64,000 nucleotides of DNA from Candidatus Poribacteria bacterium (GTDB taxonomy: Bacteria; Poribacteria; WGA-4E; WGA-3G): positions 128,001 through 192,000 of the forward strand of contig OZ242029.1 of NCBI GenBank assembly GCA_965205015.1. The letters are read 5' to 3'. The position numbers and the translations under genes were made by a program. Of this stretch, positions 1-64,000 are shown piece by piece. The notes beneath the pieces are model-generated. The model searched no databases. It was not told the origin of the DNA and saw only the letters and a program-made list of their open reading frames with translations. Numbering within the stretch: position 1 is the stretch's first letter; each line of letters begins with the position of its first letter.

Positions 1-1
1 G

Positions 2-418
2 CAGCATCTCAATGCAGCAGGTGGAAAACGCAGTATCGCCTTAACCCGCTGGAAAACGCATATTCAGGATCACTGGGGCGACCTACGGATTGCGGAGAAA
101 CATTCCGATGGAACGCAAAACCCCGAATTGGGAGTCGGCGAATCTACAACCGTGCAGGCGGTCGTCCACACCGACGTCCTGTTTCCACACGAACTTGCCG
201 TCCAAATTTACCACGGCGTGTTAGACGAAGCAGGCGAAATTCACAATGGAAGCGTCAAGCCAATGGCGTATAAAGCCGATCTCGGCGGCGGCACCTATCT
301 CTTTGAAGGGACACTCACTTTAAAACAGACCGGATTACACGGTTATACCGTCCGTGTGTTACCTTACCATGAGGACTTGCAATCCCTGCACGAACTCGGT
401 CTGATCACATGGGCTTAA
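2..418 (+). CDS. glgP: alpha-glucan (glycogen) phosphorylase, C-terminal part (5'-truncated by window)
   Basis: Frame open from position 2 (QHLNAAGG...LTRWKTHIQDHW). It ends GLHGYTVRVLPYHEDL...ELGLITWA, typical of the C-terminus of glycogen phosphorylases; glgC lies nearby. Confidence 0.8.
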   Translation, partial: QHLNAAGGKRSIALTRWKTHIQDHWGDLRIAEKHSDGTQNPELGVGESTTVQAVVHTDVLFPHELAVQIYHGVLDEAGEIHNGSVKPMAYKADLGGGTYLFEGTLTLKQTGLHGYTVRVLPYHEDLQSLHELGLITWA

Positions 419-460
419 AAGCAAAACCGTCCGTCCCATGGAGCGGTGGTATACTTCGCG

Positions 461-489
461 TTGCTCAAAGCCCCTTTTAAGCGTATAAT
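461..489 (+). promoter_or_regulatory. sigma70-type promoter upstream of hisB-glgC
   Basis: TTGCTC-17 nt-TATAAT. Confidence 0.6.
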
Positions 490-720
490 AAGAGTACTAG
501 CTTGAAACGAAATGGAAAGCGGATATACAGAAAGGAACATGAACTCCCTTGGGGGAAACCCCAAGCAAACACCGACTTGACCGAACCGTAAGGAATGATT
601 AAAAATTCTTTGTAACACCAAAAACCAAGCCCGTAATGTAATGGAGAGCGGATCTTAAGGCGGCACGTCAAAGTCTGAATCTACGTCGTTCTCCCGCAAG
701 GTAAAATTAAAAATTAAAAA

Positions 721-1308
721 ATGGATAGAACAGCAGAAATTGCCCGTGAGACAGCAGAAACCCGCATCCGACTCCGGCTTGACCTTGACGGTACTGGAGT
801 ATCCGATATCAACACCGGCGTTGGATTTCTGGATCACATGTTGGAACTCTTTACCAAACACGGCTTCTTCGATCTCGAAATCCAAGCGGAAGGTGATCTA
901 CACGTGGATGCCCATCACACGACCGAAGATGTCGGTATCTGCTTAGGACAAGCCCTGCAAAAAGCCGTGCTGGACAAAGCAGGGATGCAACGCTTCGGTA
1001 GTTTTACCGTCCCCATGTATGAATCCCTCGCCAAAGTAGACTTGGATGTCTGCGGACGCCCCTATCTCCACTATGAGACACCGCTTGTCTCTGGGAAAGT
1101 CGGCGATTTTGATATTGAACTCACTGAAGAATTTTTTCATGGGTTTGTGAACCACAGCGGGACAACTTTGCATATCAACGTCCCCTACGGCACAAACCAA
1201 CACCACATCATTGAAGCCATCTTTAAGGCAGTTGCGAAGGCTTTACATGTTGCGACACGCCTTGACGAACGTATTACAGGTGTCCTATCCACCAAGGGAA
1301 GTTTGTAA
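721..1308 (+). CDS. hisB: imidazoleglycerol-phosphate dehydratase
   Basis: Motifs RETAET, TGVGFLDHML, GDLHVDAHHTTED, NQHHIIEAIFKA and STKGSL. Confidence 0.97.
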   Translation: MDRTAEIARETAETRIRLRLDLDGTGVSDINTGVGFLDHMLELFTKHGFFDLEIQAEGDLHVDAHHTTEDVGICLGQALQKAVLDKAGMQRFGSFTVPMYESLAKVDLDVCGRPYLHYETPLVSGKVGDFDIELTEEFFHGFVNHSGTTLHINVPYGTNQHHIIEAIFKAVAKALHVATRLDERITGVLSTKGSL

Positions 1309-1324
1309 TGAGGAGAGAACATCT

Positions 1325-2617
1325 ATGAGTAATGGGAACATTATTGCAGTTATTCTTGGAGGGGGCCGCGGCACGCGTCTATTTCCGCTGACACGCGACC
1401 GGGCGAAACCGAGTGTCCCGATCGCAGGCAAATTTCGACTCGTGGACATACCCATCAGTAATTGCTTCCACTCGGGTTTAGAACGCATCTATGTCCTGAC
1501 GCAGTTTAACTCCGTCTCCTTGAATCGACATATCGCGCAGACATACCGCTTTGATACATACCGCCGAGGGTTCGTCCAAATCCTCGCAGCACAACAGACA
1601 CTGATGGGCGAAGAGTGGTATCAGGGAACAGCGGACGCCGTCAAACACAATGAACCTTACATCCTCAACCCACGGTTCGCAGACGATTATGTCCTGATTC
1701 TCGCCGGTGATCACCTCTATCGGATGGATTATCGCAAGATGCTCAAAGTGCATACTGAATCTAACGCCGCCATCACTGTCTCTGTCATTCCGGTGAAAAA
1801 AGAGGACACCAGCGGGCTTGGCATCCTTCAGGCGGACGCGAACGGACGCATCGTTGACTTCGTCGAGAAACCCCAAACTGAAGAGGAACTGCATCGACTT
1901 CGCGTTGAACCCGAAGTCTTTACATCTCGAGGGATTGAACCTCACGATAGAGAATACATCGCCTCAATGGGGATCTACATCTTTAACAGAGAGGTCCTGC
2001 AAGACGTGCTTCGAGACGAAGCAAACGTCGACTTCGGTAAGGATATTATCCCGAAAAGCATTCAGTCGCTTCCTGTTTCTGCTTACTTTTTCGACGGCTA
2101 TTGGGAGGATATAGGTACCATCCGTTCCTTCTATTCGGCGAACATCGCGCTCACCGACACCGCACCTGCGTTCAATTTCTACGATGAGCAGGCACCGATC
2201 TACACCAACCGACGGCATCTACCGAGCACCAAAGTCAACAGCAGCAGCGTCCGATCCTCAATCCTCGCTGAAGGTTCTATCATCGATGATTCTGAAATTG
2301 ATAGAACAATTGTCGGGATCCGAAGTATTATCTCCGGCCACAGTCGGATTTACCAATCCGTCCTGATGGGGGCAGACTATTACGAGTCCGATGAAATACG
2401 GACGCAAAACGCACAAGCAGGCATCCCGAATGTCGGCATTGGGCGTAATTGTCTCATTCAGAACGCAATTATTGACAAAAATGCGCGGATCGGCGATAAT
2501 TCTGTACTCGTCAACCGGGACGGGGTCGATAATTTGGATGGTAAAGACTACTACATTCGAGATGGAATTGTTATCGTTCCGAAGGACGCAACGATACCTC
2601 CGGAAACCGTCGTCTAA
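1325..2617 (+). CDS. glgC: glucose-1-phosphate adenylyltransferase
   Basis: ILGGGRGTRLFPLT-RAKPSVP, WYQGTADAV, FVEKP, YWEDIGT. ATG at 1325 follows a GAGGAG RBS; the ORF-track start at 1211 overlaps hisB. Confidence 0.96.
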   Translation: MSNGNIIAVILGGGRGTRLFPLTRDRAKPSVPIAGKFRLVDIPISNCFHSGLERIYVLTQFNSVSLNRHIAQTYRFDTYRRGFVQILAAQQTLMGEEWYQGTADAVKHNEPYILNPRFADDYVLILAGDHLYRMDYRKMLKVHTESNAAITVSVIPVKKEDTSGLGILQADANGRIVDFVEKPQTEEELHRLRVEPEVFTSRGIEPHDREYIASMGIYIFNREVLQDVLRDEANVDFGKDIIPKSIQSLPVSAYFFDGYWEDIGTIRSFYSANIALTDTAPAFNFYDEQAPIYTNRRHLPSTKVNSSSVRSSILAEGSIIDDSEIDRTIVGIRSIISGHSRIYQSVLMGADYYESDEIRTQNAQAGIPNVGIGRNCLIQNAIIDKNARIGDNSVLVNRDGVDNLDGKDYYIRDGIVIVPKDATIPPETVV

Positions 2618-2684
2618 TCTATAACGTGGAAGACAGGCTAAACAGGAAACCCACTCTATTACGCCGCAAGGAACAATTAAAAAT

Positions 2685-2960
2685 ATGTCTGAATTGAGAC
2701 AACAACTTCTCGTGCTGCATTTGCATACGCCTGACTTAAATAGTGGCGTTGTCGCTTGGGCAATGTACGACGGCACGGGTCAAAAACGCCATACCACCGG
2801 CGACAGCGAGGCACCCCCCTATAACTCGGTTGTGGAAGCGATGCAAGATGGCTGGCGGGTGATTCAGTTTCCACAACAATTCCCTGCCTACCCCGGCATG
2901 GAATATCATACTTCATATCTCAGGTTTGAATATATCCTGGAGAAATTGGAGAAAATCTAA
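2685..2960 (+). CDS. hypothetical protein, coupled to the PhyH gene
   Basis: 91 aa ORF with AAGGA RBS; stop overlaps next start (TAATG). Confidence 0.75.
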   Translation: MSELRQQLLVLHLHTPDLNSGVVAWAMYDGTGQKRHTTGDSEAPPYNSVVEAMQDGWRVIQFPQQFPAYPGMEYHTSYLRFEYILEKLEKI

Positions 2961-3778
2961 TGATTGACAAAAAGTATTTGCTCAATACAGAACAGATGGC
3001 GAACTTCGTAGCGGACGGCTACCTTCGCTTCGACGACCTAATTCCTCAAGAATTAAATGAAGCCGCACACGCCGAAATGGAAGAGGGTATTATTGTGCGT
3101 GGACGCGGCGGCACGGTTTTAGACGAAGTCTGGGATGATGAATCTGCCGTCGGTAAAGTCTTCCGACGCCCGGAAGTAAAAGGCATTATCCAGAGTCTGG
3201 TGGGTGAAAATCCGCTCTACGATCACCACGCCGTTCATATCGTGCGTCCCCAAAACAATATAGGACAAATTTGGCACGCCGACGCGATTATCGACCTACG
3301 GATGCATTTTGACATCCAATTCTTCTATTTCTCGCACGATACACCGCGCGAAATGGGAGGGACGATGATTTTACCGGGAAGCCACTATCGCCGCGTCTGT
3401 GAAACGGACATCGCGCGATATCAAAACTTCCTCGGACAAATGCCCATCGTTTGTAATGCCGGCACGCTGATTGTGGTGCATCACGGGATGTGGCACTGCG
3501 CGCAACCGAATCTCACTGACCGCACGCGCTACATGTTCAAACTGCGTCTCAACCCAACGGTCCGTCAGTGCCAACTCTGGAACACAGACGATATCGACAC
3601 ACCGGGGATCCACGGCGCTTTAGGCAGGAATCACAGATGGTATGGAAACGATGTACGCCTTGAGATCGTTAACCGTATCAAACAGTGGCGCTTCCTCATC
3701 GGTGATGACTCGTTCGATCTCGGCTACTGGCTCTCCCGACTCGAAAACATGCCAGAGAACGTCCAAGACGCAGCATAG
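2960..3778 (+). CDS. phytanoyl-CoA dioxygenase (PhyH) family Fe(II)/2OG oxygenase
   Basis: F-DGYL, WHAD (HxD), GGTMILPGSH, distal WH, R-MFK. Confidence 0.85.
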   Translation: MIDKKYLLNTEQMANFVADGYLRFDDLIPQELNEAAHAEMEEGIIVRGRGGTVLDEVWDDESAVGKVFRRPEVKGIIQSLVGENPLYDHHAVHIVRPQNNIGQIWHADAIIDLRMHFDIQFFYFSHDTPREMGGTMILPGSHYRRVCETDIARYQNFLGQMPIVCNAGTLIVVHHGMWHCAQPNLTDRTRYMFKLRLNPTVRQCQLWNTDDIDTPGIHGALGRNHRWYGNDVRLEIVNRIKQWRFLIGDDSFDLGYWLSRLENMPENVQDAA

Positions 3779-3886
3779 GTCCCTGAATAAAGAAAGGCGC
3801 GGTTACATGAAGTTTAAATAAGTATTTCGGTAATCCCATCCCGAAAAATCACTGTATGGGTAGGTCTTGTGCCTACCCACACATTA

Positions 3887-4735
3887 CTACCGATCGCGAC
3901 CCCGCCCTCTTCTACCCGCGCGTTCTGCCCGTTCCGCTCGCATTTTCTGCATTATCTCTCGCCGTTCCTCTGGCGACGCATTCTTGAGTTTCTCCGCTAA
4001 TTCATTCGCTTTCATCCCCCACGCTGCGGCCTGTTCTTTCATCTCCATTTGTCTACGTTTTTCAGCTTCCATTCTGGCATTCGCTTGGTTTTTCGCTGAA
4101 TTATTTCCCGCTTTTTCGGACTGCCTCTCGCTGCCCTGTCCATCTCTACTCCCCTCACCCCCGCGGGCTGTTGTTAGGAACTGCAGTTCCCCTGCTTTCA
4201 GTGTGATTGGCTTTCCAGCGTTGTCCAAGGTTACCTGTTTCGCTTGAATGTCCTTTACTGTTATATCGCCGAGTTTCGTCCCTATCGTCACAAAGTGATA
4301 CCGATTCGATCTTTTCTCGAGCAGCGTCGCCTGCGACACAGCACCGTCTACCCCAACAGCAGTCCCGATTAAACTATAGGCGGGTTCGTTCTTCGGAGGG
4401 GTCCATCCGAGCGGACGAAAGAGATTGTTGTCAATAATTACTTTATAGAACGCCGCATTTTCTCCAAAGTCAACTCCCCCTCGATTCTGACGTCCACGGG
4501 ACCTATTGGCTTGTGCGGCAGCTTGCTCCTTCATTTTTAGCATTGCTTGCATTTTCGCCGAGTCGCTTTCCGGTTTTTTGACCGAGATCATTTCCGGCTT
4601 CGTAGCAATAAACTCCACCTTCGTTTTGTCTTGCGCGTAAAGCAATATCCCAAACCCGAGGAGTAGACATACAACACAACCGATCCCCAACTTCACAATG
4701 ATGCTTTTTCGATTGCTAATGATTTTCGATTTCAT
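3887..4735 (-). CDS. membrane-anchored protein with a type II secretion GspC-like domain and a low-complexity charged tail
   Basis: N-terminal TM segment; NNLFRPLG...YSLIGTAV...ATLLE...IGTKLGDITVKDIQAKQVTL resembles the GspC HR domain; start moved to MKSKII. Confidence 0.55.
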   Translation of the reverse strand: MKSKIISNRKSIIVKLGIGCVVCLLLGFGILLYAQDKTKVEFIATKPEMISVKKPESDSAKMQAMLKMKEQAAAQANRSRGRQNRGGVDFGENAAFYKVIIDNNLFRPLGWTPPKNEPAYSLIGTAVGVDGAVSQATLLEKRSNRYHFVTIGTKLGDITVKDIQAKQVTLDNAGKPITLKAGELQFLTTARGGEGSRDGQGSERQSEKAGNNSAKNQANARMEAEKRRQMEMKEQAAAWGMKANELAEKLKNASPEERREIMQKMRAERAERAGRRGRGRDR

Positions 4736-5024
4736 TACTCTTCTCCGTTGTACTTTTGGAAAACGTGCTATGGACCTGCTCATTGATAAATATCTATTTG
4801 CAATTAAGACACTCTCGATTTCAAAAAGGTTCTCCTTAATTTTACTATGCATTCCGTCGCATGTCAATAGAATTTGTCATTCCGGTCAGAGCGTTCAGTT
4901 TCATGCTGACGTAAACCAAGAAACGAGATTTCTCGTTACTGAGAACGAACACTTAGAACCCAATGCTCTACGATTCCGGTAAGAATGCCCTCAAATCGCG
5001 ACGCCTATATCACGACAAAAAGCA

Positions 5025-5053
5025 TTGACTTTCGAGAAAAAATAGAGTAAACT
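5025..5053 (+). promoter_or_regulatory. sigma70-type promoter
   Basis: TTGACT-17 nt-TAAACT, 40 nt upstream of the 5093 ORF. Confidence 0.55.
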
Positions 5054-5092
5054 TTATAGAAATGGATTTCGCAATAAAGGAAAAACCTTGAT

Positions 5093-5635
5093 ATGAAACG
5101 TTATAGCACCCCCCAGAAATACATAACATTTGCGTTGAGTTGCGTCCTCATCTCCATCTTAATGAGTCAGCACGCGGCGGCTGCGCGTCGCTCGAACGTT
5201 CTACCACTTGCCCTCTTTGCTTCAGGCATGAGTCTCCAGTTTGGGAGCAGCTTCCTCAAAGCCTCTTCTCAGAACCATTACGATACCTATCTCAACGCCG
5301 CAATCCAAGCAGACATTCAAACACATAAAGACGCTTTCCGCACCAGGCGGAATGCCGGCACGATTATGTCCGGCGTGGGGCTTGGATTTGTGGGACTTGC
5401 TGTGCTTTTCTCAATCTACAACCAACTGGATACGCCGGAACTTGTAGAGGACGCAGCAGCTTCAGCAGAAAACTGGAATACCGATATCGGAATCCCGCTC
5501 ACACGTCTGAGAGGTCTCAGAAACCGCTTTTCCGAAAACACGAGTCTGCGACTTCCGAGGACCCCGTTCCAGTTGCATCCACACTACAATTTCCAAACTC
5601 GGCGCGCAAGTCTCAGCCTTCTCCACCTTTTTTAG
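5093..5635 (+). CDS. hypothetical exported/membrane protein
   Basis: Signal peptide plus two hydrophobic segments; AAGGA RBS; C-terminal F. Confidence 0.7.
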   Translation: MKRYSTPQKYITFALSCVLISILMSQHAAAARRSNVLPLALFASGMSLQFGSSFLKASSQNHYDTYLNAAIQADIQTHKDAFRTRRNAGTIMSGVGLGFVGLAVLFSIYNQLDTPELVEDAAASAENWNTDIGIPLTRLRGLRNRFSENTSLRLPRTPFQLHPHYNFQTRRASLSLLHLF

Positions 5636-5710
5636 TAGCCATCGGTTTCCATCGGAAACCACCAGTCAAGCGTTTTTTGCAACCCCGTAGGGGTAAAACC
5701 TCCGATAATC

Positions 5711-6862
5711 ATGGTGAATCAGATGAATCATAAAAATCATAGTTCAGACTTTTTCAGCAGACCCTCCATCAATAAGATTATTGTCGCGTTAAGCGTGCCT
5801 CTGCTGCTTGCGTTCGTTTTCTTTAGTGCTTGCACGAGTAACGAAGACTTTGCGAACCCACTCGACCCTGAGAACCTGCGGACCTCCGGCGCGCCGGATG
5901 GTCTCACGCTTTACGCTGGCGATCAGCAGGTACGGGTCACATGGAACGACACCGGACAACAGGGGATCAAAGCATACCGTATCTACAGACGTTCCACGGG
6001 GGGGGCAGACACGGAATTTCAGCAAGTCGGATCCGTTGAGGCGCCCACAAACGAATTTATTGATACCCAAAATCTTGAAAATGATCGACGCGACGCCTCC
6101 GGACGGCTCCTCGCCTACGAATACCGCATCACTTACGTTGATGCCAACGGTGTTGAAACGCCCGACCCCACAAATCCGCCCGCAGAGACTGAAGATCCAC
6201 GTCGTATCTGGAAAACTGCTTTGGCGACGCCAAGCGTCCCACCGCCTGCACCGAACGTAACGCTCGGCGATCCGACCGACCTCACCATCAAACTTTTTTG
6301 GGACGGCTATGAATTCCCCTACGACTTTTCTATCTTCCGCATCTACGCCGCACTCGACACCGAAGATGATAAACCGCTACGTTTCGAACTGATTGCCGAG
6401 CCGAAGCGAGATCGACTCTACTATTTCGACCACGATTTTCAAGTCGATGGCACTCGAAAGGTCTATCGCGTCGCGGGCGTCGATGAATTCGGTGCAGAGG
6501 CATTCACGACGATTACAGCAGCAGTGCCAAATGTACCGCCCGCCTCTCCAAAAGACGTTCGGGTCCGTTATCTACCACGTTCCCTTTTCAATACAAAATA
6601 CGATGCGGTTCTCTCATGGACACCGAACACCGAACCCGATCTCGCTGGGTATCAACTCTATACCAGGGACGCCGCTGGCAAACTCCTCCCTCGCCCCGCA
6701 GTCGGCCCCAAGGAGCGTACTTTCACTATCCCCGGTGAAGACCCGATTCTCGTAGGTCAAGCATTAGAATTCAAGAAGTACTATATCACCGCCTATGACA
6801 ATACACCCGGACCTGACGGACGCCGCGACGAAAGCGCGCTTGTGGAGGCGAAATCGCGATAG
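5711..6862 (+). CDS. lipoprotein with fibronectin type III-like repeats
   Basis: Lipobox FSAC, NPLDP; repeated P-P..L....V.W...Y.IYR patterns. Confidence 0.75.
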   Translation: MVNQMNHKNHSSDFFSRPSINKIIVALSVPLLLAFVFFSACTSNEDFANPLDPENLRTSGAPDGLTLYAGDQQVRVTWNDTGQQGIKAYRIYRRSTGGADTEFQQVGSVEAPTNEFIDTQNLENDRRDASGRLLAYEYRITYVDANGVETPDPTNPPAETEDPRRIWKTALATPSVPPPAPNVTLGDPTDLTIKLFWDGYEFPYDFSIFRIYAALDTEDDKPLRFELIAEPKRDRLYYFDHDFQVDGTRKVYRVAGVDEFGAEAFTTITAAVPNVPPASPKDVRVRYLPRSLFNTKYDAVLSWTPNTEPDLAGYQLYTRDAAGKLLPRPAVGPKERTFTIPGEDPILVGQALEFKKYYITAYDNTPGPDGRRDESALVEAKSR

Positions 6863-6918
6863 GTGCAGTGCCGCTGCAAAGAATCTCGAATAACGACATA
6901 ACACTAAAGGATACATCC

Positions 6919-7938
6919 ATGCACGCCAATTTTTCTAAATTAAATTCTGGGCTTCCCCGTTATGCGCCGAAAAAAAGACAGCACAACACGCAAGCCTTCA
7001 TTCTCATCATCTGTACTTTATTGCTGCTTACAGGCATAACAACACCGCTATGGGCACAGTTGCCTCCCATCTCACACCTCAGCACTATCCAAACTGCGGA
7101 GCCAGTGGGTAAGGGAGGCTCCAGTACCACGTTCGGACTCTTTCAATATCCCAAAGTGGATTTGCTACCGGACTTCGGGCAGCGGGTTGATATCGGTGGA
7201 TTTGAGGAAACCCATCGCGTCAGCTTGGAGGTTGAGACCTTCCTTATCCCTGTTAAATTCGCTTACGGTTTAAGCGACGAACTCGATCTCGTGCTCGGCG
7301 GCACCTTCTCGACAGGCGGCGTGCGGAAAGTCGTCCACGATTTCTACAATACCGCCACTGAAACCGCTGACGACCCAAACATCAATCGCCGCGTCTACGA
7401 TCAGCCCCTATTCGACGGCAGCATCGGACTCAAATACAACATCAAACCCGACCGGAATGATAATCTACCGAGTATTTCTGTGGGTGGCGACGCGCAATTC
7501 GGGTTCACCGCCGATGATCGCCTCAATTCAGACAATGAATTCCTCGACCATAGCCCTGCCGACGGGTTTCCGTTTGTCGGAATCAATACCTATCTCGTCG
7601 GCACACAAAGATTCGGCAGCCTTTTTAAACTCCACGCCGGTGTCGGCGTCTTCTTGACATCAAAGGCACTCAAAACGACCGACTTTTTTACACTCAATTG
7701 GCAAGTCGGCGGCGAGATCGCTGTTTCAGACAATATGTGGTTGATAGCCGATTTCTCGCGCGAACTCCCGTATGCCGGTATACACGTGACAAACCTCATC
7801 GGGATGGGATTCCGCTATGAAATATCGAATACGCTTGCGTTCCAACTCGGATTCAACACCCAACCCGGATTTCAGTTTAACCTAACGTTCGGCGGCGAGG
7901 AAACACAGGCATTTGAAGGTGAAAACTTGCTCTTTTAA
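6919..7938 (+). CDS. putative outer-membrane beta-barrel protein
   Basis: Signal peptide; alternating amphipathic beta-strands rich in G and aromatic residues (GMGFRYEIS, FQLGF, FQFNLTFG). Confidence 0.6.
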   Translation: MHANFSKLNSGLPRYAPKKRQHNTQAFILIICTLLLLTGITTPLWAQLPPISHLSTIQTAEPVGKGGSSTTFGLFQYPKVDLLPDFGQRVDIGGFEETHRVSLEVETFLIPVKFAYGLSDELDLVLGGTFSTGGVRKVVHDFYNTATETADDPNINRRVYDQPLFDGSIGLKYNIKPDRNDNLPSISVGGDAQFGFTADDRLNSDNEFLDHSPADGFPFVGINTYLVGTQRFGSLFKLHAGVGVFLTSKALKTTDFFTLNWQVGGEIAVSDNMWLIADFSRELPYAGIHVTNLIGMGFRYEISNTLAFQLGFNTQPGFQFNLTFGGEETQAFEGENLLF

Positions 7939-7967
7939 GCAATTTTAAGAAACAATTTCAGGTTTTG

Positions 7968-8052
7968 AGGAAGGATAGAAGCGGAGGAAGGGTGGAAGAA
8001 ACACCGTGTCCGCTATGTTCCACCCTTCCAATCTTCCAACCTTCCATTCTAC
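7968..8052. repeat. intergenic inverted repeat built from 8-bp (CTTCCANN) units
   Basis: GGAAGGGTGGAA (7986-7997) pairs with TTCCACCCTTCC (8018-8029), followed by aatcttcc aaccttcc. Confidence 0.7.
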
Positions 8053-8119
8053 TTGTGGCTTCACAGTTTGAATGTTAATATTGAAACTTGCTTAGGATAA
8101 AAAATTGGGAGAACTATTG

Positions 8120-8569
8120 ATGCGAGCAGTTGTTCAACGCGTTAAATCAGCGAGCGTTAAGGTAGACGGCGAACTGGTTTCTGAAATCGGAGCAGGCGTG
8201 CTTGTTTTCCTCGGCGTTGCCCATGACGATACAACCCCAGCGTTAGAATACATCGCTAATAAGGTCGCCAATCTGCGTATCTTCGAGGACGCAGAGGGTA
8301 AAATGAATTGTTCACTTCTTGAAACCGGAGGGGCTGCACTTGTTGTCTCGCAATTCACCCTCTACGGCGATTGCCGCAAAGGACGACGCCCCAGTTTTAT
8401 CAACGCCGCCCGTCCCGAATTCGCAAATGCGCTTTATGAACAGTTCATCACCGCTTTAGAAAAGCTAAATGTCCCAACGCAAGGCGGCACTTTTCAAGCG
8501 ATGATGGACGTCGAACTCATCAACGACGGTCCCGTCACCATCTTACTGGATAGCGACAAACAGTTTTGA
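8120..8569 (+). CDS. dtd: D-aminoacyl-tRNA deacylase
   Basis: [31 protein letters not shown]. Confidence 0.97.
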
Positions 8570-8587
8570 ACCGCGAAGGAGAGAACC

Positions 8588-9559
8588 ATGGCACGGAAAA
8601 TGCGTCTCGGCTTAGGCCAGTTCAGTGAACTCAGTGAAGAACGGCTGAAATTCATCAAGCAACTTGGGGTTGAAGATGTGCTGCTTAACACACCACAACT
8701 CCCCGGCACAGAACGCTGGGAATTTATGGACATCCTTCATCTCCGGACGGAGATAGAAAATGCAGGGTTACGGTTAGCCGCACTTGAAAATGTACCCGTC
8801 TCATTTTACGACAAAGCGATGCTCGGTTTGCCCGGACGCGACGCCCAGATTGAGAACATGGCAACGACGATCCGCAACCTCGGCAAGGCTGGTGTTGAAA
8901 TCTTCGGGTACCACTGGATGCCCAACGAGGTTTGGCGGACCTCCCGAACCACACTGGGGAGAGGCGGTGCTGCGGTCACCAGTTTCGATATGGAGCAGGT
9001 TAAAGACGCGCCTTTAACACACGGTCGTGTCTACACTGAAGACGAAATATGGGAAAATTACGAGTACTACATGAACGCCATACTGCCCGTCGCAGAAGAG
9101 GCAGGCGTTAAACTCGCGCTCCACCCAGACGATCCGCCTGTCGAATCCCTTGCGGGTGTGCCACGCCTGTTTCGCAATTTTGAGGGTTTCAAACGCGGGA
9201 TGGAAATCGCCGACAGTCCCATACACGGACTCGATTTCTGTGTAGGTTCCTGGTCGGAAATGGGACCCGGTGTCACGGACGCGATCCGTTATTTCGGAGA
9301 ACGCGACAAGATTTTTTACGTCCATTTCCGAGATGTGCAAGGGCATGTCCCAAAATTCGCGGAATCCTTCGTTAACAACGGCAACTGCGATATGTTTGAC
9401 GTGATGCGGACGTTGAAAGAGGTCGGTTTTACAGGCTTCATGATTACCGACCATGTGCCACATGTCGTTGATGACACAGACTGGGGACACCGAGGCAGAG
9501 CGTATGCCATCGGGTACATGACAGCATTCCTCGAAATCTTAATGGCGGTCGAGAAATGA
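8588..9559 (+). CDS. uxuA: mannonate dehydratase family protein
   Basis: LPVAEEAGVKLALHPDDPP, IFYVHFRDV, DHVP, AYAIGYM. Confidence 0.85.
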   Translation: MARKMRLGLGQFSELSEERLKFIKQLGVEDVLLNTPQLPGTERWEFMDILHLRTEIENAGLRLAALENVPVSFYDKAMLGLPGRDAQIENMATTIRNLGKAGVEIFGYHWMPNEVWRTSRTTLGRGGAAVTSFDMEQVKDAPLTHGRVYTEDEIWENYEYYMNAILPVAEEAGVKLALHPDDPPVESLAGVPRLFRNFEGFKRGMEIADSPIHGLDFCVGSWSEMGPGVTDAIRYFGERDKIFYVHFRDVQGHVPKFAESFVNNGNCDMFDVMRTLKEVGFTGFMITDHVPHVVDDTDWGHRGRAYAIGYMTAFLEILMAVEK

Positions 9560-10371
9560 AACAATCTGAATGGATTGACACAATTAAACAGGGGGATTGT
9601 ATTCAACTGATGTCCGAAATGCCGGAGGAATGTGTCGATCTCGTCATAACGGATCCGCCCTTCGCGATTGACTTCAAAGCGACTCGTCACAATTACAATC
9701 GGAAAGAGAATCGAGTCCTTCAAGGTTACAACGAAATTGAAGGAAGCGATTATCTTGCTTTTACGCTTGATTGGCTCTCTGCTGCGACGCGAGTGCTAAA
9801 GGATTCTGGAAGCATGTATATCTTCTCCGGTTGGAATCATCTAAAAGACCTCCTGATAGCAATCGACGAGTGTCAGCTGACGACTGTCAATCACCTAATT
9901 TGGAAATATCAGTTTGGCGTTGTTACCAAGCGTAAATACGTAACCTCCCATTACCATTGTCTTTTTTTGTGCAAAAACGATAAAAAACGAAAGTTTTATC
10001 CGTATCGCCGATTTGATAAGGACGCAAAGACTGCAAACGGTGGATCCGCGCACTACAAAGATAAAGAGGATGTCTGGGAAATTAAGAGAGAGTATTGGCA
10101 AGGTGCGGTGAAAACACCAACAAAATTGCCCGCTGAACTCATTGACAAAATCCTTGATTATTCCAGTGAAAAAGGTGATGTCGTTTTAGATCCGTTTTTA
10201 GGTTCAGGACAGGTTGCTGTTGTTAGCAAAATGAAGGAACGGCATTACATAGGCTTTGAGATTGTTCCAGCATATTATGAATTCGCCAGCGACAGGCTTG
10301 AGTCAGGGAAATACTTAATTCAGAAAACAGAAGAAGAACCCGTATGGGACTTATTCAGTAGGGAGACATAA
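9556..10371 (+). CDS. site-specific DNA methyltransferase (N6-A/N4-C, beta class)
   Basis: Motif IV TDPPF precedes PT-LP and motif I VLDPFLGSG. Confidence 0.92.
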   Translation: MKQSEWIDTIKQGDCIQLMSEMPEECVDLVITDPPFAIDFKATRHNYNRKENRVLQGYNEIEGSDYLAFTLDWLSAATRVLKDSGSMYIFSGWNHLKDLLIAIDECQLTTVNHLIWKYQFGVVTKRKYVTSHYHCLFLCKNDKKRKFYPYRRFDKDAKTANGGSAHYKDKEDVWEIKREYWQGAVKTPTKLPAELIDKILDYSSEKGDVVLDPFLGSGQVAVVSKMKERHYIGFEIVPAYYEFASDRLESGKYLIQKTEEEPVWDLFSRET

Positions 10372-10378
10372 TTTTATC

Positions 10379-11041
10379 ATGGCAAGCCAAAAGATATTTG
10401 AGACAGCTGAAAAATTGCAAATCGCCTCGCGAAACATACCAAAAGTTTGGAATGGCAGAAAGTCTATCCTTGAGATGAAAGAAGGCGGCTCAACACAGTG
10501 GAAACAGATGGAATGGATGGGATTTTACTTTGAATTTTTATGTGAAACCCATTTTAATGGCATAATCGATATGCCCGGCAGGAAATATAGCAATACAACG
10601 TTTGACGCGTTTCGCGAAATTTCGTGGGATTTTAAGGCACATGCCGCTAACACAACAAGGCACGACGTTGTTACAAATGATGTGGAAGCGATAAAAAACA
10701 CGCTTGATGATTATGGCTACTATGGAATCATTCTCGCAATCGGTGAAGTAGAATACAATGATGAAGAAAGAACTTTCAAAAGGTGGCATGACGAGCTGAA
10801 AGAGGGCATCAGCAAATATGAAACAAATAGAATCAATAGAGGTGCGATGTCAAGGCGACGTAAGACAGAGTTTATTTTATCGGAAATTCACTTTATCTGC
10901 TTGGATACGGAAAGGTTAGATCAATGTAGTAGTTTATACCATCAGGGTAGAAACTCCAACGGTAAGCCAAGACCACCAAAATATAATGTCAATATCCAGA
11001 AAATTCCCGATTCTGCACTGATTGCTACTCAGGAGTTCTAA
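10379..11041 (+). CDS. putative type II restriction endonuclease
   Basis: Starts 7 nt after the MTase; AT-rich; FEFLCE...FD...WDFK resembles an E...D...(D/E)xK nuclease core. Confidence 0.55.
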   Translation: MASQKIFETAEKLQIASRNIPKVWNGRKSILEMKEGGSTQWKQMEWMGFYFEFLCETHFNGIIDMPGRKYSNTTFDAFREISWDFKAHAANTTRHDVVTNDVEAIKNTLDDYGYYGIILAIGEVEYNDEERTFKRWHDELKEGISKYETNRINRGAMSRRRKTEFILSEIHFICLDTERLDQCSSLYHQGRNSNGKPRPPKYNVNIQKIPDSALIATQEF

Positions 11042-11125
11042 CAAATACGGCTATATCAAATCAACGGTGTTGATGCGATTTCGTCCATATTTCTTCTAAT
11101 AGGTGTTGCTGAAAAGGAGTAAAAA

Positions 11126-11914
11126 ATGGCTCAGGTCGTTCCCTTACGATACGACACGGCTTTCAAGAAAGCGTTCGGTCAACCGGATATCTTCTGTCAA
11201 TTTGCCGAAGATGTCTTAGGCATCAAATTCCATACCGATGAGGTGCATCGCGGCTACAAATTCCTTGAACCCATTGGGCAGGTTGATATTGAATATGATT
11301 TGTTTGCCGAGGATACGGAATCCCGTATTGTGGTTGAGATACAACACGTCAAAGAGCGACACTTCTACGACCGTTTCCTCTATTATCATCTTATCAACCT
11401 CGTCGAACAGGTGAAAAACAGCAAGGCGTATCAGTTCGATCGGACGGTTTACACGATTGTTGTCTTAACGAGTCCGTATAGTGAGAACGAAATAGACTTC
11501 AGTGTGGCTATCGCGGATTTCAACCCGGTCAACGAATTTAGCCGGAAAGTCAATGTCTATCCGCATCAACTCGTGTTTGTGGTCCCGCGGATGGTCAACG
11601 ATAAGACCCCACCGGACATCAAAACGTGGTTGGAACTCGTGTTGGATTCTCTGGACGGAGAGATGGACGCAAGCGACTATAACTCCCCGATTTTTGAGAG
11701 GGTGATTGATGCGGTTAAATTGGACAACATCTCGCCTGCAGAACGCAGGGTCCTGAAGGATGAAGAGTCTTGGGAAGATACCTTAATAGATACAAGGCAA
11801 CAGGAAAAGATTACCATTGCTCGCGCCCTGATGAGCGAAGGCGTAAGCACCGAAGTCATCGCAAGAGCAACAGGCATTCCAGAAACAGACATCGAAAAAC
11901 TGAGAGAATCGTAA
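11126..11914 (+). CDS. Rpn / PD-(D/E)XK nuclease family transposase-like protein
   Basis: DTAFKKAFG, YDLFAED...VVEIQ, DRFLYY, C-terminal IARALMSEGVSTEVIARATGI. Confidence 0.85.
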   Translation: MAQVVPLRYDTAFKKAFGQPDIFCQFAEDVLGIKFHTDEVHRGYKFLEPIGQVDIEYDLFAEDTESRIVVEIQHVKERHFYDRFLYYHLINLVEQVKNSKAYQFDRTVYTIVVLTSPYSENEIDFSVAIADFNPVNEFSRKVNVYPHQLVFVVPRMVNDKTPPDIKTWLELVLDSLDGEMDASDYNSPIFERVIDAVKLDNISPAERRVLKDEESWEDTLIDTRQQEKITIARALMSEGVSTEVIARATGIPETDIEKLRES

Positions 11915-12108
11915 ATCCCAAGGCGTGCTTCCAATTCCCTTCTTCCGTGAATAAACAGGGCAACACGATGGGTTTCTACGGTAAATTCTAAAAATAAATA
12001 GACATCTTGTAGGGGCTGCCCTTGTGGCTGCCCGCAACGCACCGGGCGCAATGTTCAAGTCATTCTAAAATCTACCATAAAAACAACGATACACAGCGAG
12101 GTACCACC

Positions 12109-13749
12109 ATGTACAACAGACCCCCAACGATCGGCGAATACCTACTCAGAAAATTGGAAGGCTATGACATTGAACACATCTTCGGCGTCCCCGGCGATTA
12201 TGTACTGCGATTCTATGACCTCATCGAACAGAGTTCAATTCAGCATATCGGTATGACCCGTGAGGATGCAGCAGGCTACGCCGCCGATGCTTATGCCCGG
12301 ATAAAAGGCATGGGTGCCGTCTGTGTTACCTATTGCGTCGGTGGGTTATCCATGGTGAACGCTGTCGCAGGTGCCTACGCCGAGAAATCCCCCGTTGTTG
12401 TTATCAGTGGTGCCCCTGGCATCAGAGAACACGGAAAAGACGCACTCCTTCACCATAAAGTCAGGGATTTCCATACACAGCAACGGATTTATGACGAGAT
12501 AACCGTCGCAACGGCACTCCTTGATGAACCTTTTACCGCCTTCAATGAAATCGATCGAGTGCTTGATGCCGTCTACCGCTACAAACGTCCCGGATACATT
12601 GAACTCCCACGCGACATGGTGGATGTCCGCGGCACGCTTTACCAACGTCCTTCAACCGGCGGACACCTCAGCGATCCGGAAATATTGGATGCCGCCGTTG
12701 AAGATGCGATTGATTTCATTAACCACAGTAAAAGACCCGTCATTCTTGCGGGCGTAGAACTCCACAGATTCGGCTATCAGAACAAACTCCTCAGACTCAT
12801 AGAAGAAAAACGGATTCCAGTGGTAGCAACGCTTCTTGGAAAGTCGGTGATGCCGGAATCCCACCCGCTCTACTTGGGGATATACGAAGGGGCAATGGGG
12901 AGACAGGAGGTCCGACAATTTGTTGAAGATTCGGATTGTGTGATCATCCTCGGCGCATTCATGACGGATGTGAACCTTGGAATTTACACCGCAAACCTCG
13001 ATCGAGCACACTCCATTTACGCCACCTCGGAAAAAATTACAGTCCGTTACCACAATTACGAAGAGGTGATGTTTGACGATTTCATTGACGGTCTCCATTC
13101 ACCGAAACTCCGAAGGCGCCGGAAACCGAATTTGGGGTGGGCATCTCCAGATACCGAACCGTTTCAGGTCGAACCCGGCAAACCTTTAACAACCCGCCGA
13201 TTGTTCCAGCACCTCAACGAATTCATAAACGACGAACTGACAGTTATCGCTGATGTCGGCGACAGCCTCTTCGGGGCAGCGGAGTTGCGCATCCATCAAC
13301 ACACCAACTTCATCAGTCCCGCCTACTACACCTCAATGGGGTTTGCAGTGCCGGCATCCGTGGGCGCGCAACTGAGTATGCCCGACGCGCGGTGCCTCGT
13401 TATCGTCGGAGATGGTGCCTTCCAAATGACTGGCACCGAACTCTCAACGACCGTCCGTTACGGACTCAATCCCATTGTGCTTGTACTGAACAATCACGGA
13501 TATGGCACCGAACGGCACCTCCTTGACGGTCCCTTTAACGACATAGGATGCTGGAACTATAGTGCTATACCGGCACTGTTCGGTACAGGACGCGGCTACT
13601 ATGTCCGAACCGAAGGCGAGTTCGACGAAGCCATTAAAGCCGCACTCGCCGAAACGCAACACTTTACCCTGATTGAAGCGGAACTCGACAAATTGGACAC
13701 GTCACCGGCACTCGCTCGCTTGGCAGAACGGATGTCCGGGAAGATCTAA
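12109..13749 (+). CDS. ThDP-dependent alpha-keto acid (indolepyruvate/phenylpyruvate) decarboxylase
   Basis: FGVPGDY, AGYAADAYAR, LLHH, GDGAFQMTG...NN ThDP motif. Confidence 0.9.
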   Translation: MYNRPPTIGEYLLRKLEGYDIEHIFGVPGDYVLRFYDLIEQSSIQHIGMTREDAAGYAADAYARIKGMGAVCVTYCVGGLSMVNAVAGAYAEKSPVVVISGAPGIREHGKDALLHHKVRDFHTQQRIYDEITVATALLDEPFTAFNEIDRVLDAVYRYKRPGYIELPRDMVDVRGTLYQRPSTGGHLSDPEILDAAVEDAIDFINHSKRPVILAGVELHRFGYQNKLLRLIEEKRIPVVATLLGKSVMPESHPLYLGIYEGAMGRQEVRQFVEDSDCVIILGAFMTDVNLGIYTANLDRAHSIYATSEKITVRYHNYEEVMFDDFIDGLHSPKLRRRRKPNLGWASPDTEPFQVEPGKPLTTRRLFQHLNEFINDELTVIADVGDSLFGAAELRIHQHTNFISPAYYTSMGFAVPASVGAQLSMPDARCLVIVGDGAFQMTGTELSTTVRYGLNPIVLVLNNHGYGTERHLLDGPFNDIGCWNYSAIPALFGTGRGYYVRTEGEFDEAIKAALAETQHFTLIEAELDKLDTSPALARLAERMSGKI

Positions 13750-13790
13750 AGACGGGCGATAAATCACCCCACTACGAACCAGCGCGTTTC

Positions 13791-14591
13791 CTATAGGGCA
13801 GCAATTTTTTCCCGCAGGAAATTTGTACAAAAAGGCACCTGTTCTTCCGACAGCCCGTGTAACACAACCGCACCGTCATAACCGCTCTCCTTTAGCAGAC
13901 CGAGATACTGATCGTAGTCCAGCAACCCTGTCCCAGCGGCGAGGTGGCCCGCCTCTCCATCGCGGTCCAAATCCTTCGCGTGTGCCAAGGCAATATCGTC
14001 CTTAAGGAGTGCGAACGCCTCATCAAGGATCTCACGCATCTTCGGGAGTTCACCTTTGTGGAAGACATTCGCGCCGTCCATACAAACTTTCAGATAGGGC
14101 GATTGCATCTCATCGAGCAGACGACGCGCCTTCGGTGCCGAATCGATGACGTTCGCGACTTCAGGTTCAAGCGCAAGCACCACCTCATATTCCTCAGCGA
14201 CCTCCAGTGCCTGTTTCATAGATTCAACAAGATCGCGCCACGCCTCCGGCGTATTGTTATCAGGATGCGCCCGCCACATACTGTCCGGATCACGCGAGCC
14301 GGTACAGATCGTAATCACGGATGTGCCCATCGGCGCACACTGCTCAGCGACAGAACGCAACATCCGCAATCCGGCGTGCCGTTTCTCAACATCCGGATCG
14401 ATCATGTTATAGGTGCCTCCAAGTGCTGAGATCGTGATCTGTCGGTCGTCTAACGCCTCGCGAACCTCCGCGAGCGACAGTCCCGCAGGCACATGATATT
14501 GTAAATGATGGACATCGTGTTCCACAATAGCGTCCAGCGTCGCGCCGAGCGTTTTGCGCCGAATCGTCCCGCCCATAAGTCCAACGTGCAT
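13791..14591 (-). CDS. sugar phosphate isomerase/epimerase (xylose isomerase-like TIM barrel)
   Basis: LALEP, MDGAN, AHAKD, GTGLLDY. Confidence 0.85.
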   Translation of the reverse strand: MHVGLMGGTIRRKTLGATLDAIVEHDVHHLQYHVPAGLSLAEVREALDDRQITISALGGTYNMIDPDVEKRHAGLRMLRSVAEQCAPMGTSVITICTGSRDPDSMWRAHPDNNTPEAWRDLVESMKQALEVAEEYEVVLALEPEVANVIDSAPKARRLLDEMQSPYLKVCMDGANVFHKGELPKMREILDEAFALLKDDIALAHAKDLDRDGEAGHLAAGTGLLDYDQYLGLLKESGYDGAVVLHGLSEEQVPFCTNFLREKIAAL

Positions 14592-14793
14592 AAGTTTCTC
14601 CTGTTAAATAATGATTTGCCGTAGGTTCAGTTTAAAGTATAAAAAACATGATGATTATATAATACAAAAAGTCAGATAGCAAGAAAAAAGAGGACGCGTA
14701 GGGTGGAACACATTCATTGAAAAAAATTACATTTTCCAGTAAATTATGGTATGATTACATCATACAGCAGCATCAGCGGAGGCTTTATTTGCG

Positions 14794-16215
14794 ATGACCC
14801 CAGAAGCAATCATAACCAAAATATGCCATGCTATCGACCAACTTATCGAAAGTAGCGAGTCCTACAAAGGTCTGTTTCCTTCAATTCTGCATCCACAAAC
14901 GGGTGAGATGCTAACGGAGAAACCGACCAAGATTCCGGGGCAACGGGACGGCGACAGAGCACATCTCGGTTCCAATTTGATTCACGATGAGCCACTGCTT
15001 GCCACAATGAACGCACTCGCTGAAAGTCAATCGAAACCGGAATACACCGAAGCCGTTGATCGATACCTGAAGCACTTTGCCCAGAATTGCACGAACACGA
15101 CAACGGGATTATTCCCTTGGGGCGAACACGCCTTTTGGCAGCTCATTGAAGAACGGGTCGGGTGTTCGCGTAATCCGGCGGGTGGCACTGCAATCCACGA
15201 CCATCTACGTAAAGTCCCGCTCTGGATCTGGCAAAAACTGAATACGTTTAATCCTGCCTGTGTGCAGAGTTTCGCCGATGGATTAGATTATCACTGGACA
15301 GCGGGTGAGGGACTTGAATACATACGGCATGCGAACATTGACACAAAAGCGCATCTCGTTCGCGGTGCCCGGGCATGCGATTTCCCACGCCATTCAGGCT
15401 TTTACATCTTCGATCTGGCGTTCGCGTATACCCAAGACCCACGTCCTGAAATCCGCCAACAGCTGCAGAACTATACCAACTACTGGTGGGAGAAACGGGA
15501 TACGCGCGGACTTTTACGGATTGAAAGCCGCTCACCGAAAGCCGCTGACCGGTTTTTTGAGAAGAACGCGCCGACACAGACGTTCTCGTTAGGAGTTAGC
15601 CTACTGGAATCCGCCGCGCTGATAGAATCGCTCCTACCGGAATTGGCAGCCCAGATGCGGCAATACGGCTTAATCTATATTGACGGATTTCTCGCCGCAC
15701 CGCACAACCTTGAAACCCGTGAATTCATCAGTCTATGTGAGTGTGAAACGAATCGGATTTTTGAGCGGATGTCAACGTGGGGGAGCGTTTATGGTGCAGG
15801 AACCGTATGCAGCACAGCAGTGCTGTGTCTCGGTGGATGGCGATTGACACAGAATGAGAAGTTGATGGAATGGGCACGCGTCGTTGGCAAAACCTATCTC
15901 GACGAGAAATTTCCGGTCGATCGCGTTCACGCCGAAGGGTTTAAAATTCCTGCATCCGATGCCGGTCTCACGCTTGCGTTGTTCGCCGATCTCTACGACA
16001 TCACCGGCGAATCGGTGTGGTTGGAAGGTGGCATTGAATTGGCAGAAACGGTATTGGCGGTCTATTTTCCAGAGACACTCCCCTTCGGTGCCTCCGGGAT
16101 TGACTGGTATGAGTCGCAGATGGGAGCCGCCTACCTAATTCACGGCTTAGCACGCGTCGCACTACTGGCACTTTCCCGAAAATGCCCACTCGCGCCTAAT
16201 TACACAGCACGATAG
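14794..16215 (+). CDS. hypothetical protein, possibly an (alpha/alpha)-barrel carbohydrate-active enzyme
   Basis: 473 aa helical ORF with GGAGG RBS; TGLFPWGEH, DFPRHSG, LYDITGE-WL; lies among sugar-metabolism genes. Confidence 0.6.
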   Translation: MTPEAIITKICHAIDQLIESSESYKGLFPSILHPQTGEMLTEKPTKIPGQRDGDRAHLGSNLIHDEPLLATMNALAESQSKPEYTEAVDRYLKHFAQNCTNTTTGLFPWGEHAFWQLIEERVGCSRNPAGGTAIHDHLRKVPLWIWQKLNTFNPACVQSFADGLDYHWTAGEGLEYIRHANIDTKAHLVRGARACDFPRHSGFYIFDLAFAYTQDPRPEIRQQLQNYTNYWWEKRDTRGLLRIESRSPKAADRFFEKNAPTQTFSLGVSLLESAALIESLLPELAAQMRQYGLIYIDGFLAAPHNLETREFISLCECETNRIFERMSTWGSVYGAGTVCSTAVLCLGGWRLTQNEKLMEWARVVGKTYLDEKFPVDRVHAEGFKIPASDAGLTLALFADLYDITGESVWLEGGIELAETVLAVYFPETLPFGASGIDWYESQMGAAYLIHGLARVALLALSRKCPLAPNYTAR

Positions 16216-16308
16216 ACGTATCAATTTACAAAAGTAGTAGGCACACGCCGTGTGCCGTAATCGTAGGCTTTACTACATACAAATTCCATTACAAAAGAAA
16301 GGTAAATC

Positions 16309-17085
16309 ATGTCAAGAATACCGATCGGTTTAGAATTGTTCTCCGTCCGAAACGAATTAGCAGAAGATGTCCGCGGCACGATAAAAGCGGTCGCCGAGAT
16401 GGGATACGAAGGCGTTGAATTCGCCGGTCCACCGCAACACTCCGCACAAGAATTGAAAGGCTTGCTCGATGAGTTCGGCTTGGTCTGCTGCGGTTGGCAC
16501 ACCCCCTTCAACCTCGTCCAAGAAGACACGCTTGATGAAACGATTGAATTCAACAAGGTCTTGGAAAACCCGTATGTCATTGTTCCGGGTATTCCGGGAG
16601 AGCTCCGTCAATCGCGAGCGGACTGGTTGAAATTAGCGGGTATTTTCAACGGCATCGCCGATAAACTCGCCGCACACGGTATGGTGACGGGATACCATAA
16701 CCATCACGTCGAATTTTCGCCGTTGGATGGCGAACTGCCGTGGGATACCTTCTTCGGTAATACCAACGAAGGCGTTGTGATGCAGTTGGATATGGGCAAC
16801 GCGTTATCTGGTGGTGCGGATCTCATCGGCATTCTGGAGAGATACCCAGGCCGCGCCGGCACCGTCCATCTCAAACCTTACACCGAATCACTGGGGGAGA
16901 CAGACAGACACGCCGGTTTCCGTCCTGTTATCGGTGAGGACAGTGTACCGTGGGAGGAGATTTTCCGAGTCTGTGAAACCACCGGCGGCACGAAATGGTA
17001 TATCATTGAATATGAAAGTGATGCCTTCCCACCGCTTGAGGCTGTCGAACGCTGCCTGAGTGCCCTAAAGGAGATGGGAAAATGA
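16309..17085 (+). CDS. sugar phosphate isomerase/epimerase
   Basis: GYEGVEFAG, GYHNH, QLDMG, VHLK, IIEYE. Confidence 0.9.
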   Translation: MSRIPIGLELFSVRNELAEDVRGTIKAVAEMGYEGVEFAGPPQHSAQELKGLLDEFGLVCCGWHTPFNLVQEDTLDETIEFNKVLENPYVIVPGIPGELRQSRADWLKLAGIFNGIADKLAAHGMVTGYHNHHVEFSPLDGELPWDTFFGNTNEGVVMQLDMGNALSGGADLIGILERYPGRAGTVHLKPYTESLGETDRHAGFRPVIGEDSVPWEEIFRVCETTGGTKWYIIEYESDAFPPLEAVERCLSALKEMGK

Positions 17086-17840
17086 GAACCTATTGTGCAA
17101 GCACACTCCCATTTTCCGCCTTCCAGTTGACAGAATTTGTAGGTGGGTTATCCCAAAATGGCGTGTCTGCGATTGAACTTGCCCAAGCCCATTTTTCCGG
17201 TGCGGATGCGGAAGCCATTGCTGCCCTCCGAGAAAAAACAGGGCTCCGTTTTAAATCCATGTTGAGCACTGTGGCGGTTGACGCACCAGACGGACTTGAG
17301 GCGTTAATCGAAATTCTTGACACTGCCCAAAGGCTCTCTATTCCACTCGTCAGCATCGCGAGTGGTGGAAAAGAAGAAGCCACCGCTCGCGAAATCGAAA
17401 CGATTATTGATCACCTCAAAACGGTCACTGCAGAAGCACAGACTCGCAATCTAACCCTTATGCTCTACGCCCACGAAGGGAGCATGGCTTACAATCTGGA
17501 ACGCACGCAACACATCCTCAATGCGATCTCCGCCGAAAACTTCGGTTTTTACTACAGTCCCTATCATTTTCATCGCGCCGGAGACGATCCGGTTGTCGCC
17601 TTACGCACCCTATCAGAACGGTTGTTCAGTGTCTATTTCAACTGTGGTGTGGATTCAAGCACAGGCAGCGAGCCGTTCTGGGCACCAGAGATGGATTTCC
17701 CCGCTATCTGTCAGGAGATAGACCGCGTCGGCTACACTGCGGAGATTATGCTCATCTATTTGGGATTGAAGGCGGAAACACCAGAACCGATTATTGAGGG
17801 AGTCGCAAACGCACGCGCCAAGTTAGAAACCTATTTTTAA
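17082..17840 (+). CDS. xylose isomerase-like TIM barrel protein (metal ligands degenerate)
   Basis: Overall AP-endonuclease-2 pattern; ATGA overlap with previous gene. Confidence 0.7.
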   Translation: MRTYCASTLPFSAFQLTEFVGGLSQNGVSAIELAQAHFSGADAEAIAALREKTGLRFKSMLSTVAVDAPDGLEALIEILDTAQRLSIPLVSIASGGKEEATAREIETIIDHLKTVTAEAQTRNLTLMLYAHEGSMAYNLERTQHILNAISAENFGFYYSPYHFHRAGDDPVVALRTLSERLFSVYFNCGVDSSTGSEPFWAPEMDFPAICQEIDRVGYTAEIMLIYLGLKAETPEPIIEGVANARAKLETYF

Positions 17841-17983
17841 TTCAGAACGCCTCAAAAAACTCAATATTCCTAATAGTGCCTTCACGCGTAGCATTGATTT
17901 CAGAGAAAACCGACTGACGCTCTATCTTGAGGATCTCAGTCCTGTATTTCTTCCCGACCCCGCCCCCATTTCTCAACATTTAA

Positions 17984-18024
17984 GTGTAAGCACACAGCAA
18001 CGTTACAGGCTTGTGTGCTTACAC
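17984..18024. repeat. 13-bp perfect inverted repeat (REP-like hairpin)
   Basis: GTGTAAGCACACA ... TGTGTGCTTACAC. Confidence 0.75.
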
Positions 18025-18046
18025 GCTCACACTTTACATAATCGGT

Positions 18047-18162
18047 GGTTTATCATGTGCATGGTCCCCGATCCCCCAGGATAATTGATAAAAAATAGGA
18101 ATTTTTCATTTTTTTTTCAGATTATGCACGTTTTATGCACCAAAATTACGTCTTTAGATAAT
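18047..18162 (+). promoter_or_regulatory. conserved upstream element, copy 1, with putative ECF promoter (TGCACG-18 nt-CGTCTT)
   Basis: Colinear similarity to 21362-21476; CGTC is a typical ECF -10 core. Confidence 0.55.
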
Positions 18163-18343
18163 CAATCAAAGGGGAACACAATCGTTTCGTTTATAGTAAA
18201 GTTTAGAATTAATTAGACACTTTAAAGAGGCGAGGATACAATCCTCGCCAGCGGCGGAGAGGATTGTTTCGCTAAGCAACTGTCTACATATTTTTCGACT
18301 TTACTATAATGTCTGACGACCTAACATCTGGAGGAGAAAAAAG

Positions 18344-18895
18344 ATGGAAAAAAATTTTAACTCGGAAACTTTCAAAAAAACATTTGACGCGTATGTCCTA
18401 AAGTGGCATATATTGGTAGCAATCTTATGGATTCTGGCTTTTTTGCCTGCCTTTCTACGCGTTTGGGATTCGTGGGGACCTCTCTTGGGTAACATAACTT
18501 TTGGAGCAATCGCATCCGGTATTGTTTCTATCGGAGGGGTATCTTTCGGACTTGTTTCGATTGGTGCTGTTTCTTTTGGTGTCATTGCCATTGGCAGCGT
18601 ATCTTGTGGGATCATCGCGATTGGTGTAACATCTATGGGGGTTTTTGCTTTTGGAAATTACGCTGCCGCTGGACTTATCGCCATTTCTACAGGTTCAACT
18701 GGGATATCTCCCCGGGTCGGTGGAAAGGCTTCTGGGATTATAGCAATTGGTCGGCAGACAAGCGGACTATACGCGCTTTCCTATGAAAGAGAAGGCAATG
18801 GTGTTTATATGTTTTCACCTGAACGCCAAGATACACAGGCTGTTGCCCTGTTCACCCACTATCTCCGAAAGTTTAAGTCTGTGATATTGACCTGA
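18344..18895 (+). CDS. membrane protein with Gly-rich pentapeptide-like repeats (GxxS/AxG)
   Basis: GGAGGA RBS; GAIASGIVSIGGVSFGLVSIGAVSFGVIAIG. Confidence 0.75.
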   Translation: MEKNFNSETFKKTFDAYVLKWHILVAILWILAFLPAFLRVWDSWGPLLGNITFGAIASGIVSIGGVSFGLVSIGAVSFGVIAIGSVSCGIIAIGVTSMGVFAFGNYAAAGLIAISTGSTGISPRVGGKASGIIAIGRQTSGLYALSYEREGNGVYMFSPERQDTQAVALFTHYLRKFKSVILT

Positions 18896-19011
18896 TCACC
18901 CCCGAACAGGCATATTTACATGTCAGTGCTTCACTCAAGCAGGATGCAGAGAATGATATGAAGCATTAGCACGGATACAGTCGTTTGTATTGACGCATTA
19001 CGGAGGTTCTA

Positions 19012-21204
19012 ATGGACAAAGACGATGTTCAGTTGATTCATAGTACCCTATCTGGCAACGATGAGGCGTTCAGCACCTTGGTCCAAAAATACCAAAAGAG
19101 TGTTCATGCCCTTGCGTGGCGGAAGATCGGTGATTTTCACTATGCTGAGGAAATTACGCAAGACACCTTCCTCCAAGCGTATAAGAAACTCTCAACACTC
19201 AAGAATCCCAATCAATTTGCGGGGTGGCTTTATGTCATCGCTGATCGACTGTGCGTAGATTGGCAGCGAAAGCAAAAACTCACGCCGCAATCACTGGGGG
19301 ACGCGTCCGTGAAAGCAATAGATAAGTTAACTTATGAACGTTATGTATTGGAACAGCGTGAGACAGAAGCAACTGAACGGCGTCGTGAAATCGTTAAGCA
19401 ACTTCTGGAGAAATTGCCAGAGAGCGAACGTACTGTGGTGACGCTCTACTATCTCGGCGAGATGACAACAAAGGAAATTAGCAAGTTCATGGGGGTATCG
19501 GTGAACACAATTACGAGTCGACTCCGACGGGCGCGAGAACGTTTACAAGCATCAGAAGAACTCTTGATTAACGAAACGCTTGGTGGTTTGCAATTGTCCG
19601 GTAACCTCCTTGAAAACATCATGCAGCAAGTTGCTGACATGAAACCGGTATCACCGCCAACTGGAAAACCGTTGCTTCCATGGGTGTCTTTCGGTGCAGC
19701 TGCGGTTTTGGTAATATTACTGCTCGGTGCAAGCAATCAATATCTTGCAAGATTCCAGCGCCCTTATAGTTTTGAGGCACACTCCGAACCCACGATTGAA
19801 ATCATTGAAGCAGCCGTTGTTCTGGATACCGACACGAGACCGGATATACGGAATCAAGTCGGACAGGCTACCCTCCCCGGTAAAAGCAGCGGTACCGGCT
19901 CACAGGTTGCTGAGGTGGTCTTAGCACCTAATGCATCAGAGGATTTTTCTAATCTGCTTACTTCTAATGCCACCCCTGAGGTGACACGCTTTACGCTGAG
20001 CAACGGTATCCGGGTTGTCAATCTTCACGTTGAGAATTCCACGGATGTCGGTATTTTCAGTTATTTGCCCCTTGGACTCGTCACTGATGGGAAAGCAAGG
20101 GCATATTGGAGCCATCTCGTTAATCACCTGACAGTCCGAACCGCAGGACCGATCGACTACAAAACGAGTAGTGCAGAGACAATGGCTGATAACATGCGCT
20201 TGGAGTTTCGGGGGAATACGGATACATGGCTGCAGGGTTTAGCACGACACGCGAAATGGCTTTCCGGACTCCCCTTTTCAGCAGAGAGTCTCGCTGAGGC
20301 AATTTCAAACGCTTTGTCCCAGTTTGATTATATTGAAAAAAACTTAGCAACGCATAAGTTGGCAAATGCGGCGTGGAACCAAGTCTTTCAGTATGGTGAA
20401 ACCGATATAGCGATACGCCAGGGTATTCAATCGGCACAACTCGGTGAACTCCAAGAATATCGCGATCTACATTTGGTCCAAGCAGATCGCGTCCTTTTGT
20501 GCGTCATTGGTGGTGTCGACCCGGAAACACTGAAAGAGACGCTGGAAAAACAACTCGGGACTATCAACTTAACCGAGAAGACACTTCCCCGTCCACGAGT
20601 ACCGCCTGAGATAGCAAAGGACCAAAACGCGACATGGGATGTCAATGTAACGCATTACATGGAAACCTATCCGATGCCTCGTTCTGAAAACAAAGACTAT
20701 CCAGCACTTTATGTCGCGAGTCTGCTTTGGCGGTTAGCCTGCATGCAGGACGCCCAATTGAAGGAATTGGTAGGGCACGTTTTCTGTGGTGTTGATCTCG
20801 TCACACCTGAACAGGTATACTTATACGTTAGTGTCTCCCTCAAGCCGGATACAGATATAGAAACGGTTAAGCAGCGGGTACGGCAGTTGATGACCCCGCT
20901 AAAACAACCGGAAAACAACACACAAGTTCCAATGATTGCCCAATCCCTTTCCAAGGAACTCAGTGCACCCCCGGACATGAAGACGCTCATGCAATATAAA
21001 CCTGAGAATGTGCCAGCGGGTCTGGTCCTCCTCCAGTTCGCTGTGAGTTGGGGAACAATGGAATACCAGTATGGTCATAATTTATCGAAACTTGCAAGTG
21101 CATTCGCCGATGTCTCCGCGGCTGATGTCGCCAGCGTCGTCAACCGATATCTAACTGAAGACCGTCGGATGACGTTAGTTCTCACACCCCGAGCATCGGA
21201 CTGA
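19012..21204 (+). CDS. ECF sigma factor fused via a TM helix to an M16 peptidase-like domain
   Basis: Sigma2 (AEEITQDTF, FAGWLYVIA), sigma4 (LPESERTVVTLYY...SRLRRARERL), TM (PWVSFGAAAVLVILLLG), then RFTLSNGIRV...SHLVNHL...VSAADVASVVNRYL. Confidence 0.88.
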   Translation: MDKDDVQLIHSTLSGNDEAFSTLVQKYQKSVHALAWRKIGDFHYAEEITQDTFLQAYKKLSTLKNPNQFAGWLYVIADRLCVDWQRKQKLTPQSLGDASVKAIDKLTYERYVLEQRETEATERRREIVKQLLEKLPESERTVVTLYYLGEMTTKEISKFMGVSVNTITSRLRRARERLQASEELLINETLGGLQLSGNLLENIMQQVADMKPVSPPTGKPLLPWVSFGAAAVLVILLLGASNQYLARFQRPYSFEAHSEPTIEIIEAAVVLDTDTRPDIRNQVGQATLPGKSSGTGSQVAEVVLAPNASEDFSNLLTSNATPEVTRFTLSNGIRVVNLHVENSTDVGIFSYLPLGLVTDGKARAYWSHLVNHLTVRTAGPIDYKTSSAETMADNMRLEFRGNTDTWLQGLARHAKWLSGLPFSAESLAEAISNALSQFDYIEKNLATHKLANAAWNQVFQYGETDIAIRQGIQSAQLGELQEYRDLHLVQADRVLLCVIGGVDPETLKETLEKQLGTINLTEKTLPRPRVPPEIAKDQNATWDVNVTHYMETYPMPRSENKDYPALYVASLLWRLACMQDAQLKELVGHVFCGVDLVTPEQVYLYVSVSLKPDTDIETVKQRVRQLMTPLKQPENNTQVPMIAQSLSKELSAPPDMKTLMQYKPENVPAGLVLLQFAVSWGTMEYQYGHNLSKLASAFADVSAADVASVVNRYLTEDRRMTLVLTPRASD

Positions 21205-21361
21205 TATGAAGTGTTGGGAGAAATCCAGTCGTTAGGGTAATTTAACGCATCACTATTTTTTCAGGACATCCCTGTAACCACTCCTGTTTCCCGAAAAAAT
21301 CCTTCCAAAAGTTCCAAACGCCTTTCAGGGATATCCCTATGTGTTTTCCCTCCACAACCGG

Positions 21362-21476
21362 GGTTTATCCTGCGTTCAGAACCCGATACCCGCAGAACGA
21401 CTTCTAAAAAATCCTGATTTAATTTATTTTTTTCAAATTATGCGAATTTCCTGTCCAAAGTTTCGTCTTTAATAAT
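21362..21476 (+). promoter_or_regulatory. conserved upstream element, copy 2, with putative ECF promoter (TGCGAA-17 nt-CGTCTT)
   Basis: Colinear similarity to 18047-18162. Confidence 0.55.
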
Positions 21477-21600
21477 AGAGGGTATGAACCCGACCGTCCT
21501 GCGTAATTTTACAAGATTCGGCATCTGATTAGGTCCTTTTGACGGATACGGACACGACCCAACTGTTTATTAGCCTCACTGTTTATTAGGAGAACACCTC

Positions 21601-24318
21601 GTGGAAAAAGAAAGCGATGCTCAACTCATTGAAAGAATATTATCAGGCGATGAAGCGGCGTTTGATGTCTTGGTTCACAGGCATCAGAAAAGTGTTCACG
21701 CCCTCGCGTGGCGGAAGATCGGCGATTTCCACGACGCCGAGGAGATTACACAAGATACGTTCCTTCAGGTTTACAAAAAACTCCCGACCCTCAAGGACCC
21801 TTATAAATTTGCTGGATGGTTGTATGTGATCGCAAATCGGCTCTGTATTGATCGGATGCGGCAGAAAAAACTTACGATACAATCGTTGGAGGACACACCT
21901 GTGGAAGAAGTTGAGAAATCCTCTTATACCCATCACGTATCGGAACAACAGCAGACAGAAATCATCGAGCGTCGCCGTGCCATCGTCAAAATACTTCTCG
22001 AAAAACTTCCAGAGAGTGAAAGGACAGTCATGACGCTTTTCTATCTTGGCGAAATGACAGTGAAAGAAATTAGCAAATTCTTGGGCGTTTCCGCAAGCGC
22101 GATTCATAATCGGCTGTATCGGGCACGAAAGCGGTTACAAGAGGAAGAAGCACGCCTCGTTCAAGAGGTCCTCGGTGGTGTGCAGATACCGGCGAGTGTC
22201 AGCCAAAACATTATGCAGCGGGTCGCTGACGTGAAACTCGCGCCGCAAACAACGCCAAAACCCGTTATGCCGTGGATCGCTTTCGGGACCGCTTTCCTTC
22301 TGCTTGCATTACTCCTTGGCACGAGCAATCAATACCTCACCCGTTTCCAGAAACCCTATAGTTTCGAGGCGACATCCGAACCGACCATTGCCATCATTGA
22401 CGCATCCATTGTTCTCGAGAGCGACGCGAAACCTGCCCTGCGAAACCAAGCAGGACAGGCGACGGTATTAGATAAAACAACCGGTGCCGGCTTACAAGGA
22501 TCTGAAACTGTCTCAACAACGGGACCGTCGGTGCGTCCAGAAAACGTTGACGCATGGATGCCGGATGAAAACCTACGTCGGGCTATCAAATCCGAACTCA
22601 AACTTGGTGATACTCCGCTGGAGATAGAACATCTCCAGCAACTGGAGACGCTGCTCAGTATTGAGGATGGTATAGAAAGTATTGTGGGCTTAGAGCACGC
22701 TGTCAATCTTAGGTTTCTACATATTGCGCCGAGCGATATCTCGGATCTCACACCGCTTGCGGGACTTGAGAATTTACGGGTCTTAAAGTTGTATAATAAT
22801 CGTATTTCGGATATAACGCCCCTTGCAGGATTGGTGAACTTGGAAGCCTTGCAATTGCAAGTCAACCAGATTTCAGATATCTCACCGCTCGCTGGACTTG
22901 TGGGACTACAGGAACTTAATCTGGGAGACAATCTGCTAACGGATATATCACAACTACAGGCGTTAGTGCCCCTCAAAACGTTGCGCCTCCGCGGAAATCA
23001 GATTCTCGACTTCACACCCTTATTGAATCTGACGAAGTTGGAATCTCTTGATATTCAACATAATTTAAATTCGGGGACAGATCAGTTTGTATCCGCAGAC
23101 CCTTCTATAATAGAGGCATTGCGAGTTACAATTTGTGACTTTGAACGTCCAACGTATACCCGTCCAGTAAAAGAAAGAATTGAGAATCGTGAATATCCAT
23201 CAGTTTTTGTGGGGTATTCGTTCACTTTTAGAAACAAAACGGATGTATCGCCGCTCGAACAGATTTTGCTTACGGATTTATCTTTCAACATTAGCCCATT
23301 GGAACCGTTATCACACTTAGATTTTGGTGAGACCGCTCTCGGTGTGGCGCGAATGGGAGATATTATAAATGCCAAACAACAGCATGCAGCCGTGCTGCGT
23401 GAAAATTCCAATAGGATATTCCTTGTAGAGATCGCCTACTTTGACGGCAGACGATTCGGATTCACAGAAGACTCACCCTATTGGTTGCGGAACTCGGATG
23501 GAACAATTGCACAGCGTCAATGGTCTCGTGATGCCCAAGGTAAAGTATACTCGGAGCCTTTAGTAGACTTTACACAGTCAGAAGTCCAAGAGCTGATTAT
23601 AGCCCAAGCCGTTGCGGTTGCCAAATGTGGGCTTTATGACGGTATCTCACTCAATCGCTGGCACAGGGATTTAGAAGACTATTTTCCAGAAGACATAGAA
23701 ATGGCAGCGCGTGACAAGATTCTACATGGGATACGGGCAGCTGTCCCAGAAGATTTTCTCATTACCGTTACGACCAAGGAGAAAATTCCGCGCTGGAAAG
23801 AATACATAAATGGCGTGTATGTGAAGACATCGCCTATGGAGGACAGAGCATTTTACACTGCTAAAGCGTATAGGGCGTATGAGGAAATGCTGCAGTGGTC
23901 CGAGGCACACCTTAGAGAACCACAGATAACGCTTTTAAGAGGCGAGGTTAAGGCATATATTGACCCAAGGTCATCCATTGCCCAACGACAAATGCGAGCC
24001 TTGACAACCTTAAGCCTTACGCATTCCGATGGCTATATCCTCATGAGTGGGACAATGCCACAACCAGAAGGTATATGGTACGACTTCTTTGATGCACCTT
24101 TGGGTCGACCGATTGGTGGCGACGAAACCAAAGGGCAGCTATACCGTGATCGCCACGGTCTCTTTATCCGTGAGTTCACCAATGGTTGGGCAGTCTATAA
24201 CCGCAGCGGGAAAGCACAGCAGATCCAACTCATAGAATCTGCGACCGGTGCCGCCAGTGGTATCACCAGCACATCACACACCGTCCCAGATTTAGACGGC
24301 GAGATTTTTGTAAAATAG
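21601..24318 (+). CDS. ECF sigma factor fused via a TM helix to internalin-type LRRs and a glycoside hydrolase-like domain
   Basis: GTG start with AGGAG RBS; same sigma+TM module as 19012; MPDENLR cap, ISDLTPLAGLxNL repeats; YWLRNSDG...DFT...GLYDGI...REFTNGWAVYN. Confidence 0.88.
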   Translation: MEKESDAQLIERILSGDEAAFDVLVHRHQKSVHALAWRKIGDFHDAEEITQDTFLQVYKKLPTLKDPYKFAGWLYVIANRLCIDRMRQKKLTIQSLEDTPVEEVEKSSYTHHVSEQQQTEIIERRRAIVKILLEKLPESERTVMTLFYLGEMTVKEISKFLGVSASAIHNRLYRARKRLQEEEARLVQEVLGGVQIPASVSQNIMQRVADVKLAPQTTPKPVMPWIAFGTAFLLLALLLGTSNQYLTRFQKPYSFEATSEPTIAIIDASIVLESDAKPALRNQAGQATVLDKTTGAGLQGSETVSTTGPSVRPENVDAWMPDENLRRAIKSELKLGDTPLEIEHLQQLETLLSIEDGIESIVGLEHAVNLRFLHIAPSDISDLTPLAGLENLRVLKLYNNRISDITPLAGLVNLEALQLQVNQISDISPLAGLVGLQELNLGDNLLTDISQLQALVPLKTLRLRGNQILDFTPLLNLTKLESLDIQHNLNSGTDQFVSADPSIIEALRVTICDFERPTYTRPVKERIENREYPSVFVGYSFTFRNKTDVSPLEQILLTDLSFNISPLEPLSHLDFGETALGVARMGDIINAKQQHAAVLRENSNRIFLVEIAYFDGRRFGFTEDSPYWLRNSDGTIAQRQWSRDAQGKVYSEPLVDFTQSEVQELIIAQAVAVAKCGLYDGISLNRWHRDLEDYFPEDIEMAARDKILHGIRAAVPEDFLITVTTKEKIPRWKEYINGVYVKTSPMEDRAFYTAKAYRAYEEMLQWSEAHLREPQITLLRGEVKAYIDPRSSIAQRQMRALTTLSLTHSDGYILMSGTMPQPEGIWYDFFDAPLGRPIGGDETKGQLYRDRHGLFIREFTNGWAVYNRSGKAQQIQLIESATGAASGITSTSHTVPDLDGEIFVK

Positions 24319-24395
24319 GCATATCGCTTGTGAATACCAATAGCGATGGAACGGTCAATGTCTTAGATCTCGTCGCTGTCGCAAACAGTTTCTAA
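24312..24395 (+). pseudogene. frameshifted dockerin-like tail of the 21601 sigma fusion
   Basis: The -1 frame reads KIGISLVNTNSDGTVNVLDLVAVANSF*, matching the dockerin repeats DVNADGQVSVLDLILVARHF in the 27709 protein. Confidence 0.7.
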
Positions 24396-24447
24396 CCCCA
24401 GAAAGACAAACCAATTTCTACTACTTAATAGGAAGAGAATACGCCCT

Positions 24448-27438
24448 ATGAAAATCAATGGATTCATATCTGCAATTATGTTGACCGGACTGCTACTGAT
24501 TGTCACACTCGGAGACATCACACACGCCCAAGACGAAGAAGTCTGGATGCCGGACCCGAATCTTCGGCAGACTGTCCGTGAAAAACTTGAATTCCCTGAC
24601 GGAATACCGATGCTTCCCGAAGATATGGCAGCATTAAGCCATCTGCTAATAATAGAACACAATATCAATATTGAGAGTTTAAGAGGACTTGAGTATGCCG
24701 TGAACCTTGAATTCGTACATATAGGTAGAGGTGAAGTGTCGGATTTGACACCACTGGCAGGGCTTGAGAACTTATCGGTCTTAAAGTTGTTTAGGAATCC
24801 TATTTCGGATATTTCACCTCTGGCAGGATTGATAGGGCTACGAGAACTTCATTTAGGGAATAGTTTGATCTCGGATTTGACGCCGCTGGCAAACTTACAG
24901 AACCTGAGAGTGCTAAGACTACAGGGCAACCAGATTTCAGATATTTTCCCCCTTGCGGGATTGACAGAACTACGAGAACTTATTTTACAGGGTAACGCCA
25001 TCTCGGATTTCACACCGCTTGTGAGTCTAACGAATTTGCAAACTCTTCATATCTATCCGAATCCGATTCCATTGGGGAACCAATTTATAGGTATAGACAC
25101 ATCACATCTTCAGGCAGCAGAAGAATATTTTATCTGTGAGAAACCAAGACCTTCCTATACAGCCCCTGTGGCAGAACGACTTAACAATCGCGACTATCCG
25201 TCTGTTTTTCTCACACATAAGAGAGCCAACTATGAAGAAGAACCGGATCCATTCAATCAGTTGGTTCACTACGATTTCTCTTTCATGTTCGAGCCGTTCT
25301 ATCCACTTGTTTATCCACATACCTCTAATTCTCCATTTGGGGGTATGATACGGACTGGGAGCCATGAAACTATAACACATCTCTCGCAAGTCCATAGGGA
25401 GGCGATCCGTGAGAACTCGAATATGATATTTATTGTTGAGATTGCATATTTCGATGGGCGTCGCTTCAATATTCCTGAAGACTCGCCTTATTGGTTCCGA
25501 AATCAGGACGGTTCGATAGCACATCGTGGTAACCAGTATCCTGAACCCCTTCTTAATTTTACACATCCCGATGTTATCGAAATGATAATTCAGCATGCAG
25601 TTGCGGTCGCAAAGTGTGGATTATACGATGGTATCTGGCTGGATCGTTGGCAGGAGTTGGAGGGCGATTTTCATGGTGAACTTAGGCATCTCGTACCGAA
25701 AGAAGATGAACTGAATGCGAGGCTCCAAATACTTCAAGGGATCCGGACAAATGTTCCAGAAGATTTTTTGATTATGGTCAATTCAAGGCAAGAACTTCCA
25801 CATTCTGCGCCGTATATTAATGGTGTTTTTATAGAAGCTCATGAGCCAAATCCAACCTACACACATAAAGCTTTGCATCATTTTGAGAAAGCAATAAAGT
25901 GGTATGAGTCGAACTTGAGAGAACCGACTTTTACACTTTTATGGGGTGAAGTTTATCATAAACCTCCAATAACCCAACAGACGGTGCGTCAGTTTACAAC
26001 GCTCAGCCTCACACATTCAGATGGGTATGTGAACGTGAGTTCAGGTGCGCCAGACATTAGCACCTACTGGTACGATTTCTGGGAGGCGCCACTCGGTAGA
26101 CCAATTGGTGGCGATGAAACTAAAGCGCAGTTGTATGAGGATCGCGAGGGGTTGTTTATTCGGGAATTTACCAACGGTTGGGCGGTGTATAATAGGTCTG
26201 GCACAGCACAAGAGATTGAGTTTTCGGAAGAAGTCTCCGGCTGGGACAGCGGGGTGGAACATCAACGCCTGCATACACTCCCCGATTTGGATGGTGAGAT
26301 TTATCTGAAAACCGTTGTGCAAGTCGCACCCGGAGAATACCCACCCCTCTATTGGATAGACGCAAAAACAGATACTCTCCAGAGACTTGTAGATACTGAA
26401 GTCAAAAACCTTATCTCAGAAGTCCAGAACGCAACCAGCCTCACCGTAGATGCCGCCGATGGAAAACTCTATTGGACAACGAAAACAAACGAAAACTGGG
26501 GGGAAATCTACCGCGCAAATCTCAACGGAACACCACGCAGCGAAGAACTTCGGGATTTATATGGGGTCCCCCTTGACATCACAGTGGACCCGCAGAGAAA
26601 GAAGCTTTATTGGATAGACACACTCAACAGAATTCAGCGTTCGGACCTGAATGCCCAAAATATCCAAAATATTCTCCGAGACCTTAACACACCTAAGCAC
26701 ATTACCTTAGATGTAGGACGTGGCAAACTTTATTGGACAGAAAAGACGAGCGATCAGACGAGCGAAATCCGAAGCGCCAATCTTGACGGTTCAAACGTCC
26801 AACGCGTCAAGGAGCTCACCAGTGTGCCTCGCGGTCTTACCATTGACGCTGTAAATGGTAAACTCTATTTGACGAACGCTGACGGGAAAGTCCAACGCCT
26901 CGATGTGGACGGTTCAAACTTCCAACCCGACCTTATCACAGACTTGGACGCGCCCGAGGAAGTGTCCGTAGACGTGGCAGATAGAAAAATCTACTGGACG
27001 GAGCGGACCAGCATCCGGCGGGCAGACTTCAATGGTGAAAATATTGAGGATGTCGTCACTGGTTTAGGGGAGCTCATAGGCATTGTCTTAGGGACTGTGC
27101 CAGCTGGCGCTCCAGCTGCGCCTGCAACTACTGGCATTCCATCCACCGCAACCGTGCTGCTTGCCAACTATCCGAACCCGTTCAACCCAGAGACGTGGAT
27201 ACCGTATCATTTGGCGAGCCCCAGTGATGTGCGGATTACCATCTATGACGCACGCGGCACCGTCATCCGACATTTGGATCTCGGACATCAACGTGAAGGC
27301 TACTACACGAGTCAGAGTCGCGCCGCCTATTGGGACGGCAGAAACGCTGTCGGCGAACGCGTTGCCAGTGGTGTTTATTTCTATCAACTACAGGCGGATA
27401 ATGTGTCGCTCCTGCGAAAGATGATCATCGTAAAATAG
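24448..27438 (+). CDS. secreted protein: LRR + glycoside hydrolase-like + LDL-receptor YWTD repeats + FlgD-Ig/T9SS-like C-terminal domain
   Basis: Signal peptide; LRRs; GKLYWT/KIYWTE repeats; LLANYPNPFNPETWIPY...WDGRN..GERVASGVYFYQL. Confidence 0.88.
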   Translation: MKINGFISAIMLTGLLLIVTLGDITHAQDEEVWMPDPNLRQTVREKLEFPDGIPMLPEDMAALSHLLIIEHNINIESLRGLEYAVNLEFVHIGRGEVSDLTPLAGLENLSVLKLFRNPISDISPLAGLIGLRELHLGNSLISDLTPLANLQNLRVLRLQGNQISDIFPLAGLTELRELILQGNAISDFTPLVSLTNLQTLHIYPNPIPLGNQFIGIDTSHLQAAEEYFICEKPRPSYTAPVAERLNNRDYPSVFLTHKRANYEEEPDPFNQLVHYDFSFMFEPFYPLVYPHTSNSPFGGMIRTGSHETITHLSQVHREAIRENSNMIFIVEIAYFDGRRFNIPEDSPYWFRNQDGSIAHRGNQYPEPLLNFTHPDVIEMIIQHAVAVAKCGLYDGIWLDRWQELEGDFHGELRHLVPKEDELNARLQILQGIRTNVPEDFLIMVNSRQELPHSAPYINGVFIEAHEPNPTYTHKALHHFEKAIKWYESNLREPTFTLLWGEVYHKPPITQQTVRQFTTLSLTHSDGYVNVSSGAPDISTYWYDFWEAPLGRPIGGDETKAQLYEDREGLFIREFTNGWAVYNRSGTAQEIEFSEEVSGWDSGVEHQRLHTLPDLDGEIYLKTVVQVAPGEYPPLYWIDAKTDTLQRLVDTEVKNLISEVQNATSLTVDAADGKLYWTTKTNENWGEIYRANLNGTPRSEELRDLYGVPLDITVDPQRKKLYWIDTLNRIQRSDLNAQNIQNILRDLNTPKHITLDVGRGKLYWTEKTSDQTSEIRSANLDGSNVQRVKELTSVPRGLTIDAVNGKLYLTNADGKVQRLDVDGSNFQPDLITDLDAPEEVSVDVADRKIYWTERTSIRRADFNGENIEDVVTGLGELIGIVLGTVPAGAPAAPATTGIPSTATVLLANYPNPFNPETWIPYHLASPSDVRITIYDARGTVIRHLDLGHQREGYYTSQSRAAYWDGRNAVGERVASGVYFYQLQADNVSLLRKMIIVK
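27166..27383 (+). repeat. ungapped ~218-bp high-identity repeat of the C-terminal domain coding sequence (partner 31573-31790)
   Basis: Long identical blocks, e.g. aactatccgaacccgttcaacccagagacgtggataccgtatca and agtcagagtcgcgccgcctattgggacggcagaaac. Confidence 0.85.
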
Positions 27439-27708
27439 TATCAAATGACCCAAAATTCGAGAAATTCGAGAGAATCCGCGATTCAGATAATGAACACGAA
27501 GCATTCCGTATTTCTGATGAATGCTGAGGTTATCAAAGCCTCCGATAACTTATAACGCAAGTTTTCATCTTTGTAGCATAATCTGGTAGATGGTGCCCTG
27601 AGAACGTCTATGTTTTTTCGAGTTTCCCCTTTAACAAAGCGTCATATCGTCAAAATTGTGTAAGTCCTATAGATTTTGAATCGAACCCTTAATACAAGGA
27701 GAAAATAC

Positions 27709-30700
27709 ATGAAAAACTGGAAAATTCTTATCACATTCGTTTCTTTGTTGCCCCTCATTCTGGGCAATTTTTACAGTGCTACGGCGCAAGACAATCTCGC
27801 ACAGCAGGCGTATGCAATCTTTGAGCGAAATTGTCTCAACTGCCACGGTGAACACGGCGCATTTACTGAAGAAATCATTATTGATCACACCGCACTCATA
27901 GAAACCGGGGCAGTTGTTCCCGGGAAACCTATTGAATCTGAACTCTATAGGCGACTCCTCACAAACGATCCCGCCAAACGGATGCCGTTGGGTCAACCGA
28001 AACTTCCCGATGCTGCAATTCGGACGATTGGCAATTGGATTCAAGCAGGGGCACCGAGTTGGGAAAGCCAGTCTGAAACAGCCGGTCCCTTCATTACACC
28101 TAAAGAAATGCTTGAAACGATTGAGAAGCACCTCAACTCACTTTCGTCTTTTGCTCGTCCTTTCGGACGCTATTTTACATTGACACATCTCTATAACGCT
28201 GGTGAGACGACGGAGGCACTCCATGCCTATCAACGCGCACTCTCGAAACTCGTGAACAGTCTCTCATGGGGACGCACTATTAAAATCCCACAACCCATTG
28301 ATTCAGAAGAAACAATCTTCTATATTGATCTTCGAGACTACGAATGGGAGATCGGACCCAACCGATGGACGTTGATTGAGAAGGAATATCCTTATGAGAT
28401 TGAATTCAACGCGCCAACACAGACAGTACTTCGTGAAAAACTGACAAACCTGCGGGAAGCGATGGAGTGCGAAGTGCCGTTTGTTCACGTCGACTGGTTT
28501 CTTGCGACTGCATCTTTACCACCGCTCTACCACGATATTCTCGGTCTCCCAGAAACGGATCGGGAGTTGGAAGCACGGCTTGAGGTGAATGTGATCGAAA
28601 ATATTCGAAATGCTGCGGGTAAGCGCGTCTGGCGTGCGGGTTTCAACAACTCTGGCGTGTCGAATCACAACCGCGTTGTTGAGCGTCATGATTCGCGATA
28701 CGGGGCATATTGGAAAAGTTATGATTTTGCGGGCAGTAAAGGGACACAGAATGTCCTTACACATCCGTTGTCTTTCACGCATGACGGTGGCGAAATTATT
28801 TTCAACCTTCCCAACGGCTTGCAGGCATATCTGTTGGTGGACGCTGGCGGCAGACGACTTGATGAAGCACCGATAGACATCGTTTCCAATCCGGCTGCGA
28901 GCGATCCAACTGTCCGCAATGGACTTTCCTGTATCGGATGCCACACTGAGGGAATGAAAGATTTTGAAGATCAGGTGCGTGATGTTGTTCAGAAGACCCC
29001 GAACCCACCGTTTAACAAAGACCGGGCATTGCAACTCTATACGGACAAAGGGACGATGGATACGCTTGTGGCAGAGGATACTACTCGCTACAAGCAGGCA
29101 CTTGAAACAGCAGGCGGTGTATTTGGCGGTATTGAACCCGTTCAGCGGTTCCACGAGGCGTTTCAGAGACCCGTTGATGCGGCGTATACTGCTGCCGCCG
29201 TTGGGTTGAAAACCGAGCCGTTTCTGAAAAAGATTCGTGCGAACGCGAGTTTACAAAACTTAGGGTTATTGGTGTTAGAGAACGATACGATGAAACGGGA
29301 CACATGGACGAATCAGTTTAGTGAAGTCGTTTTTGCGCTGGACTTCCCAGCGAAAAGTGCTGTAACACCGGTTGATCCGCAGGCGGAACGCATCCCTGGT
29401 GCATCTGTTTACATTCCCGATCCGAACCTGTACGCAGCAATTGCTAAGGCACTTGGCAAAACACCTCGTGCTGTGATAACGACAGAAGATATGGAGACAT
29501 TGGTGTCTCTTAAGGCAGCTGATCGAGGCATTCATGATCTGACAGGACTGGAAACGGCAAAACATCTGGAAGAGTTGGAGCTTCAGAACAATCCGATATC
29601 CGACCTATCGTCGCTTGCCGGATTAACCAAACTCAAGGGCATAAATTTGAGAAATAGTTCAATTTCCGATTTATCTTCTCTCGCAGAACTGATAACCCTA
29701 AAGGAGGTACGATTTTCAAGCAAGGCGATAGTCGATCTGTCGCCCCTTGCAGGTTTAGTTAATTTAGAAGGTATAGGCGCCTGGAACACCTCTATATCAG
29801 ATGTTTCGCCACTGACAGGATTAACACAACTTCAATGGTTAGAGTTACAAGGATCCCCAATATCAGATTTCTCACCCCTAGCGAAACTCACAAATTTGAG
29901 AAAACTGAAAATGTATGCTGCCAAGACATCTGATCTCTCACCTTTAAAAGGATTAACGGGTTTGAAAACTCTGACAATTGGTGTCAGCAAGATATCAGAC
30001 GTTTCTTCACTTGCAGGACTGATTAATTTGGAGGTGCTCGCACTGTTCGGTAGTGGTCGTATATCAGACATCTCGCCACTTGCATCTTTAAAAAACCTTA
30101 AGGTGTTAGACCTACATACCAACAGCATATCGGACGTATCCCCCCTTGCAGGTTTGCGAAACTTAGAAGAGTTATACCTCCATCGGAACAACATATCAGA
30201 CATCTCACCTTTGGATGGGTTACGCGAGAATACACAACTCGTTTGGTTTGGCAACCCGGGTTTCTCTCAGGGCGGTCCGAAAATAGAGGGACCTTGGCTA
30301 TGGATGTTTGTTCAAGGCGCCTATTTGCCTAACAGTATAGATTATCTCTCACAGGCGAGCGACGGTGCTGTAACAGAATTGGAGGTTGCTACCCATGGTG
30401 CGACGGAGGGACATCGAGTCGGAGAACACGTATGGACATCGCACAAAATCTCCCCTGCCCCTACGGTCAGACCCGACGTTAACGCATTACTCAGTGATAT
30501 TGGTATATCAAAAGATCATAAAAGACGGGATGGCATTTATGGTGCCCTCGTCTTGAATTCACCGCGTGAACAACAGACAAGGATGTTTGCTGGAAGCAAT
30601 CACCGCCACAAGGTTTGGCTCAATGGGGAGTTCATTCACGAAAACTTGGGTCTGTGGGCTGCAGATTATCAAGATTACTTTCCTGTCACGCTGAAGCAGG

Positions 30701-31845
30701 GAATAAATGTGTTGTTAGTTGCGGTCGATTTCAATGGTGACGGATGGGGTGCCTATTTTGGATTTGACGCTGACACAGAGTATACAGTCGTATCCCCTGG
30801 CACCGGCTTCACGTTTTCAACCGATGCAACCAGTGTCCGTGTTGGCAATACGTTTACGCTCCGTATCAATGCAGAAAAGGTCACAGATTTATCTGGGTGG
30901 CAATTTGATTTGACTTTTGATCCAGATGTACTTGAAGCGGTTAAGGTGAACGAGGGTGATTTTCTAAAGAAAGGCGGTGGAACGACCTTCTTTCAGCGGG
31001 GCACGGTCAATAACGCCACGGGGAAAATATCAGGCATAAGTGCAGCATTGATTTCCGATAGCGGTGTCACCGGCACTGGAACACTGTTGTCAGTGATATT
31101 TAAGGCAAAGACAGATGGGAATAGTCAAATGGCACTTCATAACTTTCAACTGGGTTCCAGTACTGGCGAAACCATTCCTGCTGATGTGAACGATTTTACC
31201 ATCACTGTGATATCTAAACCAAAGTGGGATGTCAATGCCGACGGACAGGTAAGCGTTCTGGATCTGATTCTGGTGGCACGTCATTTTGGCGAAAAAGCAT
31301 CTGCCAACTCCAAAATTGACGTGAACAATGATGGGATTATCAGCATTTTAGATCTCATCGCTGTAGCACAGCACATGGGTGAATCAACAGCTTCAGCTTC
31401 GCCTTCTACTCTTGCTATGAATAGCATGGACGAATTGAATCCTGTGATGATACAGGCATGGATCGAACAGGCACACGTTGAAGACGACGGCTCCATTGCC
31501 TTCCGAGAGGGTATCGCTTTCCTGCAAGGTCTTTTAGCAATGTTGATTCCAGACGAAACAGCCCTGCTTCCGAACTATCCGAACCCGTTCAACCCAGAGA
31601 CGTGGATACCGTATCACTTGGCAAATCCGAGTGAAGTGACAATCACTATCTATGATATGCGGGGGACCATTGTCCGCCAACTCGATCTCGGTCATCAACC
31701 ACAAGGCTACTACACAAGTCAGAGTCGCGCCGCCTATTGGGACGGCAGAAACACTGTCGGCGAACGCGTTGCAAGTGGTATCTATTTCTACACCCTCACT
31801 GCTGGCGACTTCACAGCGACGCGGAAATTGCTCATACGGAAATAG
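27709..31845 (+). CDS. secreted protein: planctomycete-type cytochrome c + second haem domain + LRR + cohesin + dockerin + FlgD-Ig/T9SS-like C-terminal domain
   Basis: CLNCH...MP and CIGCH haem motifs; LRRs; cohesin-like LSGWQFDLTFDPDVLEA...GTGTLLSVIF; two DVNxDG..S.LDL repeats; PNYPNPFNPETWIPY. Confidence 0.88.
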   Translation: MKNWKILITFVSLLPLILGNFYSATAQDNLAQQAYAIFERNCLNCHGEHGAFTEEIIIDHTALIETGAVVPGKPIESELYRRLLTNDPAKRMPLGQPKLPDAAIRTIGNWIQAGAPSWESQSETAGPFITPKEMLETIEKHLNSLSSFARPFGRYFTLTHLYNAGETTEALHAYQRALSKLVNSLSWGRTIKIPQPIDSEETIFYIDLRDYEWEIGPNRWTLIEKEYPYEIEFNAPTQTVLREKLTNLREAMECEVPFVHVDWFLATASLPPLYHDILGLPETDRELEARLEVNVIENIRNAAGKRVWRAGFNNSGVSNHNRVVERHDSRYGAYWKSYDFAGSKGTQNVLTHPLSFTHDGGEIIFNLPNGLQAYLLVDAGGRRLDEAPIDIVSNPAASDPTVRNGLSCIGCHTEGMKDFEDQVRDVVQKTPNPPFNKDRALQLYTDKGTMDTLVAEDTTRYKQALETAGGVFGGIEPVQRFHEAFQRPVDAAYTAAAVGLKTEPFLKKIRANASLQNLGLLVLENDTMKRDTWTNQFSEVVFALDFPAKSAVTPVDPQAERIPGASVYIPDPNLYAAIAKALGKTPRAVITTEDMETLVSLKAADRGIHDLTGLETAKHLEELELQNNPISDLSSLAGLTKLKGINLRNSSISDLSSLAELITLKEVRFSSKAIVDLSPLAGLVNLEGIGAWNTSISDVSPLTGLTQLQWLELQGSPISDFSPLAKLTNLRKLKMYAAKTSDLSPLKGLTGLKTLTIGVSKISDVSSLAGLINLEVLALFGSGRISDISPLASLKNLKVLDLHTNSISDVSPLAGLRNLEELYLHRNNISDISPLDGLRENTQLVWFGNPGFSQGGPKIEGPWLWMFVQGAYLPNSIDYLSQASDGAVTELEVATHGATEGHRVGEHVWTSHKISPAPTVRPDVNALLSDIGISKDHKRRDGIYGALVLNSPREQQTRMFAGSNHRHKVWLNGEFIHENLGLWAADYQDYFPVTLKQGINVLLVAVDFNGDGWGAYFGFDADTEYTVVSPGTGFTFSTDATSVRVGNTFTLRINAEKVTDLSGWQFDLTFDPDVLEAVKVNEGDFLKKGGGTTFFQRGTVNNATGKISGISAALISDSGVTGTGTLLSVIFKAKTDGNSQMALHNFQLGSSTGETIPADVNDFTITVISKPKWDVNADGQVSVLDLILVARHFGEKASANSKIDVNNDGIISILDLIAVAQHMGESTASASPSTLAMNSMDELNPVMIQAWIEQAHVEDDGSIAFREGIAFLQGLLAMLIPDETALLPNYPNPFNPETWIPYHLANPSEVTITIYDMRGTIVRQLDLGHQPQGYYTSQSRAAYWDGRNTVGERVASGIYFYTLTAGDFTATRKLLIRK

Positions 31846-32008
31846 TATCATATGACCATAGGATAGCTGGGATGCTGATGTTTATTAGCTTCCCAGTCAT
31901 CGCTGATGAGCAGGTTGAGTTGGATTCGTTGGCAGCTTAAGGTAAAAAATAAATCTTTTTATCGCACGAAACACATGGGATTCACCCAACGCTAAAGAAT
32001 TGGGATTG

Positions 32009-33253
32009 TTAAGAAAGTCCCTTTAAATTCCCCAACAGATTCGTTATCTCCTCATGAATCTGTTCTTCGACTGACGGCACCAACGCTAACCGATACGGAC
32101 CACTGAGCGCATGGTTCCGCGGTCCCGCTTCATAACCCGCCTTCAACCCCAACTCGTAAGCCGCTCTGGTCGCAATATAGACCTCACTCCCATTCGTATA
32201 GCCAAAAACGAAGGTGTGCGAGAACGGTGAGGTTTCGTCAGCAAAAAGTTGATATTCCGAAAAGAGTTCATGCGACACAGACAGGAAACAGAGCGCATCG
32301 CCGACCGCAAACGCGCTTATTGGGAAAGGCAAGGTCCGCTTCTCACCGCTCTTAGCGACCGCTAACAGGGCAACATAACGCTCATCGTCAGGGAATTCCT
32401 CAATCAACTGCTCACATTCCACAACCGATGGTGGATCCCGGAACGGCAAATTGACGAGTTTAGAACACGCTTTAAGGGGTGCCGCGGGAACCTCTTTCGC
32501 AGTCTTCAACGCTTGGTGCGTCGCAAACGCCAGCATGAATCCAGCGACATCGCACGCCTCAAAACCGCCTCGCAACGGATACCCATTGATGTCTGCCGCA
32601 CAACCTTGCGCGAAGAGTAAGACGCTTTTCGGCTTCAACGCCAAGAAATTGCGCAGATGTTCAACCGCATAGCCCGGGAAATCCGCACCCATCTCCTCGC
32701 TCGACCAGTGGACAATCACCGGATGCGCCGCATGAGAGAACAGCACAGCGATGATGTCTCCATTCGCGTCGTAAGCCCCTAACACGTCAACCCACGGCAC
32801 AACGGAACCCTCTGGGTTGGGTGCCATGGTAATATAACCCTCATCATTCATGATGCGCCGGTTATACCCGACTTGGACAGGCGCACGTCCGACGCGTAAG
32901 GTTGCTGGCTCAAGCGTGTCCACTGCATCCTTCACCAATTCAGCAAGACAGGTCGCCAACCATGCTTCAGATGCCTCACTCATTTCCCGTCCATCAACAC
33001 CCGGGGCGTTATGCGTATGGCTACAGTTAATGACGACATGCTCCGGCGGTATGCCCGTGGCATCCTGAATTGCTTTAAGCAGCACTTTGTTGTACTGAAG
33101 TGAAAACTGTCCATAATCCGCTGTCACAATAGCGAGTTGTTTCTCACCATCGGCAAGTACCAAGACGCGCGCATACAATTCAGCATAAACATCGGGTCTG
33201 TCTTTAATGGAGGTAATGACAGTTTCTGCGGCACCTGCCATAAGGATAGTCAT
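32009..33253 (-). CDS. neutral/alkaline ceramidase-like hydrolase
   Basis: LYARVLVL, CSHTHNAP, YNRR, AAHP, ADFPG, QGCAADIN, FGYTNG..YI. Confidence 0.75.
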   Translation of the reverse strand: MTILMAGAAETVITSIKDRPDVYAELYARVLVLADGEKQLAIVTADYGQFSLQYNKVLLKAIQDATGIPPEHVVINCSHTHNAPGVDGREMSEASEAWLATCLAELVKDAVDTLEPATLRVGRAPVQVGYNRRIMNDEGYITMAPNPEGSVVPWVDVLGAYDANGDIIAVLFSHAAHPVIVHWSSEEMGADFPGYAVEHLRNFLALKPKSVLLFAQGCAADINGYPLRGGFEACDVAGFMLAFATHQALKTAKEVPAAPLKACSKLVNLPFRDPPSVVECEQLIEEFPDDERYVALLAVAKSGEKRTLPFPISAFAVGDALCFLSVSHELFSEYQLFADETSPFSHTFVFGYTNGSEVYIATRAAYELGLKAGYEAGPRNHALSGPYRLALVPSVEEQIHEEITNLLGNLKGLS

Positions 33254-33319
33254 AAGAAGTCTCCTGGTTTCGTCCGCTACAAGCGGTAAAGGACAAGGGT
33301 ACGGGGCGCGTGCCTACCA

Positions 33320-34378
33320 CTATGTCAAATCCGCCAATTGTGGCATTACCTCATTCTTGAGGAGCGTCATCGAGTTCAACCACTGTTCCCTCGGTTCCCA
33401 CTCATGTCCCATGGCGAGCAAGACCCCAAAACCGCCGACCTCCTCATAGAGTTCACGTAAACGGTTCGCAACGTGATCCGGACTCCCAACAATCCACAAG
33501 GTATCTAACAAATGTTCAAGGGTCATGTCGGCATCGTCCATATCTGGATCGGGCTTGAAGTTCCCAGGGCTAAATAGGTTGAACCAATAGTCCCTAAAAT
33601 CGCGTCCAAGTGTACCTTCAAGTGCCTCTTTTCTCGCCTGTTCGGTGGTATCCGCAACGTAGACCTCACGGGCGATACGCCATGTCGAACGAGACGGCGA
33701 CAACCCAGCCTTTTCTGCCCCCTCTTCGACCGCGTCCCAGTGGGTTTTAATCACAGGAACATGCGCCAGATTAATACTCATCGGGATCCAACCGCGCTCA
33801 CCCGCAAGAACGAGCGTGTCGGATTTAGGGGACGATCCCGCCATTGCGATCGGGGGATGCGGTTTCTGGTAAGGCTTCATGTGGACACTGACGATATTCG
33901 GACGATCTTGGGGAATTTTAAATTCCCAGAAATCGCTTTTGTAATGTCCAGGCTCTGGATCTGTCCAAATCTTGAGTACGGCTTCAATCCCTTCCCGGGT
34001 CGACTGCCGTCTGTCCCCGTCCGCCAAGAACATCTCCGCATCGCTCGGCGTGGAACTCGACCCAACGCCCCAATGAAAGCGTCCGTGCGTTTGATGATCC
34101 AACTGTGCTATCCGATGCGCGACAACGGCGGGATTGTGTATCGGCATACAGGTAATCCCAGTGCCGAAGACGATGTTCTCCGTCATCGCAGCCGCTTTCG
34201 CAATAAAAAGGTCTGGAGACGGAATATTCTCCCACGTAAACGTAAAATGCTCACCAACATAAGCTTCTTTATAGCCCAACTCGTCCAGAACCACCATTTG
34301 CTCAATATCATGATCGAGCGTCTGGGTGGTGTCACTGCCGGGTGGATGCAAAGGCATTGTGAAAAAACCGAGTTCCAT
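33320..34378 (-). CDS. LLM class flavin-dependent monooxygenase
   Basis: GFFTMPLHPP, LGYKEAYVGEH, HNPAVVAHRIAQLDH, PYQKPHPPI, VGSPDHV. Confidence 0.9.
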   Translation of the reverse strand: MELGFFTMPLHPPGSDTTQTLDHDIEQMVVLDELGYKEAYVGEHFTFTWENIPSPDLFIAKAAAMTENIVFGTGITCMPIHNPAVVAHRIAQLDHQTHGRFHWGVGSSSTPSDAEMFLADGDRRQSTREGIEAVLKIWTDPEPGHYKSDFWEFKIPQDRPNIVSVHMKPYQKPHPPIAMAGSSPKSDTLVLAGERGWIPMSINLAHVPVIKTHWDAVEEGAEKAGLSPSRSTWRIAREVYVADTTEQARKEALEGTLGRDFRDYWFNLFSPGNFKPDPDMDDADMTLEHLLDTLWIVGSPDHVANRLRELYEEVGGFGVLLAMGHEWEPREQWLNSMTLLKNEVMPQLADLT

Positions 34379-34711
34379 ATTTTTTATTTTCCTTGCGGAG
34401 CAGTAACGGCAATTTGAACTTTGACGGTTTTCGCGTTAGAATCGCCTGCGCCGTTGTTGCAGGCTGCGCGCTTTGGATTACTTTTTCTATCGTAAAGGCG
34501 CGGTCCCATCGCTTACGACGATAATTCCAATGTTAGCCACCGCCACAAACGCCCGACCACCCCTTAACCTTAATAGATATGTTTCCGTATGTTTCAAAAC
34601 TTGACAAAATCCGTAGTGTCTGTTATTGTTTTTGTTGGGTAAGAGATTACCATAAACCCAAATATTTTTCAAACATTTTCTATTTTTCGTCAAAAGGAGA
34701 AATACCGCATT

Positions 34712-35905
34712 ATGCGTGTGAGAATTTTCGTTTTAACCTCGGTTCTTCTATCCGCGCTTCTAAGCATTTATCTATTCGGGTGCGACCGTGTCAGCCAGAT
34801 CGTTCAGCCCGACGCGACTCCCACTTCGACCGAAACAACATTAAAAATTGGCGTAATTCAGCCATCAAACACCTTTACCACCTTTAGTCAAGGTGCTGAA
34901 ACCGCCCGTGTTCAGATGAATGAAATGGGTGGCGTGCTCGGTATGCAAGTAGAATTTATCAGTCGAAATAACCAACCCGTAGCAACTGAATCCCCAACAC
35001 CCGAGGCCAGTGTTAAGGCAGCGCAGGAACTGATTGAGATGGAAGATGTTTTCGCACTCTTGGGTCCCGTTTACTCCAGTAATTCCGTCAAGGTCGGTCC
35101 GATCGCGCAACACGCACAGCGGCTCATGCTTCCCGGTTCCAGTGGTGCGAATGTACCAGCAGCAGGAGATCACGTCTTTTTAATCACCGTTCCTAACCCA
35201 TTCCAAGGAAAAGTGATGGCGAGTTTCGCGATGAACCCTGATGAACTCGGTGCCAAAACAGCAGCGACAATTATTGAGGAAGGCGATGTCTACACCACCG
35301 ATCTCGTCAAGGCGTTTGAGGCAGCTTTTCAGGAAATCGGGGGGGAAATTGTCTATAGCGGTGCCTATACCGTAGGTGACACCACCTTTACTGCACTGCT
35401 CACAGAGATCCACACCGTTCAACCCGATGTCATCTTCTGTCCCGGCTTTCAGCCAGAAGTACCCTCGTTAATAAGCGAAGCACGCGAAATCGGTATCACA
35501 GGCACCTTTCTCGGTGGTAGCGCGTGGGATGACCGCGAACGATTCCTCAGTATCTTAGCGGATAACACCGTGTTAGATGGCAGTTATTATCCGACGAATT
35601 TCTCCGTAGCGACACAGGACGCAGATGTTCAAGAATTTGTAGGGAGTTACACGGCACTGTTTGAGAGTCCACCCGATGGCATTGCCGCGTCCGGTTACGA
35701 TGCGATGCGACTCCTGGCACGCGCAATAGAAACAGCCGGTTCACTGGATCGAGTTGCGGTTCGCGACGCCTTCGCGGCAGTCAGCGATTACAAAGGGGCC
35801 ACAACCATTTCGCATTACGACGAAAACCGTCATCCCGTCAAAAGCCTCACGCTCCAAACAATCCGCGGCGGACAGGTAGAACACTACAAGGTTATAGAAC
35901 CGTAA
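34712..35905 (+). CDS. branched-chain amino acid-type ABC substrate-binding lipoprotein
   Basis: Lipobox LFGC; GGVLG, LGPVYS, PDVIF, GYDAM; no permease genes adjacent. Confidence 0.88.
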   Translation: MRVRIFVLTSVLLSALLSIYLFGCDRVSQIVQPDATPTSTETTLKIGVIQPSNTFTTFSQGAETARVQMNEMGGVLGMQVEFISRNNQPVATESPTPEASVKAAQELIEMEDVFALLGPVYSSNSVKVGPIAQHAQRLMLPGSSGANVPAAGDHVFLITVPNPFQGKVMASFAMNPDELGAKTAATIIEEGDVYTTDLVKAFEAAFQEIGGEIVYSGAYTVGDTTFTALLTEIHTVQPDVIFCPGFQPEVPSLISEAREIGITGTFLGGSAWDDRERFLSILADNTVLDGSYYPTNFSVATQDADVQEFVGSYTALFESPPDGIAASGYDAMRLLARAIETAGSLDRVAVRDAFAAVSDYKGATTISHYDENRHPVKSLTLQTIRGGQVEHYKVIEP

Positions 35906-35920
35906 CATATAACAAATACA

Positions 35921-36700
35921 ATGCGACAGATGAATCCTACGCGTCCCAAGGCTTTCCTGATTGACATGGACGGAACGCTCTATTTTAAGGGCAAACCGTG
36001 TCCCGGCGCAATTGAAGCCGTTAATGACCTACGTCAGGAGAAATATCAACTCCGATTTCTGACGAACACGACTGCAAAAACCCCAAAGATGCTACACGCG
36101 CAGCTGCGAGATTTGGGGTTTGACATCTATGAAGATGAGATTTTTAATGCGACTTACGCGTGTCTCCTCTACTTACGCACCCAGTCTGAGGCACGTTGCC
36201 ACTTTATGGTGGATGATGCCGTCAAAGCATATTTCAAGGAGATACCTGTAGACGATCATGCCCCCGATTTCGTGGTTGTTGGGGATTACGGTGAAGGGTT
36301 TGATTTTCACACTTTAAATCACGCTTTTCGTCTATTGATAGACGGCGCGGAACTTATCGCGTTACAGAAAGGACTCTACTGGTTCTCTCCCGAAGGGATA
36401 CGCTTGGACTGTGGTGCGTTCGTGACGCTTCTGGAGGCTGCAGCGGGCAAAACCGCGACAATCATGGGCAAGCCGAGCGAGACGTTCTTCAAAACCGTGC
36501 TGGGGAATCTTCGACTCGCGCCAAAGGATGTAGTCGTGGTAGGCGATGATATTACCACCGACATCGTCGGGGCGGAAAGAATGGAGATGCGGAGCGTCCT
36601 CGTGAAGACTGGGAAGTTTAAACCCGAGCAATTGGAAAATCCTGTCGCGAAACCAACATGGGTGCTTGAGAGTGTTTCGGCGTTAGCACAACTTTTTTAA
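35921..36700 (+). CDS. HAD subfamily IIA hydrolase (LHPP-like)
   Basis: DMDGTL, FLTN, GKP, VGDDITTDI, VKTGK. Confidence 0.9.
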   Translation: MRQMNPTRPKAFLIDMDGTLYFKGKPCPGAIEAVNDLRQEKYQLRFLTNTTAKTPKMLHAQLRDLGFDIYEDEIFNATYACLLYLRTQSEARCHFMVDDAVKAYFKEIPVDDHAPDFVVVGDYGEGFDFHTLNHAFRLLIDGAELIALQKGLYWFSPEGIRLDCGAFVTLLEAAAGKTATIMGKPSETFFKTVLGNLRLAPKDVVVVGDDITTDIVGAERMEMRSVLVKTGKFKPEQLENPVAKPTWVLESVSALAQLF

Positions 36701-36726
36701 CCAAAGTGTTTGGAACTACAAGATAG

Positions 36727-36987
36727 ATGAGTAACCACCAAAGTAGAATTAAAATCTTCTACGACCGAGAGGTTGATGTCCTCTATGTAACACGGGGCAA
36801 CCCTGAATACACAGACTACATTGAATACGCGGAGGATATTATACTACGTTTCCATCCAGAAACAAAGGAGTTAGTGGGATTCACGCTCATTGATTTTTCA
36901 CGGCATTTTGCTAACAAAGAATCGGACATCTCACTTCCCTTTAATATTGATTTTCACATGTCTGATACAGTAGATATATCCTATTAA
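36727..36987 (+). CDS. DUF2283-like small protein
   Basis: YDREVDVLY...DIILR...LVGFTL. Confidence 0.7.
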   Translation: MSNHQSRIKIFYDREVDVLYVTRGNPEYTDYIEYAEDIILRFHPETKELVGFTLIDFSRHFANKESDISLPFNIDFHMSDTVDISY

Positions 36988-37023
36988 AAATCGCTTCCAC
37001 AGAAGAAGTAGAGGTGCTTTTTT

Positions 37024-38067
37024 ATGGCAAACCAACTTATTCAACTCGGCGTCGTTGGATGTGGATGGGCAGGCTGTCGAGCGATCGAAGCCGCCAATGC
37101 CACCTCTCGACTGAACGTTATTGCAATCGCGGAACGCGATCCGACCCGTCGTGAACAAGCAGGTGATGACAACGCCGTACCTCACCGCTATGCCAACTAT
37201 CGCGAACTCCTTGACAACCCCGATGTCGAAGCCGTCTATCTCGCCACGTCCCCAGATGGCAGGCTGCAGCAGGTGCTGGATACGCTCAATGCAGGGAAGC
37301 ACGTCTTAGTCCAAAAACCGCACGCAATCCGCGCCCCTGAAATCTTAGAGATGGAAACAGCTGCACAACACGCAGGGAAAACGCTCCAATTCTGCTACTT
37401 TATGCGTCACTTCCCGAACAACCGTAAGATTCGGCGCGCTGTGCTGAACGGTGCGATTGGGGACCTGTATCACGCCCGCATCTTCGGGAAATACAACTTT
37501 ATCCCAGACCTTGATGCCAACAGTCGATGGCTACACGTCTACGGACAGAAAGGCGGTTCGTTAGGGCAACACTATTCGCACGAACTCAACCTCACGTGGT
37601 GGTGGATGGGATGCCCGAAACCCGAGTGGGCGTTTGCTGCGAAGCACGTGCTGTATCCGCAATATGACGGACCAGAGGGAGCGGCAGAGGACTATTTCAC
37701 CGGCATCCTCGGATGCGAAGGCGGAAAAACCATCCAGATCGATTGTTCCCGGATGAGCCACTCCGATTCCGCCAGCGTTGTGGAACTCTACGGCACCACC
37801 GGGGCAATCACGAACGGTGGCATCGCCCGATTTAAAGATGGCGAATTCGCCCGAGAAACCGTTGATGCCCCCCTCGACATCGATCACGGTGAACTCCCCG
37901 AAGAGGTCCATGTTTTCTATTACGAACTCAACCACTTCGCCATGGCAATCGCAGGCGAGGTCGCGCCGGATGTCTCTGCCCCCGATGCGTATACCTTCAT
38001 GCAAATCTTGGACGCGTTTTACGACAGCGCGAAAAGCGGTGAAAAAGTTTACATCGCCTCGGAGTAG
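37024..38067 (+). CDS. Gfo/Idh/MocA family oxidoreductase
   Basis: GVVGCGWAG, AGKHVLVQKP, GGSL...H. Confidence 0.9.
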   Translation: MANQLIQLGVVGCGWAGCRAIEAANATSRLNVIAIAERDPTRREQAGDDNAVPHRYANYRELLDNPDVEAVYLATSPDGRLQQVLDTLNAGKHVLVQKPHAIRAPEILEMETAAQHAGKTLQFCYFMRHFPNNRKIRRAVLNGAIGDLYHARIFGKYNFIPDLDANSRWLHVYGQKGGSLGQHYSHELNLTWWWMGCPKPEWAFAAKHVLYPQYDGPEGAAEDYFTGILGCEGGKTIQIDCSRMSHSDSASVVELYGTTGAITNGGIARFKDGEFARETVDAPLDIDHGELPEEVHVFYYELNHFAMAIAGEVAPDVSAPDAYTFMQILDAFYDSAKSGEKVYIASE

Positions 38068-38085
38068 CAATCCCTGAAATAACGT

Positions 38086-38114
38086 TTGACAAAAACCGCC
38101 TCTATTGTTAATCT
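38086..38114 (+). promoter_or_regulatory. sigma70-type promoter of the oxidoreductase array
   Basis: TTGACA-17 nt-TAATCT. Confidence 0.55.
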
Positions 38115-38184
38115 GATACAATCTATTATTTTCTATAATCTACGGCTTCGATCTTTCCGATCATGGACACCTATGGAGACACCC

Positions 38185-39231
38185 ATGTATAAAACAGCGA
38201 TGTTAGGGTGCGGGGGTCGCGCCCGTGGACACGCAGATGCTTACCGATTCGTCAAACGCGGGAAACTCGCCGCCATTTGCGATATGGACGCAGAACGACT
38301 CAACAGTTTTGGAGACGACTTCGACATCCCTTCGCGATACACCGATTTGGACGAGATGCTCCAAAAAGAGAAACCCGATGTCCTGCACATCGTCACAAGT
38401 CCCGTGGTTCCGAATAGCAACGAACGGATCCGCTACCCGTTGATGAAACAGGCATCCGACCACGGCGTCCCTGCGGCGATTGTTGAGAAACCCGTTGCTG
38501 TTGAAGGCGAGGACTGGAATCAGATTGCGGGGTTAGCAGAAGAGACGAAAACGAAATTTGTCGTCAATACACAACTCGACTTCCACCCGAAAAATCTGGA
38601 ACTCAAAAAAGATGTCGCGGAAGGACGTATCGGCGAAATTAGGTTTATGGATGCGAGTGCACGCAGTAGAGCCTCCGAGCAGGGAGGACACGTGCTGCAG
38701 TTGGTGTCCTCTTACATCGACAACGCGCGTCCCGTGCGGATTCTTGGACAAATTTCTGGAAGCGAGAATTTAAATTTCGCGCCTGGAGGGCATCCATCGC
38801 CAACACATACCGTCGGGCACGTTCTGTATGAAAACGGTGTCCACGTCTCGCTCGCATTTGGAACAGCGTTCGGACAAATGGTATCTGATGACTCCGGTAT
38901 CTACGGTCACAAACGCGTTTTTGTCGCTGGAACGAAGGGCTTCGTGCATTGGCGGTTCAGCAGTTGGGAACGTTCAACAGTGGACGGCGGCTATGAGGGC
39001 GGTCCCCTTAACTATGGAGAACAAGATGTCGTCGCGCAGGGCAACTTCACCGAAGCCGTGTTTGATTGGTTAGACGACGAGAACAACGTGCATCCGACGC
39101 ATCTCAAGCAATCCCTCGTTGAGAATAACCTCATCTTAGGGATGTACTACAGTGGGATAACAAATAAAATTATCGAACTCCCGTTTGAACCGCCGGATGG
39201 TCTCATGGACATGCTCCGCGAGAAGTTGTAA
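38185..39231 (+). CDS. Gfo/Idh/MocA family oxidoreductase, tandem copy 1
   Basis: LGCGGRA, EKPDVLHIVT, VEKP; start chosen to match paralogues (GGAG RBS). Confidence 0.9.
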   Translation: MYKTAMLGCGGRARGHADAYRFVKRGKLAAICDMDAERLNSFGDDFDIPSRYTDLDEMLQKEKPDVLHIVTSPVVPNSNERIRYPLMKQASDHGVPAAIVEKPVAVEGEDWNQIAGLAEETKTKFVVNTQLDFHPKNLELKKDVAEGRIGEIRFMDASARSRASEQGGHVLQLVSSYIDNARPVRILGQISGSENLNFAPGGHPSPTHTVGHVLYENGVHVSLAFGTAFGQMVSDDSGIYGHKRVFVAGTKGFVHWRFSSWERSTVDGGYEGGPLNYGEQDVVAQGNFTEAVFDWLDDENNVHPTHLKQSLVENNLILGMYYSGITNKIIELPFEPPDGLMDMLREKL

Positions 39232-39339
39232 TTTAAAACAAATTTATATTGGACGGGTCGAAGTCTCCATGCCTTCGTCCTGTTCTGCGTTCTGGTACGC
39301 TGCTGGCGTGCTATTGTTAGTATTACAGGAGACAACCTC

Positions 39340-40377
39340 ATGTATAAAACTGCGTTCTTAGGGTGCGGGGGTCGTGCCCGCGCGCACGCGAGTGCTTACC
39401 GCTTCGTCAAACGCGGCAAAATCGCCGCAATCTGTGATATGAACACAGAGTTACTCAACAGTTTTGGAGACGACTTCGGCATCTCTTCACGCTACACCGA
39501 TCTCAATGAAATGCTGGAAAAGGAAAAACCCGATGTCCTCCACATCGTCACAGCACCCGTATTACGCGGCACCAACGAACGGATCCGATATCCATTGATG
39601 AAACAAGCCTCAGATGCTGGGGTGCCAGCCGCCATCGTCGAAAAACCGATTGCCGTTGAAAGTGAAGATTGGAAACAGATCGCGGGTTTGGCGGAAGAGA
39701 CACAAACCAAGTTCGTTGTTAACACACAGCTCAACTTCCACCCACAAAACCTCGAATTAAAAGCGGATGTCGCCGCAGGCCGTATCGGCGAAATTAAGTT
39801 CATTGATGCGAGCGCACGGAGCACACCCGTCGACCAAGCACCCCACGTGCTGCAGTTGGTGTCCTCCTACATCGATAACTCACGTCCAGTACGGGTCCTC
39901 GGGCAGATCGCAGGGAAAGAACAGTTAGATTCGGCACAACCTTCTCCCATGCACGCCGCTGGGCACGTCTTGTATGAAAACGGTCTACATGTCTCTGTCG
40001 CCTTTGGCACAGGCATGGGGACGTTGGCATCGGACAGTGAGAGTACCGTTGCCCATAAGCGGGTCTTTGTCGTGGGGACGAAAGGTTTTGTGCATTGGCG
40101 GTTCAGCAGTTGGGAACGCGCAACACCGGAAAGCGGCTACGAAGGCGGTCCGCTCAGCTACGGAGAGCAAGATATCGCCGCACAAGGCAACCTCACCGAG
40201 GCTGTTTTTGACTGGCTGGATGATGAAAACAACGTGCATCCGACACATCTCAAACAATCCCTGGCAGAATTCAATCTGCTTTTGGGAATTTACTATAGTG
40301 GTATCACGAACGAAATCATAGATTTACCTTTTGAACCCCCCGACGGATTAATGGACACCCTCCGGGAAAAATTGTAA
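39340..40377 (+). CDS. Gfo/Idh/MocA family oxidoreductase, tandem copy 2
   Basis: Close paralogue of 38185. Confidence 0.9.
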   Translation: MYKTAFLGCGGRARAHASAYRFVKRGKIAAICDMNTELLNSFGDDFGISSRYTDLNEMLEKEKPDVLHIVTAPVLRGTNERIRYPLMKQASDAGVPAAIVEKPIAVESEDWKQIAGLAEETQTKFVVNTQLNFHPQNLELKADVAAGRIGEIKFIDASARSTPVDQAPHVLQLVSSYIDNSRPVRVLGQIAGKEQLDSAQPSPMHAAGHVLYENGLHVSVAFGTGMGTLASDSESTVAHKRVFVVGTKGFVHWRFSSWERATPESGYEGGPLSYGEQDIAAQGNLTEAVFDWLDDENNVHPTHLKQSLAEFNLLLGIYYSGITNEIIDLPFEPPDGLMDTLREKL

Positions 40378-40420
40378 ACGCAATCCGAATTCAGAGGGAA
40401 CCTTTAGAGGAGACCTTTCC

Positions 40421-41464
40421 ATGTATAAAACAGCAATGTTAGGATGTGGTGGACGTGCGCGTGCGCATGCAGACGCCTATCGCTTCGTCAAAAACGGTAA
40501 ACTCGCCGCAATTTGCGATATGAACGAAGAACTCCTCACGAGTTTCGGTGAGGATTTCGGTATCTCTTCACGCTACACCGACCTCGATGAGATGCTTGAA
40601 AAAGAGAAACCCGATGTCCTCCACATCGTCACAGCACCCGTGTTACGCGGCACCAATCAACGGATTCGGTACCCATTGATGAAGCAAGCCTCGGATGCGG
40701 GTGTCCCAGCTGCGATTGTGGAGAAACCGATCGCCGTTGAAAGTGAGGATTGGAAGCAGCTCGCAGGATTAGCAGAAGAGACGCAAACGAAATTTGTCGT
40801 CAATACACAGCTCAACTTCCACCCGCAAAACTTGGAATTGAAACGAGATGTCGCAGAAGGTCATATCGGCGACATCAAATTCATTGATGCCAGTGCCCGG
40901 AGCACCCCCGTTGACCAAGCACCTCACGTGTTGCAACTCGTCTCTTCCTATATTGATAACTCGCGTCCCATGCGGGTACTCGGACAGGTTTCCGGGGCTC
41001 AGGATTTGGACTCCACGCAGCCCTCCCCCATGCATGCCGCCGCTCAGGCACTCTATGAAAACGGACTTCACGTCTCCCTCGCCTTCGGGACGGGTGTAGG
41101 ACAGCGAGTGCCTAAAGAGCCAGATGCGGGGAATCACACCCATAAACGCGTCTTTGTCGTCGGCACGAAAGGCTTCGTACATTGGCGGTTCAGCAGTTGG
41201 GAACGCGCAACACCAGAGGGTGGTTACGAGAGCGGTCCCCTCGACTACGGGGAACAGGATGTCGTCGCGCAGGGCAACCTTACCGAGGCTGTTTTTGATT
41301 GGCTTGATGATGAGAACAAACAACATCCGACGCATCTCAAGCAATCTCTTGCAGAGTTCAATCTCCTCCTCGGTATCTACTACAGCGGCGTAACGAACCA
41401 GATTATCGATCTCCCATTTGAACCACCAGATGGGTTGATTGACATCCTCCGGGAGAAGTTGTAA
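40421..41464 (+). CDS. Gfo/Idh/MocA family oxidoreductase, tandem copy 3
   Basis: Close paralogue of 38185. Confidence 0.9.
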   Translation: MYKTAMLGCGGRARAHADAYRFVKNGKLAAICDMNEELLTSFGEDFGISSRYTDLDEMLEKEKPDVLHIVTAPVLRGTNQRIRYPLMKQASDAGVPAAIVEKPIAVESEDWKQLAGLAEETQTKFVVNTQLNFHPQNLELKRDVAEGHIGDIKFIDASARSTPVDQAPHVLQLVSSYIDNSRPMRVLGQVSGAQDLDSTQPSPMHAAAQALYENGLHVSLAFGTGVGQRVPKEPDAGNHTHKRVFVVGTKGFVHWRFSSWERATPEGGYESGPLDYGEQDVVAQGNLTEAVFDWLDDENKQHPTHLKQSLAEFNLLLGIYYSGVTNQIIDLPFEPPDGLIDILREKL

Positions 41465-41470
41465 TCCTCA

Positions 41471-41635
41471 CTTGAGACCCTTACCTTTCGATCAGAGCCT
41501 GAAGTAGCACAAGCCTTTAAACCTGCTTTGGAATCGATGGATGATCTGCAACGTCTCAAGCAGTTGTTTCGCGCCGCAATGCGGGTGGAAAGTCCAGAAG
41601 ATTTCACGCAAGCGTTGAACGCAAACGGCGAATGA
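41471..41635 (+). pseudogene. orphan fragment resembling the helical C-terminus of Rpn/transposase-associated proteins
   Basis: Reads LETLTFRSEPEVAQAFKPALESMDDLQRLKQLFRAAMRVESPEDFTQALNANGE*; no start or RBS of its own. Confidence 0.5.
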
Positions 41636-41728
41636 AACGCGCTGTAATTTTCCACAAGTTCCCTTACACTTTAGTTACGAACATTCATTCATTCTGCTTG
41701 ACATTAGAATATTAAAGGAGACCTCTCC

Positions 41729-42766
41729 ATGTATAAAACAGCGATGTTAGGGTGCGGTGGACGCGCCCGGGCGCACGCAGATGCCTATCGCTTCATCAAA
41801 AACGGTAAACTCGCCGCAATCTGTGATATGAACACAGAGTTACTCAACAGTTTCGGAGACGACTTCGGCATCTCTTCCCGATACACCGACCTCGACGAGA
41901 TGCTGGAAAAAGAGAAACCCGATGTCCTCCATATCGTCACAGCACCCGTGCTACGGGGTAGCAATGAGCGTATCCGCTATCCGCTGATGAAACAAGCCTC
42001 GGATGCCGGTGTGCCAGCCGCTATCGTCGAAAAACCGATTGCCGTTGAAAGCGAGGATTGGAAGCAAATTTCAGGACTTTCTAAGGAAACGAAAACGAAG
42101 TTTGTCGTCAATACGCAACTTAACTTCCATCCACAAAATCTGGAATTGAAGCGGGATGTCGCAGAAGGTCGCATCGGCGACATCAAATTTATTGATGCCA
42201 GCGCACGCAGTACCCCCGTCGATCAGGGACCCCATGTGCTGCAGCTTGTGTCCTCCTACATTGATAACTCGCGTCCCGTGCGAGTCCTCGGGCAAATCTC
42301 GGGTGCCGAACACTTGGACTCCGCTCAACCCTCTCCACAATATGCAAGTGCGCGCGTCCAGTACGAGAACGGACTTCACGTCTCTGTCGCATTCGGCACA
42401 GCCATCGCACCGACTGCCTCCGACGATCCGGTCGTCTTTTTCCACAAACGCGTTTTTGTCATCGGCGTGAAAGGGTTCGTGCATTGGCGATTCAGTAGCT
42501 GGGAACGCTCAACCCCGGAAAACGGCTATGAGGGCGGTCCGCTTAACTATGGAGAACAGGATGTCGCCGCACAAGGCAATCTCACCGAAGCCGTCTTTGA
42601 CTGGCTGGACGACGAGAGCAAAGTACATCCGACCCATCTTGAGCAATCGCTCGCCGAGTTCAATCTGCTTTTGGGAATTTACTATAGCGGTATCACAAAC
42701 GAGGTGATCGATCTCCCCTTTGATCCACCAGATGGGTTAATGGATAAACTGAGAGCCAAACTATAG
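41729..42766 (+). CDS. Gfo/Idh/MocA family oxidoreductase, tandem copy 4
   Basis: Close paralogue of 38185. Confidence 0.9.
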   Translation: MYKTAMLGCGGRARAHADAYRFIKNGKLAAICDMNTELLNSFGDDFGISSRYTDLDEMLEKEKPDVLHIVTAPVLRGSNERIRYPLMKQASDAGVPAAIVEKPIAVESEDWKQISGLSKETKTKFVVNTQLNFHPQNLELKRDVAEGRIGDIKFIDASARSTPVDQGPHVLQLVSSYIDNSRPVRVLGQISGAEHLDSAQPSPQYASARVQYENGLHVSVAFGTAIAPTASDDPVVFFHKRVFVIGVKGFVHWRFSSWERSTPENGYEGGPLNYGEQDVAAQGNLTEAVFDWLDDESKVHPTHLEQSLAEFNLLLGIYYSGITNEVIDLPFDPPDGLMDKLRAKL

Positions 42767-42860
42767 GATACTTTGTGCCGCTTGGCACCGCATGCTCGTT
42801 TTCACCCGAAGGCGAGGTCCTCGCACCTCGCCACACGCTCGTTTAAACGGAGGCGTCACC

Positions 42861-43589
42861 ATGTCCCTTCCCAAAATTGTGTGTCTCACTTTTCTTCTCT
42901 TCGGCAGCGTCACGCTCGCAACAGATGCTGAATTGGTAGCCTACTGGTCATTTGACAAAGCAGACGGCGTAGATGACCTCACCGGCAACGGCCACGATGG
43001 GAACATCCACGGGAATCCGAAGGTCGTCGCCGGGAAGTTCGGTGAGGCATTAGAATTCAACGGTAGTACCGACTATGTAGAAATCCCTGACGCGCCGGCA
43101 ATCTCTGAACTCGAAGCGTTGTCTATGGCTGCGTGGATTCAGCCGCAAAAACTCGGTTCATGGGTTGCGGTTGCTGAGAAGGGGATTCACCTCAACTGGA
43201 GTTACGGTTTCTTCATTGAACCCGATGGGACACTCTCCTTTGAAGTTTCTACCGGTCCTGGCAACAATCTCGTCTGTTGTGTCGGTAATGTTAAAATGGA
43301 AATTGGAAAATGGTACCATATCTTCGGTTCATACGACGGTAAGTCCGTGAAGGCTTACGTTGACGGAAAACTCGAGGGTGAGATGCCGGGGGCTGATGCC
43401 GTCCATATTACCGAAGGGCTGCCCTTTACAATCGGCAGTCGCAACGGTCAGAACCATTTTGGGGGTGCCGTTGACGACGTGGCATTCTGGAACGAGGCGA
43501 TTTCCGTTGAGGACTCTATGGACCCACTTCCTGTGAAACCGGGCCGAAAACTCACAACGGCCTGGGGAGCAATAAAAACACGACACTAA
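42861..43589 (+). CDS. secreted LamG-like jellyroll protein with TWG-type tail
   Basis: GGAGG RBS; signal peptide; LVAYWSFD, GKFGEALEFNG, WYHI..SYDG; ends PVKPGRKLTTAWGAIK. Confidence 0.88.
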   Translation: MSLPKIVCLTFLLFGSVTLATDAELVAYWSFDKADGVDDLTGNGHDGNIHGNPKVVAGKFGEALEFNGSTDYVEIPDAPAISELEALSMAAWIQPQKLGSWVAVAEKGIHLNWSYGFFIEPDGTLSFEVSTGPGNNLVCCVGNVKMEIGKWYHIFGSYDGKSVKAYVDGKLEGEMPGADAVHITEGLPFTIGSRNGQNHFGGAVDDVAFWNEAISVEDSMDPLPVKPGRKLTTAWGAIKTRH

Positions 43590-43594
43590 AAAAA

Positions 43595-44446
43595 ATGGAA
43601 ACGAATCCTGAAAAATTTGCGAAACACGGTTACTTAGTTGTCCAATCGGCATTATCTGACTCAGATCTTGCCCCGTTAATCGCTGTTATCTCTGAAGCCG
43701 TCGATGCACGTGCCACCGAACTCTATAAAGAAGGGGTCATCTCGGATACCTACGAAGAAATGCCCTTTGAACGCCGTTGGCACGCTGTTTTAAAGGCGTG
43801 CGGCAGAGAAAACGAGGTCTTTGGCTGGCATACGCTTGTCTTCAGCGAGGCACTCTTTCATCTGATAACCCATCCGAAGGTGTTAGACATCTTGGAATCG
43901 CTCATCGGCGGTGATATCCAATTCAATGGCGATTTTTGGGTGCGTCCGAAACTCCCCAACGAAAAACTCACGACCCTCCCTTGGCATCAAGACAGTGCGT
44001 ATATGCCGGACACCGAAAACGATACGCATCTGACCGTTTGGCTCCCGCTCGTCGACGTTAAATTGGAGCATGGTCCCCTACAATTCCTACCGGGAAGCCA
44101 CAAATCAGGCTTACAAACCTATCACCGCGTGTCGGGTGAAGCGTTCGCCGTCCCGGTCCTCCCTCCCACCTCATCTGATACCGACATCGATACCTTAGAG
44201 ATGAAGAAAGGTGACCTACTCGTCTTTAACAATCTGGTATTCCATCGATCATTAGTGAATCACAGCGACAGCATCCGTTGGTCGACAGATTTTCGGTTCA
44301 GTCGCGCCGGTACCTCGCTAAACGGACTCTGGCACGAAGCGATCGCCTGTCCAGCTCGCGAGCGTGAAAGCAGGCAGTGCCCCACGTCATGGCAGACGTG
44401 GCGCGCCCAATGGGAAGTCAGTCCACACAAAGACAGATTTGTTTAA
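43595..44446 (+). CDS. PhyH family dioxygenase
   Basis: PWHQD, TVWLPL, GPLQFLPGSH, GD...HRS..N....R.STDFRF. Confidence 0.9.
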   Translation: METNPEKFAKHGYLVVQSALSDSDLAPLIAVISEAVDARATELYKEGVISDTYEEMPFERRWHAVLKACGRENEVFGWHTLVFSEALFHLITHPKVLDILESLIGGDIQFNGDFWVRPKLPNEKLTTLPWHQDSAYMPDTENDTHLTVWLPLVDVKLEHGPLQFLPGSHKSGLQTYHRVSGEAFAVPVLPPTSSDTDIDTLEMKKGDLLVFNNLVFHRSLVNHSDSIRWSTDFRFSRAGTSLNGLWHEAIACPARERESRQCPTSWQTWRAQWEVSPHKDRFV

Positions 44447-44480
44447 TCCTTCCGCTAAGATTGCCAATCTTAAAAATAGG

Positions 44481-44509
44481 TTGTATCTCCAGATTTTTTA
44501 TGCTATAAT
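44481..44509 (+). promoter_or_regulatory. sigma70-type promoter with extended -10
   Basis: TTGTAT-17 nt (ending TGc)-TATAAT. Confidence 0.6.
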
Positions 44510-44598
44510 TTAAAGTATACACAGCGTAAGAAATGTCTCAGGAGAATCGGGAACGCCTAAGTTTTATCGGTTCTTCTATCAACACATAGGAGGTTGTT

Positions 44599-45357
44599 TT
44601 GTTAAATCTAAGAATTATTACAGTTACCCTCAGTGTGCTACTCATACTGGGTAGCAGCATGCTCAGCTCCGCAGAAATCACTGAAGATATGATCGCGGCA
44701 GCATGGCTGTTTGAGGGCGATGCCGAAGATATGTCCGGAAACGGGTTTGATGGTGAGGTGAAAGGTGGAAACTTTGTCGCTGGGAAATTCGGTGATGCCA
44801 TCGAACTCGACGGCGCAGGCGATTGGGTCGAAATATCTGAACGGATCGGCTCATTTGAAGAAATTACCTTCACACATTGGGTTAAATCCACCGGACGGGA
44901 GGGCGCATGGCGTGTTTTCTTCAATGTCAACGGTTGGAAAGCCGGGGACATCCACTACCAGATGCACCCAAATAATAAAGTCGAGTTTTCCATTCACAGT
45001 AACCCAGGTGGGAACGACACTTTTGCGAACTATATGTTGGCAGGCGATCAGATGGATAAATGGGTCCATATCGCAACCGCCTATAGTGCCAAGGAAAAGA
45101 AAATCCGTTTTTACGTTAATGGCAAACTCAATGCTGAAAACGATTGGGGTGGAAACCCCGGTGTCCTCGATCCTGCCCGAATTGGTGACTGGAACCAAAG
45201 TCGACAATGGGAAGGGCTGTTAGATGAGTTCATCATCTTCAATACTGTCCTCGATAAAGATGACATAGAAGCGGTTATGAATGACGGTTTCGAGACGACC
45301 CTCGCTGTGGACGCGAAAGAAAAGTTGGCCGTCACATGGGGCAGTCTAAAAAAGTAA
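44599..45357 (+). CDS. secreted LamG-like protein with TWG-type tail
   Basis: TTG start with GGAGG RBS; DMSGNGFDG, GKFGDAIELDG, WVHIA, G.LDEF.IFN; ends LAVDAKEKLAVTWGSLKK. Confidence 0.88.
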   Translation: MLNLRIITVTLSVLLILGSSMLSSAEITEDMIAAAWLFEGDAEDMSGNGFDGEVKGGNFVAGKFGDAIELDGAGDWVEISERIGSFEEITFTHWVKSTGREGAWRVFFNVNGWKAGDIHYQMHPNNKVEFSIHSNPGGNDTFANYMLAGDQMDKWVHIATAYSAKEKKIRFYVNGKLNAENDWGGNPGVLDPARIGDWNQSRQWEGLLDEFIIFNTVLDKDDIEAVMNDGFETTLAVDAKEKLAVTWGSLKK

Positions 45358-45403
45358 GACGGAGAAGCGATCACCGAGTCGCATTTTCAAAAGGAAAATA
45401 AAT

Positions 45404-46243
45404 ATGCTTTTGGCAAAACGCTATCTGAATTATACGTTCATTGCAATTGTTGTTATTGCGCTCAGCTTCGTGGTGATGGCTACAAGCCACGCGGCGGATG
45501 AAGGCGATATTGCAGGGATGTGGACCTTTGAAGAAGGTAAAGGTAAAGAAGTAAAAGATCTTTCCGGTAACGGAACCGACGGTGAATTTGTCGGCGACCT
45601 GAAATGGGCGAAAGGCAAATTTGGTGGCGGATTAGAATTTAACGGGGCAGACACGTGGGTCAAACTCGGCACGAAGGGTGAAGATAAAACGTTAGCCGCT
45701 TTGGACTTCAAGGATTCTAAAGGGTTCTCAATCCATTCTTGGGTCTACGCTGCAGAGGATCCCACCGGGAAATGTGTCATATGGAAAGGGCTTGGATGTT
45801 CAACCTGGTCGCAGTTTTTACTCGGAACGGGCGCACACGAAAACGGGCAAAATAGCACACAGGCAGCATTCCATATCCGCGCCGCCAACGGTGGCGGGAA
45901 ACTTGAAGTCCTCGGTGATGAACTCCCGTCTAAAGAGTGGGTACATCTCGTCGGCACATGGGATGGCGCCCAACTCCATGTCTACGTCAACGGCAAACTA
46001 CAGAACTCCGAAGATGCAAAGGGACCGCCGTGGGCATCTCCCGAAGAGGTCTACATCGGTGCCGATCCGGGCTGTGGCAAACGCTGCCAGTGGAACGGTA
46101 TCATCGACGAAGTTGTTGTCTTCAACACGGTGCTCACGGATGATGAGGTCGTCAAACTCGGTGAGGGTATTGAAGGCTATTTAGCTGTTGAGGCAGCAGG
46201 AAAAATAGCGACAACTTGGGGTTCACTCAAATCTTCCCAATAG
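45404..46243 (+). CDS. secreted LamG-like protein with TWG-type tail
   Basis: DLSGNG, GKFGGGLEFNG, WVHLVGTWDG, GIIDEV; ends LAVEAAGKIATTWGSLK. Confidence 0.9.
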   Translation: MLLAKRYLNYTFIAIVVIALSFVVMATSHAADEGDIAGMWTFEEGKGKEVKDLSGNGTDGEFVGDLKWAKGKFGGGLEFNGADTWVKLGTKGEDKTLAALDFKDSKGFSIHSWVYAAEDPTGKCVIWKGLGCSTWSQFLLGTGAHENGQNSTQAAFHIRAANGGGKLEVLGDELPSKEWVHLVGTWDGAQLHVYVNGKLQNSEDAKGPPWASPEEVYIGADPGCGKRCQWNGIIDEVVVFNTVLTDDEVVKLGEGIEGYLAVEAAGKIATTWGSLKSSQ

Positions 46244-46346
46244 ATACGCACCGAAACGTCACTATACAGAGTGTTTGAAAATGAGATGTCTACCAAACTG
46301 AGGTGGGCATCTCCTCGTGAGTTGTATCCCGAAGGAGAACCTCAAA

Positions 46347-47054
46347 ATGAGAATCCAAAGACTGTGTGTTGTTAGTTTTTGGGTGGCTCTTCTGTTGTTT
46401 GGAAACGTAATGGCAGAGACACTCTTCTTTGATGATTTTGAGGGAAACGCTGAGATCGAATGGCCCGATGTGCCAGCGATAAAAATTGAAAAAGAGCCGG
46501 GCAATCCAGACAACACCGTCCTCGTTTTTGACACAAGAAACGATCAAACCCACGCCGATGCCCTCTTCCTTGAAGGGTTCGAGGATCTGACGGACTACAC
46601 AGTGCGAGCAAAATTCAATATCGTTGGTGAAACAGCGGATTTTGCCGCAATCGGTTTGATTGTACGGGCGCAGTTGGCAACCGAATATATGCTCGTCGAA
46701 CCGGCGAGAAAACGACTGTGTTGCGGAGATCCACGAGAAAACATCCTCAATGTCTTTGAACGCGGTGCGGGTTGGCCGATCGTCGCCAAAACGGACATCG
46801 ATATTGAACTCGACGAATGGCATGAACTGTCGGTCACTGTAGAAAACAAAAAACTAACTGTCTTCCTCGATGGCAAACAGATTGTTGAATACGGTAAAGT
46901 CCCTTATCCGAAAGGGGGTTTCGGCATCCGTGAGTGGAAATCTGAAACCCTCATCGATGATGTGGAGGTCTTTGATAAAGGCGGTTCAAGCCTTGCCGTC
47001 GAATCACGTGACAAACTTACCCTCACATGGGGAAAGTTGAAAGCTACACAGTAG
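46347..47054 (+). CDS. secreted DUF1080/concanavalin-like protein with TWG-type tail
   Basis: LFFDDFE, TDYTVRAKF, WHELSV, GGFGI...IDDVEV; ends LAVESRDKLTLTWGKLK. Confidence 0.8.
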   Translation: MRIQRLCVVSFWVALLLFGNVMAETLFFDDFEGNAEIEWPDVPAIKIEKEPGNPDNTVLVFDTRNDQTHADALFLEGFEDLTDYTVRAKFNIVGETADFAAIGLIVRAQLATEYMLVEPARKRLCCGDPRENILNVFERGAGWPIVAKTDIDIELDEWHELSVTVENKKLTVFLDGKQIVEYGKVPYPKGGFGIREWKSETLIDDVEVFDKGGSSLAVESRDKLTLTWGKLKATQ

Positions 47055-47105
47055 ATTCCCAGACCCGATTAAGAAACCAGAAACAGCCTAAAGGACACAC
47101 AATAC

Positions 47106-47894
47106 ATGGACTTAGGATTGAGTGGAAAACGCGCAATCGTTACCGGCGGTAGTCGAGGCATTGGTAGGCAGTGCGCGCTTGCCCTCGCACAAGAGGGTGT
47201 TCATGTCTGTATTGCCGCCCGAACACAAGACGCACTCCATCAAGTCCTCTCGGAACTTGAACAGACTGGATCCAAAGGACATACTGTCGCAGGCGATCTA
47301 AATATACCGGCGAATTGTGAGAAGGTGGTGCAGGAGACAATTGATCGCTTCGGTGGTGTCGATATCCTCGTCAACAATGTCGGTGCCGCTCGGAATGCCG
47401 ATATTTTGGCACTCTCACCAAACCTAATTGATGAAGCACTTTCCTTGAAAACTTATAGTTACCTTCGGATGGCACAACTGGTTATCCCCTACATGAAGGA
47501 AAGTCAGTGGGGACGCATCATCAACATCGCAGGTTCAGCCGGTACAAGCCCCACGCGTAGCAACATACCAACAGGGGCAGCCAACATCACGATTCTGAAC
47601 ATCACACGCGCACTCTCCGATGCTGTCGCCGGCGACGGCATCTTGGTAAATACCGTTTGCCCGGGATTGACGAACACCGGTCGAGCACGCACGCAGCAAG
47701 GTGCAAGAGCTGCACGTGAAGAACGTGATGTCGAGGCACTGTTACAGGAACTCGGGCAAGAACTTCCTGCGGGACGTATCGCGGAACCGGAAGAGATCGC
47801 GAACGTCGTAACATTTTTAGCCTCCGAAGCCTGCTCCTACATGTTTGGGAGCGCGCTTTATATGGATGGCGGCAAACGTCGTTCAACCCCATAA
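47106..47894 (+). CDS. short-chain dehydrogenase/reductase
   Basis: TGGSRGIG, DILVNN, VNTVCPG; catalytic YxxxK is replaced (PTGAAN). Confidence 0.9.
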   Translation: MDLGLSGKRAIVTGGSRGIGRQCALALAQEGVHVCIAARTQDALHQVLSELEQTGSKGHTVAGDLNIPANCEKVVQETIDRFGGVDILVNNVGAARNADILALSPNLIDEALSLKTYSYLRMAQLVIPYMKESQWGRIINIAGSAGTSPTRSNIPTGAANITILNITRALSDAVAGDGILVNTVCPGLTNTGRARTQQGARAAREERDVEALLQELGQELPAGRIAEPEEIANVVTFLASEACSYMFGSALYMDGGKRRSTP

Positions 47895-47933
47895 GGGTAT
47901 CAAAAAAGAATTACTTTGAAGGAGATTGTTCAA

Positions 47934-48707
47934 ATGAATATTGTTAAGCGTTTATCAACCCACAAATTTCTCCTCTTCACGCTGGTATATGCCGCTATTT
48001 TTGCCTGGACTTCCAGCAGCTTCGGCGAAGTTTTATACCTCGACGATTTCGAAGATGGAAAAATTGATGGCGACTATGAATTCAAGAACCATGACGGCGA
48101 TTGGGTAGAAAAGGGCGGCGTTATCAGTCAAACGCATGAAGCCCCCGGCGACCATACCTACCTCGTCTTAGACGGCGGTTTTCCAGAACCCCATACCGGC
48201 TTAGTCATGATTCGCGTCGATGATTGGGGAGACGGTGACCTTGCACGGTGTGGACTCGGATTTCGGCTTGATCCGGGGGATGCCTCCGGTTACGCCTTCC
48301 TGATTCACCATTTCCTCAACAACATGGAGTTCCTCAACGACCATCGCGCGTGGAAACAGAACGATACCGAACCGCCCTTCGGAGAGGTAGCACTCGGTAC
48401 ATGGTACTGGATGAAAGCCGAAATATCTGACAAGGGGTTTACTGGCAAAATCTGGGAAGATGGCGAAAATGAACCCAAAGACTGGCTTCTTGAAAGTAAA
48501 CTCGACTTCGGGGGTCCCAGACCTGAAAGCGGACAAGTCGGACTCAACGGGGGTTCAAGCAGAGGCGCACCCGCGTTGACCATTGTCTCATTTGACAACT
48601 GGGCTATTTGCGAGACAGCCGACGAGTGCACACCCGATGAGATCCTCGCTGTTCAGGCAACTGGCAAACTGCCAACCCTTTGGGGCGAGATCAAAGCACG
48701 CTACTAA
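47934..48707 (+). CDS. secreted beta-sandwich protein with TWG-type tail
   Basis: Signal peptide; YLDDFEDG; WYWMK...GKIW...EP.DW; ends LAVQATGKLPTLWGEIK. Confidence 0.8.
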   Translation: MNIVKRLSTHKFLLFTLVYAAIFAWTSSSFGEVLYLDDFEDGKIDGDYEFKNHDGDWVEKGGVISQTHEAPGDHTYLVLDGGFPEPHTGLVMIRVDDWGDGDLARCGLGFRLDPGDASGYAFLIHHFLNNMEFLNDHRAWKQNDTEPPFGEVALGTWYWMKAEISDKGFTGKIWEDGENEPKDWLLESKLDFGGPRPESGQVGLNGGSSRGAPALTIVSFDNWAICETADECTPDEILAVQATGKLPTLWGEIKARY

Positions 48708-48711
48708 TATA

Positions 48712-48812
48712 GTTATCAGTTCGCCTGCTCCGCAGGAAACCTTCAGTCTTCAGTTATCAGTAACAAGAAGGTTCTGTTCAACCAGAATCCTCTTTAACTG
48801 ATAACTGATAAC
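48712..48812. repeat. long intergenic hairpin with heptamer (TTATCAG) repeat arms
   Basis: cagttatcagt (48751-48761) pairs with actgataactg (48797-48807); inner stem aagaaggttctg / cagaatcctctt. Confidence 0.75.
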
Positions 48813-48873
48813 CAAAGATCATTAATTCTGCCAACGACTCAGGACGTGGAGTCATATCCACACACATTAACGT

Positions 48874-49041
48874 ATGGGAACAATTTTATTCGTCATTTTC
48901 GGGATCGTCATTCTTGTTGTATGTATCCTGATTCTCTTCCAAATTTTGCAAGCAATTTTCGCCTTCCTATTTTCCGTCGCCCTCTTCATCGTTGTCGTTG
49001 GCGGCGCGTTTCTGATTCTCAGAAAAATTTTTAGAGGATGA
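48874..49041 (+). CDS. small 55-aa two-TM membrane protein (missing from ORF track)
   Basis: MGTILFVIFGIVILVVCILILFQILQAIFAFLFSVALFIVVVGGAFLILRKIFRG*. Confidence 0.6.
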   Translation: MGTILFVIFGIVILVVCILILFQILQAIFAFLFSVALFIVVVGGAFLILRKIFRG

Positions 49042-49108
49042 AAGCCCCTCGGACGTAAGGTTCGCTTGCACGTTCCCCATACATAAAAGAATCAAAGGAG
49101 ATTCACTT

Positions 49109-49903
49109 ATGTTGCAAAAGGCTATTCTTTTCTCACTAATCCTCGCAATTAGTTTTATCGGAACCAACCTCTCCGCGCAAATCGTCGAAGATGGACTGGT
49201 CAGTTATTGGAGTTTCGATGCAAACAACATCGACGGAAAGACCGTTAAGGACGGAACCGGCAATTACAACGGCTCTATCAAGGGGAATCTGAAAAAAGTC
49301 GGCGGTAAAATCGGCGACGCATTGGAGTTCGACGGAGACGAGGGAAATTTTGTCGAAATCGACAGTCCAGAAGAATTTGATTTCAACGCCGATTTCACTT
49401 GGTCGGCATGGATAAAAACCGATAATTCCGGACCCGGCGTCATCTTCGCCAAAACAGGCGGTCCCGGTACCGATGATAAGGGTCCCAAAACCCTATGGGT
49501 TCGTAATAGCGTCCTTAATCTCGACACCGGCTGGGTCGGTAACGTCGAAGATGTAGGAAACAACATCGACGATAATAAGTGGCACCATATCGCCATCGCA
49601 GGTACACCCGAGGATAGTAAGGTCCAATTCTTCGTTGATGGCGAAGCAACCGCCGAGGGTGTGCTGAACCTCGCCCAATTCCCTGAAGATGAATGGGCAA
49701 GTATCCATATGTTTATCGGTTTAGACGGTAGAGCCGACGGTGAATTCGGTGTGTTTACCGGTATCATAGACGAATTCAGCATCTACGATCGAGTCCTTGA
49801 CGAAGGCGAAGTCAATCAGAACTTCAAGTCTGACACAGGACTCGCAGTTGATCCCAACGGCAAACTCGCCGTGACATGGGGAACTCTCAAAGCACACCGA
49901 TAA
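49109..49903 (+). CDS. secreted LamG-like protein with TWG-type tail
   Basis: DGLVSYWSFD, GKIGDALEFDG, WHHIA, GIIDEFSIYDRVL; ends LAVDPNGKLAVTWGTLK. Confidence 0.9.
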   Translation: MLQKAILFSLILAISFIGTNLSAQIVEDGLVSYWSFDANNIDGKTVKDGTGNYNGSIKGNLKKVGGKIGDALEFDGDEGNFVEIDSPEEFDFNADFTWSAWIKTDNSGPGVIFAKTGGPGTDDKGPKTLWVRNSVLNLDTGWVGNVEDVGNNIDDNKWHHIAIAGTPEDSKVQFFVDGEATAEGVLNLAQFPEDEWASIHMFIGLDGRADGEFGVFTGIIDEFSIYDRVLDEGEVNQNFKSDTGLAVDPNGKLAVTWGTLKAHR

Positions 49904-50033
49904 GCGTTCTACCTTCCAGAGGCGCGTTCTGCAAACGCGCCTCTAAACATACCTGCACAATATCGTACAGGTTTGCGGTTAAGCCGTGGCAGGAGCCCGC
50001 AACAACGGCACGGATATACGCAGAGGCACGTGA

Positions 50034-51437
50034 ATGCACAAATCTACTTTACCCAACCGCAAGGTAAAATTAAAAAATCGAACCATCTTTGAAGGTGACA
50101 ATTTGTATGTGCTTCGCGGTCTTGACGCCGATACCATCGATCTGATCTATCTCGACCCGCCTTTCAACTCCAACCGAACCTTTGAAGCACCGACAGAGAG
50201 CGAGGCAGCAGGCGCAGCATTCAAAGATTCCTGGACACTCAACGATTTAGACAACGCGTGGCACGGTGAACTCGCAGAGAAAGCACCCGATCTTTATCAC
50301 GCCATCAGTACCGCTGAATTCACGCACGGGAAATCCATGAAAGCCTATCTGATTATGATGGGTATCAGGATGTTGGAGATGTATCGAATCCTGAAACCGA
50401 CAGGAACCCTCTATCTCCATTGCGATGACAACGCGAGTCACTACCTGAAAATGATGATGGACGGCATTTTCGGAAGAGACAATTTTAGGAACGAGATCGT
50501 TTGGCAAAGGGCTGTAACCAGCAAAGGGAATCTCAAAAAGGGCCTGGCGCGAGACGCTGATCTCATCCTCCGGTATTCAAAAAGCAACGATTTCGTCTGG
50601 AATCCTGACGCCGTCACAATCCCTTACGATATGGAGGATCTCGACGAAAAAACCAAACGTCAATATTATTACGTTGAACCCGGCACCGGACGATTCGTAG
50701 CGCATACCTCTATCACCGCTCAGACGCAGGACCCCGATTCTCACCTCACATACGAAGTCATGGGCGTTACCAGAACATGGCGGTGGGCGGAATCGCGGAT
50801 GCTCAAGGAAATCGAAGCCGGACGTGTTGTGCAGACACGTCCCGGAAATGTCCCCCGATACAAACGCTACCTTGATGAACAGAAAGGTAAAACGCTGAAC
50901 AACATCTGGGTAGATATCCCCAACCTAACAGCACGAAATAAAGAGCGGATTGGGTACCCCACACAGAAACCTATCGCCTTGTTAGAGCGAATTATCCGTG
51001 CGAGCAGCAATCCGGGAGACCTGGTACTCGATCCTTTCTGCGGGTGTGCTACCACATGTATTGCCGCAGAACGTCTACAACGGCATTGGATCGGTATCGA
51101 TTTAAGTTCCAAATCTTTCGAACTTGCCAAACTGCGGCTTGAACAGCACGGGATTATCAAGAAGGTTATCCACCGAAAGGGCACTCCTAAACTTGACCAG
51201 CAAGATCGAACCTGTAAACATACGCTATTTGGACTTCAGGAGGGTAGATGCAATGCCTGCCAAACGGTATCCCCATTTCGTGATATGAGAGTTGACCACA
51301 TTGTAGCCCTATCCAAAGGAGATGCCGATACGCTCGACAATCTTCAGTTGTTGTGTAGAGCGTGTAAATCGATGAAGCAGAATAGCACACAAGATCAACT
51401 GATTCAGACGTTGAAAACCGAAGGAATTTTGCTATGA
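50034..51437 (+). CDS. DNA methyltransferase (beta class) fused to a C-terminal HNH domain
   Basis: YLDPPFNS, GYPTQKP, LDPFCGC; then CNAC...VDHIVALSKG....NLQLLCRAC. Confidence 0.92.
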   Translation: MHKSTLPNRKVKLKNRTIFEGDNLYVLRGLDADTIDLIYLDPPFNSNRTFEAPTESEAAGAAFKDSWTLNDLDNAWHGELAEKAPDLYHAISTAEFTHGKSMKAYLIMMGIRMLEMYRILKPTGTLYLHCDDNASHYLKMMMDGIFGRDNFRNEIVWQRAVTSKGNLKKGLARDADLILRYSKSNDFVWNPDAVTIPYDMEDLDEKTKRQYYYVEPGTGRFVAHTSITAQTQDPDSHLTYEVMGVTRTWRWAESRMLKEIEAGRVVQTRPGNVPRYKRYLDEQKGKTLNNIWVDIPNLTARNKERIGYPTQKPIALLERIIRASSNPGDLVLDPFCGCATTCIAAERLQRHWIGIDLSSKSFELAKLRLEQHGIIKKVIHRKGTPKLDQQDRTCKHTLFGLQEGRCNACQTVSPFRDMRVDHIVALSKGDADTLDNLQLLCRACKSMKQNSTQDQLIQTLKTEGILL

Positions 51438-52216
51438 AAAAATTTATGAAGTTTGATAAGACCGCGGCCAGGATGATAGCAGCCGTCGCGCTGATATTCT
51501 TCGCAACACATCTCACAGCAGTTGCAAAGCGCGATAAACAGTACGTCGCCAAACAAATCACGAACCTCAAAGTGGATGGCGATCTCAGCGAATGGAAACG
51601 CGCCGAAATCGTTGCTTTTGATGAATTGAAGGATGTCGGGGACGGTGCCCCCAAAGCCAGTGATTTTACGGGGCAGGATAGGGTCGCGTGGAGCGCACAA
51701 GACCCAACCCGCATCTATTTCGCTGTTGAAATTACCGACGATAAACTCCAAGATATTCATCCAGACAATACGAAGTGGTGGGAAGACGATAGCGTCGAAT
51801 TCATGTTTGATTTCGACAATGGAATGGTCCGAGAGAGCCTCGTGCAGTGGACACTCGGCGCAAATGGCAAGGATTTATCCGCTGCTGCATCTAAAGAAAA
51901 CACCGAATGGGTGCTCGTCAACAATGGAAATGATTACATCTATGAAGTCGCCATTGATCCAACAAAGCCGCGTGGTAACCCACAGTTTGCGAATCCCGCG
52001 AAAGGGAAAAATTTCAAAGCGAAAGATGGCTTACTTATCGGGCTTAGCTTCCACGCGAACGATTGTGAGGGTGGAGGACGCCAACATCAGATTGGATGGA
52101 CACCCGGCGGAGCATGGGATGGCCTCGCCTACGGCGACCTCATTTTCGACGATGAAGTATTAGCCGTCGCGCCCGCTGGTAAACTTGCTTTGACGTGGGG
52201 TGCGCTTAAACAGTAA
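51434..52216 (+). CDS. secreted CBM9/DOMON-like sugar-binding protein with TWG-type tail
   Basis: VDGDLSEW, IYFAVEITDD, DSVEF.FD, YEVAI, ND.E; ends LAVAPAGKLALTWGALKQ. Confidence 0.85.
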   Translation: MKKFMKFDKTAARMIAAVALIFFATHLTAVAKRDKQYVAKQITNLKVDGDLSEWKRAEIVAFDELKDVGDGAPKASDFTGQDRVAWSAQDPTRIYFAVEITDDKLQDIHPDNTKWWEDDSVEFMFDFDNGMVRESLVQWTLGANGKDLSAAASKENTEWVLVNNGNDYIYEVAIDPTKPRGNPQFANPAKGKNFKAKDGLLIGLSFHANDCEGGGRQHQIGWTPGGAWDGLAYGDLIFDDEVLAVAPAGKLALTWGALKQ

Positions 52217-52287
52217 ACCTGACGGCTCGACGCTGACAGCTGGGGAAATTCGCAGAAACACCCAAGCAAAAACACTGTCATTTAAAA

Positions 52288-54216
52288 ATGCCAAAATCTC
52301 ATGCGTCAGTTACATCTGGAATTACGCTTCGATCGCTCTTCATTGGCACACTCCTCGTTATCGGGAATGCCTACTGGCTTGCCTATGCGGCTGAGATGAT
52401 TCAGCCGCAATTCCTTCTTAATTTCGTCTCACTCTTCTTCAACGCCCTTTTCACACTTTTCGCCGTTATCGCTTTCAACCTCGTTTGGAAAAAACTTGCG
52501 CCGCGCAGCGCACTGACCCCACAGGAACTCCTCGTTATCTATATCATGGTCGTCATGGTATCCACCATCGGCGGTCATTCCATGATGACGTTCCTGATCG
52601 GGACACTCGCCCATCCGTTCCGGTTTGCTACCATTGAAAACGAATGGGCATCTCTCTTTTGGCGTTACATCCCGACATGGTTTGTGCCTGAGGACTACGC
52701 ACTCGATGCCTACTTTAAGGGTGGCTTGAGTTTTTACCTCCCGAAGCATCTACGCGGCTGGATGGTACCGATTCTTGTCTGGACAGGATTTGTCGCACTC
52801 CTCTGGTTTACACTGATATGCCTCAATAGCATCATCCGCGTTCAATGGACGGAGCGTGAAAAGTTGGCATATCCGATTATCCAATTACCGCTCCAGATGG
52901 CGCAAGGACGGAAAAGTTTTTACAGAAACACCACGATGTGGGTCGGTTTTTCGGTCGCCGCGTTTATTGAACTCCTCGCGGGATTAAGCCATCTATTCCC
53001 TCAAATCCCCGCTATTCAACTGAGTTCCTATTCTATCACGCATCTGTTCACGGACAAACCGTGGAACGCTGTCGGGTGGGTCCCTCTATCTATCTACCCG
53101 TTTATCATAGGACTCACATTTTTTGTCCCGTTGGACATCTCGATGTCGGCGTGGTTTTTCTACCTGTTTGGTAAAGCGGAACGGGTGATTCGCACGGGGA
53201 TGTTAGGTGAAGGTGAACTCTATTTCGCAGAGCGAGCAGGTGGGGCATGGCTCGCCGTCGGAATCTTGGCACTGTGGGGAACCCGGCGACATCTCCGTGA
53301 TGTCATCCTGAATTGCTTGACGACCAAAAAAGCGTATGATGATTCAAATGAACCGATGCCCTACCGTGTCGCTGTCCTCGGATTAATCTTCGGAGGTATC
53401 GGACTCACGCTATTTTCGGTAAAAGCGGGTATGTCCTTAGGCGGTGTCCTTGGCTTTATCGTCATTTTCATCCTGATGGCACTCGGCGTTACACGCGTGC
53501 GTGCCGAATTTGGACCCCCCTCCCACGAGATTCTCGCCCTCGATCCCGCACGATTGATGGTCGTCACCTTTGGCGCACGCTTCGTCGGGACTGGTAATCT
53601 CACAATCATATCCTTCTACTACTGGCTCAACCGACTTAATGTTTCGCATCCGATGCCAAACCAATTAGAAGGCTTCAAACTCGCAGAACGAGCAGGCATA
53701 AACAGTCGAAGACTGGTCTGGGTGATGATGTTCGCGATTGTTGTCGGGACACTCGCATCGTTTTGGGCGTTCCTCTATCTCCTTTATGAGACCGGAGCAT
53801 TCGCTGTACACGGCTACATCCTGGGTATTGGGGAGGAGGTCTTCGGGAGACGTTTAGAACGGTGGCTCAACAATCCTACCGGTCCGAATTGGGATGGCAC
53901 ACAATCCATGGGCATCGGCGCAGGGATGACATGGATCCTCTATTTCCTGCGGCATAAATTTATCTGGTGGCCCTTCCATCCGATCGGATACGTGATGACG
54001 GCTGCCACCTGGGGCGGTCTCGCCGATTTCTGGTTCTCCGTCTATATCGGCTGGATGATAAAGGTTATCATTGTCTCAATCTTCGGTCTACGCGCACATC
54101 AACGCGCAATCCCATTCTTTCTGGGATTGGTCATGGGCGATTATGTATTCGTAGGGGGCTGGGCACTCATCGGCACACTGTTCGATATGCCGACATACGT
54201 CCTCTGGTCACCTTAG
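52288..54216 (+). CDS. polytopic membrane protein, DUF6785/DUF6784-type (OPT-like putative transporter)
   Basis: Many TM helices; QWTEREKLAYPI, RVRAEFG, WWPFHPIGY, PFFLGLVMGD. Confidence 0.75.
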   Translation: MPKSHASVTSGITLRSLFIGTLLVIGNAYWLAYAAEMIQPQFLLNFVSLFFNALFTLFAVIAFNLVWKKLAPRSALTPQELLVIYIMVVMVSTIGGHSMMTFLIGTLAHPFRFATIENEWASLFWRYIPTWFVPEDYALDAYFKGGLSFYLPKHLRGWMVPILVWTGFVALLWFTLICLNSIIRVQWTEREKLAYPIIQLPLQMAQGRKSFYRNTTMWVGFSVAAFIELLAGLSHLFPQIPAIQLSSYSITHLFTDKPWNAVGWVPLSIYPFIIGLTFFVPLDISMSAWFFYLFGKAERVIRTGMLGEGELYFAERAGGAWLAVGILALWGTRRHLRDVILNCLTTKKAYDDSNEPMPYRVAVLGLIFGGIGLTLFSVKAGMSLGGVLGFIVIFILMALGVTRVRAEFGPPSHEILALDPARLMVVTFGARFVGTGNLTIISFYYWLNRLNVSHPMPNQLEGFKLAERAGINSRRLVWVMMFAIVVGTLASFWAFLYLLYETGAFAVHGYILGIGEEVFGRRLERWLNNPTGPNWDGTQSMGIGAGMTWILYFLRHKFIWWPFHPIGYVMTAATWGGLADFWFSVYIGWMIKVIIVSIFGLRAHQRAIPFFLGLVMGDYVFVGGWALIGTLFDMPTYVLWSP

Positions 54217-54313
54217 CAATTGGCATATCAGGATAGAAGGGATATAGGTTCTTGAAAAAAGAAAGGAAAACAGGTAGGGATTGCGGAGTACCTTCTTCGG
54301 ATAGGATTCATAG

Positions 54314-54739
54314 TTAGTGAAGTGGAATATAACTGCTTAGAAACTCTACCGCTTTGACAATAGGAATCCCTTGATATGAACCAAGTGAAAGCAGATGTTG
54401 ATCACCGCTGATAATCATATCAGCTGCCGCCTCTATGGCACAGGCAATAATAATGTTATCATCGGGATCATCAAGGACGGCATTAACAGTAATTGTTCCC
54501 GGAACTAAAACTGCAAAGGTCTTGAGGACCTCAAGATACTCAGCAATATCGGCATCTGATAGGTTGTATTTTTGTTGAATACGTGGACGATGTACAACTG
54601 TCTCAAACTCTTCTAATATGACAGGAGATATTGCGAGTTCAATCAGACCGACACGCCAGAGTTTCATGATTTGAGCTGGATGCCCATTAGGTCGGATAAT
54701 TGCACTAATATGCTGGTTTGTATCCAGTACAACACGCAT
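54314..54739 (-). CDS. PIN-family toxin
   Basis: MRVVLDTN, DPDDN.IIACA, ISGDQHLL. Confidence 0.9.
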   Translation of the reverse strand: MRVVLDTNQHISAIIRPNGHPAQIMKLWRVGLIELAISPVILEEFETVVHRPRIQQKYNLSDADIAEYLEVLKTFAVLVPGTITVNAVLDDPDDNIIIACAIEAAADMIISGDQHLLSLGSYQGIPIVKAVEFLSSYIPLH

Positions 54740-55038
54740 TAAGAAGACAACTTATTCCTTTTTGATGTTTTCTCGGCGCGTGCCTCAATAATTGCCTGTT
54801 CAATATCGTCCTGTGCTTCTTCTTCACTCACGCCTGGCACTTTTTCCCATATTCTGTCCAATACCGAAAAGGCTTGTTCTCGCTGTTGAAGCATTTTTTC
54901 ATAAGCCTCAATTGGAACAATCGCGGCAAGCGGTGTGTTGGCGCGTTTGACTATCAGCCGATCCCCGTTTCGGTAGACTCCATCGAGCAATTCACCAAGC
55001 TTCTGATGTAACTCCGTTGTTGAAATTTCTTTCCTCAT
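54739..55038 (-). CDS. Phd/YefM family antitoxin
   Basis: ISTTEL...GELLDGV...LIVKR...AAIVPIE.YE; coupled to the PIN gene. Confidence 0.88.
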   Translation of the reverse strand: MRKEISTTELHQKLGELLDGVYRNGDRLIVKRANTPLAAIVPIEAYEKMLQQREQAFSVLDRIWEKVPGVSEEEAQDDIEQAIIEARAEKTSKRNKLSS

Positions 55039-55138
55039 TGTTTTCTCCGATTCGTGTTTTTAGTGTACAAGATGTGAAGCATGATACCAAAGGATACCAT
55101 AAATCCTGCGAAAAATCAAAGATTCCTGACTCGCCAAT

Positions 55139-55167
55139 TTGACATCTGACTGAGAATCTGATATACT
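55139..55167 (+). promoter_or_regulatory. sigma70-type promoter
   Basis: TTGACA-17 nt-TATACT. Confidence 0.7.
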
Positions 55168-55200
55168 CTGCACCATTCAATTCACAGGAGCTATATCTGA

Positions 55201-56037
55201 ATGTACAACTTAACTGGAAAAGTCGCCTTAGTGACAGGTGCAGGCGGCAAAAACGGTATCGGACGCGCCATTGCGACCCGTTTAGCAAAAGAGGGTGCCG
55301 ATGTCGCTGTTAACGACATGACCGAACATCCCTACGCCGCAGATCAACCGGATTGGCAGGGTCTACCCGCTGTTGTTCGTGAAATTGAAGCGATGGGACA
55401 ACGTGCTATCAGCGTCGTCGCGGACGTTACGGACGCAGAACAGGTGAAAGGGATGGTGGACCAGACCGTCGCACACTTCGGCAAAATCGACATTCTCGTC
55501 AACAATGCCGGGACGATCGCTGGCAAGGATCGTGTGCCTGTCGTTGATCTCGCCGAAGAGGATTGGGACAGAGTACAACGTGTCAATGTGAAAGGCGTAT
55601 TCCTCTGTTCACAAGCGGTAGCACGTCATCTCATCGCACAGGGAACCGGAGGCAAAATTATCAATATGTCTTCTGTCACCGGGAAACGGGGGTCGGCACG
55701 CTTCGCCGCGTATAGTGCCTCGAAATTCGCTGTGATCGGTTTCACACAATCCCTCGCGTGTGAACTCGCACCCTATCAGGTCAACGTCAATGCTATTTGC
55801 CCTGGGCTTGTGGACACAGAACGATTTGGGCATCTCGCCTCTGTGCTAATGCCCGAGAATCTTTCTCCTGATGAACAACTCTCGGAATACACACGCCGCT
55901 CTAAGGCAGCCGTACCCATCGGGCGACTCGCCGAGGGAGCAGATGTTGCCAAGATGGCAGCATTTCTCGCCTCAGACGAAGCCGCCTACCTATCAGGGGT
56001 TTCCATCACCGTCTCAGGCGGTACAGTAATGGACTAA
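55201..56037 (+). CDS. short-chain dehydrogenase/reductase
   Basis: TGAG..GIG, NNAG, YSASK, VNAICPG. Confidence 0.93.
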   Translation: MYNLTGKVALVTGAGGKNGIGRAIATRLAKEGADVAVNDMTEHPYAADQPDWQGLPAVVREIEAMGQRAISVVADVTDAEQVKGMVDQTVAHFGKIDILVNNAGTIAGKDRVPVVDLAEEDWDRVQRVNVKGVFLCSQAVARHLIAQGTGGKIINMSSVTGKRGSARFAAYSASKFAVIGFTQSLACELAPYQVNVNAICPGLVDTERFGHLASVLMPENLSPDEQLSEYTRRSKAAVPIGRLAEGADVAKMAAFLASDEAAYLSGVSITVSGGTVMD

Positions 56038-56040
56038 GCA

Positions 56041-56886
56041 CTAACGCAAGATGCGTTGATCGCTCAGGTCCTTTCCGCCAACGGTTTTGACGATAGAAGC
56101 GCCACGCCACTCCTTGACCTCCAATTCGTGGAAGGCGTTGACAATGTTGTACTGCGTCGGGAGGTCTTCCCAGCGCGCTTTGTGGAATTCGACGGTCCCT
56201 TCACCGCGCCACTGCTCCTGCACGACTCGGTTCGGCGTCCGTGATGGCGTTAGAACGGCATACGCAATATCAGCAGTGCCCCATACCCCCGTCCTCGGCA
56301 TGTATTTGTAATGCAGTGTGCCCGTGAGCGGTTGGTCATCACTCGCCGGGGGCGGAGGGGACGCTGGTGGTATCGGGACCTGTTCTGTCGCTTGCACACG
56401 CATGTCCATGAACTTAAAACCGAGCCAACTGGCGGTGCAGTGCGTCTCACCGTTAAAAGTTATCGGATCTGGAAGCGCGCAATAGATTTTAGAGAAACCC
56501 AATTCCTCACGTCCTGTCAAAATCGGATCCGTCAGGTTTTCCCAGAGCACCGTCAACAGAGAACCCGTCGCCCTGTCCACTTCGCCTTCGTAAACCACTG
56601 GAAAACTAACGCCGAGCGTATTGTAACCCCGTCCTGCGAGCCATTCAATTTCCTTCATATAGCCCCCAGACACAGACACAACGGGGTCGCCGTTGAGTGA
56701 GAAGCCCGGTGGTAGAAAAGCCTCAAGTTGCTCGCTATTTGTCAGGAAACTCACCGAAACTGACGTTGATTTTGGGTTATCTTTACACTCGAATTTTCTC
56801 CCATCGGGTCCGTACCTCGGGCCCGTCCTCGGTCCAAAATGTGTCGGCATCCGATACATTGCGTTCGGATCTAATTTATATCCCAT
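56041..56886 (-). CDS. acetoacetate decarboxylase family protein
   Basis: MPTHFGP, LPPGF, WEN..DPI..GREELGFSK; GGAGG RBS before MGYKL. Confidence 0.8.
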   Translation of the reverse strand: MGYKLDPNAMYRMPTHFGPRTGPRYGPDGRKFECKDNPKSTSVSVSFLTNSEQLEAFLPPGFSLNGDPVVSVSGGYMKEIEWLAGRGYNTLGVSFPVVYEGEVDRATGSLLTVLWENLTDPILTGREELGFSKIYCALPDPITFNGETHCTASWLGFKFMDMRVQATEQVPIPPASPPPPASDDQPLTGTLHYKYMPRTGVWGTADIAYAVLTPSRTPNRVVQEQWRGEGTVEFHKARWEDLPTQYNIVNAFHELEVKEWRGASIVKTVGGKDLSDQRILR

Positions 56887-57113
56887 CTCATTCCCTCCGT
56901 GTTTTGGGTAGTATCTTTCTATTATATCAATATGGAGCGGAATGTCAAGCACGAATCACAGTTTTTGAAGCGTAAGGCTTGATTGACTTCAGCACAAAAA
57001 TGTAATATAATACTTCCAGTACCCTACTGAAAGAATAATCTCATTCTGTAAGAGCAACCTCCTGGTTGCGATTCCACCAAATAGTAGATGCTGTTTCCAA
57101 CCGCATCCATCTA

Positions 57114-57602
57114 CTATATCTCGTCTGCTTCTCCTAATGCATAAACAATAAGCGATTCATCCAGATACATTCCTTTTCCTTGCAAGGTAATTAAAAGAGG
57201 CTTGATTTCGCCAATCAAGCCTTCTTTTTTTGCCTTCAGCAAAATGCCTACTGTGCCTATGAATGGTAATCCGATTTTTAAAACTTCCTGTCGAGCCTTC
57301 TTCTCATCAATAATAATGAGACGTGTCTCGTGTTCATTTGCGAGTGCTAATACAGCGGCTTCGCCAGAATCAAGTCTGTCGTAAACCGATGCTTTTTCGG
57401 AATCTGCCAAATCGACGGTTTTGATCCACGGTGCATTGTTGAGTGCCTCTTGACGAGATCTCTTTTCGGTTCCAAGAAACTCCTTTTCAACCTCTTGTGG
57501 AATCCACACTTCTGTATAGAGATCTCGCAATAGGGAAAGGCGATCCAAGTGCCAAAGGGCAACAAGTGGACTGTTATTACTGATGACTGGATTTTCGGGC
57601 AT
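57114..57602 (-). CDS. DUF3368 (PIN-like) putative toxin
   Basis: VISNNSPLVAL, IPQEV, LDSGEAAVLALA, IDEKKAR, GTVGILL.AK..GLI. Confidence 0.88.
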   Translation of the reverse strand: MPENPVISNNSPLVALWHLDRLSLLRDLYTEVWIPQEVEKEFLGTEKRSRQEALNNAPWIKTVDLADSEKASVYDRLDSGEAAVLALANEHETRLIIIDEKKARQEVLKIGLPFIGTVGILLKAKKEGLIGEIKPLLITLQGKGMYLDESLIVYALGEADEI

Positions 57603-59025
57603 TCTCAAGCTCCGTTCGAAGATCTTCAGCTGTGCCAAAAGGAGAAAGCCCGTAATCCCCCATCAGATACATAAACTCTTCGCGCGACACGCCCGCGAGA
57701 CGGGCAGCGAGACCACTACTTAACTCTTCGTTTTCGTAATACTTCATCGCTAACGCGATACGCGTTTCTTTATCAATTTCAAGGGACCCTTGCCGTGGAG
57801 TTAACAGTTCTACAATGTCTTCTGGTACCCTGACACCTATTTTCTCTTCAAAAGTAAGTATACTGTCGTATGTATTATGAAACGCGTCGGCGATATCCAT
57901 ACCTTGAAGCATGGCAGCAGTCAAATCCCGTTGTGCTTCCTCCCATTTTCCGATGTGTAACCATGCCTCACCACGTGTATAGTAGGATCCAGCAACCTTT
58001 GGCTTCAGGACTATTGCTTGGCTATAATCAGCAATCGCTTTTTGTATTTCACCTTTGTAGCGATAGGCGTTACCCCGATGACTATACGCCTCTGTATAGT
58101 CCGAGTTCAACTCTATCACCGTAGTAAAATCTTTGATTGCTTGGTTAAAATCGTGTTTTATAAGACAAGCACCGCCGCGATTGTAATAAGCATCAACATG
58201 GTCAGGTTTAAGTTTTATCGATTTGTTAAAGTCTTTAATGGCAAGGTCAGTTTTGCCTTTGATGCCGTAGGCAGCACCGCGATTATAATATGCTTCGGCG
58301 TAACCAGGCTTGTGTTTAATTGCTGTGTTATAGTCTTCAATTGCTCGGTCCAGATCACCCTTTAAGTTGTAAGCAAGCCCACGATTATTGTAAACTACAA
58401 AATAATCTGGATTTAACTCTATCGCCCTGTTATAGTCGTTGATTGCAAAATCATATTTTCCTTTGTTGTGGTACGCTACACCACGATTGACATAGGCACT
58501 GGAATAATTTGGATCCAGTTGTATTGCCGTGCTGTAATCCTCAATTGCTATGTCAATCTCATTTTTGGAGTGAACAAGTCCACGATTGTTATAGGCACTA
58601 GCACTGCGTGGATCCAGGGCAATTGCTTTTGTGAAATCTTCAATTGCCTTATCACATTCATCCTGACTACCGTAAGCAGCACCACGGTTATTATAGATAG
58701 TAGCACAGCGCGAATCATGCGGAGTTTCTGAAACCAGAGTCAGTTTAATCGCTTCGTTATAGTCTTCAATTGCTTTTTCATGTTCACCTTTAAGGTAATA
58801 AGTGATTCCACGATTGCAATAGGAGCCCGCATAGCACGGACCCTTCTCTATCGCTTTGTTGAATTCGTCAATAGCAAGATTGTACTCACCCTTTTGGGCG
58901 TGAGCAATGCCTCTGGTATTGAGGATTTCAACTATGTCCCTTTTGGCGGATAGCGTATTGTCGGCATAAGCAAAACTGGAGTTGTAATATACAAGAGTAG
59001 GTTCTTGACTCAGTTGTTGCACCAC
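57577..59025 (-). CDS. TPR-repeat protein with C-terminal UPF0175 antitoxin-like domain
   Basis: About ten AYxNRG...AIxDY..AI.L.P repeats; then LAMKYYENEELSSGLAARLAGVSREEF...L; GGAGG RBS. Confidence 0.88.
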   Translation of the reverse strand: MVQQLSQEPTLVYYNSSFAYADNTLSAKRDIVEILNTRGIAHAQKGEYNLAIDEFNKAIEKGPCYAGSYCNRGITYYLKGEHEKAIEDYNEAIKLTLVSETPHDSRCATIYNNRGAAYGSQDECDKAIEDFTKAIALDPRSASAYNNRGLVHSKNEIDIAIEDYSTAIQLDPNYSSAYVNRGVAYHNKGKYDFAINDYNRAIELNPDYFVVYNNRGLAYNLKGDLDRAIEDYNTAIKHKPGYAEAYYNRGAAYGIKGKTDLAIKDFNKSIKLKPDHVDAYYNRGGACLIKHDFNQAIKDFTTVIELNSDYTEAYSHRGNAYRYKGEIQKAIADYSQAIVLKPKVAGSYYTRGEAWLHIGKWEEAQRDLTAAMLQGMDIADAFHNTYDSILTFEEKIGVRVPEDIVELLTPRQGSLEIDKETRIALAMKYYENEELSSGLAARLAGVSREEFMYLMGDYGLSPFGTAEDLRTELENARKSSHQ

Positions 59026-59188
59026 TTTTTACCTCCACAATGCGGGTTACTTGAGGGTAATGATAACATACTCAGAGAGTAGTGTCAAATGAAAAGCCGA
59101 AAATGAGATAATCCGAATGGTTTTCAAACCTCTTGAATTAAACACTCCGTTATGGTATCATGCGACAAATCTTGAACGGAGCCAGACG

Positions 59189-60361
59189 ATGAAAATTAAA
59201 GACATACAGACAGTCCGAATCAACGTGCCACAACGCGACACCAAACGCACAGAACCCCGCCGTGAGGCGTGGAATGTCCACGCTGAAGTCGCCAACCCGA
59301 TGTCGCGCTACCCGCAATACAAACGCCACCGTTCCAGTTGGATGCCGAAGACGTGGGATCAGGTCTACGTCAAAGTCACCGCCGAAGACGGCACTTGGGG
59401 CATAGGAGAAACCTCCTTCGGTACACCCGTCGCCGCAATCATTGATGAGCACTTCGCACCGATGTTGATCGGTGAAAACTGCTTCGCCGTTGAAAAGATT
59501 TGGGATATGATGTTCCGTATGTCCAAACCCTACGGTTCGCAAGGCTTAACCAGTTGTGCGATGAGCGGGGTTGACATCGCCTTGTGGGATCTGAACGGCA
59601 AAATTAAGAACCAACCCGTCTATGAACTGCTCGGTGGACCGCTACGTGAAAAGATGTTCGCTTACGCCACGGGCAACGATACCGATTGGCAGTTGGAACT
59701 CGGATTCAAAGCCGTGAAATTGGCGTGTCCCTACGGACCGGTGGACGGCGAATGGGGCTTGAAAGAGAACGAAAAACTGGTCGCGAAGACCAGAGAAACC
59801 GTCGGGGACGACGTTGAAATTATGCTCGATTGCTACATGGCTTTCGATGTCGATTATACCATCCGCTTAGCACACCGTCTCCGTCCGTATCGTCTCAAGT
59901 GGATTGAGGAGTTTCTCATTCCAGAAGATATTGACGGGTTAGTCAAAGTCAAAGAGGCTGTCGATTGGGTCAGCTTAGCCAGTGGCGAACACCATTACAC
60001 CCGTTTCCCATTTCAGCAGATTATCGAAAAACGGTGCCTGGATATCCTGCAACCCGATACCTTTTGGGTAGGTGGGATAACCGAATGCGTCAAAATCTGC
60101 CATCTCGCAGATGCTGCCGGACTCACTGTAATTTTCCATGGCGGCGGACTCCGGCAATCCGGACTCCATCTTTCCGCCGCTATGCCGAACACGCCTTGGG
60201 TGGAATACTATCTCGGCACCCCACCCGGTGTTCCGTTAGAGGAAACGAAATTGTTTGAAGGTGAGTCGCTCCCAACGGATAGCTACATCTCTCCAAATGA
60301 CGGTCCCGGACTCGGTTTGCACATTGAAGAGGCGTGGCTCACACCGAGGAATCCGCGATAA
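59189..60361 (+). CDS. L-rhamnonate dehydratase-like enolase superfamily protein
   Basis: VANPMSRYP, SGVDIALWDL.GK, GFKAVKL, MLDC, WIEE, GEH, QPD. Confidence 0.85.
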   Translation: MKIKDIQTVRINVPQRDTKRTEPRREAWNVHAEVANPMSRYPQYKRHRSSWMPKTWDQVYVKVTAEDGTWGIGETSFGTPVAAIIDEHFAPMLIGENCFAVEKIWDMMFRMSKPYGSQGLTSCAMSGVDIALWDLNGKIKNQPVYELLGGPLREKMFAYATGNDTDWQLELGFKAVKLACPYGPVDGEWGLKENEKLVAKTRETVGDDVEIMLDCYMAFDVDYTIRLAHRLRPYRLKWIEEFLIPEDIDGLVKVKEAVDWVSLASGEHHYTRFPFQQIIEKRCLDILQPDTFWVGGITECVKICHLADAAGLTVIFHGGGLRQSGLHLSAAMPNTPWVEYYLGTPPGVPLEETKLFEGESLPTDSYISPNDGPGLGLHIEEAWLTPRNPR

Positions 60362-60362
60362 T

Positions 60363-61022
60363 ATGATTCGCTATATCATCTTTCTGATCCTATTCTGTAT
60401 CGGTGGTAACGCGTCCGCCCAAACGCTCATTGATTCAATTATTGCGGTCATCAACGAAGATGCTATTACACGTAGCGAACTCGAAGATGAATTCCGTATC
60501 GCTGTACTTGTGGGCATACGCGCCGACACACCACCGACCGCTGCTGAGAAACGCGCCGTACTCAATACCATTATCAACCGCAAATTCGTCCTACAAGAAG
60601 CTGAACGCCGCGGTATCGTTGTAACCGAGCGTGAGACACAGGTCGCCGCAAAAATAGCAGAAATTTCCGACAAATATGCCTCGGACACAGCGTTCCAAAG
60701 CACTTTGCAGCAGTCCCAATTGGAAAAATCGGCAATAGACGCATGGATCTACGATCAGTTGATTTACCATGAATTCTTTCGCCGTATATTTTTCAATGCC
60801 GTCAACAGCGAAAAGGTCGCGCAATTAGCCAAGGCATATTACAATGCCAATAGCACCCAGTACCAAAAAACGTATGAAGAAGTCAGTGAGGAAATCACAG
60901 AGCGGATTCGGCAGGAACTGGCAAACGAACAGTTTGAAACGTGGTTAACCACACAGAAAGAAGAGGAAACTTGGCATATTTTGGATGATGAACTTGCTCA
61001 AGAGAAAAACGAGGCGAAGTAA
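60363..61022 (+). CDS. SurA-like periplasmic chaperone lacking PPIase domains
   Basis: Signal peptide; DSIIAVINEDAITRSEL; QEA.RRGI; FETWL; ATG at 60363. Confidence 0.7.
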   Translation: MIRYIIFLILFCIGGNASAQTLIDSIIAVINEDAITRSELEDEFRIAVLVGIRADTPPTAAEKRAVLNTIINRKFVLQEAERRGIVVTERETQVAAKIAEISDKYASDTAFQSTLQQSQLEKSAIDAWIYDQLIYHEFFRRIFFNAVNSEKVAQLAKAYYNANSTQYQKTYEEVSEEITERIRQELANEQFETWLTTQKEEETWHILDDELAQEKNEAK

Positions 61023-61074
61023 ACGGATGTGGTATAATTACCCCCGAAAACGTGTTAAAGACAGACAAACTACG

Positions 61075-62670
61075 GTGAGATGTGAACATTTCATCATCGT
61101 TACGCTTCTCCTTCTGTTCGCTGCGTCGGCGGTTGGAAACGATATAGCAGGCGCTCCCAAAGCGTTCCAGAAGCAGTTGCAAGATGCCCAGCATGCGTTT
61201 CAAGCCAAGAAGTGGCACGAGGCACTCCGTTTATACCGAGCCCTCGCTAAAAAGGCACCCGAATCCCCGATTGTTTACATCGGTGAGGGAGATGCCGCCG
61301 CAAAACTGAAGGACTATCCCACCGCTATTACCGCTTTTCAACATGCCTTGCAACACCTCTCAACACACCCTCAAGGCGACATTACAATATCTCGCCTACA
61401 GCTTACGGTGCAAGGTAAACTCGCTGCTGCATATCATCGCAATAAACAACTCGACGAAGCCGATATATGGTTCCAAAAAGCCGTTAAAGGCGCAGGCGAA
61501 GATGCCCCAGTAGCATGGTATCTCGCTTTAGGGCAGATTGAAACTGAGCGTGGTAACTTAGAGCAGGCACGCAGATATTATATCGTTGCCGTGCAGCTAC
61601 ATCCAGAGACAACCGCTGCCTACAATAATCTTGGGCACATCCTTCTCAAACTCAACCGTATCGACGAAGCAGATGCCGTATTTCGGGAAGCACTCACCCA
61701 AGACGGGACCCTTGCGAGTGCTGCCTTCGGGCGCGGTGAAGTCGGCGCAAGACGCGGCCAATTTGCTGTCGCCCAACGCTTCTATGAACGTGCCATCCGA
61801 CATGCCCCAGACGAACCTATCTTTCACAAATCACTCGCAGATGTTCTCCATCATATGGGAAACAACAGAGAAGCCGAAATCGCCGAAGCGCGGCATCGCC
61901 GAACGCTGGCAGAACGCTACCGTCGCCAAGCCCATTGGTTCATTGAGAATAAACAACCACAGCGCGCCTTAATACCTCTCCAAAAAGCCATTGAAGCGGA
62001 TAAAACCTTCATTGCCGCATTGAAAGACTACGCCTACGTTCAGATGCAACTCGGCGAATTCGCAGATGCAAAGCAATCGTATCAGCGTGTACTCACGATA
62101 GAACCCGCTTCACGTCAGGCACTTCTGCACCTCGGCATGATAGATGCCAAACTCGGAAACCAAGCGGCAGCGGTTTCACACTATCTCGCGCTGATCCAAC
62201 ACGAACCGGATTTTATGGACACCTACGTGCAACTCGCAAACTTGCATGAGAAATCCGGGGATTTACCAGCCGCCGCAAACGCGCTCACGATGGGGATACA
62301 CCACGAACCGACATGGGCACCAGGATATTTGTGGCGTGGAAAGATTTACCAAAAGCAGAATGAATCCAGCATGGCAGAAACCGATTTCCGTCGCGCCATT
62401 CACCTCGCCCCGGATGTCCCGTTCCCGAAAGAAGCATTAGCGTCCCTACTTGCAGAAGAAAACAGGCAACTCCCTGAAGCCCTCACTCTCGCCGAGATTG
62501 CCGTTAAAAGCGAAGATCGACCGACACACCGTGCCACGCTTGCCTTCGTCTATTACCGTCTCAACCGCATTCCCGAGGCACGCCGTGAAATTGCAGCTGC
62601 GCTCACTCAAGCGCCTAAACACCCCTATATTCTAAGAATTCGCTCAGAAATTCTAAAAACCGATCCATAG
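61075..62670 (+). CDS. secreted tetratricopeptide repeat protein
   Basis: Signal peptide after GTG at 61075 (the upstream TGtggTATAAT looks like a -10 box); multiple TPRs such as AYNNLG. The start is uncertain; 61027 is the alternative. Confidence 0.85.
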   Translation: MRCEHFIIVTLLLLFAASAVGNDIAGAPKAFQKQLQDAQHAFQAKKWHEALRLYRALAKKAPESPIVYIGEGDAAAKLKDYPTAITAFQHALQHLSTHPQGDITISRLQLTVQGKLAAAYHRNKQLDEADIWFQKAVKGAGEDAPVAWYLALGQIETERGNLEQARRYYIVAVQLHPETTAAYNNLGHILLKLNRIDEADAVFREALTQDGTLASAAFGRGEVGARRGQFAVAQRFYERAIRHAPDEPIFHKSLADVLHHMGNNREAEIAEARHRRTLAERYRRQAHWFIENKQPQRALIPLQKAIEADKTFIAALKDYAYVQMQLGEFADAKQSYQRVLTIEPASRQALLHLGMIDAKLGNQAAAVSHYLALIQHEPDFMDTYVQLANLHEKSGDLPAAANALTMGIHHEPTWAPGYLWRGKIYQKQNESSMAETDFRRAIHLAPDVPFPKEALASLLAEENRQLPEALTLAEIAVKSEDRPTHRATLAFVYYRLNRIPEARREIAAALTQAPKHPYILRIRSEILKTDP

Positions 62671-62705
62671 GGTCAACTTCCGAATAATGACTTCCACGTT
62701 TTTTG

Positions 62706-62734
62706 TTGAAAATTAAAGTGGAAAATAGTATAAT
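62706..62734 (+). promoter_or_regulatory. sigma70-type promoter
   Basis: TTGAAA-17 nt-TATAAT. Confidence 0.55.
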
Positions 62735-62761
62735 TTACTCAAATTGTATGGTACATGGATA

Positions 62762-62927
62762 TGGAGAGTCCCGTTTTAACCTGAACAGGCTTTATTAGCC
62801 ACACCATGAGATTCGCGATTCTTCCATAATTGTCTACTTTAGTATATAGAGTGAGTCTATCTATTTTTTATTACATTTGCCAAAGCAGATCTCACATCTC
62901 CGACCCGAAGGTTCGGGGTTTTAAACC
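62762..62927 (-). mobile_element. possible non-autonomous IS200/IS605-derived element
   Basis: Subterminal hairpin aaaccccgaaccttcgggtcggagatgtgag at one end and ttcaggttaaaacgggactctcca at the other resemble IS200/IS605 ends; no transposase. Confidence 0.35.
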
Positions 62928-62956
62928 TAAAGGAAATTTGATAAGGAGCCCTAACA

Positions 62957-63358
62957 ATGTTAAAATTTCAGATGTTTTTAATTGCAGTTTTGATCGCCTG
63001 TTTCGCCTTTGTATCCTGTGAAAGAGCGCAGCAGGTCTTGACACCGGCTACGGATAGTATGATGTCAGGTAGCGATTCGGAAAAGATGGACACCTCCATG
63101 GGCGAAACCGACATGGATAAAGACATGGACGGCGAAACCGACATGGATAAAGACATGGATGGTGAAACCGACATGGATAAAGACATGGACGACGAAACCG
63201 ACATGGATAAAGACACGGATAAAGACATGGACGGCGAAACCGACATGGATAAAGACACGGACGGCGAAACCGACATGGATAAAGACACGGACGGCGATGC
63301 CACGAAAGGTGATGATGACGCGGGTAGCACAGCTATTGAAAATACTGGTGCCGAATAG
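62957..63358 (+). CDS. lipoprotein with Asp/Met-rich decapeptide repeats
   Basis: AAGGAG RBS; lipobox FVSC; (GETDMDKDMD) x6. Confidence 0.8.
   Translation: MLKFQMFLIAVLIACFAFVSCERAQQVLTPATDSMMSGSDSEKMDTSMGETDMDKDMDGETDMDKDMDGETDMDKDMDDETDMDKDTDKDMDGETDMDKDTDGETDMDKDTDGDATKGDDDAGSTAIENTGAE
63101..63298 (+). repeat. 30-bp coding tandem repeat, about 6 copies, one with a 12-bp insertion
   Basis: Unit ggcgaaaccgacatggataaagacatggac. Confidence 0.95.
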
Positions 63359-63673
63359 TCCGATATCATAATCCCTATAAAAACGGAATTGATCACTCTA
63401 CTCTATTTTGGAGGGGTCAGTTCCGTTTTTTCTTCGGTGTCGTTCGCACTGACATCTTTCTCCCCTATTCCTCCATCCACTCCAAACTATAGAGAAGAGC
63501 ATCTCCACAGTTTTTTCTTGAAAATTAAGTCGCAATGCTATATCATTTAAAGTGAGGTTGTGTAACATATAAACGCGAAGAGGACCACAATAATGTGGAT
63601 GGGCTTTGTCGCTTAAAGCTTGTAACTCTTTGATGTCTTTTCACTTTCAAATATAAAATAAGGAACATTAACA

Positions 63674-64000
63674 ATGTTAAAACTCCAGGCCGCTTTAATT
63701 GCTGTTTTAATCGCTTCTGTCGCCTTCGTATCCTGCGACAGAGCACAGCAAATGTTGGATCCTGTCGTCGTCGAGGATATGAGGACAGAGATGAAGAAAA
63801 TACTGGACGCAGGAACGTATACGTCGTGGGCGCATGTCGCACTTCCCGCGCCTACTGTCTCCGTCGCTGAGGCTACAACCGCCGCTGAGACTGGGGCGGC
63901 TCACAACCCAGGCAGCGATGTTTTTACCTCACGCACTGTCTACATCAACGAAATGGGTGCCATGGCGAACAAGGCAGGAACAGCATATCCCGCTGGCACC
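63674..64000 (+). CDS. lipoprotein, possibly cytochrome P460-like (3'-truncated; missing from ORF track)
   Basis: MLKLQAALIAVLIASVAFVSCDRAQQ...YTSW...AAH...SRTVYIN...YPAGT; open to window end; the CxxCH motif would lie outside the window. Confidence 0.6.
   Translation, partial: MLKLQAALIAVLIASVAFVSCDRAQQMLDPVVVEDMRTEMKKILDAGTYTSWAHVALPAPTVSVAEATTAAETGAAHNPGSDVFTSRTVYINEMGAMANKAGTAYPAGT

Follow-up and report, generated by a model that had tools for sequence, protein, structure and literature searches.

The window, the whole 64,000-nucleotide stretch of Candidatus Poribacteria DNA that was analyzed, encodes seven exported proteins that end in a similar short segment, referred to here as the TWG tail. 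The genes and their tails, whose sequences and coordinates were reproduced exactly as a preliminary description of this DNA gave them, are as follows:

42861..43589, + strand: LamG (PF13385) exported protein, 242 aa, with TWG tail
43527..43586, + strand: TWG tail LPVKPGRKLTTAWGAIKTRH of protein 42861 (tail HMM match)
44599..45357, + strand: LamG exported protein, 252 aa, TTG start, with TWG tail
45301..45354, + strand: TWG tail LAVDAKEKLAVTWGSLKK of protein 44599 (tail HMM match)
45404..46243, + strand: LamG exported protein, 279 aa, with TWG tail
46181..46240, + strand: TWG tail LAVEAAGKIATTWGSLKSSQ of protein 45404 (tail HMM match)
46347..47054, + strand: DUF1080-like (PF06439, slightly under cut-off) exported protein, 235 aa, with TWG tail
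46992..47051, + strand: TWG tail LAVESRDKLTLTWGKLKATQ of protein 46347 (tail HMM match)
47934..48707, + strand: exported protein, 257 aa, no credible Pfam match, with TWG tail
48645..48704, + strand: TWG tail LAVQATGKLPTLWGEIKARY of protein 47934 (tail HMM match)
49109..49903, + strand: LamG exported protein, 264 aa, with TWG tail
49841..49900, + strand: TWG tail LAVDPNGKLAVTWGTLKAHR of protein 49109 (tail HMM match)
51434..52216, + strand: CBM9-fold exported protein, 260 aa, with TWG tail
52160..52213, + strand: TWG tail LAVAPAGKLALTWGALKQ of protein 51434 (tail HMM match)

As judged by eye, all seven proteins begin with a Sec-like signal peptide. The tail HMM was built from 64 tails of another Poribacteria genome (G004), a few of which belong to orthologues of the window genes, and a scan of the 1,880 six-frame ORFs in the window returned seven matches, exactly these proteins and each at the C-terminus (E 5e-11 to 1.5e-6; next best ORF, E 3.3). 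The columns L-x-V, K, W-G and K are invariant across the seven tails. It had been proposed that the tailed proteins have unrelated folds, which is overstated for the window since four of the seven bodies (42861, 44599, 45404 and 49109) are mutually homologous LamG paralogues (25-34% identity, E 1e-12 to 1e-19); the claim does hold for the CBM9 protein 51434, the sole window body that clearly differs from the LamG group, and protein 46347 weakly matches both DUF1080 and LamG. The tail is kept in 229 of 232 orthologues of the window tail proteins (54 Poribacteria loci), and the enzymes encoded between the tail genes lack it, as originally noted: it is carried by 0 of 164 homologues of the PhyH, SDR, methylase and DUF6785 neighbours.

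The tail is 18-20 residues long and conforms to the consensus [LT]-[PAD]-V-E-[PA]-x-[GD]-K-L-[AT]-T-T-W-[GA]-x-[LI]-K, which is followed by 1-7 residues. Positions V(-10), K(-5), W, G/A and K(+4) are near-invariant and held at fixed spacing, the last residue is variable, and proline occupies the putative +1 position in 36% of the Poribacteria tails and 54% of the sister tails described below. No TM helix is present, in agreement with the preliminary description, as the top 19-residue Kyte-Doolittle mean within the last 25 residues of 75 proteins is 1.1. The tail was also thought to be amphipathic, but it is barely so: its mean hydrophobic moment is 0.31 versus 0.29 for shuffled sequences, and 47 of 75 tails lie above their shuffles. 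In the AlphaFold model of the CBM9 protein 51434, pLDDT values by block are 74-96 for the body and 59 and 47 for the tail, which places the tail outside the fold; the suggestion that it forms a separate helix is therefore borne out as regards its separation from the confident body, the predicted coil and helix (residues 220-228) being of low confidence. A single-sequence AlphaFold model of 44599 (mean pLDDT 43) was too low for use. The tail profile has no credible match among PDB sequences (best E 0.48), the tail alone retrieved unnamed clusters only, under 0.9, from the ESM Atlas, no Pfam or NCBIfam model covers it, and we found no paper that describes it.

These properties bear on the idea that a basic, tryptophan-containing helix binds lipid or LPS directly, anchoring the protein without a protein reader. 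Net charge is positive in 62 of 75 tails and a helix is predicted, albeit with low confidence, which would suit such an anchor. However, the hydrophobic moment scarcely exceeds that of shuffled sequences, and the fixed spacing of the near-invariant positions is tighter than lipid binding usually requires. We consider a direct membrane or LPS anchor improbable.

The core motif occurs in all 150 Poribacteria genomes, at 7-197 copies each (control 0-6), and it is concentrated at the ends of proteins. Loose-motif matches lie within 6 residues of the stop in 252 of 263 cases (closed ORFs, 55 loci), profile matches lie within 8 residues of the end in 143 of the best 150 from a search of 1.84 billion representatives, and in genomes G050, G133 and G139 this distance is at most 12 residues for 49 of 50 tails and 13 for the remaining one. 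Eleven internal motif matches were set aside, comprising two read-throughs in locus L034 and nine others without the upstream motif, and an apparent 1,292-aa sigma-factor fusion with a terminal tail was treated as two genes, since it crosses unreadable bases into a signal-peptide-like segment. The carriers are mostly signal-peptide proteins of ~190-650 aa whose folds are unrelated genome-wide; using a crude heuristic, a signal-peptide-like N-terminus is present in 68 of 75 tail proteins versus 124 of 381 other ORFs. The preliminary description regarded C-terminal restriction and co-occurrence with signal peptides as marks of a sorting signal, and frequent internal occurrence as evidence against one. 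Checked genome-wide, both marks hold and the motif is not internal overall, the one exception being sites directly upstream of a T9SS type A/FlgD CTD.

Tail bodies in G004 include LamG, DUF1080, CBM9, F5/8, CBM4_9, PD40 propellers and RhaB_D2/PA14, and 23 of 45 are without a Pfam match. The largest tail-only proteins reach 472-648 aa, so that the split between small and large proteins is merely a tendency. Among 120 CBM9 homologues the tail is present in 118, both exceptions being truncated proteins, and a CTD-bearing form is absent; the tail is also absent from 18 of 18 longer LamG homologues, and a search of plasmids with a CHRD-plus-tail protein gave no match. Fragments of the tail occur as orphans and in tandem, and a LamG homologue from elsewhere (P0434) ends in a PEP-CTERM-like segment. 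A shorter sister tail forms the C-terminal end of exported proteins in Ca. Eisenbacteria and Krumholzibacteria, where its genes adjoin type A CTD genes; its V-E-P-x-x-W pattern presumably resembles the PEPxxWA subtype of PEP-CTERM.

Two larger proteins in the window carry a CTD of the FlgD-Ig type, from which the tail had been described as distinct:

27169..27429, + strand: T9SS type A CTD (TIGR04183, 32.6 bits, cut-off 23) of the 996-aa protein 24448
31576..31836, + strand: T9SS type A CTD (38.3 bits) of the 1,378-aa protein 27709

The distinction stands at the level of HMMs, as TIGR04183, PF18962 and PF13860 match 24448 and 27709 and have no match in the seven window proteins or 71 tails; the TWG motif is likewise absent before these two CTDs. 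It does not stand in position, as in 96 of 150 Poribacteria genomes the motif lies 1-11 codons ahead of N[YF]PNP (control 0), directly before the type A/FlgD CTD, which ties the tail to a T9SS-like system rather than separating it from one. All 27 loci inspected are in-frame fusions of tail and type A CTD, with WD40, FG-GAP/ASPIC and S8 bodies; V is present at -10 in 20 of the 27, and L is present at -4 in 5 of the 27 versus 88% of free tails, the tail being better conserved when free than when fused. The CTD junction is the sole regular internal position found, and its spacing is nearly fixed. Type A cargo is mostly without the motif (10-72 NYPNPFNP sites per genome versus 0-2 fusions in five genomes). 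Tail-only and fusion genes occur together in operon-like runs, and one module can be found with either signal, as 27709, which bears a CTD along with cohesin and dockerin domains, matches a tail-only G004 protein at 38.6% over 215 aa (E 7e-32).

Since a free tail resembles a fusion protein that ends right after the motif, it could also be a structural cap or relic without a sorting role, left over from a lost CTD or spread as a folding element by domain shuffling; the paralogy of four window bodies and the orphan and tandem fragments would also fit this account. Against it, the tail is retained in nearly all orthologues and CBM9 homologues, is better conserved in its free form, and occurs on unrelated folds and in other phyla; solved CBM9 domains, moreover, form a complete fold at 189-195 aa with no tail. 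A relic is, in our judgment, highly improbable. The fusions can also be explained by a docking peptide that is independent of export and binds non-covalently, in dockerin-cohesin style, to a periplasmic or surface scaffold outside the T9SS; the CTD would then export the fusions and the tail would dock them, and tail-only proteins may remain periplasmic. The invariant W and K at fixed spacing point to a protein pocket, a tail that stays uncut would accord with the frequent proline at its putative cleavage position, protein 27709 shows that the window genome uses cohesin and dockerin domains, and the operon-like runs are common to both gene types. However, no conserved scaffold gene lies beside the tail clusters in the window or the other clusters inspected, the CTD junction is the one regular internal position, with nearly fixed spacing, and a PorU cut upstream of the junction would remove the tail from the fusions. 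Docking of this kind appears rather unlikely to us, although the distribution of PorV genes, considered next, also speaks for it.

T9SS-like machinery was searched for in related Poribacteria genomes rather than in the window's own genome. A PorU-like C25 peptidase is present in 150 of 150 genomes, with 2-3 PorU-like C25 sortases; the best PDB match of the C25 domain is PorU (6ZA2), and its His and Cys motifs are kept in all 8 copies displayed. Five of five genomes contain a PorU-PorV gene pair and 8-16 PorV-family matches each, several of which are stand-alone barrels, and four of the five contain a SprA-like ORF of 2,020-2,340 aa, whose identity is weak (two of five over cut-off, no PDB match). 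Searches for GldM and GldN gave 0 of 5 genomes, with no positive control over cut-off. As the tail and the T9SS parts are both universal in Poribacteria, their co-occurrence there is uninformative. A tail gene lies within 4 kb of 8 of 57 PorV-family genes, roughly as expected if 2-3% of genes carry tails (a rough estimate); tail genes are thus not enriched near PorV genes, and the neighbourhood names no reader. In G007, a group-a PorV gene sits beside four tail genes, a pattern absent in the other four genomes; the PorV groups come from a quick IQ-TREE result with long-branch warnings that served just for grouping paralogues.

Based on its terminal position, signal peptides, copy number, unrelated bodies, lack of a TM segment, separate low-confidence helix and lack of a family match, the tail is well supported as an uncatalogued C-terminal tag that is dedicated to sorting or docking. 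That some protein reads it is very likely, and it probably serves as a new label that addresses proteins to the cell envelope or anchors them there. The chances that its reader is T9SS-related are evenly balanced. The earlier proposal is upheld with respect to the tag, but given the CTD junction a new signal for a T9SS-related machine is likelier than an entirely uncharacterised machine.

The explanation we prefer, and to which we give about an even chance, is that a protein of the Poribacterial T9SS-like machinery reads the tail as a minimal C-terminal address for the envelope. The cargo, in sequence mostly single lectin-like or propeller domains with an N-terminal signal peptide, would be exported over the inner membrane by Sec and fold in the periplasm, while the tail would stay free as a linker and a short K-L-x-x-x-W-G-x-L-K helix. 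A specific pocket, most likely in a stand-alone PorV-family outer-membrane barrel or one of the 2-3 PorU-like C25 sortases, would bind this helix and bring its protein to the cell surface or hold it there. For small cargo the tail alone would serve, and for some larger cargo the tail plus a type A CTD, the tail in these fusions sitting at what would be the junction cut by PorU in Bacteroidota. Within this model, the tail would more probably be kept as a non-covalent dock; a cut at the [LT]/[PAD]-V linker, with transfer of the cargo to a glycan anchor, is the somewhat less probable outcome. Several points count against a T9SS reading: the tail is ~20 aa and predicted to be helical, known T9SS signals being beta-sheet; most type A cargo is without the motif, and L at -4 is mostly lost in fusions; the identity of SprA is weak; and tail genes are not enriched near PorV. 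The frequent proline at the putative +1, unlike the small residues usually preferred, is a further point against it. On a more tentative footing, the tail might define a third, peptide-sized T9SS signal class in Poribacteria, Eisenbacteria and Krumholzibacteria, in which a 15-20-residue helix replaces the folded CTD and has a dedicated PorV-family barrel or PorU-like sortase as its reader; the T9SS may then lack a Gld motor, and tens to ~200 glycan-binding domains would be displayed per cell.

If correct, these proposals would show how a large, mostly "hypothetical" protein set (7-197 strict motifs per genome) is addressed, both in a dominant sponge symbiont that is uncultured and in two or more further uncultured phyla. 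Kamke et al. 2014 (PMC3909097) reported T9SS-type CTDs in Poribacteria, found no structural genes and left the pathway open; relative to that study, the PorU-, PorV- and SprA-like genes and a second cargo class, the tail, are new. Should a 20-residue peptide suffice for outer-membrane sorting, the definition of a T9SS signal would change and a very small display tag would be gained.

Comparison with known sorting signals agrees with the earlier view that the tail fits none of LPXTG, PEP-CTERM, T9SS CTD and OMP beta-signal, as the model searches and the TM check were negative; with respect to the beta-signal, a terminal aromatic residue that closes a beta-barrel, the last residue of the tail is variable and it follows soluble domains of LamG, CBM9 or propeller type. 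A microcompartment encapsulation peptide was ruled out because the cargo have signal peptides, and an SLH-like motif, which we take the tail to resemble, was rejected for want of a Pfam match. Like the tripartite CTERMs (LPXTG, PEP-CTERM, GlyGly-CTERM, MYXO-CTERM and WGxxGxxG-CTERM), the tail is short, terminal and multi-copy, with an invariant motif and a basic end, but it differs from them in having no TM helix, exosortase or model match (bioRxiv 10.1101/2023.06.07.544157). A different processing route is nevertheless conceivable, in which the tag would be read by a periplasmic chaperone, a tail-specific protease or an intramembrane sortase, possibly as a TM-less relative of PEP-CTERM; the two share a terminal, many-per-genome logic, and a PEP-CTERM-like segment ends P0434. 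With no TM segment in the tail, the exosortase PF09721 in 0 of 5 genomes (control detected) and NCBIfam sorting models matching 0 of 131 tails, such a route is very improbable.

The T9SS type A CTD, which is read by PorV and cut by PorU and in Poribacteria is FlgD_ig PF13860-like, shares with the tail a C-terminal position, Sec-exported cargo, many folds and many copies per genome. The CTD is a 70-90-aa Ig-like sandwich, whereas the tail is ~20 aa, predicted helical and without CTD motifs or an HMM match, often has proline at +1 and is borne by mostly small cargo, whose cleavage and surface location are putative. The T9SS signals known so far are 40 aa or longer and form beta-sheet domains (PMC11969387), whereas the TWG tail is shorter and lacks motifs B, D and E; even the short CTDs of Prevotella intermedia (40-51 aa), which are still cut and glycosylated, form a three-stranded sheet with these motifs, and the tail is half that length with another motif. 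The tail linker resembles the P. intermedia cleavage consensus, PT/GI, and in both an aliphatic residue is conserved at +2. The type B models CHU_C and TIGR04131 have no match to tail proteins, and type B CTDs need 100-200 aa and have genes that cluster with those of their barrels, an arrangement not seen between tail genes and PorV genes. Type B CTDs, with their cognate PorP/SprF barrels, and the uncut PorZ/PorQ and PorU/PorV pairs (PMC10202324) nonetheless offer a precedent for a second signal class that has its own PorV-like barrel and is left uncleaved.

The seven open reading frames (ORFs) and their TWG tails, C-terminal peptides of 18-20 residues on exported window proteins named by their start coordinates (42861, 44599, 45404, 46347, 47934, 49109 and 51434), were confirmed in position and sequence, and a profile built from 64 tails of the Poribacteria genome G004 found only these seven to be credible among 1,880 six-frame window ORFs. 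The tail is kept by 229 of 232 orthologues of the window tail proteins, and neighbouring genes lack it, as the preliminary description had stated: none of 164 homologues of four non-exported or membrane neighbours carries it. Protein 44599 has matches at 70-94% identity in 54 genome loci, 53 from Poribacteria and one from an 'uncultured bacterium', in keeping with the window being Ca. Poribacteria DNA. The bodies had been described as unrelated folds; this holds for about three families but not for seven folds, since four bodies are homologous LamG domains. Immediately upstream of the tail cluster lie four tandem, closely similar oxidoreductase-like paralogues of 345-381 aa (window 38086-42766), which we take to be of the Gfo/Idh/MocA type. 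An N6/N4 DNA methylase-HNH fusion (50034-51437) sits between two tail genes, with a 4-nt overlap with the start of 51434. A DUF6785 + DUF6784 membrane protein is encoded at 52288-54216; judged by eye, similar-looking genes adjoin group-f PorV genes in three genomes.

Genome-wide figures were obtained from Poribacteria relatives of the window's genome. The strict DNA pattern K-h-x-x-x-W-[GA]-x-h-K matches 7-197 times per genome in all 150 sampled Poribacteria genomes, as compared to 0-6 times for the reversed pattern in the same genomes. These motifs are strongly C-terminal: 252 of 263 matches of a loose motif in closed ORFs (55 loci) lie within 6 aa of the stop, and 49 of 50 matches in G050, G133 and G139 lie within 12 aa of it (protein lengths up to 648 aa). 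Among 1.84 billion representatives, a tail profile matched 956 clusters (E ≤ 0.001), and in 143 of the best 150, many of them fragments, the tail ends within 8 aa of the terminus. G004 holds 74 strict matches, and the regions around most of them were examined; 45 tail proteins picked for variety have LamG, DUF1080, CBM9, F5/8, CBM4_9, GH43_C2-like, PD40 propeller and RhaB_D2/PA14 bodies, and 23 of the 45 have no Pfam match. Among tail proteins of G004 and the window (185-430 aa, median 264), 68 of 75 begin with a signal-peptide-like sequence by a crude heuristic, versus 124 of 381 other ORFs, which agrees with the claimed pairing of tail and signal peptide; a doubtful lipobox occurs in two of the 75. 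Orphan or duplicated tail fragments, or three tandem partial tails in one protein, are seen at L081:802-966 (-), L102:421-573 (-), L336:8271-8435 (+) and in protein P0239, which suggests that duplication and shuffling of the 3' tail cassette occur readily.

Numbered from W as position 0, the logo of 69 G004 tails reads L/T(-12), P/A/D(-11), V(-10, 95%), E, P/A, x, G/D, K(-5), L(-4, 88%), A/T, T, T, W(0), G/A, x, L/I/V, K, where the search pattern dictates K(-5), W and the final K but not V(-10). None of 75 tail proteins has a transmembrane helix in its tail, as claimed, and 62 of the 75 tails carry a positive net charge. The tail had been described as amphipathic but is barely so: its hydrophobic moment is near that of shuffled sequences (75 tails). 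The AlphaFold model of 51434 (79-sequence alignment) contains a confident CBM9 body to about residue 211, followed by a coil and a separate helix with pLDDT values of 59 and 47.

A shorter sister form, T-W-G-x-[IV]-K-x-L-Y-R, was tested free of any stop constraint; it matched at least 130 metagenome stretches. Among the matches listed, all 127 in-frame translations stop within 4 aa, 114 exactly at R, and 114 of 118 further matches have the strict end, in proteins of 99-403 aa. The T/V-P/A-V/T-x upstream of the motif is the same linker as in the Poribacteria tail, five residues closer. Organism names are available for three clusters among ten sister-tail proteins (two Ca. Krumholzibacteria, one Ca. 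Eisenbacteria), and a further one is a CHRD protein of Eisenbacteria. CHRD, LTD and beta-helix domains are among the bodies, 18 of 22 proteins tested lack a Pfam match, and on several long contigs sister-tail genes adjoin type A CTD genes. Cys is common 9-11 positions before W (13-26% per position; L132-L257), unlike in Poribacteria tails.

The tail had been considered distinct from the FlgD-Ig-type (T9SS type A) CTD. This is true of 24448 and 27709, the window's type A cargo, which lack the motif, but in 96 of 150 Poribacteria genomes W-[GA]-x-h-K precedes N[YF]PNP by 1-11 codons (1-6 occurrences per genome; control 0). A distance of 12-21 codons is seen in four of 150. The fusion is in frame at all 27 loci read, with the linker mostly retained (V(-10) in 20, K(-5) in 15, L(-4) in 5). 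Complete fusion proteins (578-1,300 aa) have WD40, FG-GAP/ASPIC or S8 bodies, and their genes often lie immediately downstream of tail-only genes; most type A cargo (10-72 sites per genome in five genomes) is not of this kind. A 215-aa part of 27709 shares 38.6% identity with a module of the tail-only protein L104. Internalin-like LRRs occur in both window cargo proteins (24448-27438 and 27709-31845), in one together with LDL-receptor repeats and a GHL15-like domain and in the other with cytochrome c, cohesin and dockerin domains. Elsewhere in the window, two long ORFs (19012-21204 and 21601-24318) have a sigma-factor-like beginning, presumably ECF-like, followed by 500-700 aa more, and three adjacent exported-looking ORFs (5093-7938; 180, 383 and 356 aa) have no Pfam match at E 0.1.

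T9SS-like components are located as follows.

T9SS-like set (SprA-like, PorU-like and PorV-family) in genomes G001, G004, G007, G050 and G133
L075, L077-L079, L080-L091, L258-L297

C25 peptidases number 1-5 per genome in 150 of 150 Poribacteria genomes; their closest PDB match is PorU, and the catalytic His and Cys motifs are present in the eight copies examined. The five genomes of the set each encode 2-3 PorU-like C25 proteins, all ending in a FlgD-type CTD. In five of five genomes, a C25 gene immediately precedes a PorV-family gene. The PorV family has 8-16 matches per genome (five genomes), of which many are paired with a single large CTD protein and some stand alone. An SprA-like ORF of 2,000-plus aa occurs in four of five genomes (Atlas SprA cluster, 0.93) and matched no PDB sequence. 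In five Poribacteria genomes, GldM and GldN were not detected by searches without a working control, and exosortase was not found by a search with one. A 2014 report noted TIGR04183 domains in Poribacteria and found no structural genes of the system (PMC3909097). Right behind the PorU-PorV pair of G004, a CBM9 protein (L077:6826-7536 (-)) has a divergent tail with an Eisenbacteria/Krumholzibacteria-like ending; this place holds a different tail gene in G007 and no tail gene in G001.

The TWG tail is a real, phylum-wide, uncatalogued C-terminal tag, and very probably an envelope tag that is read by a protein. That its reader is the T9SS-like machinery is a proposition we regard as evenly balanced, because PorV genes show no excess of tail genes nearby (8/57), co-occurrence of tail and T9SS parts is uninformative within a phylum where both are universal, and Pro is often the residue that follows the putative cut.

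Neither 71 Poribacteria tails nor 60 sister tails match any NCBIfam model, the 71 Poribacteria tails match no Pfam model either, and no description of the tail was found in full-text literature consisting mostly of papers outside subscription journals. In published work, T9SS CTDs are classed as types A-C (PMC10202324), short CTDs span 40-51 aa with the consensus PT/GI (PMC11969387), and small sorting signals have a tripartite definition (bioRxiv 10.1101/2023.06.07.544157). The TWG tail resembles a sorting signal in its behaviour and is outside every named family tested; most likely, it is a peptide-sized partner of the T9SS type A signal.
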